Shown: piece after piece, positions 1 to 64,000 of the stretch
Numbering within the stretch: the first letter of the stretch is position 1
How the letters are laid out: the number at the start of each line of letters is the position of its first letter
From: Vulcanimicrobiota bacterium
GTDB taxonomy: Bacteria; Vulcanimicrobiota; Xenobia; Xenobiales; JADMJV01
Assembly (NCBI GenBank): GCA_050250895.1
Contig: JBFWNU010000003.1
Location: 797,137 to 861,136 of the forward strand
Direction of reading: 5' to 3'
DNA length: 64,000 nucleotides
Made by a program: the position numbers and the translations under genes
Notes under the pieces: generated by a model
The model's input: only the letters and a program-made list of their open reading frames with translations
Told to the model about the DNA's origin: nothing
Databases searched by the model: none

Positions 1-342
1 TTCGTGTTGTTCAATTTGGGCGAGACCCACTATCCCTATCGGTTGGATGACGCTCCTCGCCTGGCCGGCCTGCACGGAGCGGCCGGCGGCGCGCGGGCAC
101 CGGGCTTTTTTTCCAGCGAGGAGATGGAGAGAATGCGCCTGGCCCAGGTTCGGGCGGTGGAGCGAGTGGACCAGCTGTTCGGCCGGTTGCTCGATAAGGC
201 GCCGGCGCACACGCACTTCCTCGTCTGCGCCGACCATGGTGAGCTGTTTGGGGAAGACGGATATTTCGGGCACGGCCCGGTGATGCACCCCAAGGTCTTT
301 GAGGTGCCGTTCTTGGAGGGAAGATGTTCGGAAATCGGGTGA
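1..342 (+). CDS. Sulfatase/alkaline-phosphatase superfamily protein, C-terminal part (5'-truncated by the window)
   Basis: Frame is open from base 1; motif ADHGELFGEDGYFGHG...VP is typical of the sulfatase C-terminal metal-binding region. Confidence 0.8.
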   Translation, partial: FVLFNLGETHYPYRLDDAPRLAGLHGAAGGARAPGFFSSEEMERMRLAQVRAVERVDQLFGRLLDKAPAHTHFLVCADHGELFGEDGYFGHGPVMHPKVFEVPFLEGRCSEIG

Positions 343-518
343 AGTTGGATCAGGCCCTCTACGAACGGGCCTGCAAGGTGGCCGCTACGGCCGGGTTCTC
401 GAGCGTGGAAGAGTTCGTCAATCACCTGGTCGAGCGCGAATTGGATCGGTTGGGCCTGGATGAGGAATTGGCCAGCGATCAGCTCCGCGAACGGTTGCGC
501 GGGCTCGGCTATCTATAG
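324..518 (+). CDS. Small ribbon-helix-helix (CopG-like) protein with C-terminal RLRGLGYL tail
   Basis: 64 aa; VKLDQALYERACKVAATAGFSSVEEFVNHLV has an RHH pattern; GGAGG upstream; overlaps the previous gene. Confidence 0.6.
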   Translation: MFGNRVKLDQALYERACKVAATAGFSSVEEFVNHLVERELDRLGLDEELASDQLRERLRGLGYL

Positions 519-2609
519 GTATTGCAGGCTGCGCAGCTGGCGCTCGAGTTCAGCCTTGGGCAGGTTGGCGGGCGAGGCCTGGGTGCCGGGAGGCAAGAGC
601 AACTCGAGTCGGGCTCTTAGTCCCGGCCGTTCAAAGGCGAGATTGTGCTTTTGCTCGGGGTCGCTGAGCAGGTCGTAAAGTTCTAGCGGCTGCAGCCGGT
701 TCTGGGCGCTGGCGCGAGTGCGGATGAGCACGAATTGCTCCTCGCGCACGGCGTCGAGGTCGATCTGACCGAAGGCCGGGTTGAGAGCAGCCAGATCTGG
801 ACCCAGCCGCAGCGAGGCCTGACCCACTGGCGGCAAGGCCGCGCCGGTGAAGACGCGCCCTTGCATCTGCTCGGGGACCGGATGCCCGGTCCAGGCCAAC
901 ACCGTGGGGGCCACATCGATATGGGTGAAGAGGCCATCGATTCGTTGGCCCGCCATCGCCTGACCAGGCAGCTTGACGATCGCCGGCACCCGCAAGACCT
1001 CCTGATAGAGCGACTGGCCGTGCTCGGTCGAGCCATGCTCGAGAAACTCCTCGCCGTGGTCCGAGACGAGCACGATCAGGGTGTTGTCGTAGAGGCCTTT
1101 CGCCTTGAGATAGGCTAACAACTGGCCGAAAGCCAGATCATTGGCTTCGACTTCGGCCGCATACAGCGCTCGGGCTTGCTCCAGGCGAGTCGGTACGGTG
1201 GGATCGCGGTAGGAAGCGTCCCGGGCCAGGGCATGGAGTTGCTCGGAGTTGATGGCGGTCTGGCCCTCGGGAGCGTAGGGGCTGTGGGGTTCGAGGGTGT
1301 GCAGATAGAGAAAGAACTTGCCGGGCTTTTCCAGCCACTCGAAGACGGCCTCGTGCAGTTCTCGGGCCGAAGCGCCACTGCGCAGGTCAAACTGCGCAAA
1401 GCCCTGACCAAAGCCCGCCGCGGTCGAGATGAAGTCGTTGGCAACCACGGCCCGGGTGCGGTAGCCGTCCGCCTGAAACGGCTCGGGCAAGCGAGTGACC
1501 CCGGACCGCAGGGTATCGCCATAGTCCTGACAGCCGTGTTCGCGGGCCGGCAGCCCGGTCAGGATCGAAGCCACCGCCGGCTTGGTCCAGCCGGCCGCCG
1601 CCTGAGCCTGGTAAAAGAGCACCCCGTCTTTGGCCAGGGCGTCAAAGTTGGGTGTGTGGGCTTTAGAGTTGTAGCACCCCAGGGCGTCGGCCCGCAGGGT
1701 GTCGACCACATAGATGAGCACGTTGGACTCGGTTTGGGCCGGGGGCAGCACGACCGGCGGGGCCGGGGGGGGAGGGGCCTGGAAGCGCACCAGTCGGCCT
1801 CGAAAGCGAAGACCCAACTGCCCCGAGATGGGCGCTTCGGTCACGGCCGTGAGGCGCAAAGCGCCCGGCGTCAGCGTCTGGCGGTGGGGCCCGGGCCCCT
1901 CCAGGGCGGCCTCGGCCGCCCCGCTCAGGCGCAGCTGCCACCCTTCCAGCGGCGGCGCCCCTTCCTCCAGCCAGGGTCTGAGCTGCTCGAGTTCAAGACG
2001 CATCCCCCCTTCGGCCGGTATTTCCAGGCACTGGCCGAAGGGCAGCAGCACCTCGTCCTTCTCCCTGGCCAGGCTGGCAGGCGAGTTTCCCGCCACCGTC
2101 ACCGACAGTCCTCTCCAGCGCGTGCCTGGAGCAATTTTCAGGACCAACAGGTTCTCTCCCGGGCGCGTCTGCCCAGGCTCGGCAGTGGCCGTGAAGCGGG
2201 CCGGGCCCGCTCGCAGGTCGACGCCTCCTAAGGACTTTCCGTTGAGTTCGACGGTGCCCGTGCGAGGCTGGTCGCAGTCACCTTCGAGCAAGATGTTGAC
2301 TCGGGTCGGCTCGAGCAAGTAGAACCGCAGTTCGGCCGCGTCCGAGGTGGTGGACAGCCAGCGATGGCGGTCTGAATCTTCCCACCCGGCCCCAACGAAC
2401 ATCTGGGTCTCGCGGTCTCCGACCGGAGTGGTCGGACCAAACAACGGACCGGTGCCGGCCCTGTCCACCAGGGAGGCAAGATCCACCACGGTGCGGGGGC
2501 GAAGCCACCACCAACCCGCCAGGGTGAGCAGGCAAACGACCACCAAAAAGCCGATCCGACGGACCACAACGGACGATTCTGCAGGGTCGGGGTTGCCGCC
2601 TTTTCGCAT
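513..2609 (-). CDS. Membrane-anchored sulfatase-like hydrolase/transferase
   Basis: N-terminal TM helix; NVLIYVVDTLRAD, WTKPAVASILTG, PHSPY and SDHGEEF motifs; true start may be the GTG at 2567. Confidence 0.88.
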   Translation of the reverse strand: MRKGGNPDPAESSVVVRRIGFLVVVCLLTLAGWWWLRPRTVVDLASLVDRAGTGPLFGPTTPVGDRETQMFVGAGWEDSDRHRWLSTTSDAAELRFYLLEPTRVNILLEGDCDQPRTGTVELNGKSLGGVDLRAGPARFTATAEPGQTRPGENLLVLKIAPGTRWRGLSVTVAGNSPASLAREKDEVLLPFGQCLEIPAEGGMRLELEQLRPWLEEGAPPLEGWQLRLSGAAEAALEGPGPHRQTLTPGALRLTAVTEAPISGQLGLRFRGRLVRFQAPPPPAPPVVLPPAQTESNVLIYVVDTLRADALGCYNSKAHTPNFDALAKDGVLFYQAQAAAGWTKPAVASILTGLPAREHGCQDYGDTLRSGVTRLPEPFQADGYRTRAVVANDFISTAAGFGQGFAQFDLRSGASARELHEAVFEWLEKPGKFFLYLHTLEPHSPYAPEGQTAINSEQLHALARDASYRDPTVPTRLEQARALYAAEVEANDLAFGQLLAYLKAKGLYDNTLIVLVSDHGEEFLEHGSTEHGQSLYQEVLRVPAIVKLPGQAMAGQRIDGLFTHIDVAPTVLAWTGHPVPEQMQGRVFTGAALPPVGQASLRLGPDLAALNPAFGQIDLDAVREEQFVLIRTRASAQNRLQPLELYDLLSDPEQKHNLAFERPGLRARLELLLPPGTQASPANLPKAELERQLRSLQYL

Positions 2610-2647
2610 GGGGGACGGGCCTGCTTCGATGGCAAAGATCCAGCAGC

Positions 2648-3817
2648 TTGAGCGACCACTCCAAAAGCAGCGGTTTCTACTGTCCGGCCTTCGACGGATT
2701 GCGCTGTCTGCTGCTGCTTTCGATCCTCGAATTCCACTATGGCCTGGGGCGGGTGGCCCTGGAGAAAATCTGGTGGATGTCGTTTGCTTTGCCGTGCTTT
2801 TTCGTGCTCAGCGGCTATCTCATCAGCCACATCCTCTACGACTATCGCGAGCGGATGTCGCGGGGCCAGACCCTCAAGGCTTTCTACGTGCGACGCGCCC
2901 TGCGGATCCTGCCGGCCTTCTACGCCGTCTTGTTGGTGGCTCATCTGGTGGGCGGGGTTCCCTATCTGGGTTGGCAGTTGGCTTATGTCTTCAACTTCAA
3001 GCTGTTTGCCCTGAGCGACCCGTTCAACCGTCAGGCTTTCTACGAGTTCATGGGGCATGTCGACTTCAACGGGGCCCACCTGTGGTCGATGGCCGTCGAG
3101 GAGCAGTTTTATGTGCTTTATCCGCTGTTCGTCTTGCTCTTGCCCCGGCGCAGTCAGGGCTGGTTGTTGGCGCTCGGCATCGCCGTCTCGGCGGCCTTGC
3201 GACTCTATCTCCTCGACCAGCATCCCCACACCTGCTACGGTGTGCTCACGCCCGTAGCCGGTGAATTCATCCTGTGGGGTTGCCTGGTGGCCTGGCTCGA
3301 ATCGCGAGATTTGCTCAAAGGGTGGAACGGAACAACCTGCTTCTACGCCGGCCTCGCTTTTTTCGCTCTGCTGGTGGTGACTCAGGGCGATGTCGAGAAC
3401 TTTCTGTTCGCCCAGTGGAAGCCCCCCGCCAATATGACCTTCTTCGGGTTGGCTCTGGCCCTGGTGGTCTTCGGTCTGCGCCACAGTCCCGACCAATGGT
3501 ACTCTCGGCTGCTGATGCAGCGGCCCCTGCGAGCGGTGGGCAAGATCGCTTATGGCGCTTATCTCTTGCATCCCTTCCTCAACCCGATGGTGGACGCGGT
3601 GCTGGTCCTGCTTCCGTGGCTGGCCATGATTCCCGGCATGCCACGGGCTCTACTGGGCCCGGTCTTCGCCATCGGGGCGGCCGCCCTGATGTGGGTGAGC
3701 TTCGAGGGGCCTCTCAACCGTCTGCGCGACCGGGTGAGCCCGCTGCCTCAGAACAGAGCCAGCGAGGCCGAGGCGAACTCTGGGAACAGGTCGGGCGAGC
3801 CGACGCTGCCGCAGTAG
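2648..3817 (+). CDS. Acyltransferase family 3 (OafA/YrhL-like O-acyltransferase)
   Basis: DGLR, FFVLSGYLI, FYVRRALRILP, HLWSMAVEEQFY and AYGAYLLH motifs; about 10 TM helices. Confidence 0.92.
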   Translation: MSDHSKSSGFYCPAFDGLRCLLLLSILEFHYGLGRVALEKIWWMSFALPCFFVLSGYLISHILYDYRERMSRGQTLKAFYVRRALRILPAFYAVLLVAHLVGGVPYLGWQLAYVFNFKLFALSDPFNRQAFYEFMGHVDFNGAHLWSMAVEEQFYVLYPLFVLLLPRRSQGWLLALGIAVSAALRLYLLDQHPHTCYGVLTPVAGEFILWGCLVAWLESRDLLKGWNGTTCFYAGLAFFALLVVTQGDVENFLFAQWKPPANMTFFGLALALVVFGLRHSPDQWYSRLLMQRPLRAVGKIAYGAYLLHPFLNPMVDAVLVLLPWLAMIPGMPRALLGPVFAIGAAALMWVSFEGPLNRLRDRVSPLPQNRASEAEANSGNRSGEPTLPQ

Positions 3818-4920
3818 TGGCTCAAGAGTTCGCGATAGTCGGTGGTCACCGGCAGGTCCATTCCGTCGACCAGTGCTTCGGCCGCTAGCCCCGGCCAGCG
3901 TCCATGGACCCGTCCGCCTCGCAGCTTGGCCCCCATCACCAGGCTGCACGAGGCCAAGCCGTGGTCGGTGCCGAGACTGCCGTTCTCGGCCAGGCGCCGG
4001 CCAAATTCGGTGACGGTCATGACCGTCACCCGCGCTTGCAGCGGGCCCAGGTCCCGCCAGAAGGCATCCAGGCTACCGGCCAGGTCGTAGAGCAACCGAT
4101 TGAGCCCGATCAGATGACCAGGCCACTCGGCCAGAATCTGGCGTGAGTGGCTATCGAATCCCCCGAACTCGCAGTGGACGGCTCCCAACTCGACACCCTG
4201 CTTGAGTAAGAAGGCTACCACCTTGAGCTGCTCGGCCAGTTCGTTGTCGGGATAGTCCCGGGCGGGCCGATAGGAGCGCGGATTCAGTCCGGCCAGAATC
4301 TCTCGCAGCCGAGCCTGCTGGCGCGACAGACGGGCCACCGGATCGCTACCCTCCAGGGCCGGCGCCGTCCAGGGCTCAAGATCGTCTAGCTTGCGGGCCG
4401 AGAGCACCGGCCCCGGCCCCTGCAACAGGGTGGGCACGTGGGCCGCCGTCGACAGGGCCCACTGATGCTCTTGCAGATGGCGGTTGAGCCATCCCGGCGG
4501 CTGCCTTTCACCCCCGAGTTCGAGATAATCCTGGGCGATAAAGTGCGAACGCGACCTGTCGCTCGTGCCCACCGCGCACACCGGCGCCAGGGTTCCCTCG
4601 CGATAGTGGGGCAGCAGCGCCCGCAGGGCCGGATTGAAGGCAAACTGCTCATCCAGACGCAGAGGCTTGAACTCGCCGTCGGGCCGGGGCAGGGCCAGCC
4701 GCGGACGCAGCCGGTAATACTCGTTCTCTTGATACGGCACCAGCGCGTGCATGCCGTCCAGGCCCCCCCGTAAAAAGACCACCACCAACACCTCGCCCTG
4801 GGATTGATGGGCGGCTACCGAAGTCGGCGCCGAGCGGGGGTCGGCGCTGGCCCAGAAGCCTCCGCTCGAGAGGCCAAACAGGCTCAGGGCACCGATCTTG
4901 AGCACCTCGCGGCGACGCAT
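3748..4920 (-). CDS. DUF1501 domain protein with Tat-type signal
   Basis: Start MRRREVLK at 4920 is coupled (TGATG) to the upstream gene; LVVVFLRGGLDG, RSHF, GFDSH, TEFGR and GTDHG motifs. Confidence 0.9.
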   Translation of the reverse strand: MRRREVLKIGALSLFGLSSGGFWASADPRSAPTSVAAHQSQGEVLVVVFLRGGLDGMHALVPYQENEYYRLRPRLALPRPDGEFKPLRLDEQFAFNPALRALLPHYREGTLAPVCAVGTSDRSRSHFIAQDYLELGGERQPPGWLNRHLQEHQWALSTAAHVPTLLQGPGPVLSARKLDDLEPWTAPALEGSDPVARLSRQQARLREILAGLNPRSYRPARDYPDNELAEQLKVVAFLLKQGVELGAVHCEFGGFDSHSRQILAEWPGHLIGLNRLLYDLAGSLDAFWRDLGPLQARVTVMTVTEFGRRLAENGSLGTDHGLASCSLVMGAKLRGGRVHGRWPGLAAEALVDGMDLPVTTDYRELLSHYCGSVGSPDLFPEFASASLALF

Positions 4921-6278
4921 CAAGGCGCCTGAAAGTCCGGGCTGCTCAAGGCCAGGTCCAGCAACCGCCCGGGCTTGCCTCGGGCCGCCTCGAGGGCGGC
5001 CATCGTGTCGGCGGTTGCCTGACCCAACAGGTAGCGTTGCAAAGCTTGTTCGGGAGTGGCCGCCGGCGTCGCGAGGCTGGCAATGACCTGTCGGCGAGCC
5101 TTGAGCCCGACCGTCGACAACCAGGTCGAGGCGCGGTCGGGCCACCCCCCGGGATTGGGGCAATAGTAGGGCGAACCCATCTCTTCAATGGCAGCCACGG
5201 CCGCCTCGGGCACCGGCTCGGTGCCGCTGGCCGCCAGGGCCGAGCAGACGAACTGGGTCGGCGTGGCCAGCTTGGCGCCGCCCTCGCGAAATTCGGGCGA
5301 GTCGAGGATGACGCCCATCACCTCGGCGATCTCGCCCCCGCTGGCTAGATAGGTTTGGGCCGCCCGTTCGACCAGGGCCGGCGGCGGGGTGTCGCTCACG
5401 AACCGGGTGACCAGTTTTTGACTGAGGAAGTGGGCTGTGGCCGGGTGGACCGCCAACATGGCGAGGGCCGCCTGTCCATCCTCCAGCGACTGGCCCAGAA
5501 TGACCTGTGGCCCGGGGGCGTGATAGTCGGGATAGTACCGAAACTGCAGATAGTCGGGTTGACCGGGGTCGTTCTGGTAGGACCAGCCCGAGAAGAGGCG
5601 GGCACAGGCGACCACTTCAGCCTGGCTGTAGACGGGCCCGCAGGTGTAGAGTTCGAGCAGTTCGCGACCGAAGTTCTCGTTGACCGCCTGCCCGGGCGAA
5701 ACCGTGTTGTCGAGGTTCTCGAGCACGGCCGGATTGGTCACCGCCACGCGTAACAGGTCGCCGAACTTGCCCAGGGCGTGGCGGCGCAGGTCGTCTTCAA
5801 GCCGGCCGAAGTTGCAGGCCACCACTTCGTTTTTGCGCGGGTCGGCGTTGAAGTGGTTGAACCAGAACTCGGTCATCACCTCGCGCAACTGCCATTTGCT
5901 GGTCAGCCCGCGCACTAGCCGCGCGCGTTGGCGCTCGCGCACCAGCACCTGGGTGGCCTGGGGGTGGTCCACCAGGGCTCGGTAGATCTCGGCCGGGGGA
6001 AGCTCGAGATAAGGCAGGCTCTTGAGTTGGACTTGCACCGGCGGTTCGGGCCGCCGGTCGGGATGCAACTGTTCGGCCAGATAGGCATCGAGGCCCTGGT
6101 GACGAGCCGCCTGGAGATCCGCCTCGGTGGTGGCCATGCGAGTGCGACGCAGGGCTCGAACGGTCTGGTCCTCGTCGGCCCCGGCCCCGGTCAGGCAGAC
6201 GAGTGCCAGCGCCAGACTCAGGAGCCGGCGCGTTCGACGCCGTTGACCGAATGAATACGGACGCTCTTGACGGCCCAT
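4920..6278 (-). CDS. DUF1800 domain protein
   Basis: QLREVMTEFWFNHFN, LDN, NENFGRELLELYT and HPATA motifs; canonical partner of DUF1501; start uncertain (about 6220-6278). Confidence 0.88.
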   Translation of the reverse strand: MGRQERPYSFGQRRRTRRLLSLALALVCLTGAGADEDQTVRALRRTRMATTEADLQAARHQGLDAYLAEQLHPDRRPEPPVQVQLKSLPYLELPPAEIYRALVDHPQATQVLVRERQRARLVRGLTSKWQLREVMTEFWFNHFNADPRKNEVVACNFGRLEDDLRRHALGKFGDLLRVAVTNPAVLENLDNTVSPGQAVNENFGRELLELYTCGPVYSQAEVVACARLFSGWSYQNDPGQPDYLQFRYYPDYHAPGPQVILGQSLEDGQAALAMLAVHPATAHFLSQKLVTRFVSDTPPPALVERAAQTYLASGGEIAEVMGVILDSPEFREGGAKLATPTQFVCSALAASGTEPVPEAAVAAIEEMGSPYYCPNPGGWPDRASTWLSTVGLKARRQVIASLATPAATPEQALQRYLLGQATADTMAALEAARGKPGRLLDLALSSPDFQAP

Positions 6279-6682
6279 TTGTCCCCATTGCCGGCCATGT
6301 CGAAATCGAGCACCACCGGCACGTTGGTGGTGTCTTCGCCCAGGGTACCTTCGAAGGGGACCAGGGCGTGATAGCGGCTGGCGTCGACCTTGTTCAACAC
6401 CGGCGAGGCCGTCATCTTGAGATGCCACTCGCGGTCTTCAGACTCGGGGTCGGCGATGGGAAAGAGCCCCTCCACCGAGCGAAACTGAACGTAATACGAC
6501 AAAGACGTCAGGATCTTTTCCTGTTCGGGCGGAGCCTTTGGCTGGGCCGGCGGAGGAGTGTAGGTGCGCTTGGGAGTGCTCTTGAAGGCGGGTGCGCTGC
6601 TACCGCCACCCCCGCCGCCCCAGGCCAGCACCAGCTGGGGAAGGAGCAGGAGGGTAAACACCAGGGCCAGACTTTTCCTCAT
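6218..6682 (-). CDS. Exported hypothetical protein
   Basis: Sec signal MRKSLALVFTLLLLPQLVLA, then a Gly/Pro linker and a globular domain. Confidence 0.7.
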   Translation of the reverse strand: MRKSLALVFTLLLLPQLVLAWGGGGGGSSAPAFKSTPKRTYTPPPAQPKAPPEQEKILTSLSYYVQFRSVEGLFPIADPESEDREWHLKMTASPVLNKVDASRYHALVPFEGTLGEDTTNVPVVLDFDMAGNGDKWAVKSVRIHSVNGVERAGS

Positions 6683-6715
6683 CAGCCCTACTTTCGCCCA
6701 CACGAGCGAATACCT

Positions 6716-7156
6716 TTAAGCGAGGTTGTGTTTGACGGCGACTTCGATGAGACCGCGGAAGGCTCCGCAGCCGGCCATTCCACCAACCACGGCGGCTCCT
6801 ACGGGAGCTCCACCGGTAGCGGCGACCGAGCCGATCAAGGACCCGGTGGCAGCCAGGCTGGCTCCCGCGATGGCTCTCTCGACGAGAGTGCCGGGGATGT
6901 CGCTTTTGGCGCCCATGTAGGCGCCCACCACACCCGAGCCGGCCGCGGCTACCAGCGATCCGCCCGGTCCGAAGTAGTTGGCCACCGCTCCAGCGGCAGA
7001 AAAGCCACCTACGGTCAAAATGTTGCGACCGACGATGCCGAGATCTTCGACGGCAGTCTTGGTCCAGGAATCCCCGGCCGGTTGCTGGCTGGGAGCCTGC
7101 TGAGCCGCGGCGCGATAGGGGGTAGGGGTTTGACGGGGGACAGAAGAGATGTGCAT
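6716..7156 (-). CDS. Hypothetical Gly/Ala-rich membrane protein
   Basis: 146 aa; Pro/Gln-rich N-terminus followed by glycine-zipper-like hydrophobic segments; GAAAGG upstream. Confidence 0.7.
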   Translation of the reverse strand: MHISSVPRQTPTPYRAAAQQAPSQQPAGDSWTKTAVEDLGIVGRNILTVGGFSAAGAVANYFGPGGSLVAAAGSGVVGAYMGAKSDIPGTLVERAIAGASLAATGSLIGSVAATGGAPVGAAVVGGMAGCGAFRGLIEVAVKHNLA

Positions 7157-7191
7157 AACGAACCTTTCGTGCGTATTCTCTTCCGCGTGCC

Positions 7192-7219
7192 TTTTCAGGC
7201 TAGTGTAAGGGCCTGAAAA
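7192..7219. promoter_or_regulatory. Intergenic inverted repeat TTTTCAGGC-N10-GCCTGAAAA
   Basis: Perfect 9-bp arms between two minus-strand genes; no U-tract after the stem on either strand, so an operator or stabilising hairpin is more likely than a terminator. Confidence 0.35.
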
Positions 7220-7238
7220 AAACCTGAATTACCCTGAG

Positions 7239-8099
7239 TTAAAGCAGAAAGTGCACGGCTGCCGCCGCCGCTGCCCCCAGCCCGATGCCGGCCACGGCTG
7301 CTCCCACTCCGGCCCAGACCGGACTGGTCTTGGCGGTGTGCTGCAGGGTCGGATAGGTGTAGTCACCGACCTTGCGCCAGCTGATGTTGGGATAGAAGTC
7401 GTGGTCGTAACCGCGCAGGGTCGACCAGGTCTCGCACACCTGGCGATCGTTGCCATTGGAGTCGTGCTCGGTATGGCAGCGGCTCTCGTGCCAGACATCG
7501 GGATCGATGTCTTCGGTGTAGCCGGTCATGGTGGGATGCGAGATGTCGTCTTGCATCCAGACTTCTTCGATCTTATCGTCATCGACAGCCTTGTAGCCGA
7601 TGAATCCCCCCGCCGCCGCACCCAGCAGGCCGCCGGCCACCCCGGCAATCGCTCCACCGGTGCCCGTCAGCGGCGCCATGGCCGCCAGAATGCCCACGCC
7701 GGCGCCAGCGCCGGCGGCCAATCCCAGGCCCAGGCTGGTAAAGAAACTCTTCTTCTGGTCGTAGGTCTTTTCGGTCAGGGTCTGGGTGACCGACTCCTTG
7801 CGAGGATTGTTGCTGTTGTCATAGACCGGCACATCGCGATAGACGCCCACCGGTCCCATCTCGCACGAGCCGCCGCCGCAACTGTAGTGGCGGCTGGAGC
7901 CGGTCCACCATCCCCAACCCGGCACGGGATAACTCCAGGCGTGCTCGTAATAGTCTTGCGGGATGCTGCCCAATCGCTCTCTCGACAAGACGGGCTGGTC
8001 CCAGGTGCGAGTAATCGTCTTCTCTTCGCGAGGGTCGAACGGCAGGAGCTTTCGGCTCACCGGCCGAGGATTGCTGGGGGCTTCGGATGTGATGCGCAA
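7239..8099 (-). CDS. Hypothetical membrane protein with Cys-containing loops
   Basis: Likely TTG start at 8099 (MRITSEAPSN) after GAGAGGA; glycine-zipper TM hairpin plus a C-terminal TM helix. Confidence 0.7.
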   Translation of the reverse strand: MRITSEAPSNPRPVSRKLLPFDPREEKTITRTWDQPVLSRERLGSIPQDYYEHAWSYPVPGWGWWTGSSRHYSCGGGSCEMGPVGVYRDVPVYDNSNNPRKESVTQTLTEKTYDQKKSFFTSLGLGLAAGAGAGVGILAAMAPLTGTGGAIAGVAGGLLGAAAGGFIGYKAVDDDKIEEVWMQDDISHPTMTGYTEDIDPDVWHESRCHTEHDSNGNDRQVCETWSTLRGYDHDFYPNISWRKVGDYTYPTLQHTAKTSPVWAGVGAAVAGIGLGAAAAAAVHFLL

Positions 8100-8194
8100 G
8101 GGGGGGTCCTCTCTCTGGCGTGGACCCTGGCATCCTAACATCGCAAAGCTCGCAGGATTTTTCCGAAATGTAAAGGGCTCGCCTTCGCGGCGCC

Positions 8195-8309
8195 AAGGAG
8201 CCGAGCTGCGCTCGGAGATGGTAGTGGAGCTAGCTCCAAGAAGGGAGCCCTGACTTCGCTTGCGCTCGTCAGGGAGATGGGAGCGAGGTTCGCAGGCTCA
8301 CCTCGAGAT
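8195..8309 (+). repeat. Hairpin array copy 1: four different stem-loops joined by AGANGGKAG linkers
   Basis: aaggag CCGAGC-tgc-GCTCGG agatggtag TGGAGC-ta-GCTCCA agaagggag CCCTGAC-N13-GTCAGGG agatgggag CGAGGT-N10-ACCTCG agat. Confidence 0.8.
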
Positions 8310-8342
8310 TTTGACGCTTCGCGTCGCCGGGCTTGGCCGGGG

Positions 8343-8424
8343 GTGTGCGCCGTACACTCGCTCCAACACAGTGTACGGCGTACACGTGCGCCGTACACCG
8401 AAGAAGCCACTCTGTACGGCGCAC
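8343..8424. repeat. Two tandem REP-doublet-like inverted pairs of GTGCGCCGTACA
   Basis: 8343-8357 pairs with 8371-8385 (one mismatch); 8386-8397 pairs with 8413-8424. Confidence 0.75.
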
Positions 8425-8637
8425 AATCCAAGTCTCCGGGCCGACGCCGCCGCCCGCCGGTTCGCGGACTCGCCAAGAGATGTGTCGGGGCAGTCGGGTG
8501 TGGCCGGGTCGCTTGGCCGGGCGGCCAAGCCGGGGGGACGCTACGGAAGCTAGGCGGAATGTCTAGAGAACTGGGGTGAGACGGCGAGTCCATGATGTGT
8601 CGGCTCAGATACATCCGTTTCAACGGAACTGTTTGAG

Positions 8638-9156
8638 ATGTTTCACCTTGTGAAAAGCCTCCACTTGATAGACAAGAACTTCGACGCGACGGCGGATTGG
8701 CGAGGGCTTCCGCGGCACGGTGAACTGCAGGGCATCTACTCTGAGGGTTCCGAGACCTTCACCGTATCCGATTTGGGAATCGGATTTTTTCTCCGCCAAC
8801 AACCGACATTCGTGGAATATGACCAAATAGCGTCGTTCCTGCATCCAGTGTTCTCAGAGCTTCAGTTCTTCAAGATTCGCCTGCGGACCGGTCAAACCAT
8901 AAGTCTCACTCGCTCAAGCTCCTTTTTTCGGTTCCTCGAGACTTTGGTGTTCGACCTCGCGACGGAGAATGGCTTTGAAGAAGTCAGTTGTGAACTTTGG
9001 GGAATTCCCGAAGATCTTCTAGCCCTTCCATCCGAGGAAAGGTTCGAAGCACTCTGTCGATACCGAGCTTCACTGATGGACGGGGGACTTGACCCAGACG
9101 TCGTCGCACCCCTCCAAACGAGGACCCTAGGCCACGCCGCGGGACGTGAGCATTGA
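8638..9156 (+). CDS. Hypothetical protein (accessory, AT-richer)
   Basis: 172-aa ORF with visibly lower GC than its flanks; no recognisable motif. Confidence 0.6.
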   Translation: MFHLVKSLHLIDKNFDATADWRGLPRHGELQGIYSEGSETFTVSDLGIGFFLRQQPTFVEYDQIASFLHPVFSELQFFKIRLRTGQTISLTRSSSFFRFLETLVFDLATENGFEEVSCELWGIPEDLLALPSEERFEALCRYRASLMDGGLDPDVVAPLQTRTLGHAAGREH

Positions 9157-9316
9157 CCCCGAGGTAGAGGGGAGTCGCTCAGAAACTCGGGCGTGCTCTG
9201 CCCGCGTCGAAGACGTAAACTGGTCGCGCGCTCCCGGCGGATGGAGGTTGGCGGCTACGGAATCCGAAGGGTTAGGGTAGAAGGGCCTTCTGGCTACTGC
9301 TAACGGAGGATGCCGT

Positions 9317-9937
9317 GTGTTCGGGTTTGTGAGGATAGTCCCAAAGGATGGAGGTCTGGTGCCGGACCTTCCCGCGGGCGCGTCGTTCGCCGTATTGGTC
9401 TATTCCAGGGATGGAAAGTGGGCCATCTGTGATTGGGATGCGGATGAGGACGAGGAAGAAGGAGTTCCCAGTTCGGGCCACCGCATAGAATTCGGCGAGA
9501 GGCTGAGGGCGATGGTCTATTCGGCGGAAAAATATCCACCGAGTCTGGTGCTGGGCCTACGGGCTGTGATGGACCGTTTTCCAAAGGACCCAACACGCGA
9601 ATCCGCTCGGCTGATTTTCGAGGAGCAACTGGCGGCCTCGATTTATTCTCTTCTGAAAGGACAGCGGACATCCCCCTTTCTTCTCGCCGAGGCGTCTAGA
9701 GGCGACTCAATAGACTTTGCCAAAGGCGAGTTTTATTGGGTCGTAGGGCGAACCGCGAGCACTCCGAGAGCTTACAGATACCTCCAGGAACGCGGCGACT
9801 ATAGAGAGGGCGACGAGTTTGTCTACTGGCTCGACGACCGGTGGCTCGATGTCTTACCATCGACCGCCTTCTTCCTTGACGACCAGGCTTTGGCCGGGCT
9901 CCCCGTGCTGGAGGGTGAAGGTTTCAGATATGTCTAG
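9317..9937 (+). CDS. Hypothetical protein (accessory)
   Basis: 206-aa ORF with GGAGG upstream of a GTG start; no recognisable motif. Confidence 0.65.
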   Translation: MFGFVRIVPKDGGLVPDLPAGASFAVLVYSRDGKWAICDWDADEDEEEGVPSSGHRIEFGERLRAMVYSAEKYPPSLVLGLRAVMDRFPKDPTRESARLIFEEQLAASIYSLLKGQRTSPFLLAEASRGDSIDFAKGEFYWVVGRTASTPRAYRYLQERGDYREGDEFVYWLDDRWLDVLPSTAFFLDDQALAGLPVLEGEGFRYV

Positions 9938-10015
9938 GCGATTGGCGGAAGCTCGTTGCTTTCACGCTGTCCCTCGACCGACACGGCTTCTAGCCCAATG
10001 AGCCAAACCAAGCAC

Positions 10016-10100
10016 CCCATCCCTGACGAGCGAAGCGAGTTTAGCTCCCCTCTTGGAGCTCTGCTCCACTCCCATCTCCGAGCGCAGCTCGGCTCCCCTT
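10016..10100 (-). repeat. Hairpin array copy 2 (inverted relative to copy 1)
   Basis: Minus strand reads ggggag CCGAGC-tgc-GCTCGG agatgggag TGGAGC-aga-GCTCCA agaggggag ...cgctcGTCAGGG atggg, closely matching 8197-8280. Confidence 0.8.
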
Positions 10101-10107
10101 GACCGCG

Positions 10108-10698
10108 TTAAGCGGTCAACAGCGTGGGGTTCTGGATGCGACGGCGGCGGGGGGCGGCCTGGCGGTCGGTGGTCTGGCCCAGGAACGACTCTACCAGCGG
10201 CTGCTCTTCACCGGGCTCGGTCGGATTGGTGATGGGCTTCTCGATCACGCCGGCCGAAGCTTCCTGACGCCGGGCGCGCCGTTGGAGAATCTCGTTGGCT
10301 TTGTCACTAAGATTGGTGGTGTCGCGCGGGGCCTCGGGGGCGCGGGTCTCGTTGTTGAGACCCAGCAAGGCCCGCAGGCCGTCGAGCGAACTCATGCCAG
10401 CGCCGCCAGCCGGCAGATTGGCGTTGGCGCCGCCCACCTGGTTGCGATTGCCCGAGGCTTTGACGGCCATTTCACGCTGCTGCAGCAGGAGCTCGGCGGA
10501 GCGAGGGTCTGACGAGGGTCCACCGCTTGGCGGCGGGGGAGGGGGAGGCGGAATCAGACCTTCCAGGCTCTGGCGCATGTTCTGGATGAGCGCCAGCAGT
10601 TCAGCTGCGCTGAACTGGCTCGAGGTATCCTGGCGCTGCTTGGTCGCCCGGACTTTTGACTCGATTCTGTTGGGGCCGATAGGTCCGATTTCCGTCAT
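10108..10698 (-). CDS. Hypothetical low-complexity protein
   Basis: ATG at 10698 (MTEIGPIGPN) with GGAGG RBS; poly-Pro tract; last gene of a three-gene unit. Confidence 0.7.
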   Translation of the reverse strand: MTEIGPIGPNRIESKVRATKQRQDTSSQFSAAELLALIQNMRQSLEGLIPPPPPPPPSGGPSSDPRSAELLLQQREMAVKASGNRNQVGGANANLPAGGAGMSSLDGLRALLGLNNETRAPEAPRDTTNLSDKANEILQRRARRQEASAGVIEKPITNPTEPGEEQPLVESFLGQTTDRQAAPRRRRIQNPTLLTA

Positions 10699-10711
10699 AG
10701 TTCCTCCGTGT

Positions 10712-12199
10712 CTATCTGTTGGTGGTGGTCGAGCCCTGGCTGGCCAGAGCGGGAGTCCGGTTGGCGCCGAAGTTGGGCGTCTGGCTGACGACGCCACCCT
10801 CTTCACCGGTTTCGGCTTTGCGCAGCCCCTCTTCGACTTCGCCGCGCAGGCCCAGGATGCTCATCATCCGGCTTCGGGTTCGGGCTGCCTGGCTGGTCAT
10901 CTGACCCATCTGGCGAGACAGATTACGCTGCTCGGCCTGATCGGCATTGCGCTCGGTATTGGCTTCAGATACCTCACGCTGGGCGCTGGAGAGTCTTCCC
11001 CGGGCTTCGCCAAGACGGTTCTGACTATCGGAAAGCTGTTGTTCGGCCCGGCTATTCTCTTGCTGGGCCTGCTCTTGCTGGCGACGGGCAGAGTCGAGGC
11101 GCTGCTGGGCCGCTTGCAGTTCAGCCTGGGCGGCGGCCACCTCGGCCTGGGCGGCGGCTTTGGCCGAGGCGTCGTCAGAGTCGACGCGAGCGGCCTTGGC
11201 TTGCGCCGACGACAGCTTGCGCTGAGCGGTGTTGACCTGACTCTGCGAGACGCGTACTTCGCGGTTGGCCTGACCTAGCTGTTGGCGAGCGTCGCTGAGC
11301 TTGCCTTTGTCGGACTGGACGGTAGCGTTGGCTTCCTGGGTCTCCTGGCTGGCCTGGGCCTCTTCGCCCCTGGCCTTCTCGGCCCGACCGGTCGATTCGC
11401 TGAGTTGCTGCTCGGCATTGGCCAGTTTCGACTTGGTCTCGCCTTCTTCGCTGTCGACCTTCTCGTTTTCGTTGCGAGCCCGACCCAGGGCGGCGTCGAG
11501 TTCGGCTTTCTTCTCTTTAAGTTCTTGCTTGAGGCGCTCTTGCTCAGCCCGGGTTTCGGGAGTGGCGCCGCTTTGAGCCGACTCGATCTCGTCGGTCAGG
11601 CCCTGGATCTCTTGACGTAGCGACTCGGTCTTTTGTTCGGCCGTCTGGGCGTTGGCACTCGACGAGTTCTGAGCTCCGGAGGAGGACGAGGCTTCGCCGG
11701 TGGATTGCTCGCCGCCGCGCGAACCGCCGTTGTCGTTATTGGCAATGGCTTCGTTGTTGCTCTCGCGATTGGCGGCCGAGGCTTCGGGCGCCGGCTTGGC
11801 GGCGTCTGATCCGATCTCGGAGAGTCCTACGTCGGCCTTGAGCGCCTCGGTCTCGGCCTTGGCCAGCTCGGCGTTGGCTTTGTCGATATCTTTGCCAGAA
11901 GACTTTTTGTCGGTAAGAGCTTTGTCGAGCTGAGTCTGAGCTTCTTTGGCCTTGAGTTCGGCGGCGTTGCGCTCTTCGATGAGTTTCAGTTCGAGACTCT
12001 GAGGGTCGCCAGCTGGCTTCTCGACCACGGCCGCGGGCTCGGGCTTGTTGCGGTTGTTGAAGAAGTCCTGAACTGCGGCGACACTGGCGTCGGTAACCTG
12101 GGCCTCGATGGTTGGCGTGGCCACCGGGGGCTTCAGCTGAGGGTTGTTGTTAGCTGCTGCTGCTACGGCTGCAGCGTTCGGATCGACAGTCGTGGCCAT
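10712..12199 (-). CDS. Long coiled-coil Ala/Glu/Gln/Ser-rich protein
   Basis: 495 aa with extended heptad-like A/E/Q/R composition, no TM helix and no Sec signal. Confidence 0.8.
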   Translation of the reverse strand: MATTVDPNAAAVAAAANNNPQLKPPVATPTIEAQVTDASVAAVQDFFNNRNKPEPAAVVEKPAGDPQSLELKLIEERNAAELKAKEAQTQLDKALTDKKSSGKDIDKANAELAKAETEALKADVGLSEIGSDAAKPAPEASAANRESNNEAIANNDNGGSRGGEQSTGEASSSSGAQNSSSANAQTAEQKTESLRQEIQGLTDEIESAQSGATPETRAEQERLKQELKEKKAELDAALGRARNENEKVDSEEGETKSKLANAEQQLSESTGRAEKARGEEAQASQETQEANATVQSDKGKLSDARQQLGQANREVRVSQSQVNTAQRKLSSAQAKAARVDSDDASAKAAAQAEVAAAQAELQAAQQRLDSARRQQEQAQQENSRAEQQLSDSQNRLGEARGRLSSAQREVSEANTERNADQAEQRNLSRQMGQMTSQAARTRSRMMSILGLRGEVEEGLRKAETGEEGGVVSQTPNFGANRTPALASQGSTTTNR

Positions 12200-12387
12200 T
12201 AGCCTACCATCCCAACTCGCTCACCACTCTGGCGGCGGATGTTGTTGTGCATGTTGGGGCGCTCATTGGACCAGTTCACGCCCAGCATTTCACGGACATT
12301 GCCGAAGGAGCGCTCGTTCCAGTCCCGAGGGGTGGAATCGAACCAGCGAAGAGCACGGGTTGGACGCTTACGTTGGCCGAGATTCAT
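12199..12387 (-). CDS. Small hypothetical protein (62 aa)
   Basis: Strong AGGAGG RBS; its stop overlaps the start of the coiled-coil gene (TAATG). Confidence 0.6.
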   Translation of the reverse strand: MNLGQRKRPTRALRWFDSTPRDWNERSFGNVREMLGVNWSNERPNMHNNIRRQSGERVGMVG

Positions 12388-12500
12388 AGAACTGACTTCC
12401 TCCTGCTTTCTGAACTCAGTCTATCTCGGAGCGGTTTCCGAAAAATTCTGGATAAGGCCGTTTTATGTAAACAGTAAATGAACGAATTGCAACCGGCTTG

Positions 12501-14282
12501 TTAAAAGCCCCAGTAAAAGTGGGCCATGAGCATGGCCGCACTGAAGGTGACCAGCATCAAGCCGGCACCCACCTTCACGAAGTCCTTGGCCTTGTAGCCA
12601 CCGGGCCCCATTACCAGGGCGTTGACCGGATGCGAGACAGGGGTGAGGAATGCATTGGAACAGGCAATGGCTACCAGCACGCCGATGCCGACCGGGTCGA
12701 GCCCGAGCTTGAGGGCGATTCCGATGGTGATGGGCCCGGCCAAAAGCGCCGTGACCTGGCCTCCCAGGACCTGGGCCAGAGCGGCGGTGGAGAGAAAGAA
12801 GGCGGCCACCAGGGCCAGCGGGCCGTAACTGAGGGTCCCGGCCAGGCTCTTGCCCACGATGTCGGTCCAGCCGGTCCGCTCGAGTGCGATGGCCATGGGA
12901 CTCATGGCCGCGATGAGCACGATGGCCCGCCATTCAATCGAGGAATAGGCTTCGTCGGGAGTGAGGCAGCCGAGCAACACCAGGGCCACCCCTCCGGCCA
13001 GACTGGCCTGGGCCATAGGGACCAGGCCCAACCCGGCCGTGAAGATGACTCCTCCGGCTATAATCAGAGTCCAGACCGTTTGCGAGGCCGATACCGGTCC
13101 GTAGGCCGGCGTGTCGACCACCAACCAGTCCGGGTCATCGGCCAACTTCAGGATCTGGCGCATCTTACCCACCACCAGCAGGGCGTCTCCCGCGCGCAGG
13201 ACCTGGTTGCCGACATCGTGGCTGATGGCTCGCCCTGATCGCCACAGGGCCACGGCCGTGACCCGATGGCGAGTGCGAAAGCGCAGTTCCCGCAGGCTTC
13301 GACCGGCGGCCCGCGAGCGGGGAGGCACGACCACTTCGGACATCAAGACAGGCAGATCGCGCGAGCCCGGATGGCGCTTGCGGTTGCGGCCTACGTGAGT
13401 GCCTTCGAGGCTGTGGGCATGCTCTTCATCGCCCACCACCAGAAGGATATCGTCGACCTGTAACCGGTAATTGGGATCAGGATGAAACATGGCCTCGCGA
13501 CCATGCCATAGGGCCAGCACGGAGAGATCCCGCTCGGCTCCCAGCCGAGCTTCGGCCAGGGTCTGGCCCACCAGCGGAGAGCCCTCGACGATCTTGACTT
13601 CCCACAGTCGCTTTTCGACCTCGTAGAGCGAAGCCAGGTCGTTGAGACTCAGGGCGGCGCGACCCGACGAGGTGCCGCTGGGTAGCAACCGAGAGCCGAT
13701 GAAGACCATATAGGCCGTCCCGGCCAGGGTCACCACTCCGCCGGTCAAGACAAAGCTGGTAAAGCCCAGCGAGCGGCCGGTCAGATCGTGGAGCACCCCG
13801 CTCAAGACGATGTTGGCGGTGGTAAAGATGGTGGCCGTTCCCCCCAGAATCACCCCAAAACCCAGCGGCATCAACAAGCGCGAAGCGGGCAACTGGTTGC
13901 GGCGGGCCACATCGACTGCGGCCGGCAGCAGCAGCGAGCCGGCGGCGATGGTGTTCATACACAGCGAGAGGGCCGCTCCGGTGAGCATGAAGACGCCCAC
14001 CATCTTGGGCTCGCTACTGCCCGAAAGCCGGCTCAGGCGGCTGGCCACCCAGCTGACCACCCCCGCTCGTTCCAGCGCGGCGCTGACCACAAAGAGACCC
14101 GCCAGGGTAAGGATGCTGGGGCGGGCGAACCCCGCCACCGTCTCTTCGGGAGTAACGACCCCGGCTATTCCCAGGGCGAGAAGCACCAGCAACGACACGA
14201 TGTCGGCGCGCACCTTATCGGTGAGAAACAATGCAAAGGCCACCACCAGGACGCCCAGCACATAGAATCCCTGGTCTACCAC
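12501..14282 (-). CDS. SLC13/CitMHS-family permease with two TrkA-C (RCK_C) domains
   Basis: Two TM blocks around SPLVGQTLAE and AAGRSLREL TrkA-C repeats; C-terminal FLTPVSHPVNALVMGPGGY. Confidence 0.92.
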   Translation of the reverse strand: MVDQGFYVLGVLVVAFALFLTDKVRADIVSLLVLLALGIAGVVTPEETVAGFARPSILTLAGLFVVSAALERAGVVSWVASRLSRLSGSSEPKMVGVFMLTGAALSLCMNTIAAGSLLLPAAVDVARRNQLPASRLLMPLGFGVILGGTATIFTTANIVLSGVLHDLTGRSLGFTSFVLTGGVVTLAGTAYMVFIGSRLLPSGTSSGRAALSLNDLASLYEVEKRLWEVKIVEGSPLVGQTLAEARLGAERDLSVLALWHGREAMFHPDPNYRLQVDDILLVVGDEEHAHSLEGTHVGRNRKRHPGSRDLPVLMSEVVVPPRSRAAGRSLRELRFRTRHRVTAVALWRSGRAISHDVGNQVLRAGDALLVVGKMRQILKLADDPDWLVVDTPAYGPVSASQTVWTLIIAGGVIFTAGLGLVPMAQASLAGGVALVLLGCLTPDEAYSSIEWRAIVLIAAMSPMAIALERTGWTDIVGKSLAGTLSYGPLALVAAFFLSTAALAQVLGGQVTALLAGPITIGIALKLGLDPVGIGVLVAIACSNAFLTPVSHPVNALVMGPGGYKAKDFVKVGAGLMLVTFSAAMLMAHFYWGF

Positions 14283-14331
14283 AGGTAGGCATTCGGGGCG
14301 GACCAGTCAGTGCCTCTAGAGCAGGGGCTGG

Positions 14332-17004
14332 CTAGTGGGCGTCGAGTTTCTCGAGCAGGGCGTTGAGGTTGGTGCCGTCATCGGGATAGGAGGCGATCTC
14401 GGCCGAGCACTTCACCTTGACTCCGTCGTCGCCCCGTTGGGCCAGGCGAGCGTTGAGGCTCTCGACCCGCTTTTCGCTGCCTTCGCGGGTTACGCCGTGC
14501 AGAAACAGCAGAAAGCGGTGATGTCCCTGGCGCACCAGAATGTCTTCGGTGCGGCAGTTGTGTTCGAGGATCTGGGCCACCTGGCGCAGGAGTTCGGCGG
14601 CCTTGCGCCAGCCCAGCTGCAGGGTGATCTCGTCGAAGCTGTCGATGCTCAGGCTGCAGACCGAGAAGGTCAGGCCGTTGCGCACTGCCAGCGCGAACAG
14701 CTGGGCGCCCGTCTTGAGCGCCGCTCGCAGATCCATCAGGCCGGTCAGAGGGTCGCGGGTAGTCGACAGGCGCAGGGCCTGGTTGCGGGCCAGGCGGCTG
14801 CGGATTCGGCTGACCAGTCGGGCCGGCTCGAGGGGCTTGGTGATGACGTCGTCGGCCCCGGCCTCGAGTGCCCGTTCGTAATTCTCAAAATCTTGGTGAG
14901 CAGTCAGCACGATGATGGGCAGGTGGCGATAGTTGATGTCGCTGCGCAGCACCCGACAGATATCAAACCCACTGACGGTAGGCATCTCGAGATCGAGCAG
15001 CAAGAGGTCCGGAGAATTCTCGCTGATGACGGCCCACAACTCCATCGGATCGGTGATGGCTTCGACCTGAAATCCTCGTCGCTCGAGCACCCGGCGAATG
15101 ACGGTAAGAATCAGACGATCATCATCGAGGGCCAGGATACGGGTGGCCTTCTCGGCCTGCCCGCCGAACCGTTCTTCGATCTCGTCGAACACGGCCGAAG
15201 CGGGCACTGGTTTGTGCAGATAGATGGCGCTGGTGCGTCGAGCCACCGCCAGACGCCGGCTGAACTCGCCCTCGCTGCTGAGGATGACCAGCGGCAGGTC
15301 AGGGCGCTCGGTACACAACCAATCGAGCAATTCATCGGCGCCCGGGGCCGCCGCCTCGAAGATGATCAGGTCGGGACTGCGCAGCTGGAGCGAGGCTTTG
15401 GCGGTGGTGGCGTCCTGGGCCTCGACGATGGTCAGACCCCGGTTCATGGCCTCGAGAATCAAGCTCTCGCGCTGGTACGGATCGGGTTCGACCAGCAACA
15501 GCGAACGGGCGCCGTGGTCGGCCTCGACCTGAGGATCTTCAAAAGACTTCTCGATCTCGGCCACCAGCTCGGCCAGGCGCGGAGCGCTCTCCGAGCCCAG
15601 CGCGGTCTTCTTGAGATGAGCCTCGACCCGGCGCACGGATTGGACGCCGTGCAGATTGCCCAGCGATCCGAGCAGTCCCGTCAGAGCGGTGGTGGCCTTT
15701 AGTGCCGCCGCCCGCGAAGCGGGTTCGAGTTCGGTCTGGCGGGCCAACCCGGCCACCGTCGAGCGCAGAACCTCGAGCAGCGCCTGACTATCGCCAAAGG
15801 TCTCTTGCAGGACCTCGGTCGGGTCGGGGGCCTGGCCCTCGTCTTCGGTGGGCTGGTTCTCCTGGCGGATGCGCTCGACCTGAGGCCGGATGGCCATGAA
15901 CGCCTGGGCCACGGTCGGGTCAAAGTGCGAACCCGCCTCGCGGGCGATCAGATCAAAGGCGTCGTCCAGAGAATAGGGAGCTTTGTAGCGGCGGGCCGTG
16001 GTCAGCGCGTCGAAAACGTCGGCCACGGCCACGATGCGCCCGGTCAGGGGGATGCGTTCGCCCGACAAGCCCTTGGGATAGCCCGATCCATCCCATTTCT
16101 CGTGGTGGCTCAGGGCGATCTCTTCAGCCACCTGGATGATGGCGCTCTGCGAGTTGGCCAGGATATTGGCCCCGATCACGGTATGCTGCTTCATCACCTC
16201 GCGCTCGTAATCGGTAAAGCGACCCGGCTTGAGCAGAATACTGTCGGGAATGCCCACTTTGCCCACATCATGCAACAGACTGGCCACTTTGATGGCCGCC
16301 ACCAGCGCCTCGTCCAATCCCAATTGGCGGGCAATTTCCTCGCAATACTGGCTGACCCGACGAAGGTGCTCGCCACCCTCATCATCGCGATACTCGGCCG
16401 CCCGAGACAGCTTGTAGATGGTCTCTTCGGCCGACGCATCCAACAACAAGTGGGCTTCGGCCACCTCGCCGGCCTTGCGACTGCGGTCCATGGCTACGGC
16501 CACCATCTCGCAGATGATACCGAGCAATCGAAGATCGTTGTCTTTGAAGCGGCCGGCCTGCATCAGGCTGTCGAGATAAACCACCCCCAGGAGATCGTCT
16601 TGAGCCACCAGCGGATGAAGCATGACCGAACGAATGCCGGCAATGACCACGCTCTCGGAGCGGGCAGTCTCTTCGGCATCGAGCATCAACACCGGCCTGC
16701 GCTCGGTCAGGCACTCCTCCAAAAGGGTGTAGGTGAAGCGAAACTTATGACCCCAGGGCTCGACCGACTTGTCAAGGGCGATCTCTTGAATCAGCTGCTT
16801 CTGCTGGTCATAGAGGCGCACGAAGCCACGATCGGCCTCCATCGCGTTCATCATGGCCTCTAGCACCGACCACAGGACCACGTCGGGCTCGTAGGAAGTG
16901 TTGAGGGCCTTACTGATCGTCGAAAGCGTGGCTAGCTTGGCCACATCTTCAGAAGTCAGACTCTTGAGAGAGCCCAAAGGCTGCGATGGCTTAGAAATGC
17001 TCAA
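14332..17004 (-). CDS. GAF + HD-GYP phosphodiesterase + helical (Hpt-like) + 2 REC + degenerate GGDEF protein
   Basis: LLGVVYLDS (GAF); LLHDVGK and HHEKWDGSGYP (HD-GYP); LLLLDLEMP and KP (REC); DPLTGL, but QGHHRF in place of GGDEF. Confidence 0.9.
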   Translation of the reverse strand: MSISKPSQPLGSLKSLTSEDVAKLATLSTISKALNTSYEPDVVLWSVLEAMMNAMEADRGFVRLYDQQKQLIQEIALDKSVEPWGHKFRFTYTLLEECLTERRPVLMLDAEETARSESVVIAGIRSVMLHPLVAQDDLLGVVYLDSLMQAGRFKDNDLRLLGIICEMVAVAMDRSRKAGEVAEAHLLLDASAEETIYKLSRAAEYRDDEGGEHLRRVSQYCEEIARQLGLDEALVAAIKVASLLHDVGKVGIPDSILLKPGRFTDYEREVMKQHTVIGANILANSQSAIIQVAEEIALSHHEKWDGSGYPKGLSGERIPLTGRIVAVADVFDALTTARRYKAPYSLDDAFDLIAREAGSHFDPTVAQAFMAIRPQVERIRQENQPTEDEGQAPDPTEVLQETFGDSQALLEVLRSTVAGLARQTELEPASRAAALKATTALTGLLGSLGNLHGVQSVRRVEAHLKKTALGSESAPRLAELVAEIEKSFEDPQVEADHGARSLLLVEPDPYQRESLILEAMNRGLTIVEAQDATTAKASLQLRSPDLIIFEAAAPGADELLDWLCTERPDLPLVILSSEGEFSRRLAVARRTSAIYLHKPVPASAVFDEIEERFGGQAEKATRILALDDDRLILTVIRRVLERRGFQVEAITDPMELWAVISENSPDLLLLDLEMPTVSGFDICRVLRSDINYRHLPIIVLTAHQDFENYERALEAGADDVITKPLEPARLVSRIRSRLARNQALRLSTTRDPLTGLMDLRAALKTGAQLFALAVRNGLTFSVCSLSIDSFDEITLQLGWRKAAELLRQVAQILEHNCRTEDILVRQGHHRFLLFLHGVTREGSEKRVESLNARLAQRGDDGVKVKCSAEIASYPDDGTNLNALLEKLDAH

Positions 17005-17030
17005 GTCTCGGGCCTATTCTCCTCAGGCCC

Positions 17031-17414
17031 TTATCCCCCCTGGGTCTCGAGCAACCTTCCCGCCAAAGTCACCATCACGCCGACCGCCACCAGTCCAGCC
17101 CCCACCAGACGAAGCGGTCCCATCTTCTCGGCGAACAGCCAGACTCCCAGCAAGGGCGTCAGGATATAGGTCACTCCATACAATGTGTAGGCAAGCGAGA
17201 GGTCGGTTTGGGCCAGGACATAGATCCAAAACACGGCCGACAGGGTCCACATCGTCAAGCCGGCTATCACCACCGGGTCAGACAGCACCGACCACCAGGC
17301 CGAAAGGCCTAGCGGGTTGTTGGCCAACTGCTTGCCGCTGGCGCCGCTTTTGAGGCAGAGCTGGCCGCCGACACTGAGTAGCACGCACAGCGCCACCAGG
17401 GCCAGCGTCTTCAC
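17031..17414 (-). CDS. EamA/SMR-family small transporter (ArnE/ArnF-like flippase subunit)
   Basis: Four TM helices; GQLCLK, LSLAY and LFAEK motifs; GTGA coupling to the upstream gene. Confidence 0.8.
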   Translation of the reverse strand: MKTLALVALCVLLSVGGQLCLKSGASGKQLANNPLGLSAWWSVLSDPVVIAGLTMWTLSAVFWIYVLAQTDLSLAYTLYGVTYILTPLLGVWLFAEKMGPLRLVGAGLVAVGVMVTLAGRLLETQGG

Positions 17415-19228
17415 TGGCGAGCGAGCCACTGGCCACGTAGGGCCAGTTGCTCGGGGCTGGGGTTGGGCACTGCCTCCAGCACCGTGGTGGTCTCGGGCTC
17501 GGGAGTGACGGCGAAGGTGCGGCTCACCGGCCGACCGGTAAAATCGTCTTTGGCATCGACCGTGAGTTCCACCACGTTATCGCCAGTTTTCAGGCGGGCC
17601 TTTTCGCCCTGGTAGAAGTTCAGTCCAGCTCGTCGGGCCGGTCCACTCTCATCGACCGACTTGATGGTCACCAACCCGTCTTTCTCGGGGGCCAGGGTCA
17701 GGCCCAGCGAGGGCAACTCGGTACTGGCGTTCAAAGCTCTATCCAGCGGTGGGGCCGGCTGGCGGCGCTCGACCAGCTGATAGCCCACCAAAGCCAAGCT
17801 GGCGTTGAGATCGAAGGGTTTGCGGTCGCGCAGATGGTCGGTAAAGAGCTGATGGATTCGCTCGGCACCCGGACCGGCCGCTGCGGCCGTCAAGCGTTCG
17901 ACATCGTCGAGGGTGAAGCCCCGACCGCTACCCCCGAATTCGGCCTTGAGCCCGCGCAGCACGTCGTAGAACCCCTTTTCGCCGCCGGTGGCCTGGCGCA
18001 GCTCGAGCTCGAGAATGGTGGCCGCCACGGCTCCCTTATTATAGTAGTTACTGTTGCCCACATGAGCGTCCAGGCTGTCGTCGGTTGGACTGGTGGGGTT
18101 GTGGGCGTAATCGTCCAGATAGCGGGTGAAGAACCGCTCGAGCTGGCCTAGATGCTGCTCGGGGGTGGACAGGCCGGCTAGCAGCTCGAGACGCTTGCCG
18201 GCCCACTCGGTGGTGCCCTCGGTCAGCCACAGACCATCGGTCTTGTGGATGTGGGTCAGGTCCTCGCAGTCGATGCCGTCGTGAGTGACGAACTTGGCCA
18301 GCAACTTGTGGATCAGTTCGTGGGCCATGATGCCACGCTCATAGGCCCGCCCGTCGGAATCGTAGCGCTTGGCGATGCCCGCTTTGGCCCGGCTCGACAG
18401 CAGCAGCTCGTGGCCATGGTAATGCTCGTAGCCGCCGGCCCCGGGCTTGCCGTTGTGCAGATAGTGCTTATTGAGGAAGTATTTGTCGCTGGAATCGACC
18501 CCGGCCGGCAGGGGAGCGGCGTGGGTGTAGCGCTGGGTGGGAAACTTGCCGAACTCCCTGAGGAAGGTCTTATAGAGAGCGGTCAAGTCTTGCAGACTCT
18601 CGGCGGCGCTGGCTCCGTTGACCTTCAGCCCCTCCCAGGGAGGAGTGCCATGGACGTTGACGGTCAGTTGGGTCCCCTCGACCTCGGCCGAAGCCTGGTC
18701 GAAGTGGCCGGCGAAGAGGTTGGTGTCGGCCAGGTCCTGATAGGTAGGAGCGTAGAAGGCGTGGGGCTGGTCGAGCACTTTGGGCAGGCTGGCCTGGCTT
18801 TGCCAGGCCTGGTCGGGCAGGTTCTCGAGGGCCACTATGCTCGGGTCTTGCTCGTGACCGCGCACGATCATGGCCACCGCGGGTCCGTTCACATAGGCGT
18901 AGTCTTCGGTCAGGTTGGCCCGCACATGGCTGAAAGTGTCGGCTTCGACGGTGTAGCGCACGACCACCGGGCCCCGGCTCTCGCGCTCGATACGATAGCC
19001 GCCTTCGCGCAGCTTCGTGAACGGCATCTCGTCGCCCTGGGCGTCGCTGACCTTGACGCCCCGGATGCGGGCGTCGTGGTTGAGGCTGTTGGTGGGCGAA
19101 CCGGGCGACAGATGCGGCATGACCACATCCACGGGCTCGTTGCCGGGGAGATCGACAGTCATCTTGACGTCGATTTCCCGGTTTCTGGCCCGCGAGAGGT
19201 CGAGATCGTAGCGGATCGGCACCTGCAT
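17411..19228 (-). CDS. M61 family metalloaminopeptidase with PDZ-like C-terminus
   Basis: GGYEH, HELIH (HEXXH), LWLTEGTTEW and YYNKGA; ATG at 19228 preceded by a TATCCT -10-like box. Confidence 0.88.
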   Translation of the reverse strand: MQVPIRYDLDLSRARNREIDVKMTVDLPGNEPVDVVMPHLSPGSPTNSLNHDARIRGVKVSDAQGDEMPFTKLREGGYRIERESRGPVVVRYTVEADTFSHVRANLTEDYAYVNGPAVAMIVRGHEQDPSIVALENLPDQAWQSQASLPKVLDQPHAFYAPTYQDLADTNLFAGHFDQASAEVEGTQLTVNVHGTPPWEGLKVNGASAAESLQDLTALYKTFLREFGKFPTQRYTHAAPLPAGVDSSDKYFLNKHYLHNGKPGAGGYEHYHGHELLLSSRAKAGIAKRYDSDGRAYERGIMAHELIHKLLAKFVTHDGIDCEDLTHIHKTDGLWLTEGTTEWAGKRLELLAGLSTPEQHLGQLERFFTRYLDDYAHNPTSPTDDSLDAHVGNSNYYNKGAVAATILELELRQATGGEKGFYDVLRGLKAEFGGSGRGFTLDDVERLTAAAAGPGAERIHQLFTDHLRDRKPFDLNASLALVGYQLVERRQPAPPLDRALNASTELPSLGLTLAPEKDGLVTIKSVDESGPARRAGLNFYQGEKARLKTGDNVVELTVDAKDDFTGRPVSRTFAVTPEPETTTVLEAVPNPSPEQLALRGQWLARQ

Positions 19229-19278
19229 TGTCTTCAGGATAGCGCGGCGGGCTCTGGCCAGGGTTGCCCTGATGTAAA

Positions 19279-22200
19279 TTAATGGGGAGCGGGGAGGGCG
19301 TCGCTCCGGCCCTCCCCGGCCGCCGGGCGGCTCAGGCCCAGTAGTCTCGTCAAGCCGAGCATGCGGCGTTCGAGGACGATACCCAACCCGATCAGGGTGA
19401 TCCCGACCAGGGCGGCGGTCAGCTGCCACGGTAGCATCACTCCGATCTTGGCGGCCCGGAGCAACATCTCGGCCAGGAGTCCAAGGCTACCCCCGGCGAT
19501 TAGCGAGCGACTGCCCAGACCAACCCCCGCGACCAGCAAGAGGGTGCCGGCCAGGGCCACGAACAGAGCGTGGCCCAGGTGGTTGACCGAAGCCAGCCAG
19601 GGTCCACCCAACAGCACCAGTTGTCCGAGGGCCAGACCTGCCGGGGAAGACTCGGGTTGCTCGCGCGTGCGCAACCACAGGGCCCAGCCGATCAACCACA
19701 GGGCCGGCGGGGTGGTCTGGAGTTCGAGCAGAGCACCCCAGCCAAGCCAGTCGAGATAGCCGAGATAGCCAAACAGGAAGGCCGGGATGTGATTCCACCG
19801 ACCCAGTCCCGCCAGGCCCCGCACGGTGAACGCCAAGCAGGCCAGTCCCAGGACCATCGCTCCCTGACCAAATCCGCTCAACGCGACCAGAGCAGCCAGC
19901 GTCAGGCTCAGACCGTCGAGAGCCGACTTGCGGTCGCTCTGCGAGTGACTGGCCAGGGCCTGGGCCGTCGCCAGCAGAGCCAGCCAGGCAGCTTGCGACG
20001 CGTGTTTCAGAAGAGGCCCTGGCCCCACCGCCAGCAGCAATTGTCCGACCACCAAGAGCGGGGTCGAGCGGCGCTGCCAGCCTAGCCAGGACAGGGCCAG
20101 GCCGTAAGTCAGCAGGGTCGCGGCGCCCAGCTGGGGGGTCTGAACCAGGCCGGCCGCCAGCACCAGGGTGGCCGTCAGGCCCGCGTAGGTTTGCCAGCGT
20201 TTACCACCGCAGAAGATCATCAGGTTGAACAGCCACCAACTGACGAATGCGGCCGTCTGCGGAACCTCCACCAGTTGCAGGACGCCAAGCCAGGCCAGCC
20301 CGGCCGCGACCCAGGCGAGACCCGCGCTTTCGGAGCACTCTTCCCGACGGGCATAGAGGGCGGCCGCTACCAGGCAGACCAGAGTGAGGCTGGACCAGGT
20401 CGAGTGGGGGACACCCACCAGCAGTAAGAGCATGGCCCCCCGGCCACCCCACAGGCTCGACTTTCCTCGGGCCCCCAGAAGCCAGGCCAGCACGGGGAGG
20501 ACCGCCAACCAGGGGTGGGTGGTCAAGAACGGGATGAGCCCGCTCCAGATGAGTCCGGCCACGGGTTGTCCTGCGGCCAGGGTCAGCCCCGCCAGGCAGA
20601 GGACGACGGCCAACCCCGCAGGGCCGCTTCCGAAGAGAGCGATGCCGAGCGGCGGCACCAGCAAGGCGGACGCCAGCGACAGTGCTCGGCTAGACTCGAA
20701 ACGCCGGGCCGCCCAGGCGAAGCCAGCGCTATAGAGGGCAAGCGTGCCTACGGATAGGGGCGCCTGATCGAGAGTGAGGAGTTCGAGCGCGCAAAGTAGC
20801 CCGCTCAGGCCGAAAGTGCAGCGCGCCAGCGGGCCTCGCCAGGCGGTGGGAAGGCTCAGGGCCAGACCGGCCGCGCCTGCCAACAGAGGGGCGAAGGCCA
20901 GGACCCAGTGGTCGATGGCTGCCCGGGGATAGACAACACAGGCGTAGGCCAGGCTCGCCAGGGGAGCGGCCAGATAGAGCCACTCGGTCCGGCCGCCTCG
21001 ATTGGCAACCAGCACTACAATGGCTGCGGCCGCCAGATAGGCCAACGCCGCCAGGCTGGGTGCCAGCAACCCGGCCAGCTGGAAGCAGCCGGTCGCGGTG
21101 GCGCACAGGATAGTAAGGCAGAGGCTGTCGTTGCCCAGGCGTGGCCACCAGGCCAACCCCGCCGGCAGGACCAGCAACAAAAGGGGATAGACCTCGGGAT
21201 GAGGCCGAGCTACCAGCACGGCTGCCATCAAGGCTGCGTAGGCCGCCGAGGCTGTGGCCGCGTGCCCCAACTGAGGCTGCTGGTTGACGTGGCTGGCCAG
21301 CGCATAGTAGCCCGCCGCCACGCAGCCTAAGAGCATACCGGTCAACAGATCCAGGCAGCCGACCCGGGCGAAATTGTCGAGCAGGTCCGGCCAGGTGGCC
21401 AGCAGCATCACCAGGGCCAGCAACGAGGTAGTGACCTCCCCGGCCAGGGTGCGCGAGGTGGCGATGAGTCCCTCGTCCTGAGATAGGCGGCCGCCCGCCG
21501 AGTAGACTCCGCTGAGAATGAGCAAGCCGCACGCCGCCGAGGCGATGGGTAGACCCATCACAAAGACCAGCAAGAAGCAGCCTCCCACCCCGACGACGGC
21601 CGAGCCCCACAGGGCACGCACTTCTCCCAGCAAATAGCCGGTCACCGCGAAGAAGGTGGCCCCGAGCAAGAAGAGCAGGACCGGAGTGAAGTCGCCGGTC
21701 GTCAGCAGCCGAGGTACCGAGGCGACCACTCCGAGCAGTCCCAGCAGGTGGCTCATCAACTCATAGTGGCGGCTGTGGGGCAACTGCTCGCGGGCCACGC
21801 GAAGATAGAAGGCTCCGCAGCCGAAGCAGAAGAGTCCCAGCACCAGCGAGGGCTGGCCCAACCAATTGCCGAGCGCGTGGCCGCTCAAGACCAGCGACAG
21901 GGTGCCCAGATAGATGCAACTGAGTTCGCCCACCAGCGACGATTGCCACAGCAGGACCGCGGCCGTGACAGCAAAGGAAAAGCAGGCCCATAGGTCTGGC
22001 TCGACCGCCAGCCCGGCCACCGAGAAGTGGTTGAGAGCGATCATTCCGGTCGGCAGCAGCATGGCCGCCAACACGCACAACAAGCGACTCGAAAGCGGCA
22101 GGGTTTCGCGCAACTTGCGGGCCAGGGCAAAACAAGCGGCGGGCGAGAGGGTCATCAACAGGGCTACCATCTGGCGGCCCACTCCATTCCACTGGCTGCG

Positions 22201-22479
22201 CAGGTAGCCGATGCCCGCCGAAACTAGCAGTAGCGCTCCGAGCGTGTGAAACCAGCGGATATTGCTCTCCTCCAGGATGTTGGCCCAGGGACGGCTGGCG
22301 GGCGTGGGAGTCTCGACTGGCGGAACCTCGGGCTCGGCCACGACCTGGACCGGTGCCGCCACCGGCTTGAGCAACCTGGCCTTGCGAGTGGAGTAGAGGT
22401 CGACCACTCGCCGGGAGTTCTCGGGATCGAGCCAGTCCCAGCGCTTGACTTCGCTCAGCAGGTAGTCGACTTGAGCCAC
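19279..22479 (-). CDS. Large polytopic membrane protein (DUF2157-like N-terminus)
   Basis: More than 25 hydrophobic segments; LEESNIRWFHTLGALL motif; the frame extends 5' to 22575 and encodes a zinc ribbon (see findings). Confidence 0.8.
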   Translation of the reverse strand: MAQVDYLLSEVKRWDWLDPENSRRVVDLYSTRKARLLKPVAAPVQVVAEPEVPPVETPTPASRPWANILEESNIRWFHTLGALLLVSAGIGYLRSQWNGVGRQMVALLMTLSPAACFALARKLRETLPLSSRLLCVLAAMLLPTGMIALNHFSVAGLAVEPDLWACFSFAVTAAVLLWQSSLVGELSCIYLGTLSLVLSGHALGNWLGQPSLVLGLFCFGCGAFYLRVAREQLPHSRHYELMSHLLGLLGVVASVPRLLTTGDFTPVLLFLLGATFFAVTGYLLGEVRALWGSAVVGVGGCFLLVFVMGLPIASAACGLLILSGVYSAGGRLSQDEGLIATSRTLAGEVTTSLLALVMLLATWPDLLDNFARVGCLDLLTGMLLGCVAAGYYALASHVNQQPQLGHAATASAAYAALMAAVLVARPHPEVYPLLLLVLPAGLAWWPRLGNDSLCLTILCATATGCFQLAGLLAPSLAALAYLAAAAIVVLVANRGGRTEWLYLAAPLASLAYACVVYPRAAIDHWVLAFAPLLAGAAGLALSLPTAWRGPLARCTFGLSGLLCALELLTLDQAPLSVGTLALYSAGFAWAARRFESSRALSLASALLVPPLGIALFGSGPAGLAVVLCLAGLTLAAGQPVAGLIWSGLIPFLTTHPWLAVLPVLAWLLGARGKSSLWGGRGAMLLLLVGVPHSTWSSLTLVCLVAAALYARREECSESAGLAWVAAGLAWLGVLQLVEVPQTAAFVSWWLFNLMIFCGGKRWQTYAGLTATLVLAAGLVQTPQLGAATLLTYGLALSWLGWQRRSTPLLVVGQLLLAVGPGPLLKHASQAAWLALLATAQALASHSQSDRKSALDGLSLTLAALVALSGFGQGAMVLGLACLAFTVRGLAGLGRWNHIPAFLFGYLGYLDWLGWGALLELQTTPPALWLIGWALWLRTREQPESSPAGLALGQLVLLGGPWLASVNHLGHALFVALAGTLLLVAGVGLGSRSLIAGGSLGLLAEMLLRAAKIGVMLPWQLTAALVGITLIGLGIVLERRMLGLTRLLGLSRPAAGEGRSDALPAPH

Positions 22480-22613
22480 CGCTCGGGCGCGCGAAAGCCC
22501 GGCCGCTTGGCCGCACCCGGGGCATTCGCGATAGTAGCCTTCGAACTCACAATTCCAGCATCGCCTGCGACCATTTTAGCGGTTGTCCGCGACCGGGCCG
22601 CGGGGCGTCTGAC

Positions 22614-23856
22614 CTATTCTTGGAAGCGCCGGCCCTCCGGATCTTCGAAGGTCAGACCATCGGCCGCCTCGCCCTCGATCCGCAGATAGCCCTCGTGCAC
22701 GTTCTTGTGGCAGGCGGTGCAGAGGAAGACCAGGTTCTTGGGTACAGTTGGACCGTCAGCGGCGTAGTAGCGATATGGTGGGCGTGCAACCAGATGTGCG
22801 AGTCCCCCCAGCGGCGCGGCGCGCAGCGACGGTAGGGGATGATGAGAACGTCAGTCTCGTGACGGTTAAGCTTCCCGGCCGATCGTTCTCATCATTCCCG
22901 TCAAGCCGCGGCCGGGGGGACGCCCTTGGGTTGGGACAGTCGGGATCTGGCAGCAGTAGCAGTCGCGAACCTTAAGATACTCGGTTTGGCGGGCGTCAAG
23001 CCCCGCGCGCCCGGGTTGAAAGCGAGTCGCCAGTGCGGTTTAGCCCGGCGGACCAGCTGCGCCTCGGCGTCGGGGCAATCTTCCCTGGCGAAGGCGGTGG
23101 TTGCCTCGAACAACTCCTCGTCCCGCGTGGGACCCAGTCCCCTCTCGGCGGCCAACTCGCGGGCCACGGTCAGGGGCTTCTCGAGACGTCGCTCGCGACT
23201 GGCTAAGACTCTGATCGCCTGAGCCCGCATCCTCTCGAGGTCTTCTTCGCTGACCGGCCGTGTTTGCAGGCGCTCGGCGAACAGCAGGGCGATCGCCTCG
23301 CCGAATTCGACTTTGCGGCCCATCTCGAGCGACAGCGATTGCAGTCCCAGTCGCACCAGTTCACGATTTTCGGGCGTTAAACGAAGGGTGAGTTCTTCGC
23401 ACTCGGCCTGGGTGGGACCAGCTTCGCCGGGCAGACCTCCTGGTGGCGTGAGGGTGACGAGTTCGGCAATCGTGGTGGCGTTATAGCGCGAGGCGAGCTC
23501 CAGCCAGAGCGCCTCGGTGTCAGGACTGGCTTTGCTCAGATTTCACGCAGCTTGGCCCAGCCGATGCGCCCCTCTTCTGCGGCTCTTGTGAGCAGGGGTA
23601 GGTCTTCGAGCAGGCGCGCCACGCGACGGCAGGTGGTGGCTTCTTTCTTGCTGAGGCCGAGCACGCGAATGGCGTAGTGGATGGGGCTGCTGCAGCCGTA
23701 GTCACGATAATGTCTGGTCGCCTGCAGAACCAGCAGGCAGCGACCGATGAGCAGCCGGAAGTGGACCAGGCCCGTGGCCGCTCGGCGGGCGAGGTCGTGG
23801 AGAGCTTTGGGGGCAAGATTTGAGAGGGATTCGCGGTTCCATTGAGAGGTGTTCAT
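22614..23856 (-). pseudogene. DUF222-like/HNH endonuclease pseudogene (paralog of 57254-58291)
   Basis: Fragments align with the intact paralog: IGRCLLVL..WAKLRE (frameshift near 23538), KPHW..LTPA, RDCYCCQIP/CPN, HIWLHAHHI/YY..GPTVPKNLVFLCTACHKNVHEG; several 1-nt shifts plus an insertion of about 130 bp. Confidence 0.85.
22802..22921. mobile_element. Palindromic miniature element (MITE/REPIN-like) of about 120 bp inserted in the HNH pseudogene
   Basis: Terminal inverted repeat GTCCCCCC/GGGGGGAC; inner perfect inverted repeat ATGATGAGAACG/CGTTCTCATCAT; it interrupts the Zn-finger-HNH coding alignment. Confidence 0.65.
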
Positions 23857-23903
23857 TCTTGGATTTTACCGGACCGGCCGGCGTTCGAGCAAAAGATCGA
23901 ACA
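23857..23903 (-). promoter_or_regulatory. Leaderless sigma70-type promoter with GTTCG-N10-CGAAC palindrome
   Basis: Minus strand: TTGCTC-N18-TAAAAT-N6-ATG; the palindrome at 23882-23903 overlaps the -35; same layout at 57206-57253. Confidence 0.65.
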
Positions 23904-23919
23904 GGTTTGAATGGCTTGG

Positions 23920-24282
23920 TTATAGGGTTTGATGGCTGTCTGCGCGATGATGTCCGGGGCTTGGAGGGGGGCGAATGAAAATGTTCGAGCCGATAGACTC
24001 CAAGTACAACATGATTCGCCAGGCGTCGAATCGTTCCGATGAGGTCAACTGCCGGTGCACATCAACCAGAACCTCGTCCTCGTCGTGGAAGGCCAAACCG
24101 CCTCCGTGCCTTTGAAATCGCCAGGGTCGCCCCTCCAACTCGACCTGTCCCCGCCGGGGGGCATCGAGTAGCCAGTCGAAATCCGCGACTCCGGGGAAAG
24201 CGGCCCGGAACGCAGCCACGAGAGCAATCTGCAAAGCCACAAATTGCCTCAGGCTGGCCAAAAGACCGTCATCGTCGCTCAA
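23920..24282 (-). CDS. Hypothetical protein, DUF6896-like
   Basis: WRFQRHGGGLAF and FDAWRI motifs; TTG start just after the upstream stop; C-terminus looks truncated or random. Confidence 0.55.
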   Translation of the reverse strand: MSDDDGLLASLRQFVALQIALVAAFRAAFPGVADFDWLLDAPRRGQVELEGRPWRFQRHGGGLAFHDEDEVLVDVHRQLTSSERFDAWRIMLYLESIGSNIFIRPPPSPGHHRADSHQTL

Positions 24283-24287
24283 ACGAC

Positions 24288-24776
24288 TTAACCTTTCCGC
24301 GCTGCCTGGATCGTGGCGACATCGATCTTCTTCATCGTCAACATCGCTTTCATCACGCGCTCCCGTGTGGCTGGATCGGGATCCGCCATGCCATCGGTCA
24401 AAGCCCGCGGAGTGATTTGCCACGAAAAGCCCCATTTGTCTTTGCACCAGCCGCAAGCGCTCTCCTGGCCGCCGTTGCCGACGATGGCGTTCCAAAGCCG
24501 GTCGGTCTCGGCCTGGTCGTCAGTATGGATCTGCAGTGAGTAGCTCTCGTTCGGCTTGAATTCGGGTCCGCCGTTAAGGGCACAGAAAGGCAATCCGCAG
24601 ATGGTGAAGGGGATGGTGAGTGCATCGCCCTTCTGGCCGCCGGGAAAGTCCGCGGCGGCCCGCTGAACCGGGCCCATTTCACTGGCGGGGAAGGTCTCGG
24701 TGTAGAATCTCGCGGCCTCCTCGCCGTCTTTGTCGAACCAGAGAAAGATGGTGGCTTTGTCAGTCTTATGCATCAT
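24288..24776 (-). CDS. VOC family protein (PhnB / 3-demethylubiquinone-9 3-methyltransferase-like)
   Basis: FLWFD..EEAARFY, ALNGGP and CGWCKDKWGFSWQI motifs. Confidence 0.92.
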   Translation of the reverse strand: MMHKTDKATIFLWFDKDGEEAARFYTETFPASEMGPVQRAAADFPGGQKGDALTIPFTICGLPFCALNGGPEFKPNESYSLQIHTDDQAETDRLWNAIVGNGGQESACGWCKDKWGFSWQITPRALTDGMADPDPATRERVMKAMLTMKKIDVATIQAARKG

Positions 24777-24778
24777 GT

Positions 24779-25180
24779 CTACCCGGCCTCCTGACTCATC
24801 CACATCGGCTCCCAGATATGGCCGTCGGGGTCCTCGAACGACCGCCCATACATGAAGCCGGCATCCTGTTTCGGACAGGGATCGGCGGCACCGCCCGCCT
24901 GGACGGCCTGGCCCACGATGTCGTCGACGGCCTGGCGGCTGTCCCGGCTGATGCAGAGCAAGACCTGAGCCTGGCTTTTGGCGTCAACGATGGCTTTGTC
25001 GGTGAAGGTCTTCCAGAAATCCCGGGTTAACAGCATAACGTAGATGGTGTCCGAGAGAACCATCGCGGCCGCCTGGTCGTTGGTGAACTTGGGTTCGTTC
25101 CTAAATCCCACCGCCTGATAGAAGGCCTTGGACTTCTCCAGGTCCTTTACGGGCAGGTTTACGAAGATCATCTGTGACAT
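24779..25180 (-). CDS. VOC family glyoxalase/lactoylglutathione lyase-like protein
   Basis: MIFVNLPVKDLEKSKAFY and FMYGRSFEDPDGHIWE motifs. Confidence 0.92.
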   Translation of the reverse strand: MSQMIFVNLPVKDLEKSKAFYQAVGFRNEPKFTNDQAAAMVLSDTIYVMLLTRDFWKTFTDKAIVDAKSQAQVLLCISRDSRQAVDDIVGQAVQAGGAADPCPKQDAGFMYGRSFEDPDGHIWEPMWMSQEAG

Positions 25181-25391
25181 GAGCACCCCTGGGGACGAAG
25201 ATGTGCGAAGAGTTCAATCCTTACGGTCCGGGGCCTGCCCACCCAGACTGGTATGAAACTCCTCCCAAAATGTCGTGCATCGTTGCAACCCCTCCACGAC
25301 TTGCTCCTGAGTCGCCAGATGATCCTGTAGTAGAGCGTTCGCTTTCTGGGCCAGACCAATCATCTGGCTCACGACCCCCGAGTCGAGGTCG

Positions 25392-25838
25392 TCAAATTCC
25401 CGAGCCGTGGCCAGAAGAACGTCTCTCTCGAGGCGGAGGGTGTTGAGGGTCCAGGGATCTTGATGGATGCCCACCGGCCGCAGCGGGCCGGGAGGGTCCC
25501 TCGCCGAGACAATAGCGGCATCCTCGCTTGGAGAACCCAACCCTGACTCGCAAGCCCGGGTAATACCAGGTCTCGTCTTCGAGCAGTCGCCCGGCGGGTG
25601 GGCCGAAGCTTGCAACCAGGCCGGTCAGCGTCGCGTCAGCCTTGAGGGTCTCGCCGTTGACGAGCTTCAGACTGTCGCCGCCGAGAACCTTCTCCACCCG
25701 GCGGCCCGAGTCGATGATGACGGTGGGACACGGCTCATAATAGAGAATCACCTCGACCCCCAGCGACATTCGCTCGCTTGGAAGACCGCGGGCTTCCACC
25801 ACCTGCCGCTCGCTAATGCCGAGGGTCACTCCACTCAC
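25392..25838 (-). CDS. Hypothetical protein (possibly frameshifted with 25214-25470)
   Basis: Two LG-x-S..V....G.P-like repeats (BamE/SmpA-like pattern); C-terminus turns low-complexity while another frame continues with protein-like sequence. Confidence 0.4.
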   Translation of the reverse strand: MSGVTLGISERQVVEARGLPSERMSLGVEVILYYEPCPTVIIDSGRRVEKVLGGDSLKLVNGETLKADATLTGLVASFGPPAGRLLEDETWYYPGLRVRVGFSKRGCRYCLGEGPSRPAAAGGHPSRSLDPQHPPPRERRSSGHGSGI

Positions 25839-25849
25839 GGTTGCGGTCC

Positions 25850-26089
25850 TCAGGGGCTCTCTCCCGGCAGCTCAGATTGGCGCCATCTGGTGAGTTGCCA
25901 GAAATACAGGCAGTCGATGCCGCGGGTCTTGGCCAGTTCGTTCAACCGCTCCGCTTCCTCCTGAGCCGCCTCCATGGTCGGATGGATTTCCTTGACGGTG
26001 ACGGCGGACTCCGGCTCTTCCCAATCGATCGTCCGCGAGTCCAGGCGGATCACGGCATAGAGGTGGGTCACGGTGCGCTGGCTGGGCAT
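25850..26089 (-). CDS. Small hypothetical protein
   Basis: 79 aa, GGAG upstream, protein-like composition; divergent from the MNT-HEPN gene. Confidence 0.55.
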   Translation of the reverse strand: MPSQRTVTHLYAVIRLDSRTIDWEEPESAVTVKEIHPTMEAAQEEAERLNELAKTRGIDCLYFWQLTRWRQSELPGESP

Positions 26090-26098
26090 AGCCACTCC

Positions 26099-26129
26099 AG
26101 TATACCCTTCTTGAGGGTGATGGTATACT
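26099..26129. promoter_or_regulatory. Back-to-back -10 boxes forming the inverted repeat AGTATACC-N15-GGTATACT
   Basis: TATACT lies 6 nt before the GTG at 26136 and 9 nt before the ATG at 26089; inner inverted repeat ACCCT-tcttg-AGGGT. Confidence 0.55.
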
Positions 26130-26135
26130 CAGGAG

Positions 26136-26948
26136 GTGGACGCCCTGGCCAGATGCATCGAGCAAGCCTGCACCGAACCGCTTGAGCTCATCGTGCTCTA
26201 TGGCTCGACGGCTCGTGGACAGGCCACCGCCGAGAGTGACCTCGACCTGGCTTTGCTACCACGCAATCCGCTCGGAGGTGTTCGTGACCTTGACCGTCTC
26301 ACCAGCCGAGTTTGTCGCGAGATGGGCAGGGGAGACCTGGACCTTGCCTGGCTCCCGAACGCCTCGTGGTTGCTCTGGCAAGAGATTGCCCGCGATGGAC
26401 AAATCCTCTTTCAAAGCCGTCCCGAGGCGCCGGCTCGGTTCCGGGCCGAAGCGGCTCTGCGGGTGGCCGAGGCCTTCCCCTGGCGCTATCGCGACCGCCG
26501 ATTCGTTTCCAGATTTTTGCAGGGAGAGACCTTCGTGAACGATAGCCTGGTGTGGCGCAAACTGGCGATGATGGCGCAGTATCTCGGCGAACTCCAGCCG
26601 GTTCTCGCCCTGGGACAAGAACGATTCCTTAGCGACCCGATGGTTCATCACGCGGCCGAACGCCTGGTGGAGCTTCTGGTCGAAGCCAGCGCCTCGATCA
26701 ACAACGAGGTGGCTCAAGCAGTTGCCGGTATCCCGCCGTCTGACGATTACAGTTCTTTCTTTTCGATGGCCAATTCTGGGTGGGTCGAGCGCGCCGTGCT
26801 CGAGCGACTGGCGGATTGGGCACGCATCCGCGATGCGCTGGTCCATCGCTACGAGGACGTGGCTCTGCCTGAGTTGTGGGAACGTCTTACCGCCTCGACT
26901 CCCGATTGGAAGACCTACCTGGCTCAAGTGCAGCAACGTCTCGACTAG
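26136..26948 (+). CDS. Fused MNT (MntA-like nucleotidyltransferase) - HEPN (HepT/DUF86-like RNase) toxin-antitoxin protein
   Basis: LYGSTARGQATAESDLDLAL (GS-x10-DxD) and RDALVHRY (R-x4-H-x-Y) in one uninterrupted frame. Confidence 0.88.
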   Translation: MDALARCIEQACTEPLELIVLYGSTARGQATAESDLDLALLPRNPLGGVRDLDRLTSRVCREMGRGDLDLAWLPNASWLLWQEIARDGQILFQSRPEAPARFRAEAALRVAEAFPWRYRDRRFVSRFLQGETFVNDSLVWRKLAMMAQYLGELQPVLALGQERFLSDPMVHHAAERLVELLVEASASINNEVAQAVAGIPPSDDYSSFFSMANSGWVERAVLERLADWARIRDALVHRYEDVALPELWERLTASTPDWKTYLAQVQQRLD

Positions 26949-27013
26949 CGAATGTTTGTCTTCTTGTTTGCCCTCGCCGGTCGTGCTACCCTGTGGCGAG
27001 ACTGGAGGTCAAC

Positions 27014-27331
27014 ATGATTCCGAAGCGACGCCCCAAGAGAGAATTGGTCGACTATCTGCGCCAGCTGGACGCCAGTGACGAGTATCCCGACGTGCCCCCT
27101 GAGCTGACCGTCATCGACAGTGTCGAGGGCTTGACGGTGCGCCTGCAGGATCCCGAGCGGGCGCTAGACGACTACCTGGCGGCCATGCGCGGCGAGCGGG
27201 GCGACGTGCCGGCGGTGATGGCTCGCAATGCCGGCCTGGTGGTGGCGCATCTCGAAGGCGCTCTCAGCTCGTTGGAGCACTTCCAGGCGCTGGTAGATTA
27301 TCAACGCGACTGTTGGACGGTGCGTAACTGA
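27014..27331 (+). CDS. Hypothetical protein
   Basis: ATG at 27014 with GGAGG RBS; 105 aa. Confidence 0.6.
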   Translation: MIPKRRPKRELVDYLRQLDASDEYPDVPPELTVIDSVEGLTVRLQDPERALDDYLAAMRGERGDVPAVMARNAGLVVAHLEGALSSLEHFQALVDYQRDCWTVRN

Positions 27332-27947
27332 GGTCGAAGCGCTGGGTGAAGACGCTGGCGAAGCTAAAGCCGGCGACCTGCCAGAACCAGACGCTGGTGA
27401 CGAGAAAGCCCAGCCCGAAGAGCAGCCCGCCAAAGGATAAGGCGAGGGCCGACAGGGCGATGCCCCAGGCCCTCCAATAAGCCAGTCCCCCCTGGAATAC
27501 CCGCGAGAGAGCCCGGGCGGGATTGAAGATCTCGGCCGCCTCGAAGTTCTTGCAGTAGTGGGTCATGTAGCCCGGGATGGCCACCGTGGCTGCCAGCAAC
27601 AAGACCCGGCCCGGCACCGTGTAGCCGAAGTAGAGCAGAAGGGCGCCGGGCGTGTAGTAGTAGAGCATGCCGAGGAAGGTGTAGAGGCCGTTGCGCCAGA
27701 GGCGGCCATAGTTGGTCCAGGCCGGCCACGGCTCCTGGCCGTGGTGCATGCGGTGGACCATCTCGATGCGGTGGCCCATGTTGAGGATCCAGCCGACTCC
27801 CGGCAGCAGCAACAGCAGGGCCGCTCCCCAGAGAACCTCGCGGCGGGCCGCTTCGGATTGGAGCGGAAAGCGGTAGGAGGTGGAGAGGCTGAGCGGCGAG
27901 CCCAAACGGACCCGCTCTCGTTCGAGACGGTCGAGAAAGTGACGCAC
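27264..27947 (-). CDS. DUF4013-like membrane protein
   Basis: SYRFP, LLLLLPGVGWILNMGH and PWPAW..YGRLW..G motifs; 4-5 TM helices. Confidence 0.75.
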   Translation of the reverse strand: MRHFLDRLERERVRLGSPLSLSTSYRFPLQSEAARREVLWGAALLLLLPGVGWILNMGHRIEMVHRMHHGQEPWPAWTNYGRLWRNGLYTFLGMLYYYTPGALLLYFGYTVPGRVLLLAATVAIPGYMTHYCKNFEAAEIFNPARALSRVFQGGLAYWRAWGIALSALALSFGGLLFGLGFLVTSVWFWQVAGFSFASVFTQRFDLSYAPSNSRVDNLPAPGSAPTS

Positions 27948-27975
27948 GCCTGCTCATTCCCTGGCCGTGGCCGCC

Positions 27976-28758
27976 TCAACCCAGGTTGCAGCACACTCCC
28001 GTCAGCCCCCAAAACCAGCAGGCCCAGGTCAGCACCAGCACGAGCAAGCCGGTGGCGAAGGCAGGTAATAGGGTTTCATCCAGTTGAAGTGCTCGTTCGA
28101 CCCGGGACAGGTGATGGTCGCTGGCCCAGTCGGCCAAGAGTTCGGCGGCCCGGTCGCTTTGGCCCCGGCTGCGCCCCCACTCCATCAAGCACTCGGCCAC
28201 CGGGTCGTCCGGGCCCGGCAGGGGAGCCAGCCGGGCCGCCTGCCAGGGGGGCAGGCCGCAGCGAACCAGAGCCTTCACGGCCACAAAGTGGCGGGCCGTG
28301 TCGGTTAGAGGGGTGGTCGGGCCCAGGCGTCGGGCCAGCGGAGACAGGACCAGCCAGGTGACCACCGCCAGCAGCAGCAGCCAGGGCGGATCCGGCAGTT
28401 CGCCATTGTCCGACAGCAGTCGGTGAAACAGCCAGAGGAACTTCATCCCTGAGGCGCCTCCTACCGTCAGCAGGAACCAGCGGGGGCCGCGGCCCCACCA
28501 GTAGCGATCGGCGGCCGAAAGCTGGCGATCCAGGCTGAGCCATTCGGCCAGATGCGAAGAGACCTCGGCCAGGCGCCGTCCCTGGTGACCGGCCAGCGCC
28601 GTGGCCAGGGCGGGGCCGAGGGCCTCGGGATCCTCGGCGGCCTGCCGCCACACAGGCTGACCGGTTTGCTCGGCCACCATCTCGAGGGCGACCGACCGAG
28701 CCACGCCGCAGTTGGCTAGCTCGGCGAGATAACGGAGTCCGGTTTCGAGTCGTTGCAT
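27976..28758 (-). CDS. Divergent type II secretion/pilus platform protein (GspF/PilC-like)
   Basis: Two repeats of L..L...G.....A plus TM helices; C-terminal WG...G....A...LAD pattern. Confidence 0.5.
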   Translation of the reverse strand: MQRLETGLRYLAELANCGVARSVALEMVAEQTGQPVWRQAAEDPEALGPALATALAGHQGRRLAEVSSHLAEWLSLDRQLSAADRYWWGRGPRWFLLTVGGASGMKFLWLFHRLLSDNGELPDPPWLLLLAVVTWLVLSPLARRLGPTTPLTDTARHFVAVKALVRCGLPPWQAARLAPLPGPDDPVAECLMEWGRSRGQSDRAAELLADWASDHHLSRVERALQLDETLLPAFATGLLVLVLTWACWFWGLTGVCCNLG

Positions 28759-28829
28759 GCCAGCCAGACGAGATTGCCCAGGGCAAAAGTTCACAAGGAG
28801 CCGTTCTCTTCTGGTCGAAGGCCAGGCCT

Positions 28830-30464
28830 GTGTCGACCAACCCCACCAGCCACCGGCCCACCATGCTCGCAGCGGCGGGTCTGACGGTAGCCCTGGTGCT
28901 CACCTATGTCAGGCTCTACTTCTGCGTGGATCTGTCCGACGAGGGCCTGTGGGTGGCGTTGCCCTACGCCTATCTGCTGGGGCACCGTCCCTACATCGAC
29001 GAACTGACGGTTTATCAGGGGTTGGGCCTCATCACTCTGCCCTGGGTCAAGCTCTGGGTGACGGTGGCGGGTAGCCACGGACTGGTGCTGTTCACTCGCC
29101 ACCTCTGGCTGGCTTATGCTTGCGGGGTGGGCTACACGCTCTGGCGCAGTCTGGGCGATCAGGTCGAGCCGGGAGTTCGGTTGGCGCTGGTGGCTCTTCT
29201 GATCACTTTTTACCCGTCGAGCCACACCAATCTGAGCTACACGCTGGCGGGAGCCTACGGCGTTCAGATGGGAACCTTGCTGCTCTATTGGGCCCAGACC
29301 AGTCGTCATCCAGGCCGACTGGTGGCCCTGGCCGTGTTATTCGAGCTGACGGCCGTCTTCGCGTACCCGCCCACCGGGTTGGCCTGTCTGGTTTCGGCCG
29401 GTTTGGGTATCTACGCCCTGTCGAAGCGGGTCGAGCGCCGTCAACTGCTAACCTGGCTGGCAGTCACCGGGGCCGGGCTAGCGATCATCGGGCTGGCCGT
29501 GGTCGGCTATGCCGGCCTCGAAAACCTGGGGAGAATCCTGGGCGGAGGGGCCGCCAGCGGAGTGCTGCCTTTTGGTTCGGGACGCATGCGCATGAACTGG
29601 GCCATGGTCACCACCTGGTGGCCGGCCGGGCTGGCTCTGCTGGTGTCTCTTTTGGTGTGCCTGCGGGTCGAGGCTCCCTGGCTGGCGGCTTTGCTGGTGG
29701 CGGTCGCGGTCGGGGCTAGCCTGGCCGTGAGCGGCTATCCCTTCGGGCCGGTGTTGCCGTTGCACGTCTATCTGCCGCTCTTTGCGCTGGTGATGCTGGT
29801 CCGCTGCCCCGCCGACCAACGCGCCTCGGCGGCGGTGGTGCTGGTGCCGGGGCTGGTGTTGGGAGCGACCATGACGGTGCTGGCCACGGTGGGTATCGTG
29901 GCCGGAGCCATCGGCTCGTTCGTGGCGGGTCTGTTCGCCCTGGCCAATCTGTCGCGCCAGAAGCCAGTCATGCCTTTGTTGATTTGCCTCCTGGTCGCTC
30001 AGTTGTGGGCGAGCTACCACTACACCTATCACGAGGACCCCATCCAGCGCCTCACCGCCCGGGTGCCGGTCGGGCCTTTCGCCGGGTTGTACACCACCCC
30101 CGAGAAGCTGGCCAACATCCTGCAGATGGCGGCCGGCTTAGAACGGATTGCGGGCCAGGGAAAGACCATCTTTTTCTATGACGAGTTCCCCTGCGGGTAT
30201 CTCTTCACCCAGAGGAGGCCCCAGACGCCGGCTCTGCAGACCTCGATGCGGCTGTTTCATCAGTATGACCGCACGGCTATCTTGAAGGAGTTCGAGCGAC
30301 GGGGCTTTCCCGAGGTGGTGGTGCAGATGAAACGCCACCTGGTCACCACCCAGATGATGCTGGTCTATCCCGACACCCCCGACCCGTTGGTCAGCTACTT
30401 TGGCGAGCCGCGCTATGCCAACGCCGTGGAGACGGCCGACTACATCATCTGGCTCAAGCGCTAG
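28830..30464 (+). CDS. Polytopic membrane protein, GT-C glycosyltransferase-like
   Basis: DLSDEG acidic motif after TM1; about 12 TM helices; periplasmic C-terminal domain. Confidence 0.65.
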   Translation: MSTNPTSHRPTMLAAAGLTVALVLTYVRLYFCVDLSDEGLWVALPYAYLLGHRPYIDELTVYQGLGLITLPWVKLWVTVAGSHGLVLFTRHLWLAYACGVGYTLWRSLGDQVEPGVRLALVALLITFYPSSHTNLSYTLAGAYGVQMGTLLLYWAQTSRHPGRLVALAVLFELTAVFAYPPTGLACLVSAGLGIYALSKRVERRQLLTWLAVTGAGLAIIGLAVVGYAGLENLGRILGGGAASGVLPFGSGRMRMNWAMVTTWWPAGLALLVSLLVCLRVEAPWLAALLVAVAVGASLAVSGYPFGPVLPLHVYLPLFALVMLVRCPADQRASAAVVLVPGLVLGATMTVLATVGIVAGAIGSFVAGLFALANLSRQKPVMPLLICLLVAQLWASYHYTYHEDPIQRLTARVPVGPFAGLYTTPEKLANILQMAAGLERIAGQGKTIFFYDEFPCGYLFTQRRPQTPALQTSMRLFHQYDRTAILKEFERRGFPEVVVQMKRHLVTTQMMLVYPDTPDPLVSYFGEPRYANAVETADYIIWLKR

Positions 30465-30513
30465 ACCCGCCTGATGCTTCGCAAAGACGAGGTATGGTCT
30501 CGCATCAGGTGGG

Positions 30514-30969
30514 TTACAACCGCAGGCTGAAGAACTGCACGTCGGGCTGAGGGTTGTCGCAGTAGCGCTCGCAGGGCTCGAAGCCGAGTTCGCGATAGAG
30601 GTCGATGGCCGTTTGCAACTTGCTGACCGTATCGAGCTTCATCTCGGCATAGCCGGCGGCCCGGGCTCGGGCGATGAGTTCCACGCAAAGCTGGCGCCCC
30701 AGACCGCGCGAACGGCCGGCCGGGCGCACGAAGAGTCGCTTCATCTCGCAAGCTCCGTCGCCCAGGCAGCGCATGGCGATACAACCGACCGGCTGACCGT
30801 CGAGTCGAGCCAGTAGGATGCAGCCCTGAGGGGGAGCGTAGAAGCCGGGTAATCCATCGAGTTCGTCAGCGAAAGACTGAAACGCCAAATCAAACCCCAG
30901 GCCATCGGCGTACTCTTGAAACAGTTCGCGCACCAGCGGCATCTCTTCGAGTTGGGCCTGGCTGATCAT
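30514..30969 (-). CDS. GNAT family N-acetyltransferase
   Basis: CEMKRLFVRPAGRSRGLGR and AIDLYRELGF motifs. Confidence 0.92.
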   Translation of the reverse strand: MISQAQLEEMPLVRELFQEYADGLGFDLAFQSFADELDGLPGFYAPPQGCILLARLDGQPVGCIAMRCLGDGACEMKRLFVRPAGRSRGLGRQLCVELIARARAAGYAEMKLDTVSKLQTAIDLYRELGFEPCERYCDNPQPDVQFFSLRL

Positions 30970-31063
30970 GGGTGGGCTGTTCGGTGCCCTTGAGCGGGCT
31001 GCCTTTTAAGGCTGATTTGAGGGCCGGGGTTCACTATCAGACAAGGTCCAGCAGGAGGACGCC

Positions 31064-32095
31064 TTGAGGATTGACCAATTTACGGGCGAAGTACGACGCA
31101 TTTCCCAGCGACCCCACCCGCTGGGCCAACAAATCATGGGCTCAAGCCACGCGTTTACCTGGCGGCTCGACAAGTTCGTGGGTCAGGATACACACGAAGC
31201 GCGGGCCAATCTTCTGCAACGGGCTCAACAGAACACTTCGCACAACAAATTCTGGAAGAACGTTACCTATGGCGTGGTCGGCGTGTCGCTGCTGGCGACT
31301 GCCGGGGCCCTGGGCGCCCACCAGGCGGGGCTGGCCGCGGGGGTCGTCTATGGCGCCCTTGGCCTGGCCGGTGCGGCCGGTGTGGCCAGCATCGCCAGCT
31401 TGGCTGCCGCTTCAGTGAATGGAAAGGTTAGCCAGCCACAGTCTGACCCGACCGTCCAGCGGATGGATGCCTGGCTCGACTTCGTGGCCAATCCCGAAGC
31501 CCCACTCTTTAGCCACCGCCCCGCGCCCGGCCAACCTCGAGTGCGTGACTTCACCCGCGCCGAGATCGTCGATTTCGCTCAGCGGACAGCCGCGGCTCGC
31601 CAACCGTGTCAAGAAGTCGTGCAAAACACCACCGAGCAGATGCTGGGCCAGGTGGAGCGGCAAAGCGGCGGCACTCTGTCTGAAATCGAGGCTAGCTTCC
31701 AGCGTTCAATAGGTAAAGCCCGACACAAAGCCAAGCTCGCTCGAGCTGCAACCTGGCTGACCGGCGGATTGGCAGTGGGAAGCCTCGCCTGTTTGGGATT
31801 GCTCGGCTCTCACCCCCTGCTTGCCGTAGCCGGCCCCTTCCTCGGTGCCCCGATTGGAGTGCTCGGAGCCCTGACCCTGTCTGGGAAGGAACGACACTAC
31901 GATTGGCAAGCCAGAAACCTCGACTATAACCGCGAGTTGATGGAAAGCTTTGTCGACTACCTCAACGATCCGCTACTGGCCGCTCAGAGAAATCAGGCCT
32001 ACGTGCACGAGCTGGCAGCCGGGCACGAGGTGATCCCGGTGGAGGAGACTTACGACTGGCTCGAGGTGGGCTCGGTCGGCCTGGCCAGAGGCTAG
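31064..32095 (+). CDS. Hypothetical membrane protein with two TM hairpins
   Basis: AGGAGG RBS, TTG start; internal duplication of a helical region plus a Gly/Ala-rich hairpin. Confidence 0.7.
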   Translation: MRIDQFTGEVRRISQRPHPLGQQIMGSSHAFTWRLDKFVGQDTHEARANLLQRAQQNTSHNKFWKNVTYGVVGVSLLATAGALGAHQAGLAAGVVYGALGLAGAAGVASIASLAAASVNGKVSQPQSDPTVQRMDAWLDFVANPEAPLFSHRPAPGQPRVRDFTRAEIVDFAQRTAAARQPCQEVVQNTTEQMLGQVERQSGGTLSEIEASFQRSIGKARHKAKLARAATWLTGGLAVGSLACLGLLGSHPLLAVAGPFLGAPIGVLGALTLSGKERHYDWQARNLDYNRELMESFVDYLNDPLLAAQRNQAYVHELAAGHEVIPVEETYDWLEVGSVGLARG

Positions 32096-33852
32096 GGCAG
32101 CTGCTCCTCCACTAGCTTTTGCAGAGTATCCAGGGGGACGGGGCCGTTGGTCAACACCACTTCGTGGAACTTGCGCAGGTCGAACCTGTCGCCCTGGCGC
32201 TGGCGGGCCTGCTCGCGCAATGCGAGGATTTTGACCATGCCCACCTTGTAGGCGGTGGCCTGCGAGGGCATCACGATGTGGCGTTCGACCATCTTGACAC
32301 AGTCACCCAGGCTGTTGGGCGTGTTCTGGTGGTAATAGTCGATGCCTTGCTGGCGCGTCCAGCGGCGGCTGTGAATGCCGGTGTCGACCACCAGCCGGCA
32401 GGCGCGGAAGAGCTCCATGGCCAGACGTCCGAAGTCGGCGTAGGGGTCTTGATAGAAGCCGATCTCCTTGGGCAGTTGCTCGCAATACAGACCCCAGCCC
32501 TCGATGTAGGCGGTGGGGTGGAGGAACTTGCGAAACTTGGGGATGTCGGTCAGCTCCTGGGCTAGCGAAAGCTGCATGTGATGGCCGGGGATGCCTTCGT
32601 GAAAGGCCAGCGCCTCCATCTGGTAGCGCGGCATGTCGGCCATGTCGTAGAGGTTGGCGTAGTAGTAGCCGGGGCGCGAGCCGTCCAGGGCCGGAGTTTC
32701 ATAGAAGGCCTTGCCGGCCGAGCGCTCGCGAAAAGGCTCCACCCGCTTGACCAGCATGTCGGCTTTGGGCTTGGTGATGAAGAGTTCGTCCAGGCGCCCC
32801 TTCATGCGGTTGACGATGGCCGTCGCTTCTTTGAGGTATTGTTGGCGGCCGTCGTCGTTGTTGGGGTAGTAAAAGCGCTGGTCCTCGCGCATGAAGGTGA
32901 AGAATTCGCTCAAGGTGCCCTTGAAGCCGACCTTTTTCATGATGGCCCGCATCTCGCCGTGGATGCGTTCGACCTCGGCCAGCCCGAGGTTGTGGATTTC
33001 GTCCGAGGTCATCTCGGTGGTGGTAGTGCGGCGCAGGGCCCAGGCGTAGAACTTGTCGCCCTCGGGCAGTTTCCAGGCCCCGTCGCGCTCGTCGGCGCGC
33101 GACTGCTGCTGCTCGAGCAGGGCGATCAGCTCGCGATAGGCCGGACCCACATCCTCGAGCAGAGCCTGGCGAGCCTCGTTGAGCAGGGCCTGGCGAACGG
33201 GCTCGTCGAGTTCGAGTTTTCTGACCTTCTGCTCGAAGTCATGGTAGAACACGTTGACCCCCTCGCCCTCGAAGGGAGCTCCGGTGAGAATATTGCGGCA
33301 ATCTTCGAGCACCAGGGCGAACACGAAGCGGGGAGGCACGATGCCTCGCTTTTCGCGCAGGCTCATGCCCTGGCACACCTGGGCCAACATCGGTTTGATG
33401 CCGTGCAGGCGTGCCAGATAGGCCTGCGCGTCGTCGAGGTTGTCGATGCGGTGAACGTTAGCCATGAAGGTCGGGATCTCGGCGTGGATGCCAAACATCT
33501 GGTTGACGGGATAGTTGTGATAGCGCCAGGGATAGGCCTCGATGTCTTGCCGGCTCTCGCGCACGAACAGGTCGTAGCTGAGCCTGGTCTGAGGGTCGAG
33601 CTTTTTGGGATCGACGGTCTGGCGCAGTTCGGTCAGGAACTTCTTGGTCAGCTCGAGTTCTTGCTTGGCGTGCTGGTCGGAGCGGTCGGTCCACTTGCCG
33701 TAGTCGCGCTTCATTCCCAGTCGGCTCATCTCTTCGGGGTTGCGCTCGAGGTGAGCCTGGTAAGCGCGTTCGAAGAGAGCATTGGCTTTCTCTGATTCGG
33801 TCTGGGCCAGCACCGGCAGAGTCAGCAGTAGAAAGAACAGGAGCATTCGCAT
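32092..33852 (-). CDS. DUF885 family protein (secreted, metallopeptidase-like)
   Basis: Signal peptide; HEGIPGHHMQ, AYIEGWGLYCE, RLVVDTGIH and PSQATAYKVG motifs. Confidence 0.93.
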   Translation of the reverse strand: MRMLLFFLLLTLPVLAQTESEKANALFERAYQAHLERNPEEMSRLGMKRDYGKWTDRSDQHAKQELELTKKFLTELRQTVDPKKLDPQTRLSYDLFVRESRQDIEAYPWRYHNYPVNQMFGIHAEIPTFMANVHRIDNLDDAQAYLARLHGIKPMLAQVCQGMSLREKRGIVPPRFVFALVLEDCRNILTGAPFEGEGVNVFYHDFEQKVRKLELDEPVRQALLNEARQALLEDVGPAYRELIALLEQQQSRADERDGAWKLPEGDKFYAWALRRTTTTEMTSDEIHNLGLAEVERIHGEMRAIMKKVGFKGTLSEFFTFMREDQRFYYPNNDDGRQQYLKEATAIVNRMKGRLDELFITKPKADMLVKRVEPFRERSAGKAFYETPALDGSRPGYYYANLYDMADMPRYQMEALAFHEGIPGHHMQLSLAQELTDIPKFRKFLHPTAYIEGWGLYCEQLPKEIGFYQDPYADFGRLAMELFRACRLVVDTGIHSRRWTRQQGIDYYHQNTPNSLGDCVKMVERHIVMPSQATAYKVGMVKILALREQARQRQGDRFDLRKFHEVVLTNGPVPLDTLQKLVEEQLP

Positions 33853-33934
33853 GGGCTCTGGGTTGGACTTTGCCACCAGGACTCCTTTTGGCCACCGCGA
33901 GAGGCTCAGCCCATCCAGGGTCGAAGTCTTCTCT

Positions 33935-35062
33935 ATGCTCAGGCCTATCGTGTCCAGTGCGAGTTGGATGCCTATCGCGCGCGCTCAAGCGCAACAGCCG
34001 GTCGCGCCGCCGGAGCAGCCCGAGATCCAGGATCAGGCGCAGCTCAGTCAGGCGTCGGCGAACCCGAGCTTCGGTGATGTCGCCCTCAGCTCGGCTCTGA
34101 CCGCTCTCAACCTGGCCGGGCAGACGCATCTGCACGCGGCTATCGCGGTGAGCCAGTTCTTATCGCGCGAGCGCCCGACGCAGAACCCGGCCATCTTGAC
34201 CATGCAGCCTCGGCTGCCGCCTCCGGCTTTGACCGGCGAGCAATCGGCCTTGCGCGATTCTCCAGCCGTCAAGCTCGACCGGCCCATGGTGCTCGTGCCC
34301 GGTTATCACACCCGGGTCGACCAGCTCGAGCCTCTGGTCGAGAAGTTGACCGAGGGCGGCCAAAATGGCCAGGCTTGCTATTTCTATAATGGCAGTTTCT
34401 ACGCCGACCGGGGTTGCAACGAACTGGTCGAGCAGCCTCCGGCCGATACCAGGGTCTTCATCAGCCTGCCCTACAGCGGTCGCGATAATCCTGACCTGGT
34501 GGCCGACCAGTTGACCGACTGCCTGGGCCGCATTCGTTCTGCCACCGGCACCGACAAGGTCGACGCGCTGGCCTATAGCATGGGCGGCTTGAGCTGCCAG
34601 CGCTATCTTGACCGGGGGGGCGAGAGCCTGGGCAAGTTGCTGATGGTGGGCACGCCCAATGGCGGCTCGGGGCTGGCTCACCTCAGCCTGAAGGCCCTCG
34701 ACGCGCAGTCGCGCGGCAACGACCTGAAGTGGCTGATGGCCCGAAGCGATGTGCTCGAAGAAGACCGCCAGGCTCTCGAGTGGCTGGCTCCCAAGAGCCC
34801 CATTCGCGACGACATGCAGAGTCGCTGGCCTCAGCAGCGAGGTCTGCTCGAGGCTGCCTTCATCGTGGGTGGGGCCAGTGTGCCCACCTTCTATTGGGGA
34901 GCCATGCCGATGACGCGGGGGGACGGCGTGGTCGACACCAGCAGCCTGGCCCTGGGCGACACCGAGGTCAAGCTGGTTTCGGGCCCCAGGCACGGAGCTC
35001 TGCTCTACCATCCCGAGGTGTACTCGACCATGATCGACTTTTTCAACTGGTCGCGTAGCTGA
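33935..35062 (+). CDS. Alpha/beta hydrolase (lipase/PGAP1-like)
   Basis: LVPGY oxyanion loop, AYSMGG nucleophile elbow, GTPNGGS, DGVV and catalytic His (RHGAL). Confidence 0.85.
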   Translation: MLRPIVSSASWMPIARAQAQQPVAPPEQPEIQDQAQLSQASANPSFGDVALSSALTALNLAGQTHLHAAIAVSQFLSRERPTQNPAILTMQPRLPPPALTGEQSALRDSPAVKLDRPMVLVPGYHTRVDQLEPLVEKLTEGGQNGQACYFYNGSFYADRGCNELVEQPPADTRVFISLPYSGRDNPDLVADQLTDCLGRIRSATGTDKVDALAYSMGGLSCQRYLDRGGESLGKLLMVGTPNGGSGLAHLSLKALDAQSRGNDLKWLMARSDVLEEDRQALEWLAPKSPIRDDMQSRWPQQRGLLEAAFIVGGASVPTFYWGAMPMTRGDGVVDTSSLALGDTEVKLVSGPRHGALLYHPEVYSTMIDFFNWSRS

Positions 35063-35201
35063 GCGAACTTTTCCGGCCCCTCGTTCGTCTGAATTGACGT
35101 GACCAGCCTCGAGGTCGGCCAGGACCGTGACCTGGGACTTTTCCGTCTGGACACAATTCGGTAACCACGCTGTTACAGACTGTGATTACGATCTGGGCCA
35201 G

Positions 35202-36137
35202 ATGCGGATCAGTGGTTGGACCAACACTCCTGTCGGTCGGGCCGTCGATTGGCTAGATCGCAAGTCGAGCCCCGAGCCCGATACCGACGGGAACCTTGAA
35301 AACCCGTCCTACGTCCAGGTAGCCCTGGGCGCAGGCGTAGAGGGTCTGTTGCTCGGGGGCGCCTCGGGCGCAGTCGATGCTCTGGGAGGCGGTCTGGCCG
35401 GTGTCTTCGTCGAGAATCGTACCGGCAGTACCGCCGCCGGTGTGGCGGCCGGGTTCGCAGTAGGGGCGGGCCTGGCGGCCGCCCAATCCGCCTGGCTGGG
35501 AGCGGGGCCGATGCTCCCCTCCGCCGTTCTGGGCGGGTTATTGGGGGCCTTTCAAACCCTGGGCGGTAGCAGCCTGGCCGGAGTTCGTGATTCCAGCGAC
35601 ATGGGCGCCATCATGGCCGGCGTGTTCATGCCTGGCGCCAGCAAAGTAGTAGGCGGCCTATCGGCCGCCGCGGCCCAGCGCTGGGCCCCCGATAGCCTGG
35701 CCGCCCAGAGCGCCATGGCCGCTGTCATCGGGGGGGGACTGGGAGCAGCCGTCGGCGCTTTAGGTCAAGGCCCCGGCCTGGTCAGCTCCATTCTCATCGG
35801 GGCCGCTTCGGGGGCCGGTGGAAGCCTGATCGGCCCACGCTTCGGCCAGCTGGTGCGCACCCTCAGTTGCGATGCCGGCGTAGCGGCCGAGGCCGGTCTC
35901 AAAAAAAGTGGACTCATCGACAAGCCCCTGAGTCCGATGGCCCGCACTCTACTGGGAGCGGTCCCCATCGGAATGACCACCGAGCTGGCCAAAGCGGCGG
36001 TTTACGCTGACGGCGGCTGGAAGGGCATCCTGGTGGGCGGGGTGGCCCAGACCCTGCAGCTGGTCGATGTCCTACGTCAGACCGGGGATCAGCACGCCGG
36101 TTCGGAAGAAGAAGACGTGCTCAACACTTTGAGCTAG
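35202..36137 (+). CDS. Hypothetical Gly/Ala-rich membrane protein
   Basis: ATG at 35202 (MRISG); many glycine-zipper helices. Confidence 0.7.
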   Translation: MRISGWTNTPVGRAVDWLDRKSSPEPDTDGNLENPSYVQVALGAGVEGLLLGGASGAVDALGGGLAGVFVENRTGSTAAGVAAGFAVGAGLAAAQSAWLGAGPMLPSAVLGGLLGAFQTLGGSSLAGVRDSSDMGAIMAGVFMPGASKVVGGLSAAAAQRWAPDSLAAQSAMAAVIGGGLGAAVGALGQGPGLVSSILIGAASGAGGSLIGPRFGQLVRTLSCDAGVAAEAGLKKSGLIDKPLSPMARTLLGAVPIGMTTELAKAAVYADGGWKGILVGGVAQTLQLVDVLRQTGDQHAGSEEEDVLNTLS

Positions 36138-36784
36138 TCGAAGCGGTAGCCACCGGCCAGGCTGGCCTCGCGCGGACGGTCCCGCGCCAGATACTGTTCG
36201 AGTGACTCCATGACCACCTCGCCGGGCTGGGAGCCCGGCAGGTAGTCGGCATTGTTGGTCGGGCGGTGAACAAAATTGCCGTCACCCACATAGACCCCGA
36301 CGTGAGTGTGATCCTCGGGGTTGGCCGAGTTACGATAGGTATCGTTGAAGGCCACGATGTCACCGGGCTGCAGATTCTCGACGTCGATGGGCTGGGCGCC
36401 CATCTGGCCGAAATCGCGAGCTCGCACGGTCGGCTCGAATCCCTCGGGGTTCGTGCCCGACTGCTCGATGACGTGGCTGACAAAGTCGGCGCAGCGAGCC
36501 TCTTCATCCGGTTTGAACTGGCTGCCGACCATGGATAGCGCCGTGTCGGCGATCTGTTGACCGGTGGGAGGGGTTCCCAGATCGCTGATGCCTTTGAGGG
36601 CGGCTGCACTGGCGCCAGGCTCGGTCTCGTCGGATTTGCCCACCGAGACTTTGTCCTTAGTCAGATCGGCCGGCCGGGCCTCGGATTTGGGAGAGGCGGC
36701 AGGCGCGCTTTTCGTGGCGCCTGCTGGGGATGCTGAGGGGCTTTTGCTGGCTGTCGAGCCAGCCGAACCAACGCTACCTGCCAT
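36134..36784 (-). CDS. NlpC/P60 (C40) cysteine peptidase/amidase
   Basis: CADFVSHV, LQPGDIVAF and HTHVGVYVGDGNFVH motifs; Ser/Ala-rich N-terminus without a Sec signal. Confidence 0.85.
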   Translation of the reverse strand: MAGSVGSAGSTASKSPSASPAGATKSAPAASPKSEARPADLTKDKVSVGKSDETEPGASAAALKGISDLGTPPTGQQIADTALSMVGSQFKPDEEARCADFVSHVIEQSGTNPEGFEPTVRARDFGQMGAQPIDVENLQPGDIVAFNDTYRNSANPEDHTHVGVYVGDGNFVHRPTNNADYLPGSQPGEVVMESLEQYLARDRPREASLAGGYRFD

Positions 36785-36818
36785 CCTCTCTTCATTCACC
36801 GAGGCCCGGCCAAAACCT

Positions 36819-38264
36819 CTACACTGCCGCAGTCAACCGCTCGCTCAGCCACCTCTTGGCCAGTTCGAGATCGCGTGGCGTCAATTGGTGGGACGCCTCG
36901 ACCTCGTCGAGCTGCACCCGAGCGCCGGCCTGACGCAGAACCTCGGCCAATCGTCGTCCCGAATCGGGGGAAACGACCGTGTCGTGAGTGCCCACCACCA
37001 GCAGAACGTCGAGTCCTTCCAAGCTTTTGTCGGCAGCCTCGAGCGGCAGCATCGGCCTGAACAGCACAGCCCTTTTCAAGGCCTCGGGATGCAGCATCAA
37101 CGTGGCCGCGGCCAGGTTGGCGCCGTTGGAATACCCCACGGCCACGTGCTCATGGCCCCGGGTCCTGATCAATTCAGCCAACTCGCCGCTGCGGCGTTTG
37201 AGGTCTGCCTCGTCGAAGACGCCCGGCCTGAGTCGCTTGAAGAAGCGGGCCATGCCTTGCTCGTCGACGTTGCCTCGCAGGCTCAAGACCGCCGCCTCAG
37301 GGTCGAGTTGTTCAGCGATGCCCAAGAGGTCGAACTCGTCGCCGCCGGTGCCGTGAAGCAGCAGCAGGGTCGGTTGATTGCCCGGCTTGTGCAGGCTGCG
37401 GTAGGGCTCCTCGAGCGGTGGCAAGCGCTGCTCGAGCAGCTCGCGCAGGCGCTCGTGCTGGGGCGGAAGCATCAGGTTGGTGCCCAGTTCGTCGAGGCTT
37501 TCGTCGATGAGCATGCCCGGGGGATCGGTAGCTAGCTCGAAGAGCACCCCGCCCGGACCTCGGAAGTAGACCGAGTGGAAGTAGTTGCGGTCGACCACCG
37601 GCGTCACCTGGTAGCCAGCTTCGAGAAGCCGCTCGCGCCACCAGAGCTGAGCCTCGTCATCGGCCACGCGCAGAGCGATATGGTGCACCGAGCCCGCTCC
37701 GCCGCTGGCCCGCGGCAGGTCGGGAGCCTCGAGCACTTCGAGCTGAGTGGTCGAGTTCGCCAGTTGATAGCGGCTGCGAGCTCCTTCTTCGCCGAGCTTG
37801 GCGAACCCGAACAGCTCGAGCAGCTCGGCGGTGGGACCACTTTGCTGGACCCTCAAGGTGGCCGAACGGAAGGCTCCGAACGGCTCGCCCTCGCCTTGCA
37901 CGAGTTCATAGCGGATCCCGTCAGGGTCGTGAAACACCAGCACGCGCTCGCCAAAACGCGTCTCGAAGTGATGCGGGCCGACGCGGGTGACCCAATCGTC
38001 AAGCGATTCCGAGGTCTGATAGGTGATGGCCGAGACCTCGCCGTGGCCGGGACGAGTCGCTCGCGCCCCTTCGTAGGGGAAGAAGGTCAACAGCGTGCCC
38101 GGACTGCCGGTCTGGTCTCCGTAGTAGAGATGGTAGACGCTGGGGTCATCGAAGTTGACCGTCTTCTTCACCATCCGCAGACCCAGGGTCTGGGTGTGAA
38201 AACGGTAGTTCTGGTGGGCCAGTCCGGCCACCGCGGTGATGTGATGGATGCCTAAAATCTTCAT
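36819..38264 (-). CDS. Ring-cleaving dioxygenase (MhqO/MhqA-like) fused to a carboxylesterase (MhqD-like)
   Basis: GIHHITA, KKTVNFDDP, HHIALR and DRNYFHSVYF, then LLHGTGG and GYSNGA; AGGAG RBS. Confidence 0.9.
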   Translation of the reverse strand: MKILGIHHITAVAGLAHQNYRFHTQTLGLRMVKKTVNFDDPSVYHLYYGDQTGSPGTLLTFFPYEGARATRPGHGEVSAITYQTSESLDDWVTRVGPHHFETRFGERVLVFHDPDGIRYELVQGEGEPFGAFRSATLRVQQSGPTAELLELFGFAKLGEEGARSRYQLANSTTQLEVLEAPDLPRASGGAGSVHHIALRVADDEAQLWWRERLLEAGYQVTPVVDRNYFHSVYFRGPGGVLFELATDPPGMLIDESLDELGTNLMLPPQHERLRELLEQRLPPLEEPYRSLHKPGNQPTLLLLHGTGGDEFDLLGIAEQLDPEAAVLSLRGNVDEQGMARFFKRLRPGVFDEADLKRRSGELAELIRTRGHEHVAVGYSNGANLAAATLMLHPEALKRAVLFRPMLPLEAADKSLEGLDVLLVVGTHDTVVSPDSGRRLAEVLRQAGARVQLDEVEASHQLTPRDLELAKRWLSERLTAAV

Positions 38265-38286
38265 TGAGTTTCTCCTCGACATCATT

Positions 38287-38333
38287 TGTCTTGATGTCAA
38301 GATAATTTTAGGCGGTTTGATCCATCTTGTCAA
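38287..38333 (-). promoter_or_regulatory. sigma70 promoter with MhqR-type operator
   Basis: TTGACA(38333-38328)-N17-TAAAAT(38310-38305), followed directly by the palindrome TATCTTGACATCAAGACA (38304-38287). Confidence 0.8.
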
Positions 38334-38480
38334 TCCCGGGCCGGAACGCTATACTGGGCCGCAAGGGCGCGAAGGGGCGCCCGGCCCACGAAAGAGGACC
38401 TCACCCTTCAGCACCGGTTGGACATTACAAGAACTCAGTCGCCTGGCAGTGGGATATCGGCGAAACGAAGGAGTGTTGTA

Positions 38481-38984
38481 ATGAAGATCCGAGTTCCCAA
38501 TCTCGAAGAGTTCAAGATTCGAGCTTCGCTGTTGCTCAAAGCTCTCGACAGCGAAGACCCCGACAAGAAGGCCAGGGCGTGGGCGCGCTGGAGACGGCAT
38601 TTTGAAGTGCCCGAGCAACCTCGGCGCAAGCAGGCCCTCCAGGTCGTCGCCCTGGAGAACGGCTTCGCCAGTTGGGCCGAGCTAAAGTCTCATTTCGAGC
38701 CGCAGGTGGGCATCACACTGTGCCCCCGCGGGTCGGCCGGTTTTCTCAACGAGTGGCATAACTCGTACGACCAGGCCAGCGCGGCCCGCCAACGCAGCAA
38801 CGGCTATCTGTTGTTGCACGGACGCCATTTCTTCGTCTGTTCGCGCAGCTACATCGAGAGCGTGCTGGGGCTGGACCCTGACGACCCCGACTGGGACCGC
38901 ATGGGCAGAGACTGGGCCCGCCCTCGCGACCCGAAGGCTCGCGAGCGACTGGCCCAGTCCCTGCCGGCCAACTGCCGAGTCTAG
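38481..38984 (+). CDS. Conserved hypothetical protein
   Basis: AAGGAG RBS; LEEFKIRASLLLK...ALQVVALENGFASWAELK motif, as seen in glyoxalase-associated N-terminal modules. Confidence 0.7.
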   Translation: MKIRVPNLEEFKIRASLLLKALDSEDPDKKARAWARWRRHFEVPEQPRRKQALQVVALENGFASWAELKSHFEPQVGITLCPRGSAGFLNEWHNSYDQASAARQRSNGYLLLHGRHFFVCSRSYIESVLGLDPDDPDWDRMGRDWARPRDPKARERLAQSLPANCRV

Positions 38985-39892
38985 TCCTGGGTGTGGCGGG
39001 CGGCCATCTTGGCATCGGTGGCCGCCCACTCGGCCCGGATCATCCTGGCGAACTCGGCTCGGTTGAGGTCCTTCTGCTTGAGGAACTCGTCTTTGTCGAT
39101 CTCGCCCAGGGCGAAGGCCTTCACGGCCGGGTCTTTCCACGAGTTGGGTTCGGCCCCGGTCACCTTATGGATGGCTTTCTCCCACTTGCGGAAGAAGTCA
39201 ATCTTGCCGAGAGGCTTATTCCACATGCCGTTGACGATGCAGTAGTAATCGTCCCAGGGCATCTTGTGGTGGGCCTGGTGGTTGGGCTTGGGCTGGGCTA
39301 GTCCCACCTTTTGCAGGACCTTGGCGATGGCCGGAGGGTTGTCCATATGGGCCCACCGGTGAGAGCCTTGAGCCAGATAGGCGCCCTCGAGGAAGGCCAG
39401 CGAGAAGGCCGAGGCCAGCGGTCCCGGGTTTAACGCTGCCGTAGCCAGCAGCGGTACCCACATCACTTTCCCGGCCTCATGGAGGTTGGTCAGGTAAGAG
39501 GACTTCTCGAGGCTATGGATGTTGTGGTGGTGGGTTTGGAATTCATAGGCCAGGTTGCCGATGATGGGCGTGTCCTCGTTGGGATAGTTGTCGATGAAGT
39601 GGTGAAAGACTCCGCTGACCAGGTCGGCGCTGACGTAGCCGGCCACGGCCGCTCCCAGGGCCAGCGCCCCGGTGGCGACTTTGTTGCCCACTCCCGGCTG
39701 GCTAGCTACGTCCCGCACGATGTTGGCCGCGATGGCTACTCCCGAGCCGAGGCAGAGAGCGGCTGTGACCTTGTGCGAGAGGGGAGTCTTGACGCTCGTC
39801 TCGACACGATCTTCAGGCTCTTGGTCCGCCGCCGGCTTGGGCGCGGCGGTTCGGGCCGGGGTAGGCATTGGTTTGACGGGTGTGATAACCAT
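38981..39892 (-). CDS. TMEM189/CarF/FAD4-family lipid desaturase
   Basis: ADLVSGVFHHFIDNY, FQTHHH, SHRWAH, HQAHH and YCIVNGMWN; GGAGG RBS before the ATG at 39892. Confidence 0.9.
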   Translation of the reverse strand: MVITPVKPMPTPARTAAPKPAADQEPEDRVETSVKTPLSHKVTAALCLGSGVAIAANIVRDVASQPGVGNKVATGALALGAAVAGYVSADLVSGVFHHFIDNYPNEDTPIIGNLAYEFQTHHHNIHSLEKSSYLTNLHEAGKVMWVPLLATAALNPGPLASAFSLAFLEGAYLAQGSHRWAHMDNPPAIAKVLQKVGLAQPKPNHQAHHKMPWDDYYCIVNGMWNKPLGKIDFFRKWEKAIHKVTGAEPNSWKDPAVKAFALGEIDKDEFLKQKDLNRAEFARMIRAEWAATDAKMAARHTQD

Positions 39893-39961
39893 TTTCGTTC
39901 CTCCTGCTAATCTCTCTCGCATCATTATGCCGCAGGAGCCTTGGAGAAGCCTTGACCCGTT

Positions 39962-40088
39962 TCGGCCGTTCCGGCCGACAAGGAGCGAGGGCTTCGCCCT
40001 CGAGAGGGGAGCCCGGCTTCGCCCGGGGGATGGGAGCGGAGCAAAGCTCCGAGAGGGGAGCGAATTGAGCTCCTCCTCAATTCGAGGA
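39962..40088 (+). repeat. Hairpin array copy 3
   Basis: TCGGCCG-ttc-CGGCCGA caaggag CGAGGGC-ttc-GCCCTCG agaggggag CCCGG-cttcgc-CCGGG ggatgggag CGGAGC-aaa-GCTCCG agaggggag CGAATTGAG-N6-CTCAATTCG. Confidence 0.8.
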
Positions 40089-40150
40089 CGGGCGGCTGGG
40101 CGCGAGGTCTCTCGCCGAGAATCGGCTGGGATGGGGGGCCGGAGAGGGGT

Positions 40151-40462
40151 TTAGGCGGCCGACTCGAGCCACCAGCGCAGGCTGGCGGTCTCGGTCTGGT
40201 CATCGGGAAAGTGCAGTCCCACAACCTGGCCGCATCCGAAGAAGCTCTGTTGCCAGACCGGGACGGCGACGACGCTGAAGGTCTGTCCGTCGGGGGTCAT
40301 GACGTGGACGGCCTGGCGGGTTCGCAGGCGCACGGGGGACTCGACCAGCACGCGGGCGCCCGTGGCCGAGAGGTTGAGGGTCTTACCCTGCATGTGGCGC
40401 ATCAAGACCTGGCATTCCAGCGATTTTCTGGAATCGGCTCGGCGATTTTCGCAGCCTTTCAT
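40151..40462 (-). CDS. Stand-alone PilZ domain protein (c-di-GMP receptor)
   Basis: RRADSR (RxxxR) and NLSATG (D/NxSxxG) motifs; AAGGA RBS. Confidence 0.85.
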   Translation of the reverse strand: MKGCENRRADSRKSLECQVLMRHMQGKTLNLSATGARVLVESPVRLRTRQAVHVMTPDGQTFSVVAVPVWQQSFFGCGQVVGLHFPDDQTETASLRWWLESAA

Positions 40463-40538
40463 GCTTGTCCTTTCTTGTGTGCCACCTGCACTACTGACAG
40501 TAGCGCGAAGGGCTGAAAGAAACATGAAAGGGCTGGGA

Positions 40539-40718
40539 CTAGCGCGTTTCTTGGTGCAGGCTGACGGCCAGGCTCCAGGCCGAGCCGCAACGCATGGTCG
40601 GGGTGGTTACCGGTTTGGCCTGAGCGGGCCGGCTGGGCAGTTGGAACTTTTCGCTGGACTCGCTGGTCACGATGGGCCGGGGGGCGGGGGTGCAGGTATC
40701 TGCGAGTGAGGCTAGCAT
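40539..40718 (-). CDS. Small hypothetical protein (59 aa, absent from the ORF track)
   Basis: MLASLADTCTPAPRPIV...WSLAVSLHQETR*; GGAAGGA upstream; fills the tcdA-PilZ gap on the same strand. Confidence 0.4.
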   Translation of the reverse strand: MLASLADTCTPAPRPIVTSESSEKFQLPSRPAQAKPVTTPTMRCGSAWSLAVSLHQETR

Positions 40719-40797
40719 CGTGTGGATTCCTTCCAGATGAACTAGTCTCAGACTAACCGCTGGCTCTCGCCCAGGACTGACCGATGACCGGAAAATG

Positions 40798-41640
40798 TTA
40801 CGCGGTTGTGAACTTTGACAGGTGCTTGACCACCACGCTGGCGCAGGTCAGGCCAAAGGTGCCGGTCACGAAACCGGCCGTGCCATAGATGACGGCCCGC
40901 TGGTCGCAAGAGTGGAACTCGTTTTTGCCGCCCGGGCACACGCACTTGAAACCCTGCCCGTTGTCATAGGTCAACTCGCGCGGTTGAGCCGGTTCTTCGG
41001 TGGAGTAGACAGCCGGGATGCCGAACTTCTTCTTGCCCTCGGGAAAGCCGTATTGCTGGCGTAGGATCTTGCGGGTGTCGCGAGCCAGGGGATCGAGCTT
41101 GGTGCGGGCCAGATCCGTCACTGCGACGGCGGTGGGATCCATCCGGCCGGAGGCGCCGGTAGAGCAGACGACGGGTATACCGCGTTCGCGGCAGGTGGCC
41201 AGCAGATAGCACTTGGCCGTGATGTTGTCGATGGCGTCGACGATGTAGTCGGGCCTGGCCTCGAGAATGCGTTCGGAAGTGCGCTCGTTGTAGAAGAATT
41301 TGACCGCGTTGACCGTGGCCTGGGGGTTGATCAGGCGCAGGCGCTCGGCCAGGATGTCGACCTTGGGCTTGCCGATGGTGCCTTTCATGGCTTGCAGCTG
41401 ACGGTTGGAGTTGGTGATGCAGACCAGGTCGAAGTCGACCAGGTCGAGCGTGCCGATGCCACTGCGAGCCAGAGCTTCGGCCGCGAACGAGCCAACGCCG
41501 CCAAGGCCCACCACCATCACGCGGGCGTTGAGCAGGGCGGCCATTCCGTCATCACCGACCAGACGGCCGATGCGGTCAAATCGACGGTGGAGGCGATACT
41601 CGTCTTCCACCATCCCGAGGTTGTCTTGTGCCAGGGTCAT
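40798..41640 (-). CDS. tcdA: tRNA threonylcarbamoyladenosine dehydratase (ThiF/MoeB family)
   Basis: VVGLGGVGS, CITNSNRQ, VDAID, DPLAR..RK.LR and AVYSTE motifs. Confidence 0.88.
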   Translation of the reverse strand: MTLAQDNLGMVEDEYRLHRRFDRIGRLVGDDGMAALLNARVMVVGLGGVGSFAAEALARSGIGTLDLVDFDLVCITNSNRQLQAMKGTIGKPKVDILAERLRLINPQATVNAVKFFYNERTSERILEARPDYIVDAIDNITAKCYLLATCRERGIPVVCSTGASGRMDPTAVAVTDLARTKLDPLARDTRKILRQQYGFPEGKKKFGIPAVYSTEEPAQPRELTYDNGQGFKCVCPGGKNEFHSCDQRAVIYGTAGFVTGTFGLTCASVVVKHLSKFTTA

Positions 41641-41646
41641 GCGGCT

Positions 41647-42348
41647 TCATTTCGCGTCACTACAGGCGGGAGCCTTCAGCCGAAACAGCCTTCTGGCGTT
41701 CTGGGCGGTTTTGTGGGCTATCTCGGTGGGGGAGAGGTCGAACAGTTCGGCCAGACGTTCGGCGATCTTGCCCACCTCGGCCGGCTCGGCTAGCTGGCTG
41801 GGGGCATCGCTTTCGATGAGTAGCCGATCGAGGGGGACCTCGCGGGCGGCTCGGGCAGCCTTGTCATGGCGCAGCAGATTGCCGGCAAAGCCGATATAGA
41901 GACCGAGTTTAAGATAGTCGACCACCATCTCGGGCGAACTCGAGAAACTGTGGACCACACCCCCGGCGGTCGGCAGGCCGTCCTTCTTGAAAAGCTCGAG
42001 GGCCAGACCGTCGGATTTGACCAGATGCAGGATGACCGGAAGGTCGAGCTGCCGGGCCAGCGCCAGCTGGTCGCGCAAGGCCTGCTCCTGGTGCGGCTGA
42101 CCGCGCTGGCGGTCGAGGCCGATTTCACCAAGGGCCACCGCTCCTTGCAAGTGGTCCTCGAGTCGGTCGAGGGCCCCTGACTGCCAGGGGTGCAGGCCGA
42201 AAGCCAGGTGGGCTCGGCCGCGAAAGGCCTCTTGGGCTTGCCATCCCGAGGGCGAAAACCCCACGGCGACCACTTCGATGCCGCGCTCCCGGGCTCGCTC
42301 GAGACTGCCGGCTGGGCATTGCTCGAGGTGGCAGTGACTATCGATCAA
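41647..42348 (-). CDS. tatD: TatD family DNase
   Basis: IDSHCHL, GLHPW, GEIGLD, VVHSFS and LLIESDAP motifs. Confidence 0.9.
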   Translation of the reverse strand: MIDSHCHLEQCPAGSLERARERGIEVVAVGFSPSGWQAQEAFRGRAHLAFGLHPWQSGALDRLEDHLQGAVALGEIGLDRQRGQPHQEQALRDQLALARQLDLPVILHLVKSDGLALELFKKDGLPTAGGVVHSFSSSPEMVVDYLKLGLYIGFAGNLLRHDKAARAAREVPLDRLLIESDAPSQLAEPAEVGKIAERLAELFDLSPTEIAHKTAQNARRLFRLKAPACSDAK

Positions 42349-43822
42349 GGACTTCGGCCGGGGTGCGACCCAACATCGAGAGAGTGGCCGAGACGACCGT
42401 TCCGAAGACGATAAACCAGGGCCACGCCAGCGAGGTCGTGCGAGCGATGGTAAAGACCACCAGGGTGCTCACGATGGCGGCCACCAGATTGGTGCGGTCG
42501 TTGCCTGCCACCTTGCTGAACAGGGCCACCAGAAAGATGCCCAGCAGCCCGCCATAGAAAAAGGTCATCACGCCCAGGGCCAGGCTGAGCAGGTCGGTCT
42601 CGGGGTTCGCTTTCATGTATTCGGCCGTCAACAAAGCGAAGCCGGCCAACAGGATACCGATCACGAAGGTGGCGTGGCGCGAAGCGAGCAGATAGGCCTC
42701 GGGGGCCAGGTCCGGCTTGTGACGGCGATAGAAGTCGTTGATGTAGGTTGCCGTCATGGCGTTGAGGGCCGACGAAAGGCTCGACATGGCGGCGGCCAGC
42801 ACGCCGGCCACCACCAGGCCCAAGACCCCGCTGGGCAGGATCTCGAGAGCGTAGAACAGCAGCACGTGGCCGTTCTTGCCTGCCTCGCGCAGTTCGGCGG
42901 CCTTGAGCGCGAGAGGAGCGTCGGCCGGCTGTTGCGAGAGGTAGATAAAGAGCAGCATTCCCACACCCATGAAGGTAATGGTGACCATGAGGCCGAGAAA
43001 TCCACTCAACCACATCGAGCGGCGACTGCCTTCGTCGGTCTTGCAAGTGAGCAAGCGCTGCACCATGTCGTGATCGGTGCCGTGGGTAGCCATCGTCAGG
43101 AAGAATCCCCCGATGACGGCCGTCATCACGTGGTAGGCGTTGGTTAGCGGCGAGCCGTCGAAGTTGAAGAGGCGAAACTTTTGGGCCTGGTCGAGTTGCT
43201 GAAAGATGTCGCCAGAGGAACCTTCGATGCCAAACCACAGGGTCAACAACAAGGTCAGCCCGGACCCAACCAGCACCACCGCCTGGGCCACGTCGGTGTA
43301 GATGACCGCTTTGATTCCGCCCGCATAAGTGTAAAGGATGGTAACGGCGGCCAGGATCAAGACCGCTTTGGCGATGGAGAGGCCGGTCACCACTTCGATG
43401 GTGATGGCCGCGATAAAGAGTCGGGAGCCGTCGGCGAACACGCGTCCGAACAAGAACAGCCCGGCCGTGATGGTGTTGGTGCCGGGGCCGAAGCGCGAGC
43501 GCAAGAATTCGTAGATGGTAGTGACCTGGGCTTTGTAGAAGGCTCCGATGAAGACGCTGGCTAGCAAGAACCGGGCCGCGATCGTGCCGATGGAGAATTG
43601 GAGGTAGCTCAGATCGCGGATATAGCCCTGCTCGGGGGCGCCCAGAAAGGTGGCGGCGCTGATTTCGGTGGCCACCAGCGAGAGCAAGGCGGCCCACCAG
43701 GGGATGGACCTGCCGCCTAGCAGAAAATCGTCGGTGTCATGCTGGTCTCGGCCGGCCCACATTCCCACCGCGGCCATGCCGCCGAGATAGACAACCAGCA
43801 CCACCCAGTCGAGGCTAGCCAT
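42338..43822 (-). CDS. Sodium:solute symporter (SSS family)
   Basis: FLLGGRSIPW, ATEISAATFLG, GGIKAVIYTD and AAAMSSLSS motifs. Confidence 0.93.
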   Translation of the reverse strand: MASLDWVVLVVYLGGMAAVGMWAGRDQHDTDDFLLGGRSIPWWAALLSLVATEISAATFLGAPEQGYIRDLSYLQFSIGTIAARFLLASVFIGAFYKAQVTTIYEFLRSRFGPGTNTITAGLFLFGRVFADGSRLFIAAITIEVVTGLSIAKAVLILAAVTILYTYAGGIKAVIYTDVAQAVVLVGSGLTLLLTLWFGIEGSSGDIFQQLDQAQKFRLFNFDGSPLTNAYHVMTAVIGGFFLTMATHGTDHDMVQRLLTCKTDEGSRRSMWLSGFLGLMVTITFMGVGMLLFIYLSQQPADAPLALKAAELREAGKNGHVLLFYALEILPSGVLGLVVAGVLAAAMSSLSSALNAMTATYINDFYRRHKPDLAPEAYLLASRHATFVIGILLAGFALLTAEYMKANPETDLLSLALGVMTFFYGGLLGIFLVALFSKVAGNDRTNLVAAIVSTLVVFTIARTTSLAWPWFIVFGTVVSATLSMLGRTPAEVLDR

Positions 43823-44192
43823 CGACCAGCCCTCCCAGGAAGGGATAGAGATACTCTTCCCCCCGAGCGGCGGCGGCCGCTCCACTGAAGGTCGGCACCG
43901 CCAACACGATCAAGACCAAGGAACCGACCACGACCAACAACAGCACCACGGCATGTAGCATGAAGGCCGAGAATTGGTTGCGCAGGAGATAGACTATTCC
44001 CCCGGCCAGGGCTAAAAAGACAGCTACGGCCGCCTGGTAGGCGGCGGCCTGGCGAGCGTGGTCGGCTACGAAGTCCGACTCGTCGTGCTTCCAGAAATAG
44101 AAAACCAGCGGCAGCCAGCAGGTGGTGATGAGGGGCAGGTAGGCTAGATGGGCCAGCCCGGCGATCCAACGCTCGGAACTTTCGGTCTGCAC
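43815..44192 (-). CDS. DUF4870 membrane protein
   Basis: ERWIAGLAH, FVADHARQA and GEEYLYP motifs; 3 TM helices. Confidence 0.85.
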   Translation of the reverse strand: MQTESSERWIAGLAHLAYLPLITTCWLPLVFYFWKHDESDFVADHARQAAAYQAAVAVFLALAGGIVYLLRNQFSAFMLHAVVLLLVVVGSLVLIVLAVPTFSGAAAAARGEEYLYPFLGGLVDG

Positions 44193-44193
44193 C

Positions 44194-45060
44194 TTAAAGG
44201 GTGAGGTGACTGCCGTCGAGATTCCAGCCGCGGCCGTCGTAGACCACGATGTAGTGGCCGGAGATGTTTTTGACCTGGTCTTTCTCGATGACGGCCAGTT
44301 CGACCGAGACGCGAGCGGTGTTGGCGTCGAGGGCTTTGATGCCAACCAGGCGGCAGTCGACCTGCTGAACCGGGGCGTAGCCGCGCTCGAAAGCGTTCTG
44401 GCTCAGCTCGCGCTTCCAGTCCGAGGAAAGACGTCCGTAGGCGGCGCTGTAGGCGCGGGCGTTGACGGCCCGGTAGAAGTCCACCACTGATTGACCGGCG
44501 TCGCCGAGGCGACCGGTGGGCGGAGTCGAATTGGCCGAAGCCTGTTTGATGGAAAGTCCGAGAGTGATGCCGCCGAAGAAGAGCACGCTCAACATCGCTA
44601 CCGTGGCTACCGAGAGCACGGCTTTGCGGAGCATTTCGCCGGCGGCGGGCAGGGCGGTCTGGCGGCCCCAGCCGACGACGTTGGAGCTTTCTTCTACGAG
44701 CCAGCCAAAGAATTCGCGAGAGAAGTCGAGGGAGCCCTGGGCCAGGTGCTGCATCCGGAAGCCGAAGGTGGGAACCGGGGAGAGCCGCGAGTTGGCCAGC
44801 TGTTGCAGGGCTTGAATCTGCTCGACCGAGAGGGCCTCGGTGGCGCTGGTGACGATTTCGCTGGCGTCGTCGACCGGCTCTTCGGCCATCAGGGCGGCGA
44901 CAGGGGCTTCTTCGACATCGATGTCGTCAGCCTCTTCGCCGGTCTCTTCACAGCCGGACACGAAACGGTGACGTTTGAGGCTGATCGCGTGAGCAAAGGT
45001 GCGGCCGCAGCTGCACACGTGCTTCTTCTTCAACCTTCTTCTCACCGTTGCCGTCGCCAT
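44194..45060 (-). CDS. Bitopic membrane protein with N-terminal C2H2/C2HC-like zinc finger and external NTF2-like domain
   Basis: HVCSCGRTFAHAISLKRHRFVSGC; one TM helix; VVDFYRAVN..AY..LS C-terminal domain; TAGTAT-N6-ATG start. Confidence 0.7.
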   Translation of the reverse strand: MATATVRRRLKKKHVCSCGRTFAHAISLKRHRFVSGCEETGEEADDIDVEEAPVAALMAEEPVDDASEIVTSATEALSVEQIQALQQLANSRLSPVPTFGFRMQHLAQGSLDFSREFFGWLVEESSNVVGWGRQTALPAAGEMLRKAVLSVATVAMLSVLFFGGITLGLSIKQASANSTPPTGRLGDAGQSVVDFYRAVNARAYSAAYGRLSSDWKRELSQNAFERGYAPVQQVDCRLVGIKALDANTARVSVELAVIEKDQVKNISGHYIVVYDGRGWNLDGSHLTL

Positions 45061-45182
45061 AGGATGATACTATTGTTCGCCACTGAAAAACTCTTGAAAA
45101 TTTTGTTACCAGGCCGCGGATCCGCCATGAAGAAAGAACCCTTATGAACAAACGTTCGGCGAGGGGCTTTGTGGCGGTCTGG

Positions 45183-45872
45183 CTAGCGACCCAGCATCGC
45201 GGCGGTGGCCTGCCAGCCGCAGTTCATGAGGGCGTCGAGAATGGATAACCCGGGCACGAAGATGCTGTTGCCGATCTGGTCATACCGGGTCGGTCGGTAA
45301 TTCTGAAAGCGCAGTTCCAGGCCCCGCTGGGCGAAACTCTCAGGCAGTAGATGGCTCGAATTACCCCCGGCCAGATAGACCTCCCCCCCCAGGGCCTCGG
45401 TCACCTGGAGCAACAGGTCGGCGCCCTCGCCCTCGATTCCCAGTCGAGACATGGCCACGATTTCGGTTTCCAATCCGAGTTTGTGGCACAGCTCGTAGAT
45501 GATCTGGCCGTTGAGTCGGGTCAGGCTTTCGCTGGGGTGCCGAAGAACTTGCTCGACAAAGGGCTGGACCTTATGAAAGTGACGACACTTGGCATAGTGG
45601 GTTTTCAGCGTGCGGAGCAACCGCTCGCGCCAGCGCTGGGTCTCGTCCAGGCGAAGCTCAGCCTGGGTGGGGGCCCCGGGGTTGAGCATCGGAGTCGTAA
45701 CCCACCTGGGTTGCCCGTCCTGTAGCAGGCGGACACGGTTGAGCCAGCTCGCTGGCGGGGGCGTGGGGGCCGAATCCCAGACCACGTATACCTGGCTACG
45801 GGCGATTTTGTCAAAAAGTCCCAGCCAGGGAAAGAAATTGGGTTGGTGGATGGAAACTATACGATCAGGCAT
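45183..45872 (-). CDS. WbqC-like protein
   Basis: IHQPNFFPWLG, WLNR, YLAG and LSILDALMN motifs. Confidence 0.9.
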   Translation of the reverse strand: MPDRIVSIHQPNFFPWLGLFDKIARSQVYVVWDSAPTPPPASWLNRVRLLQDGQPRWVTTPMLNPGAPTQAELRLDETQRWRERLLRTLKTHYAKCRHFHKVQPFVEQVLRHPSESLTRLNGQIIYELCHKLGLETEIVAMSRLGIEGEGADLLLQVTEALGGEVYLAGGNSSHLLPESFAQRGLELRFQNYRPTRYDQIGNSIFVPGLSILDALMNCGWQATAAMLGR

Positions 45873-45951
45873 CGAACAAGCGGGGCTTTCGTTCTACGGT
45901 CAACTGACTCCCCCAGGTTGACCGCAGGGCAAAATGGGGTATGGTGTCAGA

Positions 45952-46398
45952 GTGTCAGAAAGCGTTACAGGAGCCCACCTGCGACTCGTGCTGTGGAAAG
46001 CCTATAAAGCCGTCGAACAGGTCGACCGCCGGTCGATCTCGGGGACCGGTCTGTGCGTCTCCGATTTCACCATTCTCGAGGCCCTGCTGCACAAGGGTCC
46101 CCTACCGGTGAACGCCATCGGTAAGAAGGTTCTGCTCACCAGCGGTTCGATCACGACAGCCGTCGACCGCCTGGCCGAGCGAGGGTTGGTAGAACGCAAG
46201 CCCGACCCCAAAGACGGTCGGGTGGCCCAGGTTCATCTCACTGCGGCTGGCCGCGCCCTGATCGAGCCGGCTTTTGAAGAGCACGCCCAGCGTCTCGAGA
46301 CCATCGCCAGTCGCCTGTCGGTCGACGAACGGGGCACGCTGGTGAACCTATTGAAGAAATATGGCTTGCGAGCCGAGGAGTTGGCCCGTCATGGGTAA
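45952..46398 (+). CDS. mhqR: MarR family regulator, MhqR-like
   Basis: FTILEALLHKG..IGKKVLLTSGSITTAVDRL closely resembles Bacillus MhqR as recalled; TTGACC-N16-TATGGT-N6-GTG leaderless start. Confidence 0.8.
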   Translation: MSESVTGAHLRLVLWKAYKAVEQVDRRSISGTGLCVSDFTILEALLHKGPLPVNAIGKKVLLTSGSITTAVDRLAERGLVERKPDPKDGRVAQVHLTAAGRALIEPAFEEHAQRLETIASRLSVDERGTLVNLLKKYGLRAEELARHG

Positions 46399-47779
46399 CG
46401 AATTAGCCGCCCAGAGCGGCGAGAATCGACGTCCAGTGCGCGCCTCCGGCACGATGCGCAATGGCACCGTCCACGTGCTGGTGGTCGACGACGACCCCCA
46501 CACCCTCGAGTCGATCTGTGGATTGCTGGGCGATAGTTTTGCCGTGCACGCGGCCTCGGATGTCACTGACGGCCTCGCCAAGCTCGACCGCTATCCCATC
46601 GCCGTCTTGATCACCGACCAGCGGATGAATGGGGTCGGGGGCGACGGGCTGCTGGCCGAGACGGCTCGGCGCTCGCTGAGCACCCGGGTGCTTTTGACTG
46701 GCTATTCGGATATGGGGGCCATGGTTCGAGCCGTGCAGCGCGGCCATATCTATGCCTACATCGCCAAGCCCTGGGATCCGATGGAGCTTCGCCTGACTCT
46801 GGAGCGGGCTGTCGAGCATCATCGGTTGATGCAGGTCCTCCATCATGAGCGCCGGCAGCTGGTGCAACTGATGGAGAGCGTGCCCGATGTCATCTATTTC
46901 AAAGACGAGGAGCATCGCTTCACGCGGGTGAACCGGGCCACCGCCGAACTCCTGGGCGTCAACGACGCCGCCTCGCTCATCGGTCGGGGCGACTGGGATT
47001 TCTTCCCTCCCGATGAGGCGGCCCGCATCGAAGCGGAAGACTCGGCAGTGATCCAGGGGGGCCGTCCCCTGGTCGACCAGATCGAAGCGGTGACCCCGCC
47101 CGATGGCCGCCAGCGCTGGTTCTCTACCACCAAGGTGCCCATCGAGGGGGCCGGGCTGGTGGGTATCTCCCGTGATGTCACCGAGCGGAAATTGGCCGAG
47201 CAGCGCCTGGATGCCATGACGCGCCAGCTGGTCGAGGCCGAGTTCGAGAAGAAAGCCTTCTATCGACGGGTCATCCAGGCCGTCACCGACGGCAAGCTGC
47301 ATCTGGTCGACGCCGAAGACGTGCCCACCTTTCAGGCGACGGTCCGGCTCGACCTGGAAGAGGTCGACAACTATCGGGTCTGCCGCGAAGAGTTGCGCGC
47401 TCTGGGCGAGCAGGCGGGCTTGCACGACGACGCGATCGAGGATCTCGTGCTCGGAGCGGGTGAGGCCGTGACCAACGCCATCAAGCACGCCACCGGAGGC
47501 ATGTGCCTGGCCGGGCTCGATGACTCGGGCGTCGTGGTCAGGGTGGTCGACCAGGGCGCCGGCATTCACGCCGACGACCTGCCCGACACCCTCTTCCGCA
47601 CCGGTTTTAGCACCAAGATCTCGCTGGGTCTTGGCTACACCCTGATTCTAAAGGTGATGGATAGCATCTGGCTTTCCACCGGGCCTGAGGGCACGATTTT
47701 GCAGATGGTCAAGCGGAAGCCCTCGGAAGAACAGCTCGACGCCGATCTCAACGCTTTTCTCGACCGGTTCAGTAGCTAG
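46391..47779 (+). CDS. REC-PAS-HATPase (RsbW/SpoIIAB-like kinase) protein
   Basis: VLVVDDD, ITDQRM and KPW (REC); PDVIYFKD..RVN (PAS); EAVTNAIKHA, DQGAGI and GLG, with no HisKA H-box; start 46391 or 46454. Confidence 0.85.
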   Translation: MGNELAAQSGENRRPVRASGTMRNGTVHVLVVDDDPHTLESICGLLGDSFAVHAASDVTDGLAKLDRYPIAVLITDQRMNGVGGDGLLAETARRSLSTRVLLTGYSDMGAMVRAVQRGHIYAYIAKPWDPMELRLTLERAVEHHRLMQVLHHERRQLVQLMESVPDVIYFKDEEHRFTRVNRATAELLGVNDAASLIGRGDWDFFPPDEAARIEAEDSAVIQGGRPLVDQIEAVTPPDGRQRWFSTTKVPIEGAGLVGISRDVTERKLAEQRLDAMTRQLVEAEFEKKAFYRRVIQAVTDGKLHLVDAEDVPTFQATVRLDLEEVDNYRVCREELRALGEQAGLHDDAIEDLVLGAGEAVTNAIKHATGGMCLAGLDDSGVVVRVVDQGAGIHADDLPDTLFRTGFSTKISLGLGYTLILKVMDSIWLSTGPEGTILQMVKRKPSEEQLDADLNAFLDRFSS

Positions 47780-47784
47780 CCGCG

Positions 47785-48705
47785 CTAATTGTCAGAGACC
47801 CCTCCCGGCCTGAACTCGGGCAGCTCTGGTTTCTCATAGGCCAGCCTCCAGAACTCGAGACGCTGGGCCTGCAACGCTTGCAGGCAGTCGTCTTCGAGGG
47901 TTTCGATCAGGTCGGGCCGGCGCAGGTCGTGCTGGTCATAGACCGCTAGCGGCAAGCCGAGTTCGTCGGCTACATGCTGGTCGAACTCGGGGTCTTTCTT
48001 GGCCAGCACCACTGCCCCCCAGAGAAAGTCCGTGCCGGATTGCACTCCCAGCAACAGGTCGACCAGCAAACGCCGACCGTTGCGCAGATGCACCACCCTG
48101 AGGTTGGGAAAGGCGTACAGCTGGATCGAGTCGAGGATCAGGTGCAACCCGGCCTCGGGACGTAAGCCCCGGTGATGGCGGTGGTCGCTCTCTACCGGGA
48201 TGTGGGTGCGCAGCCCCAGCTGCAAAGGCGAAATCTTGACCGGATCGGCGCCGGCCGCCAGCAGATGCAGACACAGCAGAACCTGAGTCTCGTCCCGACA
48301 GGGAAGATAGGCCAGGGCCTCGCTGAGATTCTCGAGATCGCATCGGCACGCCAATCGCGCCTGCAGCTTGTCGAAGATCTCCGCTTCGCCGAATTTCAGC
48401 ATGGCCATCCACTCCGGCACCTGGCGGTTGGGTTCAGGCGCGGGCAGCGAGTCGAGCATGAACTCGATGGAACGGCGCTCGCGAAAGGGCGTGTTGGCCA
48501 CCAGTTGCTCGGGATGTCGGCCCAGGGCCGTGGCCAGGCGCGAGAGTTGGTCGTTATCGGGTAGTCGGTGGTCGGACTCGAAGCGGATGAGCAGTTCAGG
48601 AGCCAGCCGGGCTTCGCCGGCCAGCTTTTGCAGGCTCATTCCGCGTCGCAAGCGATACTTTTGTAGTTTTTGTCCCAGGCTGGGACGCGGGTCCTGACGT
48701 TTCAT
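47785..48705 (-). CDS. XRE-family HTH protein with C-terminal domain of unknown function
   Basis: LGQKLQKYRLRRGMSLQKLA...FES..RLP..L..LA.ALG; TATGCT-N6-ATG start. Confidence 0.75.
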   Translation of the reverse strand: MKRQDPRPSLGQKLQKYRLRRGMSLQKLAGEARLAPELLIRFESDHRLPDNDQLSRLATALGRHPEQLVANTPFRERRSIEFMLDSLPAPEPNRQVPEWMAMLKFGEAEIFDKLQARLACRCDLENLSEALAYLPCRDETQVLLCLHLLAAGADPVKISPLQLGLRTHIPVESDHRHHRGLRPEAGLHLILDSIQLYAFPNLRVVHLRNGRRLLVDLLLGVQSGTDFLWGAVVLAKKDPEFDQHVADELGLPLAVYDQHDLRRPDLIETLEDDCLQALQAQRLEFWRLAYEKPELPEFRPGGVSDN

Positions 48706-48869
48706 ACTTCCAGCATAGGAGGCTGGCTTTGACGCGGTCTGTCCGTTTCGTTAAAGGGGCATTGCCGCGATGTTGCGGCGATATTAACGAGCCTTTCGCC
48801 CCGGCCGCGGAGGCCGCAGGATGGTCGACCGGGCAAGGAGAACGTTTTCTCTCTGAGGAGGGGGCAGAC

Positions 48870-49736
48870 ATGAGAGCGATTCGACTAACCCTATTTGTGG
48901 TGGCTTTGATACTGACAGGTTGCAGCCAGCCGTCAGGTTCCAACGGAGCCTCGGCGACTCCCGACGGTACGGCCACACCGAACGCTTCGGCCTCGCCCGT
49001 CGTCGCCTCGCCGCTTCCACTAACGGAGGAGTTTAAGCCGATTTTTGAAGCGATGGCCAGGGATCGAACCGCCTCCGACCCCGACCCTTTCGCCCCGGCC
49101 GTCGAGGCCGTGAAATCCCATCCAGAGGTGGCGCTGATGGTCGACGAGGATGGCAACACCCTCCTCAACAAGACTCTCCAGACCAGCGTCTCCGCGCGCC
49201 ACATCGAGCCCCAAAAAGAAGTCGTTGGGGTTTTGCTCGACAATGGTGCCGATCCTAACCACCCGAACTATCAACAAATGCCTCCGCTCGCCCAGCGTTC
49301 ACTCTCGCCCGGGTTGGTCACCCTTTTGCTCGAGCACGGTGCTGATCCCAACGGCCGTGCAGAATCAGGCTTGACCGCTCTAATGCAAGCCTGGGACGCC
49401 GACAGCGCCAGGGTTCTTCTCGAGCACGGGGCCGATGTGAAACTCGCCGACCGCTTTGGACGAACAGCCCTTCACCACGCCGCAGGCAACCGGAGCGAGG
49501 CCGGACCGGCCATCGTGCAGGCCCTGCTCGACGCAGGGGCCGACGCGTCTCAGACCGACGAGGGCGGGAATACTCCGCTTCATGTGGCTGCTTCTGCGGG
49601 TGAAACCGAAAGCGCGAAAATCCTGATCAGCAAAGGGGCGAAGAACGTTCCGAACAAGGAAGGCAAGACACCTCTGCAGGTAGCCAAGGAGAGTCACAAT
49701 GAAGACGTTGCCGCTTTGTTGAAGGACTTGAAGTAG
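48870..49736 (+). CDS. Ankyrin repeat lipoprotein
   Basis: Lipobox LTGC; repeated GxTxLH/LLEHGADPN ankyrin motifs; GAGGAGG RBS. Confidence 0.92.
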   Translation: MRAIRLTLFVVALILTGCSQPSGSNGASATPDGTATPNASASPVVASPLPLTEEFKPIFEAMARDRTASDPDPFAPAVEAVKSHPEVALMVDEDGNTLLNKTLQTSVSARHIEPQKEVVGVLLDNGADPNHPNYQQMPPLAQRSLSPGLVTLLLEHGADPNGRAESGLTALMQAWDADSARVLLEHGADVKLADRFGRTALHHAAGNRSEAGPAIVQALLDAGADASQTDEGGNTPLHVAASAGETESAKILISKGAKNVPNKEGKTPLQVAKESHNEDVAALLKDLK

Positions 49737-49746
49737 TGTTTGGCAG

Positions 49747-50292
49747 CTATTGGCTGGCCCGAACCGGTAGCACGATTTGACGCCGGCCGCTGATGGGCTC
49801 TTCCAAAAGCTCGCTGGCGGGAAGCACCTTCGAGGGGTCGAGCACCCGCAAAACCGCGATCTCGTCGCAGCAGTCTTGCTTGGGGCAGGCCTGGCAATCG
49901 AGCCACACCTTCTGGGGAAAGATGTTCTTTGAAACCACCTCGAATCCGAGCTTCTCGAAGAATCCGACCTGATAAGTGAGGGCGAAGACGCGGCCCAATT
50001 CCAACTCCCGGGCCTCTTCGATCAGAGCCTCGGTGATGCGGCGTCCCAGGCCGGTGCCGTGGGCCTTTTCGTGGATGGCCAGCGAGCGCACCTCGGCCAG
50101 GTCATACCACATCAGGCGCAGAGCCCCACAGCCCAGCAACTCGCCGTCATCGCTCTCGGCGATGGTGAACTCGCGAATCTGCTCGAACACTTCGACCAGT
50201 CGCTTGGGCAGCATCAGCCCCTTTTGGGCGAAGTGGTTGACGACCTGATGTATGGCTTCAGCGTCGCTCAGGCGGGCTTTGCGCAGATTCAT
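49747..50292 (-). CDS. argA: Short GNAT-type N-acetylglutamate synthase
   Basis: LAEVRSLAI, GTGLG, VFALTYQ..FF and FPQKVWLDC; coupled downstream of argD. Confidence 0.8.
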   Translation of the reverse strand: MNLRKARLSDAEAIHQVVNHFAQKGLMLPKRLVEVFEQIREFTIAESDDGELLGCGALRLMWYDLAEVRSLAIHEKAHGTGLGRRITEALIEEARELELGRVFALTYQVGFFEKLGFEVVSKNIFPQKVWLDCQACPKQDCCDEIAVLRVLDPSKVLPASELLEEPISGRRQIVLPVRASQ

Positions 50293-51458
50293 AGCACCTC
50301 CAGCAGCTCGTTGAGCAGATTGCAGACGGTCTCGAGATGGCTCTCTTCGATCACCAGCGGAGGCAGCAGCCGCAGGCTGTTGGCCCCGGCCGTGCCGATG
50401 AGAACTCCACGGGCCATGGCCTGTTCGACCAGGTCCCGAGCTTTGTGTTGCTCCTCGAGTTCGATGCCCCACATCAGGCCGCAGCCGCGTACCTGACGCA
50501 CGGCCGGCAGTTGCTCGAGAGCCATCAAGCGGCTCTCGAGATATTCACCCCGCGAGCGCACCCCGGCCAGAAACTCGGGATCGGCCACGATCTGTAGCAC
50601 CCGGTTGGCCACGCTGGTAATCATCGGACCGGCCGCGAAGGTGCTGCCGTGGTCGCCGGGCTCGAGGCAACCCGCCACCGCCTCGGTCATCAGCACGACC
50701 CCGATGGGCAGCCCGGCCGCCAGCGGCTTGGCCAGGGTCATCAGGTCGGGGCTGATGCCGCTGGCTTCGTGAGCCCAGAGAGTGCCGGTGCGGCCCAGTC
50801 CGCACTGGACTTCGTCGAAGATCAGGGCCGCCCCGGCCTGATCGCACATCCGCCGTAAACCGACCAGAAACTCGGGGGTGGCGGGCACGATGCCGCCCTC
50901 GCCCTGGACCGGTTCGACAATCACGGCTGCCACCGATTCGTCTAGCACCCCATGGACGCTGTCGAGGTCGTTGAAGACGGCCCAACGCACGCCCGGCACC
51001 AGGGGCCCAAAGGGGTCGCGCCGAGCCGCTCCCGAGGTCACCGAAAGCGCGCCCATCGAACGCCCGTGGAAGCTATTCTCAAAGGTCACCAACCCGGGCC
51101 GGCGCTTCCACTTGCGGGCGAACTTCAAGGCGCCCTCACTGGCCTCGGTGCCGCTGTTGCAGAAGAACACCCGGTCGGCAAAGCTCAACTCGCACAAACG
51201 CTGGGCCAGCTCTACGTGCGGCCTGGTGTGATAGAGGTTGCTCACGTGTACCAGGGTTTGCTCGTGCATGGCCGCCACCACCTCGGGATGCAGATGCCCC
51301 ATGCTCGAGGCTCCCAGCCCGGACAGGCAGTCGAGATAGGTCTTGCCCTCGATATCCTCGAGAAACATCCCCTGGCCGGCCACCAGCACCGGTTCGAAAC
51401 GGCGATAAGTGGGAGCCAGATACTTCTGCTCGAGGGCTTTGATGTCGTCGCCGGTCAT
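50289..51458 (-). CDS. argD: Acetylornithine aminotransferase
   Basis: FFCNSGTEA, SFHGRS, EPVQGEGG, FDEVQCG and LAKPL motifs. Confidence 0.93.
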   Translation of the reverse strand: MTGDDIKALEQKYLAPTYRRFEPVLVAGQGMFLEDIEGKTYLDCLSGLGASSMGHLHPEVVAAMHEQTLVHVSNLYHTRPHVELAQRLCELSFADRVFFCNSGTEASEGALKFARKWKRRPGLVTFENSFHGRSMGALSVTSGAARRDPFGPLVPGVRWAVFNDLDSVHGVLDESVAAVIVEPVQGEGGIVPATPEFLVGLRRMCDQAGAALIFDEVQCGLGRTGTLWAHEASGISPDLMTLAKPLAAGLPIGVVLMTEAVAGCLEPGDHGSTFAAGPMITSVANRVLQIVADPEFLAGVRSRGEYLESRLMALEQLPAVRQVRGCGLMWGIELEEQHKARDLVEQAMARGVLIGTAGANSLRLLPPLVIEESHLETVCNLLNELLEVL

Positions 51459-52195
51459 AGGCTTACCTCCGTGGCGCAGGGTTGTCCCTGGCGAAATTGT
51501 TCGAGTCCGGCCAGGTTGGTGATCAGCACCCGGGCCACTCCCGCCTCGAGGGCTTGCAGGGCCGATTCGACTTTGGGGATCATCCCGGCTCCGATCACCC
51601 CACTCTCAATGAACTCGCGACAGGTCCTTGCAGTCAGCCGCTCCTGGGGCTGGCCGTCGACCAGAATTCCCCCGCTGCCGGTGAGAAACACCAGGCAGTC
51701 GGCCCCCATTCCGGCGGCCACCGCCGAGGCCACGAAGTCGGCGTTGACGTTGAGTAGCTGGCCACGCTCACCCAGACTGATGGGCGACAGACAGGGAGTA
51801 AATCCCGCCCCGGTCAAAGCCCGTAAGCCCTCGGCATCCACACCCACGGGCATCCCCACCAGCCCCAGTTCGCCCTCGACCTGGCGGGTCTTGACCAACC
51901 CCGCGTCTACTCCCGACAGACCCAGGGCTTTGACCCCCTGGCGCACCAGACCGGCCACCAGGCTGGTGCTGGCTCCACCGGTCAAGCCCAGCACGGCCAC
52001 CTCGAGGGTGGCTGCATCGGTCACCCGCTGGCCGTCAAGAAAGCGGGGCGTGATGCCCAATCGTTCGGAAAGCTTGTTGTTAGTGGGACCGCCGCCGTGC
52101 ACGATGACCACCTCGGGCCAGTTGGCCACGGCCTGACCCAGGCCCTCGAGAAAGCGCTCGTTTTCGAGTTCGCTGCCGCCGATCTTGATTACCAT
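51455..52195 (-). CDS. argB: Acetylglutamate kinase
   Basis: VIKIGG, VHGGG, GQRVTD, NVNAD and GMIPK motifs. Confidence 0.93.
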   Translation of the reverse strand: MVIKIGGSELENERFLEGLGQAVANWPEVVIVHGGGPTNNKLSERLGITPRFLDGQRVTDAATLEVAVLGLTGGASTSLVAGLVRQGVKALGLSGVDAGLVKTRQVEGELGLVGMPVGVDAEGLRALTGAGFTPCLSPISLGERGQLLNVNADFVASAVAAGMGADCLVFLTGSGGILVDGQPQERLTARTCREFIESGVIGAGMIPKVESALQALEAGVARVLITNLAGLEQFRQGQPCATEVSL

Positions 52196-53166
52196 CCGGC
52201 CAACCCCTCCCGCTCGTCAAAGCCGAAGACGGCGTTGAGGTTCTGCAGTGCCTGGCCGGCCGCTCCCTTGATGAGGTTGTCGATGGTGCTGACCAGGATC
52301 AGGTGGCTGGCGGTGGGATGAAGACTGATATGACAACGGTTCGAGCCGACCACCTGGGCCAGGTTGGCCGTCTGCCCGGCCGCCAGGACCCTGACGAAGG
52401 GCTCGCCAGCGTAGCGGTCTTGATAGAGCTGATGAGGGTCGAAATCGCCGCTCCACGGAACGTAGAGCACGCTCAGGATGCCCCGGGTGACGGGCAGCAG
52501 ATGGGGCGTGAACAGCAGGTCGTGATGACCGATGTGCTCGCACATTTCGGCCCGATGGCGATGGCAATCCCCGATCTTGTAAGGAGTCAGATTGTCGTGC
52601 ACGTCGACGAAATGGGTGGTCCGGCTCAACCCCCGGCCGGCCCCGCTCACCCCGCTTTTGCTGTCGACGATGACGGTCCCCGCCAGCCTGTCCCTCAAAG
52701 GCTCGAGGGCCAGCAGCACGCTGGTGGGATAGCAGCCCGGATTGGCCACCATCCGCGCCCCTTTCAGGCTGGGCCGGGCCACTTCGGTGAGACCATAGAC
52801 GGCCTGAGCTAGCAAGTCGGGATAGCGGTGCGGCGTCTCGTAGACCCGCTCATACACATCCGGGTCGCCGAGGCGAAAGTCGGCTGAGAGGTCGATGACC
52901 ACGGCTCCGGCCTGATGGGCGCGCCAGACGGGCTCTTGCGAGGCGGCGTGGGGCAGACAGCTAAAGACGGCGTCGACCGCAAGGTCACACTGGTCGGCGG
53001 GCAGCAGCTCGAGGCCCGGCGCCCGCGGGTCGATGGCGTCGAGAGTCTTGCCCGCCTCGCTATGGGCGCCTACCCAGGCCAACTCGAGGCGCGGATGCCC
53101 GAGCACCAGCCGGACGAGTTCCAAACCGGCATATCCTGAGGCTCCCAGAATACCGACTTTGACCAT
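52189..53166 (-). CDS. argC: N-acetyl-gamma-glutamyl-phosphate reductase
   Basis: GASGYAG, IDLSADFRL, ANPGCYPT, SGVSGAG and DNLIKGAAGQA; AGGAG RBS before the ATG at 53166. Confidence 0.95.
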   Translation of the reverse strand: MVKVGILGASGYAGLELVRLVLGHPRLELAWVGAHSEAGKTLDAIDPRAPGLELLPADQCDLAVDAVFSCLPHAASQEPVWRAHQAGAVVIDLSADFRLGDPDVYERVYETPHRYPDLLAQAVYGLTEVARPSLKGARMVANPGCYPTSVLLALEPLRDRLAGTVIVDSKSGVSGAGRGLSRTTHFVDVHDNLTPYKIGDCHRHRAEMCEHIGHHDLLFTPHLLPVTRGILSVLYVPWSGDFDPHQLYQDRYAGEPFVRVLAAGQTANLAQVVGSNRCHISLHPTASHLILVSTIDNLIKGAAGQALQNLNAVFGFDEREGLAGW

Positions 53167-53176
53167 CTTGCTCCTA

Positions 53177-53211
53177 ATCAATAAAGCCCCCCGGCTCGGT
53201 CCGGAGGGCTT
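53177..53211 (-). terminator. Intrinsic terminator in the argC leader
   Basis: Minus strand AAGCCCTCCGG-accgag-CCGGGGGGCTT, followed by TATTGATT. Confidence 0.8.
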
Positions 53212-53237
53212 CTGTGGGAGAGGGGATTCCTACGCGC

Positions 53238-53294
53238 CTACCAGACCCAATCAAGGCTCTGGCGACGGCGACGAATGACCACGGCTCTCTTCAT
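53238..53294 (-). CDS. Putative arg operon leader peptide MKRAVVIRRRRQSLDWVW
   Basis: 18 codons with tandem CGT CGC CGT CGC, between the promoter and the terminator upstream of argC. Confidence 0.8.
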   Translation of the reverse strand: MKRAVVIRRRRQSLDWVW

Positions 53295-53296
53295 AA

Positions 53297-53331
53297 TTGC
53301 TAAAATTAGCATAACGTTGATGGGGTGTCAA
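53297..53331 (-). promoter_or_regulatory. sigma70 promoter of the arg operon
   Basis: TTGACA(53331-53326)-N17-TAATTT(53308-53303) with a TG extension; overlapping palindrome TGCTAATTTTAGCA. Confidence 0.7.
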
Positions 53332-53375
53332 CGTGGGCGCGAGGGTGGCCAGGCGGGCGGGTTGAAGCCACTTTC

Positions 53376-54149
53376 ATGGACGCGGCTAGCGAATTCGAGA
53401 TGGTCTTCCAGTCGGCTTTCGCCCCCCTGGCCCTGGCCGAGATTCCCCCCCTGGCCCGGCTGGTGTCATCCGAACTCGTCGAACTCGGCCGGCGTCTACT
53501 CGAGGCTCACTTCGGCGCCCTCACTGTGCCGGCCATGCCGGTGGAACACCTGCTGCATTTCGCCGTGCGCAAGCGCTTCTTCGAGGACCAGGCCCGGGCC
53601 GGCCTGGCCGGCGTGGCCCACGTGGTCTCACTGGGAGCCGGCTGGGACCCCCTCCTTCTCGCTCTGGCCCAGGCTCATCCCGAGGTAGCGTTCACCGAGT
53701 TTGATCGCCCCGAAGTCTGCGAGCCCAAGCGGTCGGCCCTGGTGAAGGCCGGGCTGCTTCCATCCAACCTGCACCTGGTCTCGACGGTCTTGCCCGACCT
53801 GGGAGCCTGGCCGGCTGGCCCGCACCTCATGCTAGCCCAGGCCGTGCTGATGTACCTCGAGGTTGCCCAGGTGCGCCAGCTGCTCCAGCGCTTGCCTCCG
53901 GGTCGGCTAGTGCTGAGCTACGCCACCTCGGACCTTGGTGACCCGTCGCTGGCCCGGCTGCGCCGCTTCATCGGCTGGCACTGCGACGACCTGCCCGACT
54001 TCCTGGGGCCCGACTGGCAGATTCTCGAACACCCCACCCACGCCGAGCTCGAGCAACGCTATCTACGACCTGGTTTGCGCCTGTCCGGCCCCGGCCGGGT
54101 GGAGCGGATGGCCGTCGTTCACCGTCAGCGACTGCTGGCGCGAACATAG
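53376..54149 (+). CDS. Class I SAM-dependent methyltransferase (LCM/O-methyltransferase-like)
   Basis: VRKRFFE, VVSLGAGWD, EFDRPEV...K and AQAVLMYL motifs. Confidence 0.82.
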   Translation: MDAASEFEMVFQSAFAPLALAEIPPLARLVSSELVELGRRLLEAHFGALTVPAMPVEHLLHFAVRKRFFEDQARAGLAGVAHVVSLGAGWDPLLLALAQAHPEVAFTEFDRPEVCEPKRSALVKAGLLPSNLHLVSTVLPDLGAWPAGPHLMLAQAVLMYLEVAQVRQLLQRLPPGRLVLSYATSDLGDPSLARLRRFIGWHCDDLPDFLGPDWQILEHPTHAELEQRYLRPGLRLSGPGRVERMAVVHRQRLLART

Positions 54150-54679
54150 AGGCGGGTGCAGCGGAAGCCATCTGCCGTGACAGGTTGGTAGCCTCGTTCG
54201 AGGCACTGAAAACCCATGAACTCCCCCGACTTGAGACGATAGCTCGATCGGAACAGGCCCTGAACCAGTTCATGCTCCTCGAGAAACCAGGAGCTCACCT
54301 CAAAGTCGACTAGGACAAACTGGTCCTCTCCGCGAGTCACTCTGGCCCTGATGACCGGGCCGACGGCTGACCAACCCTGGAGCCAGCGCCCGTCGTAGTC
54401 GAGTTCGGGCTGGGTTGAGGTGTAGCGAGCCAGGACTTTGCATTCACCCTGGACTTCGAGGAACGCGATCACTGCGTCGAATAGTTGGGGACGATCGAAG
54501 GAGGCGGTCCAGTCGAGCCAGCCGGCTCCTTCGACGGGACCCAGAGGTGCGGGCCCGTCCCAGGTCACTCCCATCTGCTTCACTCCGTTTTCGGTGAAGC
54601 CGATGACGTAGACGTCCCACCGGGTTTCGGCCAGCGCCGCCTGGGTCGCGAGAATGAGTAGCAACAGCAGGTGTCTCAT
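54125..54679 (-). CDS. Exported beta-rich protein, tandem paralog 5 of 5
   Basis: Signal peptide; IGFTENGVKQ, YDGRWLQGW and GF..TRLYVR family motifs. Confidence 0.85.
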   Translation of the reverse strand: MRHLLLLLILATQAALAETRWDVYVIGFTENGVKQMGVTWDGPAPLGPVEGAGWLDWTASFDRPQLFDAVIAFLEVQGECKVLARYTSTQPELDYDGRWLQGWSAVGPVIRARVTRGEDQFVLVDFEVSSWFLEEHELVQGLFRSSYRLKSGEFMGFQCLERGYQPVTADGFRCTRLYVRASSR

Positions 54680-55251
54680 TCATTCTCCTTGTCGAACTCG
54701 ACGCGGATGTAGAGGATGGTGTGAGGAAAGCCCTCGCGCGGAATCGAGTTGCCTTGTTGATCGAGGCACTCGATAATGAGGCCGTCGCCCGACATCACGC
54801 GTAGGCCGGTAAGGAACCTTCCGTGAGCGGTTTCCTTCCCCTCGAAGAACGTGGAGCCCAGGTTTAGATCCACGGCGACGTAATGATCCGGGAGTTCCTC
54901 GATCCCGGCTTTCAGCCTTGGTCCGAGCGCGGTCCAGCCTTGCAGCCAACGAGCGTCATAGTTGATCGTTGTCCCTCGCCCGTCGTGCTTGCCATAGACA
55001 GAGCACTCGCCCTGCTTGCTGAGATGCTCGATGGAAGCATCGAAGAGTCGAGAAACCCGCATGACTGGTAGCACGAGGAGCCAGCCTCGACCTTCTCGCG
55101 CGGCGACCCTCGGGAAGACGCGATCGTCGGACCAGTCCAGCCTCATCTGTTTGAGACCGTTGTCGGTGAAACCGATGAGTTCGACGTGCCATCTGAACTC
55201 GGCCAGCGCGGGCTGAGCCACCAGCAGCAAAAGAAGCAGTGCACGTTTCAT
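54676..55251 (-). CDS. Exported beta-rich protein, tandem paralog 4 of 5
   Basis: Signal peptide; LIGFTDNGLKQ, WLQGWTALGP and REGFPHTILYIRVE. Confidence 0.85.
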   Translation of the reverse strand: MKRALLLLLLVAQPALAEFRWHVELIGFTDNGLKQMRLDWSDDRVFPRVAAREGRGWLLVLPVMRVSRLFDASIEHLSKQGECSVYGKHDGRGTTINYDARWLQGWTALGPRLKAGIEELPDHYVAVDLNLGSTFFEGKETAHGRFLTGLRVMSGDGLIIECLDQQGNSIPREGFPHTILYIRVEFDKENE

Positions 55252-55802
55252 TCGTCATCCTCGTCGAGGTCGACCCGGGTGTGGGGAAAGCCCTCCCGGG
55301 CCATGGGCTGGCGGGTTGCGTCGAGACACTCTATCCCCATGTAATCGCCCCTTCTGGACTCGCAGCTCGTCCGGAACCGGCCTTGGGCCCCGGAGAAACT
55401 CGACGTGAGGTCGAGCTTCACTTGAAGACGCGGAGACCCCAAGGAAATCACGCTTGCGCGCAGATGGGGCCCGACGGGAGTCCATCCCTCGAGCCAATGA
55501 CCGTCAAAGTCGAGAGTGGGGCCTGTCTGCTCGACGCTCGAGAAGACCTGGCAATCCCCCTGGCTCTCCATGAAGCTCATCGACGCCTCGTAAACGCTCG
55601 ACGAGCGACTGAACGGCCAGAGGCTCATCCAGCCTGACCCCTCAAAGGAGGGGAGAGGGGCAGGGGGGGCTGCGTATGTGGTCCAGGACATGCCTACCTG
55701 TTTGAGACCGTTGTCGGTGAAACCGATGAGTTCGGCGTGCCATTTGGGCTCGGCTAGAACGGGGTGGGTGGCCAGGATGATGAGCAGTAGCAGGCGCTTC
55801 AT
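55248..55802 (-). CDS. Exported beta-rich protein, tandem paralog 3 of 5
   Basis: Signal peptide; LIGFTDNGLKQ, WLEGWTPVGP and REGFPHTRV (last strand shortened). Confidence 0.85.
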   Translation of the reverse strand: MKRLLLLIILATHPVLAEPKWHAELIGFTDNGLKQVGMSWTTYAAPPAPLPSFEGSGWMSLWPFSRSSSVYEASMSFMESQGDCQVFSSVEQTGPTLDFDGHWLEGWTPVGPHLRASVISLGSPRLQVKLDLTSSFSGAQGRFRTSCESRRGDYMGIECLDATRQPMAREGFPHTRVDLDEDDE

Positions 55803-56359
55803 TGGGCCTCCTCGTTCTCGACTCTGATGTAGAGTCTAGTATGAGGAAAGCCCTCCCGGGCGATCGGTTGGCGGGACGCGTCGAGAAATTCTATCCCCAA
55901 GTGGGCGCCGGAATACAACGAGTACGTTCCTCGAAAGGTCCCCTGAGTCGCCTCCTTCGCCTGGAGGAAGCGAGAAGTCAGACTAAAGTTGAGCTGCGTT
56001 TGTGGGTCCGGAGGGGAGGCGCTCGCGCTCAGACTGAGACCCACCGGCGTCCATCCAGCGAGCCATTGAGCGTCAAAATCGAGCTTAGGGCCTGTTTGGT
56101 CTAGCCTGGCGAAGACCTCGCACTCACGCTGGCTCTCCAGGAAGTCGAGGCTAACCTCGAAAATGACCGGAGAGCGTGAGAATTCGTATAGCTCAAGCCA
56201 ACCCGAACCGGTAGCAGGCTCGACCACGCTCGGAGCATTGGGTGTGACGCCTAGCTGTTTGAGACCATTGTCGGTGATCCCGATCAATACGACGTGCCAC
56301 CTCGTATCGGCCAGGACAGGGTGGGTGGCCAGGATGAGTAGCAAGAGCAGGCACCTCAT
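55799..56359 (-). CDS. Exported beta-rich protein, tandem paralog 2 of 5
   Basis: Signal peptide; LIGITDNGLKQ, WLAGWTPVG and REGFPHTRLYIRVE. Confidence 0.85.
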   Translation of the reverse strand: MRCLLLLLILATHPVLADTRWHVVLIGITDNGLKQLGVTPNAPSVVEPATGSGWLELYEFSRSPVIFEVSLDFLESQRECEVFARLDQTGPKLDFDAQWLAGWTPVGLSLSASASPPDPQTQLNFSLTSRFLQAKEATQGTFRGTYSLYSGAHLGIEFLDASRQPIAREGFPHTRLYIRVENEEAQ

Positions 56360-56925
56360 TCATTCACCTCGTTCTCGACGCGAAGGTAGAGGACCGTGCG
56401 AGGAAAACGCCCGCGCGGGATTGAGTTGCGCTGCTGGTCGAGGCACTCGAAACTGATACTGTCGCCCGACTTCACACGCATGCTGGTGCGGAACCTTCCA
56501 AAGGCCAGTTCCTCGCCCTCGAGGAAGGCTGACTCCAGCTCGAAATCCACCATGACAAAGTCGTTGGGAAGGGTCGTGAGATTGGCCTGCAGCGCAGGAC
56601 CGAGGGCGGTCCAGCCTTCGAGCCAGCGACCGTAGTAACTGACGCTCGTCCCCATTCCCTCGGCTCGGTCGTAGACCTCACAGTCGCCCCGCCCTGTCAG
56701 GAACTTGAGACTCGCCTCGAAGATTCGAGGACTCCGAGCAAACTCGCAGAGGTCCAGCCAGCCCTTACCCTCCACCGGAGACAGAGGGTCAGCGCCACCC
56801 CAGCTGACTCCGATTTGCTTGCGGCCCGCTTCCGTGAAACCGACGAGTTCGGCCTGCCACCGGGGCTGGGCCAGAGCGGGCAGGCTGGTCAACAGAAGCA
56901 GCACGGGGAGGAGCCTCAGACGCAT
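56356..56925 (-). CDS. Exported beta-rich protein, tandem paralog 1 of 5
   Basis: ATG at 56925 (MRLRLLPVLLL); LVGFTEAGRKQ, WLEGWTALGP and FPRTVLYLRVE. Confidence 0.85.
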   Translation of the reverse strand: MRLRLLPVLLLLTSLPALAQPRWQAELVGFTEAGRKQIGVSWGGADPLSPVEGKGWLDLCEFARSPRIFEASLKFLTGRGDCEVYDRAEGMGTSVSYYGRWLEGWTALGPALQANLTTLPNDFVMVDFELESAFLEGEELAFGRFRTSMRVKSGDSISFECLDQQRNSIPRGRFPRTVLYLRVENEVNE

Positions 56926-56955
56926 CTCCGTAGGTTCAGCTGATTGAGGACCGGT

Positions 56956-56985
56956 CCCTCTTAGGCGGCCGACTTGGAAAGCGCC
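56956..56985. repeat. Direct repeat (28/30) of 58383-58412; remnant of the 3' end of gene 58388-59011
   Basis: CCCTCTTAGGCGGC(C/G)GACTTGGAAAG(C/G)GCC; both copies encode ALSKSAA* on the minus strand. Confidence 0.8.
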
Positions 56986-57205
56986 TTGCTTGCGGCCCGC
57001 GCGGGTCAATTTTCAAAAAATCTTCCCGCTGCGGCCAAGTTCGTCAAAAGGGGATCCCGGCAGGTGGAAGGCCCCTGAGGCGGCTTGAATGTCCTTCTCG
57101 GCCACTTTGACAGAAATTCTGAGGTTGCGCTCATTTTTACTCTAGAAAGGGCCGCAAATCATCGGCTAGAGGAGGCGCAATTGCCTATCAAATAAGGCTT
57201 TGAAG

Positions 57206-57253
57206 TGTTCGATGTTTTTGACGAACAGGCCGCCAGATTGCTAGGATCTAAGT
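57206..57253 (+). promoter_or_regulatory. Leaderless promoter with TGTTCG-N10-CGAACA palindrome
   Basis: TTGACG(57218-57223)-N18-TAGGAT(57242-57247)-N6-ATG; palindrome at 57206-57227. Confidence 0.7.
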
Positions 57254-58291
57254 ATGAATCCAAACGTAAACACCCCTCAATTCTGGCGTCTCGCCAATCT
57301 CTCTACTCTCACCGCCGATCAGCTCGCCGACCTCACTCGCCGCGTGGTCGGCAGCCTCACTTTGTTGCGCCTGTATCTAGGTCGATGCTTGCTGGCCCTC
57401 GAGCGGTCGAATGTCGATTGGGCCTTTCGTGGCAGTGTCCACTATGCTTCGCTGCTAGGCGTTCCACGCCGCCGGGCTCGCGAGGCGATGCGAGTGGCCG
57501 AGCGTCTCGAAGAGCTGCCGGTGTTGTGCCGGGCGGCCGAGAATACCGAGGTGAGTTGGTCGAAGCTGCGCGAAGTGGTGCGCGTGGCCACCGCCGAAAC
57601 CGAGAGCGAGTGGCTAGTCGTGGCTCAGCGCTGGGGATATCGTCGGGTCGAGAGACTGGTGGCCCGGGCGACGGTGGGCGATCGGCCGGGTGAGGCCAGC
57701 CGCGAGCCCGAAGAGATCGAGGTGATTCTCCGACTCTCTCCTACTGCGAGCGCCGTGTGGCAGCGAGCCATGCGGCGGTTGTCGCAAGAGGCGGGGCGGC
57801 TGGTGAGTGCGGCGGAGGCTCTCGAGCTTTTATGCGCCGACTATCTGTCCGGGCCGGTTGAGGAGGTGCTGGCCGAGGGCGAGAAAGACGTCGAGGCCGA
57901 GTGGGCCATGGTGGCGGCCGGCGAGCAGGATGGGCTGGTTGCCAAAGCGGAGCCGCATTGGGCCAACGAGCGTTTGCGCTGGGCTGGGGACCAATCGATT
58001 ACTCCCGCTCAGCGGGCCGAGGTGCTGCGGCGTGATGGTTACAGCTGCCAGTGCCCGGGTTGCGAGAATCGGCTCTGGCTCGAGGTGCATCACGTCGTGT
58101 TTTATTGCCGCGGCGGGGCGACCGTGCCCGATAACCTGATCGTGGTGTGCTGGTCGTGCCATCGCCGCATTCACAAAGGCTGGTTGCGGGTGAGCGGGCA
58201 GGCGCCGCATGGCCTGATCTGGACCGACCGCTACGGTAACGAGTTGACTTCACCTGAGCGGCTGGGCCAGTTGGCCTGGCCCTCTGGCTGA
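57254..58291 (+). CDS. DUF222-like HNH endonuclease
   Basis: VLRRDGYSCQCPGC..LEVHHV..GG.T..DNL..CWSCHRRIH; N-terminal helical WSKLREVVRVAT domain. Confidence 0.9.
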   Translation: MNPNVNTPQFWRLANLSTLTADQLADLTRRVVGSLTLLRLYLGRCLLALERSNVDWAFRGSVHYASLLGVPRRRAREAMRVAERLEELPVLCRAAENTEVSWSKLREVVRVATAETESEWLVVAQRWGYRRVERLVARATVGDRPGEASREPEEIEVILRLSPTASAVWQRAMRRLSQEAGRLVSAAEALELLCADYLSGPVEEVLAEGEKDVEAEWAMVAAGEQDGLVAKAEPHWANERLRWAGDQSITPAQRAEVLRRDGYSCQCPGCENRLWLEVHHVVFYCRGGATVPDNLIVVCWSCHRRIHKGWLRVSGQAPHGLIWTDRYGNELTSPERLGQLAWPSG

Positions 58292-58387
58292 CCCGTGCGG
58301 GTCACGTGCGTCCCAGGACATGGCCGACCCCGCCGCGGATGGCTGGGGTCAGCAGCAGAAAGCAGAGGAGGAGCAGCAGGCGCCCTC

Positions 58388-59011
58388 TTAGGCGGCGGAC
58401 TTGGAAAGGGCCAGGATTTCGGCCTCGCGAGGAAAGCGCGGGGGAAGGCGGAGCCGGGCCACCTGAATGGCTTTCTCGGGATCACTGAGGACCTCGTAGC
58501 CGTGATGGGTCATCTCGACGACATCCGAGCCCATACGCTTGCCTTCCTGAAGATGGGCGACGACGATGCCCACCTGGTGCACCACCGAGCGTTCGCCGTC
58601 ATCACCCAGCGCGCCCAGACGCCGGTGGGTTTCTAGCAATTTGTGGGTGTGAAGCTGGTGCTCGGCGGTCACTTGAATGGCGTCGGCCGGCCGGGGCTGC
58701 GGAGTCCATATCAGGCCACCGATACGATAGAGTTTCTGCTCGGCGGGAGTGCGAAAGTCGTTGAGGTCGGGAAGCTCGAGGCCCCCTTCCATGTTTTCGG
58801 CCAGGTTGATGGCGTCGAGTATGCGCGTGCGATAGGCATAAAGTTCACCGAGGTCGAGATTGAGACCGAAGAGCAACTCGGAAAGACGCTCGCGGACTTC
58901 CTCCACCCGGCGGCTGCTGGCCGCTCGACGAGAGCGACTGACCTGCAGCAGGCCCCACTTTTGGGGGCTGAGGTTGGTCGAGAGGTTGAGTCCTAGATCC
59001 TGGATTTCCAT
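58388..59011 (-). CDS. Hypothetical protein
   Basis: 207 aa; GGAG RBS; third gene of the operon led by the giant repeat protein. Confidence 0.75.
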   Translation of the reverse strand: MEIQDLGLNLSTNLSPQKWGLLQVSRSRRAASSRRVEEVRERLSELLFGLNLDLGELYAYRTRILDAINLAENMEGGLELPDLNDFRTPAEQKLYRIGGLIWTPQPRPADAIQVTAEHQLHTHKLLETHRRLGALGDDGERSVVHQVGIVVAHLQEGKRMGSDVVEMTHHGYEVLSDPEKAIQVARLRLPPRFPREAEILALSKSAA

Positions 59012-59013
59012 GG

Positions 59014-59379
59014 TTACTCCGATACAGGCATTTCTTCGGTCAGCATCGCGGTTTGTTGTTCAGCGTTCTGGCGCAGGGCCCGCAAGGTGTCGACGGCGTC
59101 CTGAGCGCGCTCTTTGATGATGGTGGATAACTCCGGGATGTCTTCGTTGACCGCCAGCAAGAGCAGGTCAGCGGCCTCCGAGAACAGGTTGGCGGCCTCG
59201 ACCAGCGCCTCGTCGAGGGCTTCCAGTCCCTCCGGCGCCGGGTTGTTCTCGCCCTGCTCGCAGATCTCTTCGAGGTGAACCTGGAAGGCCTCGATCTGCT
59301 GACCGGTTCCTTCGGGATCCAGGAGGTCGCCGCGAGCCAGGGCCTCGGCTGCTTCGAACAAGAAGTCCGACGCCCTCAC
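59014..59379 (-). CDS. Small acidic helical protein
   Basis: 121 aa, very acidic, GTGA-coupled to the giant repeat protein. Confidence 0.75.
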   Translation of the reverse strand: MRASDFLFEAAEALARGDLLDPEGTGQQIEAFQVHLEEICEQGENNPAPEGLEALDEALVEAANLFSEAADLLLLAVNEDIPELSTIIKERAQDAVDTLRALRQNAEQQTAMLTEEMPVSE

Positions 59380-62300
59380 GCTTTGGCTCCCATTCGGATC
59401 ATCTCTTTATGGCCGGGAATGGTAGGCACGTAGCGCAGCGAGATGACCTGCTCGACGGCTCCCGACTCGATGGCCGTGCGGGCGTTGTCGGAGCTGACGA
59501 AGGTGTCGGCGGCGGCCAAGAATTTCTCGCCGCTGCGGCGGTAGTGCACTTTGACCATCGCCATCACGTCGGAACTGGTCTGAGCGCAAATCGGACAACT
59601 GCTGGCCTGGCTCTCGGGTAGGTCGGTGCCACAGCGGGGGCAGGAGCTTCGCTTCTGCTCACCCTGATCGGATTGTTCATAAACCTCGATGTCCTGGCCG
59701 AGCGGAACCCGGTCCACGCGTTCTTGCTGTCCTTCGCGTCCCTGTCCGCCAGACTGCTCACCTCCACCGTCGTTACTACCGTGCTCTTTGGCGTGGATGT
59801 TGGTGTTGTCTTTCGGGTCAGAGTCGCTGCCCGAGGTCGAGCCCGAGCCGTCACTGCCGGACCCCAGGCGACGCGAGTGTTCTGAGGACGAACGGGCGCG
59901 CCCGATGGTGCGGATGGGATCTTCGTCGATCAACTCTTCGGCAGCCACCAGTTCAGCCATGTCGACCACGGGGACGGCCAGCTCGGCTGCGACTCGGGCG
60001 GCGTCCTGGTCGGTCGGCTTCGCCCTGGTCGGAGTGACCGGCGTGGCTGCTTTGGTAGCGGCGGCCTCGGCCACCTGCTCAGCCACGACAGCCTTTTCTT
60101 CGACGACGGCTTGCTCTTCTGGGACCGCCGCGCTGGGCGCGGGAGCTCGCTGTTGCTCGATGCGCGAGACCGCGAAGGACTCGACCACCGTCAATTGCTG
60201 GCCAGTTTTCTCGAAGAACTTGGTGACCATCGTCTCTTTGATGCTCTTGGCATTGGGAAGATTGGCCGAGATCTCGATCTGCACGGCTCCCTTGACGATC
60301 TGGGGAGGGGCCTTCAAGTCCCACTCCTTGGGCAGCAGGTCCTCGACCGTTACCTTCAAGACCTCTTCACGACTCAAGGTCTTGGGTGCCTGTTTGGCCT
60401 GGGCCGGGCTCACGGTGGAGGCTCCGGTTCCGGCCGCGGCTGCCGCGATTTCTTGTGGGCTGAAGCGAACTCCCAGGCTGCCGGCCAGTTCGGCCAACTG
60501 CTGGGCGCTGTAGTCGGGATGCCACTGCCTCAAGCCTTGCATCAACTCTTGCAGCACCTGCGGGGTCTTGGCCGGCTGCGCGGACTGGGCCGAAACCAGC
60601 GAAGGACGGGGAGGCTCGGGTTTTGGCGCTTCGGTGCCCGCTTTGGCCGGCTCGGTGGCTTTGGCGCGCTCGACCTCGGCTTTCGCTTCGGTCGGTTGGG
60701 CTTTAGGCTGTTCGGTTCGGGCGGCCTCACTTTGAGCGGGGCTGGGCCCCCGCGCAGCGGCCTTCTCGGCTTGGACATCGGCCGGAACGCGGCTCTGTTC
60801 CAAAGCTGGGTGGCTGGCCGGCCCAACAGGCTCCCCGACGCTGGCAGCCCGAACGCCGCCCTGGCCGAGGTTGTTCGCCTGGCGCTGGCCATCGGCCAGA
60901 TTGCCGAGAGGCTTGCTCTCGCCCTGGCCTCCGGTGTGGAGAGGCTTGACGCCGGAGGTTTCGTGGAGTTGACCACCGGTCTGGCCCTGACCACCCCCGC
61001 CGAAATGGCTGTTTGCCTGGAGTTGGCTGGCGCCAGAGTTGCCGAGAGGCTTGTTCTCGCCCTGGCCTCCGGTATGGAGAGGCTTGACGCCGGAGGTTTC
61101 GTGGAGTTGACCACCGGTCTGGCCCTGACCACCCCCACCGATATGGCTGTTTGCCTGGAGTTGGCTGGCGCCAGAGTTGCCGAGCGGCTTGTTCTCGCCC
61201 TGGCCTTTGCCCTCGCCGGTATGGAGAGGCTTGACGCCGGAGGTTTCGTGGAGTTGACCACCGGTCTGGCCCTGACCACCCCCGCCGATATGGCTGTTTG
61301 CCTGGAGTTGGCTGGCGCCAGAGTTGCCGAGAGGCTTGTTCTCGCCCTGGCCTCCGGTGTGGAGAGGCTTGACGCCGGAGGTTTCGTGGAGTTGGCCACC
61401 GCTCTGGCCCTGGCCGCCTCCGCCGACAAGATGGCTGGTGGCTTGGCCAGCGCCAAAGTTACCGAGGGGTTGTCCGCCTCCCTGGCCTTTGCCGTCGCCC
61501 CCTGTCTGGAGAGGCTGGCCACCAGTCTGGCCTTGGCCGCCTCCCGAGCTGTCCTGGCCAAGGAGCCCGCTGCCGCCGAGATTGTGGCTATTCGCCCGGA
61601 GTTGGCCACCGCCGCCGAGGTTGCCGAGGGGTTTGCTGTCGCTCTGGCCACCACCGGAGGTCTCGCGGATAGCACCAGTCTGACCCTGACCACCGCCAAA
61701 GTTACCCCGAGGTTGTCCGCCGCCCTGGCTGTCGTGGCCGAGAATCCCGCTGCCGCCGAGATTCTGGTTGGCGGCCTGGTAGTCGCGTCCGCCGCCGAAG
61801 TCGCCGAGCGGCCCGCCGCGTCTGGTCTGGTTGGAAAACTGCTGCGTGCCGGAATCGCCGAGCTGATGCCCGCCAAGGCCTTTGCCGCCACCGGAGGTTT
61901 CACGAACGTCGCCCTGGCCACCGCCAAAGTTACCCCGAGGTTGTCCGCCGCCCTGGCTGTCGTGACCCAGGATCCCGCTTCCGCCGAGATTCTGGTTGGC
62001 GGCCTGGTAGTCGCGTCCGCCGCCGAGGTCGCCGGGCGGCCCACCGCCTCTGGTCTGGTTGGAAAACTGCTGCGTGCCGGAATCGCCGAGCTGGCGCCCG
62101 CCAAGGCCTCTGCCGCCGTCGGAGGTTTCACGAACGTCGCCCTGGCCACCGCCCAAGTTACCCCGAGGTTGTCCGCCGCCCTGGCCGTCGTGGCCGAGAA
62201 TCCCGGTGCCGCCGAGATTCTGGTTGGCGGCCTGGTAGTCGCGTCCGCCGCCGAAGTCGCCGAGCTGATGCCCGCCGCCTCTGGTCTGGTTGGAAAACTG

Positions 62301-64000
62301 CTGCGTGCCGGAATCGCCGAGCTGATGCCCGCCAAGGCCTTTGCCGCCACCGGAGGTTTCACGAACGTCGCCCTGGCCACCGCCCAAGTTACCCCGAGGT
62401 TGTCCGCCGCCCTGGCCGTCGTGGCCGAGAATCCCGGTGCCGCCGAGATTCTGGTTGGCGGCCTGGTAGTCGCGTCCGCCGCCGAAGTCGCCGAGCGGCC
62501 CACCGCCTTTGGTCTGGTTGGAAAACTGCTTCGTGCCGGAATCGCCGAGCTGGTGCCCGCCAAGGCCTCTGCCGCCGTCGAAGGTCTCGCGATTACCGCC
62601 GGTCCGGCCCTGGCCGCCACCAAAGTCACCACGAGGACCTCCCTCGCCGATCTGTCCACCGATGTGAGGCCCTTGGCCGCCACCGGACGTTTCACGAACG
62701 TCGCCGGTCTGACCCTGGCCACCGCCAAAGTGGCCCCGAGGTTGTCCGCCGCCCTGGCTGTCGTGACCCAGAATCCCGCTTCCGCCGAGATTCTGGTTGG
62801 CCGCCTGGTAGTCGCGTCCGCCGCCGAGGTCGCCGAGCGGTCCACCGCCTCTGGTCTGGTTGGAAAACTGCTGCGTGCCGGAATCGCCGAGCTGATGCCC
62901 GCCAAGGCCTTTGCCGCCACCGGAGGTTTCACGAACGTCGCCCTGGCCACCGCCAAAGTTACCCCGAGGTTGTGCGCCGCCCTGGCCGTCGTGGCCGAGA
63001 ATCCCGGTGCCGCCGAGATTCTGGTTGGCGGCCTGGTAGTCGCGTCCGCCGCCGAAGTCGCCGAGCGGCCCACCGCCTCTGGTCTGGTTGGAAAACTGCT
63101 GCGTGCCGGAATCGCCGAGCTGATGCCCGCCAAGGCCTTTGCCGCCGTCGAAGGTCTCGCGGGTGCCGCCGGTCCGGCCCTGGCCGCCACCAAAGTCACC
63201 ACGAGGACCTCCCTCGCCGAGCTGCCCGCCGATGTGAGGCCCTTTGCCGCCACCGGAGGTTTCACGAACGTCGCCCTGGCCCCCGCCAAAGTTACCCCGA
63301 GGTTGTCCGCCGCCCTGGCCGTCGTGGCCGAGAATCCCGCTTCCGCCGAGATTCTGGTTGGCGGCCTGGTAGTCGCGTCCGCCGCCGAAGTCGCCGAGCG
63401 GCCCGCCGCCTCTGGTCTGGTTGGAAAACTGCTGCGTGCCGGAATCGCCGAGGTGGCGCCCGCCAAGGCCTTTGCCGCCACCGGAGGTTTCACGAACGTC
63501 GCCGGTCTGACCCTGGCCACCGCCAAAGTGGCCCCGAGGTTGTCCGCCGCCCTGGCTGTCGTGACCGAGAATCCCGCTTCCGCCGAGATTCTGGTTGGCG
63601 GCCTGATAGTCGCGTCCGCCGCCGAGGTCGCCGGGGGGGCCGCCGCCTCTGGTCTGGTTAGAAACCTGCTGCGTGCCGGAATCGCCGAGCTGATGCCCGC
63701 CAAGGCCTTTGCCGCCGTCGAAGGTCTCGCGGGTGCCGCCGGTCCGGCCCTGGCCGCCACCAAAGTCACCACGAGGACCTCCCTCGCCGATCTGTCCACC
63801 GATGTGAGGCCCTTGGCCGCCACCGGACGTTTCACGAACGTCGCCGGTCTGGCCCTGGCCACCGCCAAAGTGGCCCCGAGGTTGTCCGCCGCCCTGGCCG
63901 TCGTGGCCGAGAATCCCGCTTCCGCCGAGATTCTGGTTGGCGGCCTGGTAGTCGCGTCCGCCGCCGAAGTCGCCGAGCGGCCCGCCGCCTCTGGTCTGGT
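59376..64000 (-). CDS. Giant Gly-rich tandem-repeat protein with C-terminal zinc ribbon (5'-truncated by the window, more than 1500 aa)
   Basis: The frame of ORF 59376-62387 reads the same repeat at the window end (QTRGGGPLGDFGG at 63998) and no stop was seen; C-terminal CPRCG...CPIC. Confidence 0.85.
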   Translation of the reverse strand, partial: QTRGGGPLGDFGGGRDYQAANQNLGGSGILGHDGQGGGQPRGHFGGGQGQTGDVRETSGGGQGPHIGGQIGEGGPRGDFGGGQGRTGGTRETFDGGKGLGGHQLGDSGTQQVSNQTRGGGPPGDLGGGRDYQAANQNLGGSGILGHDSQGGGQPRGHFGGGQGQTGDVRETSGGGKGLGGRHLGDSGTQQFSNQTRGGGPLGDFGGGRDYQAANQNLGGSGILGHDGQGGGQPRGNFGGGQGDVRETSGGGKGPHIGGQLGEGGPRGDFGGGQGRTGGTRETFDGGKGLGGHQLGDSGTQQFSNQTRGGGPLGDFGGGRDYQAANQNLGGTGILGHDGQGGAQPRGNFGGGQGDVRETSGGGKGLGGHQLGDSGTQQFSNQTRGGGPLGDLGGGRDYQAANQNLGGSGILGHDSQGGGQPRGHFGGGQGQTGDVRETSGGGQGPHIGGQIGEGGPRGDFGGGQGRTGGNRETFDGGRGLGGHQLGDSGTKQFSNQTKGGGPLGDFGGGRDYQAANQNLGGTGILGHDGQGGGQPRGNLGGGQGDVRETSGGGKGLGGHQLGDSGTQQFSNQTRGGGHQLGDFGGGRDYQAANQNLGGTGILGHDGQGGGQPRGNLGGGQGDVRETSDGGRGLGGRQLGDSGTQQFSNQTRGGGPPGDLGGGRDYQAANQNLGGSGILGHDSQGGGQPRGNFGGGQGDVRETSGGGKGLGGHQLGDSGTQQFSNQTRRGGPLGDFGGGRDYQAANQNLGGSGILGHDSQGGGQPRGNFGGGQGQTGAIRETSGGGQSDSKPLGNLGGGGQLRANSHNLGGSGLLGQDSSGGGQGQTGGQPLQTGGDGKGQGGGQPLGNFGAGQATSHLVGGGGQGQSGGQLHETSGVKPLHTGGQGENKPLGNSGASQLQANSHIGGGGQGQTGGQLHETSGVKPLHTGEGKGQGENKPLGNSGASQLQANSHIGGGGQGQTGGQLHETSGVKPLHTGGQGENKPLGNSGASQLQANSHFGGGGQGQTGGQLHETSGVKPLHTGGQGESKPLGNLADGQRQANNLGQGGVRAASVGEPVGPASHPALEQSRVPADVQAEKAAARGPSPAQSEAARTEQPKAQPTEAKAEVERAKATEPAKAGTEAPKPEPPRPSLVSAQSAQPAKTPQVLQELMQGLRQWHPDYSAQQLAELAGSLGVRFSPQEIAAAAAGTGASTVSPAQAKQAPKTLSREEVLKVTVEDLLPKEWDLKAPPQIVKGAVQIEISANLPNAKSIKETMVTKFFEKTGQQLTVVESFAVSRIEQQRAPAPSAAVPEEQAVVEEKAVVAEQVAEAAATKAATPVTPTRAKPTDQDAARVAAELAVPVVDMAELVAAEELIDEDPIRTIGRARSSSEHSRRLGSGSDGSGSTSGSDSDPKDNTNIHAKEHGSNDGGGEQSGGQGREGQQERVDRVPLGQDIEVYEQSDQGEQKRSSCPRCGTDLPESQASSCPICAQTSSDVMAMVKVHYRRSGEKFLAAADTFVSSDNARTAIESGAVEQVISLRYVPTIPGHKEMIRMGAKA
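60900..61410 (-). repeat. Coding tandem repeat B, four copies of 138-147 bp (46-49 aa)
   Basis: GAGGCTTGACGCCGGAGG recurs near 60941, 61079, 61226 and 61364. Confidence 0.9.
61680..64000 (-). repeat. Coding tandem repeat A, about 9 copies of 228-237 bp with an optional module of about 105 bp
   Basis: GTTTCACGAACGTCGCC recurs at intervals of about 230 or 335 bp; unit GGGQGDVRETSGGGKGLGGHQLGDSGTQQFSNQTRGGGPLGDFGGGRDYQAANQNLGGSGILGHDSQGGGQPRGNF. Confidence 0.9.

Follow-up and report, generated by a model that had tools for sequence, protein, structure and literature searches.

The leader of the argC-argB-argD-argA(short) operon is probably a ribosome-mediated (leader-peptide) transcription attenuator, which senses charged tRNA-Arg and governs read-through into the four genes. 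It lies on the minus strand of the window, that is, of the whole stretch of 64,000 nt that was analysed. The arrangement which a first-pass annotation had described here, consisting of a promoter, a short open reading frame (ORF) with a run of Arg codons, a 1:2 hairpin, a terminator and the argC ribosome-binding site (RBS), is present in the sequence in full and in place (Table 1). The class of mechanism is already known and its arginine specificity was not found described; with slightly better than even confidence, we regard this leader as the first trp-type attenuator keyed to Arg codons on an arginine biosynthesis operon, with a leaderless ORF of 18 codons as its basis and, as its host, a G+C-rich lineage that has been little sampled.

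Table 1. Features of the argC leader and of the genes downstream, numbered by position in the window
Feature	Coordinates	Strand	Remarks
-35 hexamer TTGACA	53331-53326	minus	read from the sequence; followed by a 17-nt spacer
Extended -10 element TGcTAATTT	53311-53303	minus	hexamer TAATTT 53308-53303, TG 53311-53310
Leader ORF (presumably leaderless), 18 codons, MKRAVVIRRRRQSLDWVW plus stop	53294-53238	minus	ATG 53294, TAG 53240-53238
Four Arg codons in a row, CGT CGC CGT CGC (codons 8-11)	53273-53262	minus	read from the sequence
Segment 1, 5' arm of the predicted 1:2 hairpin	53263-53255	minus	directly after the Arg run; from folding
Segment 2, GGGTCTGG	53248-53241	minus	abuts the stop codon; partner is segment 1 or segment 3
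Segment 3, 3' strands of the predicted antiterminator	53209-53198	minus	overlaps terminator left arm and loop; from folding
Predicted intrinsic terminator hairpin (3:4)	53212-53183	minus	12-pair stem, 6-nt loop, -22.3 kcal/mol
U-rich tail TATTGATT	53183-53176	minus	runs into the argC RBS
argC Shine-Dalgarno AGGAG	53175-53171	minus	4 nt 5' of the ATG
argC	53166-52189	minus	TIGR01850, 350 bits (cut-off 234)
argB, acetylglutamate kinase	52195-51455	minus	TIGR00761, 197 bits (cut-off 151); overlaps the end of argC
argD, acetylornithine aminotransferase	51458-50289	minus	TIGR00707, 443.5 bits (cut-off 410); 4-nt overlap with argB
Short GNAT N-acetyltransferase, argA-like short N-acetylglutamate synthase	50292-49747	minus	NF005840, 192.7 bits (cut-off 154)

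Profile scores bear out the argCBD-argA operon of the earlier annotation, with argC, argB and argD followed by a short GNAT protein resembling N-acetylglutamate synthase. ArgC and ArgB both score above their curated cut-offs and the models of the LysW pathway remain below theirs, and homologues with 93% and 67% identity confirm by their N-termini that argC starts at 53166. Against NF005921 (amino-acid N-acetyltransferase) the short GNAT protein reaches 143.6 bits, under the cut-off of 180; its ATG overlaps the argD stop codon (ATGA).

In the pattern search, TTGACA-N14-TGnTAnnnT gave a single match in the window and none in 100 shuffles. The -10 hexamer TAATTT agrees with TATAAT at only 3 of 6 positions, which is why it was missed by the scan for consensus promoters. 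A divergent gene begins at 53325 or 53376, which leaves argC no other promoter region. Pattern searches also revealed two perfect palindromes that overlap the -35 and the -10/start region, the sole copy of each in the window at 0 mismatches being the one found here. At the -10 element there is a single 14-bp palindrome, TGCTAA-TT-TTAGCA, and a second box, as would be expected of the tandem 18-bp ARG boxes of ArgR control, was not seen by eye; the spacing of this palindrome is presumably like that of an ARG-box core, with different half-sites. It may be read as a pair of extended -10 elements placed back to back, and would then be explicable without a repressor.

The leader ORF is placed between this promoter (53331-53303) and argC (53166) and is presumably leaderless: no Shine-Dalgarno precedes it in the sequence, so that it would have to be read in that way, and its AUG, 9 nt past the -10 element, would fit a start that is leaderless or nearly so. 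When both strands of the window were scanned for ORFs of 8-40 codons that begin with ATG, 466 were found, and RRRR occurs in the leader frame only, at its two nested starts (53312 and 53294). Six-frame translation of the window, whose DNA is 64% G+C, yields 47 RRRR runs in total, and the DNA of the Arg run encodes RRRR on the opposite strand too. In the 16 genes of the window, CGT represents 9% and CGC 50% of Arg codon usage; a single tRNA-Arg with anticodon ICG reads both CGU and CGC.

The 1:2 hairpin pairs CCAGAGCC (53262-53255) with GGGTCTGG (53248-53241), with one G.G mismatch, and together with a flanking pair it is predicted at -13.3 kcal/mol. As the alternative 2:3 pairing, the first-pass annotation had named GGGTCTG with CAGAAGCCC, and this part of its proposal is weak: by inspection, that pairing amounts to 4+3 pairs around a 2-nt bulge, and RNAfold prefers another, stronger antiterminator, in which GGUCUGG (53247-53241) pairs with CCGGACC (53204-53198) and a second helix joins GGC (53238-53236) to GCC (53209-53207). 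The helices take up 7 of the 11 bases of the terminator left arm. When segment 1 is masked and the nascent RNA extends to the terminator loop, the antiterminator reaches -21.1 to -23.0 kcal/mol versus -22.3 kcal/mol for the terminator; in the folding model, the two structures are mutually exclusive and equally stable. A ribosome mask placed at the stop codon lowers the antiterminator pairing to -1.8 kcal/mol. Without a ribosome, a fold based on 1:2 (-30.9 kcal/mol) reaches back over the Arg codons and precedes the synthesis of segment 3, and the fold of the full-length leader contains the terminator. The 131-nt leader as a whole folds at -55.4 kcal/mol (z = -2.49), a value equalled in 5 of 200 shuffles.

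Two G.U pairs are found among the 12 pairs of the terminator, and its U-tract is interrupted (UUUAUUGAUU). A consensus scan gave 1 terminator-like site in 3 kb, with 1.5 expected, which alone is not significant. A loose hairpin-plus-T scan returned 36 matches in the window, mostly within ORFs, so that the use of terminators at gene ends in this host is not demonstrable from them. A search that tolerated up to 3 mismatches found the hairpin sequence nowhere else in the window, which excludes a dispersed repeat of the REP/BIME kind within it.

We infer where transcription starts, that the frame is translated, that the hairpin terminates transcription and that the leader responds to arginine, and hypothesize that these steps are connected as follows. 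Transcription would start at or a few bases from the AUG at 53294, and a ribosome would start on the 18-codon frame. With plentiful Arg-tRNA, this ribosome would reach the UAG (53240-53238) and cover segment 2, whereupon the terminator (53212-53183) would form and RNA polymerase would halt before argC. With scarce Arg-tRNA, the ribosome would stall at the CGU/CGC codons 8-11 and cover segment 1, GGUCUGG would pair with CCGGACC in the left arm and loop of the terminator, and GGC with GCC; the antiterminator would thereby delay the terminator hairpin and polymerase would enter the operon. In the case of no ribosome on the leader, the 1:2 hairpin would form first, extended over the Arg codons, and the terminator would still be free to form.

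To estimate how often such a geometry arises by chance, the 82 nt that precede the terminator were dinucleotide-shuffled 1000 times. With mask boundaries that were set post hoc, after the sequence was seen, an equally strong antiterminator arose in 21 of the 1000 shuffles, sequestration of the antiterminator partner by the ribosome-masked zone in 20, and both properties, i.e. the three-way switch geometry, in 1. The E. coli leaders hisL, trpL, thrL and leuL served as positive controls in one script. Their nascent antiterminators have energies of -15.6 to -29.0 kcal/mol and engage 5/8 to 9/14 of the left-arm bases. The energies and left-arm occupancy of the arg leader fall within the range of these four controls; when the ribosome is placed at the stop codon, the trp, thr and leu leaders lose the antiterminator pairing. 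Folding with segment 1 masked speaks for attenuation in the nascent RNA, at the antiterminator energies given above. At equilibrium, a ribosome mask at any Arg codon leaves the terminator with P = 0.64-0.99. In the E. coli controls, equilibrium folding with masks retains the terminator likewise (P = 0.88-0.998), and accordingly this version of the test does not discriminate. As a whole, the attenuator reading of the first-pass annotation keeps its architecture, and its geometry in the folding, shuffle and control tests, and loses the 2:3 pairing that it had named.

In order to compare the leader with those of other species, 66 argC loci (ArgC 23-46% identical) were taken from an ArgC-query scan of genome contigs, three of them with less than 300 nt of upstream DNA. 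A short ORF with an Arg run and a terminator was found before argC in 0 of these 66 loci. Searches upstream of argC for Arg-run short ORFs, and anywhere in the same loci for an Arg-run ORF followed by a terminator and a downstream gene, gave 7 loose matches, none of which is in an argC leader. In the strongest (locus L006, -28.4 kcal/mol), the terminator is an ordinary one that separates convergent genes. Weak resemblances at L045 and L047 were judged to be due to chance. Closer ArgC homologues are protein records, with 93% (P0001), 67% (P0002) and 58-61% (P0003-P0005) identity; the nearest named relatives of ArgC, about 50-57% identical, bear the labels Chloroflexota, Armatimonadota or Eremiobacterota.

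A search of positions 52800-53800 against Rfam, with E up to 10, gave no match in the leader, and riboswitches, T-boxes and leaders of known families are rejected on this ground; the chance-level matches outside the leader were CC3513 inside argC and ZMP-ZTP at 53716-53800. At the gathering score, zero matches were obtained in the whole window. A T-box riboswitch for tRNA-Arg was rejected, there being no T-box match in either search. No tRNA genes were found in the window, and no member of the Arg_repressor family among its scanned ORFs, a result that applies to the window alone. Possibly, the attenuator substitutes for ArgR or works beside it.

Several other explanations of the same region were weighed. 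A factor other than the ribosome might control the attenuator, e.g. a protein that binds RNA, a small RNA or a ligand-binding fold not yet recognised; or the operon might be controlled mainly at the promoter, by a repressor bound to the palindromes. In both cases the Arg run would be fortuitous. The palindromes at the -35 and the -10/start region could indeed be protein operators, the short ORF has no Shine-Dalgarno, and RRRR is common by chance in CG-rich repeats, as found 47 times in the six frames. Nevertheless, we consider this explanation unlikely, since the Arg run and the stop codon coincide exactly with segments 1 and 2, respectively, an arrangement that neither a protein nor a ligand needs and that recurred in 1/1000 shuffles; moreover, no Rfam match falls in the leader, and the -10 palindrome, in its back-to-back reading, would be explained without a repressor. 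It is also conceivable that the whole is a coincidence, with a stable 5'-UTR structure or a weak and leaky terminator, an untranslated frame, and an operon that is constitutive or controlled elsewhere. This is a single instance, without conservation evidence, the U-tract is interrupted, the consensus scans returned nothing significant, and the region was picked from many windows, among which some chance look-alikes are expected. Against this stand independent rare features that meet within 165 nt on one strand, before an operon whose end product is the amino acid of the codon run: a promoter pattern absent from 100 shuffles, one RRRR locus in 466 ORFs and a switch geometry seen once in 1000. 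A perfect hairpin of -22 kcal/mol with a U-rich tail between promoter and start codon has no obvious neutral explanation either, and coincidence on this scale appears improbable to us.

A further alternative is an independent small gene, encoding a small protein or a small RNA of about 115 nt, in which case the link to argC would be positional and argC would depend on its own downstream start or on leakage. Promoter, ORF and terminator do make up a self-contained unit, and RNAs derived from attenuators can act in trans, e.g. rnTrpL of Sinorhizobium (S.) meliloti in the part of PMC10117765 available to us. However, the terminator stem is separated from the argC Shine-Dalgarno by an 8-nt U-rich tail only, a gap with no space for a separate argC promoter, and the sole promoter region open to argC lies upstream of the leader ORF. 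A role in trans would, in addition, be additive to attenuation and not exclusive of it. We regard a separate small gene as very unlikely, and retain ribosome-mediated attenuation as the preferred reading.

The leader shares with E. coli trpL, hisL, thrL and leuL a short ORF close to the promoter in which codons for the end product of the pathway follow one another, the 1:2, 2:3 and 3:4 alternatives with a stop codon that lets a terminating ribosome block segment 2, and a predicted G+C-rich terminator immediately 5' of the first structural gene. It differs from them in the amino acid sensed, arginine, and in its operon, argCBD-argA, as well as in the lack of a Shine-Dalgarno (presumably a leaderless ORF), in the interrupted U-tract and in its host, which is G+C-rich, sparsely sampled and non-proteobacterial; there is no sequence similarity. 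A leader-peptide attenuator was reportedly described in 2005, by Tsubouchi et al., for the lysine (aminoadipate pathway) cluster of Thermus thermophilus. That attenuator likewise precedes homologues of argB, argC and argD (lysZ, lysY and lysJ), but reportedly with Lys codons and for lysine synthesis, whereas by profile scores true ArgC and ArgB are encoded here.

Among systems with leaderless or arginine-rich frames, S. meliloti trpL has an attenuator RNA whose 5' end carries the AUG of the leader ORF, a leaderless ORF within a ribosome-dependent transcription attenuator as proposed here; it differs in its Trp codons, in its target trpE(G), in having been tested experimentally, and in a released RNA and peptide that act in trans (PMC10117765, in the available text). 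In Salmonella, the available part of PMC6386406 describes consecutive Arg codons in orf34 of speF that sense arginine, with ribosome pausing that re-folds the downstream mRNA. According to the same text, the conserved 34-codon peptide of orf34 (DUF2618) includes two Arg codons and no intrinsic terminator switch is involved; orf34 acts through Rho-dependent termination, decay by RNase G and occlusion of the RBS, and its target is ornithine decarboxylase, in polyamine synthesis and not in arginine biosynthesis. A sensor of the orf34 type was rejected here, in view of a leader peptide that by inspection is without the HIRRT...HIMM core given in that text (PMC6386406), of argC downstream and of a predicted intrinsic terminator. 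For mycobacteria, the available portions of 10.1101/834739, PMC4633059 and PMC13236596 describe polycysteine short ORFs that are leaderless and, in M. tuberculosis, an attenuator at ilvB1. As is proposed here, leaderless or short upstream ORFs rich in the cognate residue control biosynthetic genes in G+C-rich bacteria; in contrast to it, these sense cysteine or branched-chain amino acids, and the cysteine case acts on translation (PMC13236596, as far as available). The word arginine has 0 occurrences in the main text of PMC4633059 and PMC13236596.

With regard to arginine itself, T-boxes are the known RNA-level control, and no RNA element is given before the arg operons of Actinobacteria, in the accessible part of PMC1262725. 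The supplement of PMC2965389, in its available part, contains scattered unclassified candidates for premature terminators before arg genes, namely argC (Ralstonia solanacearum), argJ (two Brucella) and argG, argB and argH (two species each), and in that part, neither a short ORF nor a known class is indicated for any of the arg candidates. Full-text literature searches, partly diluted by unrelated matches, found no attenuator with an Arg-codon leader on a bacterial arg operon, in agreement with the earlier annotation, which knew of no classical attenuator for such operons. Compared with ArgR and its ARG boxes and with Arg T-boxes, the leader serves the same pathway, with no T-box or other Rfam family detected.

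Attenuation by leader peptides is textbook knowledge for Trp, His, Leu, Thr, Ile/Val and Phe, to which Cys and Lys were later added, and the biosynthesis of arginine is taught as being under the control of ArgR, with T-boxes in some Firmicutes. If our interpretation is correct, an attenuator reading Arg codons would close a conspicuous gap in this repertoire, and no principle would be overturned, the class of mechanism being known. A lineage beyond the model phyla would then have evolved a switch of the trp type anew, with a leaderless transcript, in the form of a compact (about 115 nt) and protein-free sensor of tRNA-Arg charging, which could be used in reporters and in circuit design. It would also motivate a systematic search of under-sampled phyla for arg genes preceded by Arg-run leaders, and raise the question of whether such leaders accompany the loss of argR.

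The genes argC, argB, argD and a short argA-like N-acetyltransferase (GNAT) gene overlap end to start and therefore form one operon. The GNAT product scored 143.6 bits with the amino-acid N-acetyltransferase model NF005921, below the cut-off of 180. A lysine operon was rejected in favor of an arginine operon, as the LysW-pathway models remained below their cut-offs, and the start of argC is confirmed by homologues of 93% and 67% identity with the N-termini MVKVGILGASGYAG and MEKVGILGASGYAG. Only 11 nt separate the last gene of the operon from the end of a convergent ankyrin-repeat gene on the plus strand (48729-49736; gap 49736-49747), and a loose hairpin-plus-T scan, with 36 matches in the window, mostly inside ORFs, detected no terminator-like hairpin between the two. 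In the intergenic region between argC and a divergent methyltransferase gene, the first-pass annotation had described an arginine-sensing leader-peptide attenuator, and its observation is confirmed: the promoter, the ORF with the Arg run, the hairpin arms, the terminator and the argC ribosome-binding site are all present, in order, on the minus strand.

Coordinates of the arg leader, the divergent gene and the arg operon
Feature	Position	Strand	Remarks
-35 box, TTGACA	53331-53326	minus	17 nt to next box
-10 box, TAATTT	53308-53303	minus	TG ahead at 53311-53310, extended -10
Leader ORF, MKRAVVIRRRRQSLDWVW	ATG 53294 to TAG 53240-53238	minus	
Arg codons, CGT CGC CGT CGC	53273-53262	minus	
Segment 1 arm, CCAGAGCC	53262-53255	minus	
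Segment 2 arm, GGGTCTGG	53248-53241	minus	
Terminator hairpin	53212-53183	minus	12 pairs, G+C-rich, then TATTGATT
argC Shine-Dalgarno, AGGAG	53175-53171	minus	
argC ATG	53166	minus	
LCM-type methyltransferase gene	start 53325 or 53376	plus	divergent from argC
argC	52189-53166	minus	TIGR01850, 350 bits, cut-off 234 (NCBIfam)
argB	51455-52195	minus	TIGR00761, 197 bits, cut-off 151 (NCBIfam)
argD	50289-51458	minus	TIGR00707, 443.5 bits, cut-off 410 (NCBIfam)
Short GNAT	49747-50292	minus	NF005840, 192.7 bits, cut-off 154 (NCBIfam)

The pattern TTGACA-N14-TGnTAnnnT has a single match in the 64 kb and no match across 100 shuffles; the site is not listed by a consensus promoter scan because TAATTT agrees with TATAAT at only three of six positions. 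No Shine-Dalgarno sequence precedes the 18-codon leader ORF, and its AUG lies 9 nt downstream of the -10 box, which would leave the transcript leaderless or almost leaderless. A second in-frame ATG at 53312, 18 nt upstream, extends the frame to 24 codons (MLILAIMKRAVV...); it sits in the promoter spacer, between the -35 and -10 boxes, and its transcription would therefore require another promoter further upstream. The two strands together contain 466 ORFs of 8-40 codons beginning with ATG, of which only the leader frame carries RRRR, with the caution against over-reading that such runs are frequent (47) in the six-frame translation of this 64% G+C window. The run alternates CGT and CGC, which account for 9% and 50% of the Arg codons in 16 window genes (CGG 23%, CGA 11%). 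Both are read by a single tRNA-Arg with anticodon ICG, and the run would therefore report the charging of one isoacceptor.

The antiterminator originally proposed, a pairing of GGGTCTG in segment 2 with CAGAAGCCC, is weak by inspection, and folding of the nascent RNA yields a different structure. With segment 1 masked, as by a stalled ribosome, and the transcript ended at the terminator loop, GGUCUGG (53247-53241) pairs with CCGGACC (53204-53198), and a second helix joins GGC (53238-53236) to GCC (53209-53207), together with small inner stems. This antiterminator totals -21.1 to -23.0 kcal/mol, against -22.3 for the terminator and -13.3 for the hairpin of segments 1 and 2, and takes up 7 of the 11 bases of the terminator left arm. 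When a ribosome at the stop codon covers segment 2, the pairing collapses to -1.8 kcal/mol. If no ribosome is present, an extended fold based on the same hairpin and including the Arg codons (-30.9 kcal/mol) arises before segment 3 has been transcribed, and the terminator is present in the full-length RNA. Following classical attenuator logic, a ribosome stalled in the leader would allow read-through into the operon, and completed or absent leader translation would lead to termination.

The whole leader folds with z = -2.49 relative to shuffles, 5 of 200 folding as well. Its hairpin sequence has no other copy in the window and is thus not a dispersed repeat there, and a simple terminator scan was not significant (1 found, 1.5 expected in 3 kb). 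The 82 nt preceding the terminator were shuffled 1000 times with dinucleotides preserved: an antiterminator of equal or greater strength and with as many left-arm bases arose 21 times, an upstream partner sequestered by the stalled-ribosome zone 20 times and both together only once, which is an indication and no strict p-value, since the mask limits were set after seeing the sequence. The hisL, trpL, thrL and leuL leaders of E. coli K-12, run through the identical script, gave nascent antiterminators with energies of -15.6 to -29.0 kcal/mol that occupy 5/8 to 9/14 left-arm bases; in trp, thr and leu the pairing was lost once the ribosome was at the stop codon. The candidate lies within the range of these proven attenuators on every measure, including antiterminator energy and left-arm pairing. 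Terminator persistence in ribosome-masked equilibrium folds (P = 0.64-0.99 in the candidate versus 0.88-0.998 in the controls) was rejected as counter-evidence, given that proven attenuators act alike and the test does not discriminate.

No Rfam family was found in the leader (52800-53800, E up to 10; whole window at gathering score), and a T-box or known riboswitch is therefore excluded. Two perfect palindromes, TGCTAA-TT-TTAGCA (53311-53298) and ACGTTGA-N7-TCAACGT (53334-53314, overlapping the -35 box), are possible operators of a repressor that would work by itself or in combination with the attenuator, in the manner of TrpR at trp; the only perfect copy of each in the window falls in the arg promoter, and no scanned window ORF matched the Arg_repressor family. 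The former gives an extended -10 whichever strand is read (TGcTAATTT minus, TGcTAAAAT plus) and may be, judging by its sequence, a bidirectional promoter core common to the arg leader and the divergent methyltransferase gene, or alternatively an operator. The latter may serve as a binding site for a repressor or fold into a stem-loop at the 5' end of the divergent transcript.

The comparative evidence is the weak point of the attenuator case. An ArgC-query scan of genome contigs returned 66 loci with ArgC only 23-46% identical, and an Arg-run short ORF plus terminator precedes argC in none of them (in three, the DNA upstream covers <300 nt); the strongest match outside the argC leaders, at locus L006 of another species, is a plain terminator separating convergent genes. 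A protein search gave closer relatives at 93% (one), 67% (one) and 58-61% (three), followed by a wide range of sequences at 50-57%, the few with names being labelled Chloroflexota, Armatimonadota and Eremiobacterota. Two Vicinamibacterales argC loci (L048 at ~1760-1790, L056 at ~2770-2800) have in common an A+T-rich motif, CATCGATTTT(A/C)ATTGATCGAA, ~100-130 nt upstream of argC, a candidate protein operator that may be of the ARG-box type, pointing to control by a repressor, not by a leader peptide, in those lineages.

The source lineage is sparsely sampled. Its gene content includes, at 513-6428 and elsewhere, a sulfatase and a DUF1501/DUF1800 pair, both typical of Planctomycetota and Verrucomicrobiota, an affinity differing from that of the nearest named ArgC homologues. 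Five tandem paralogous ORFs (54125-57009, minus; 184-217 aa, with 4-nt overlaps between neighbors and 40-44% identity to the first ORF) each show a signal-peptide-like N-terminal sequence (MRxLLLLLILAT.PALAE) as well as Cys and Trp residues at conserved positions, and matched no Pfam or NCBIfam family. A 270-aa ORF (26136-26948, plus) joins a Pol-beta-type nucleotidyltransferase domain (15-94) to a HepT-like RNase domain (146-264) and resembles an MNT-HepT toxin-antitoxin pair fused into one gene; such modules usually consist of two.

Among the nearest functional precedents is the leader peptide of the Thermus lysine cluster. Others are the mycobacterial leaderless polycysteine ORFs and ilvB1 attenuator (10.1101/834739, PMC4633059, PMC13236596), and the S. 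meliloti trpL attenuator, likewise leaderless (PMC10117765). A further one is orf34 of Salmonella speF, in which two Arg codons sense arginine; unlike the candidate, it controls a polyamine gene, by way of Rho, RNase G and RBS occlusion (PMC6386406). PMC1262725 names T-boxes as the RNA-level control of arginine genes and reports no RNA element ahead of arg operons in Actinobacteria. The word 'arginine' is absent from the main text of PMC2965389, and its supplement holds a few unclassified premature-terminator candidates ahead of arg genes, none flagged with a short ORF. The first-pass annotation knew of no such arg attenuator, and our full-text search, in which one query was swamped by unrelated words, likewise yielded no bacterial arg operon with an attenuator of the Arg-codon leader type.

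The attenuator interpretation is thus partly supported: the leader appears to have, in its sequence, all the hallmarks of a trp-type attenuator specific for arginine, once the pairing first named is replaced by the corrected antiterminator. We consider it fairly probable that this arg leader is a ribosome-mediated attenuator. If true, it would represent a known mechanism that is novel in its amino-acid specificity, in the operon controlled and in its leaderless leader ORF.
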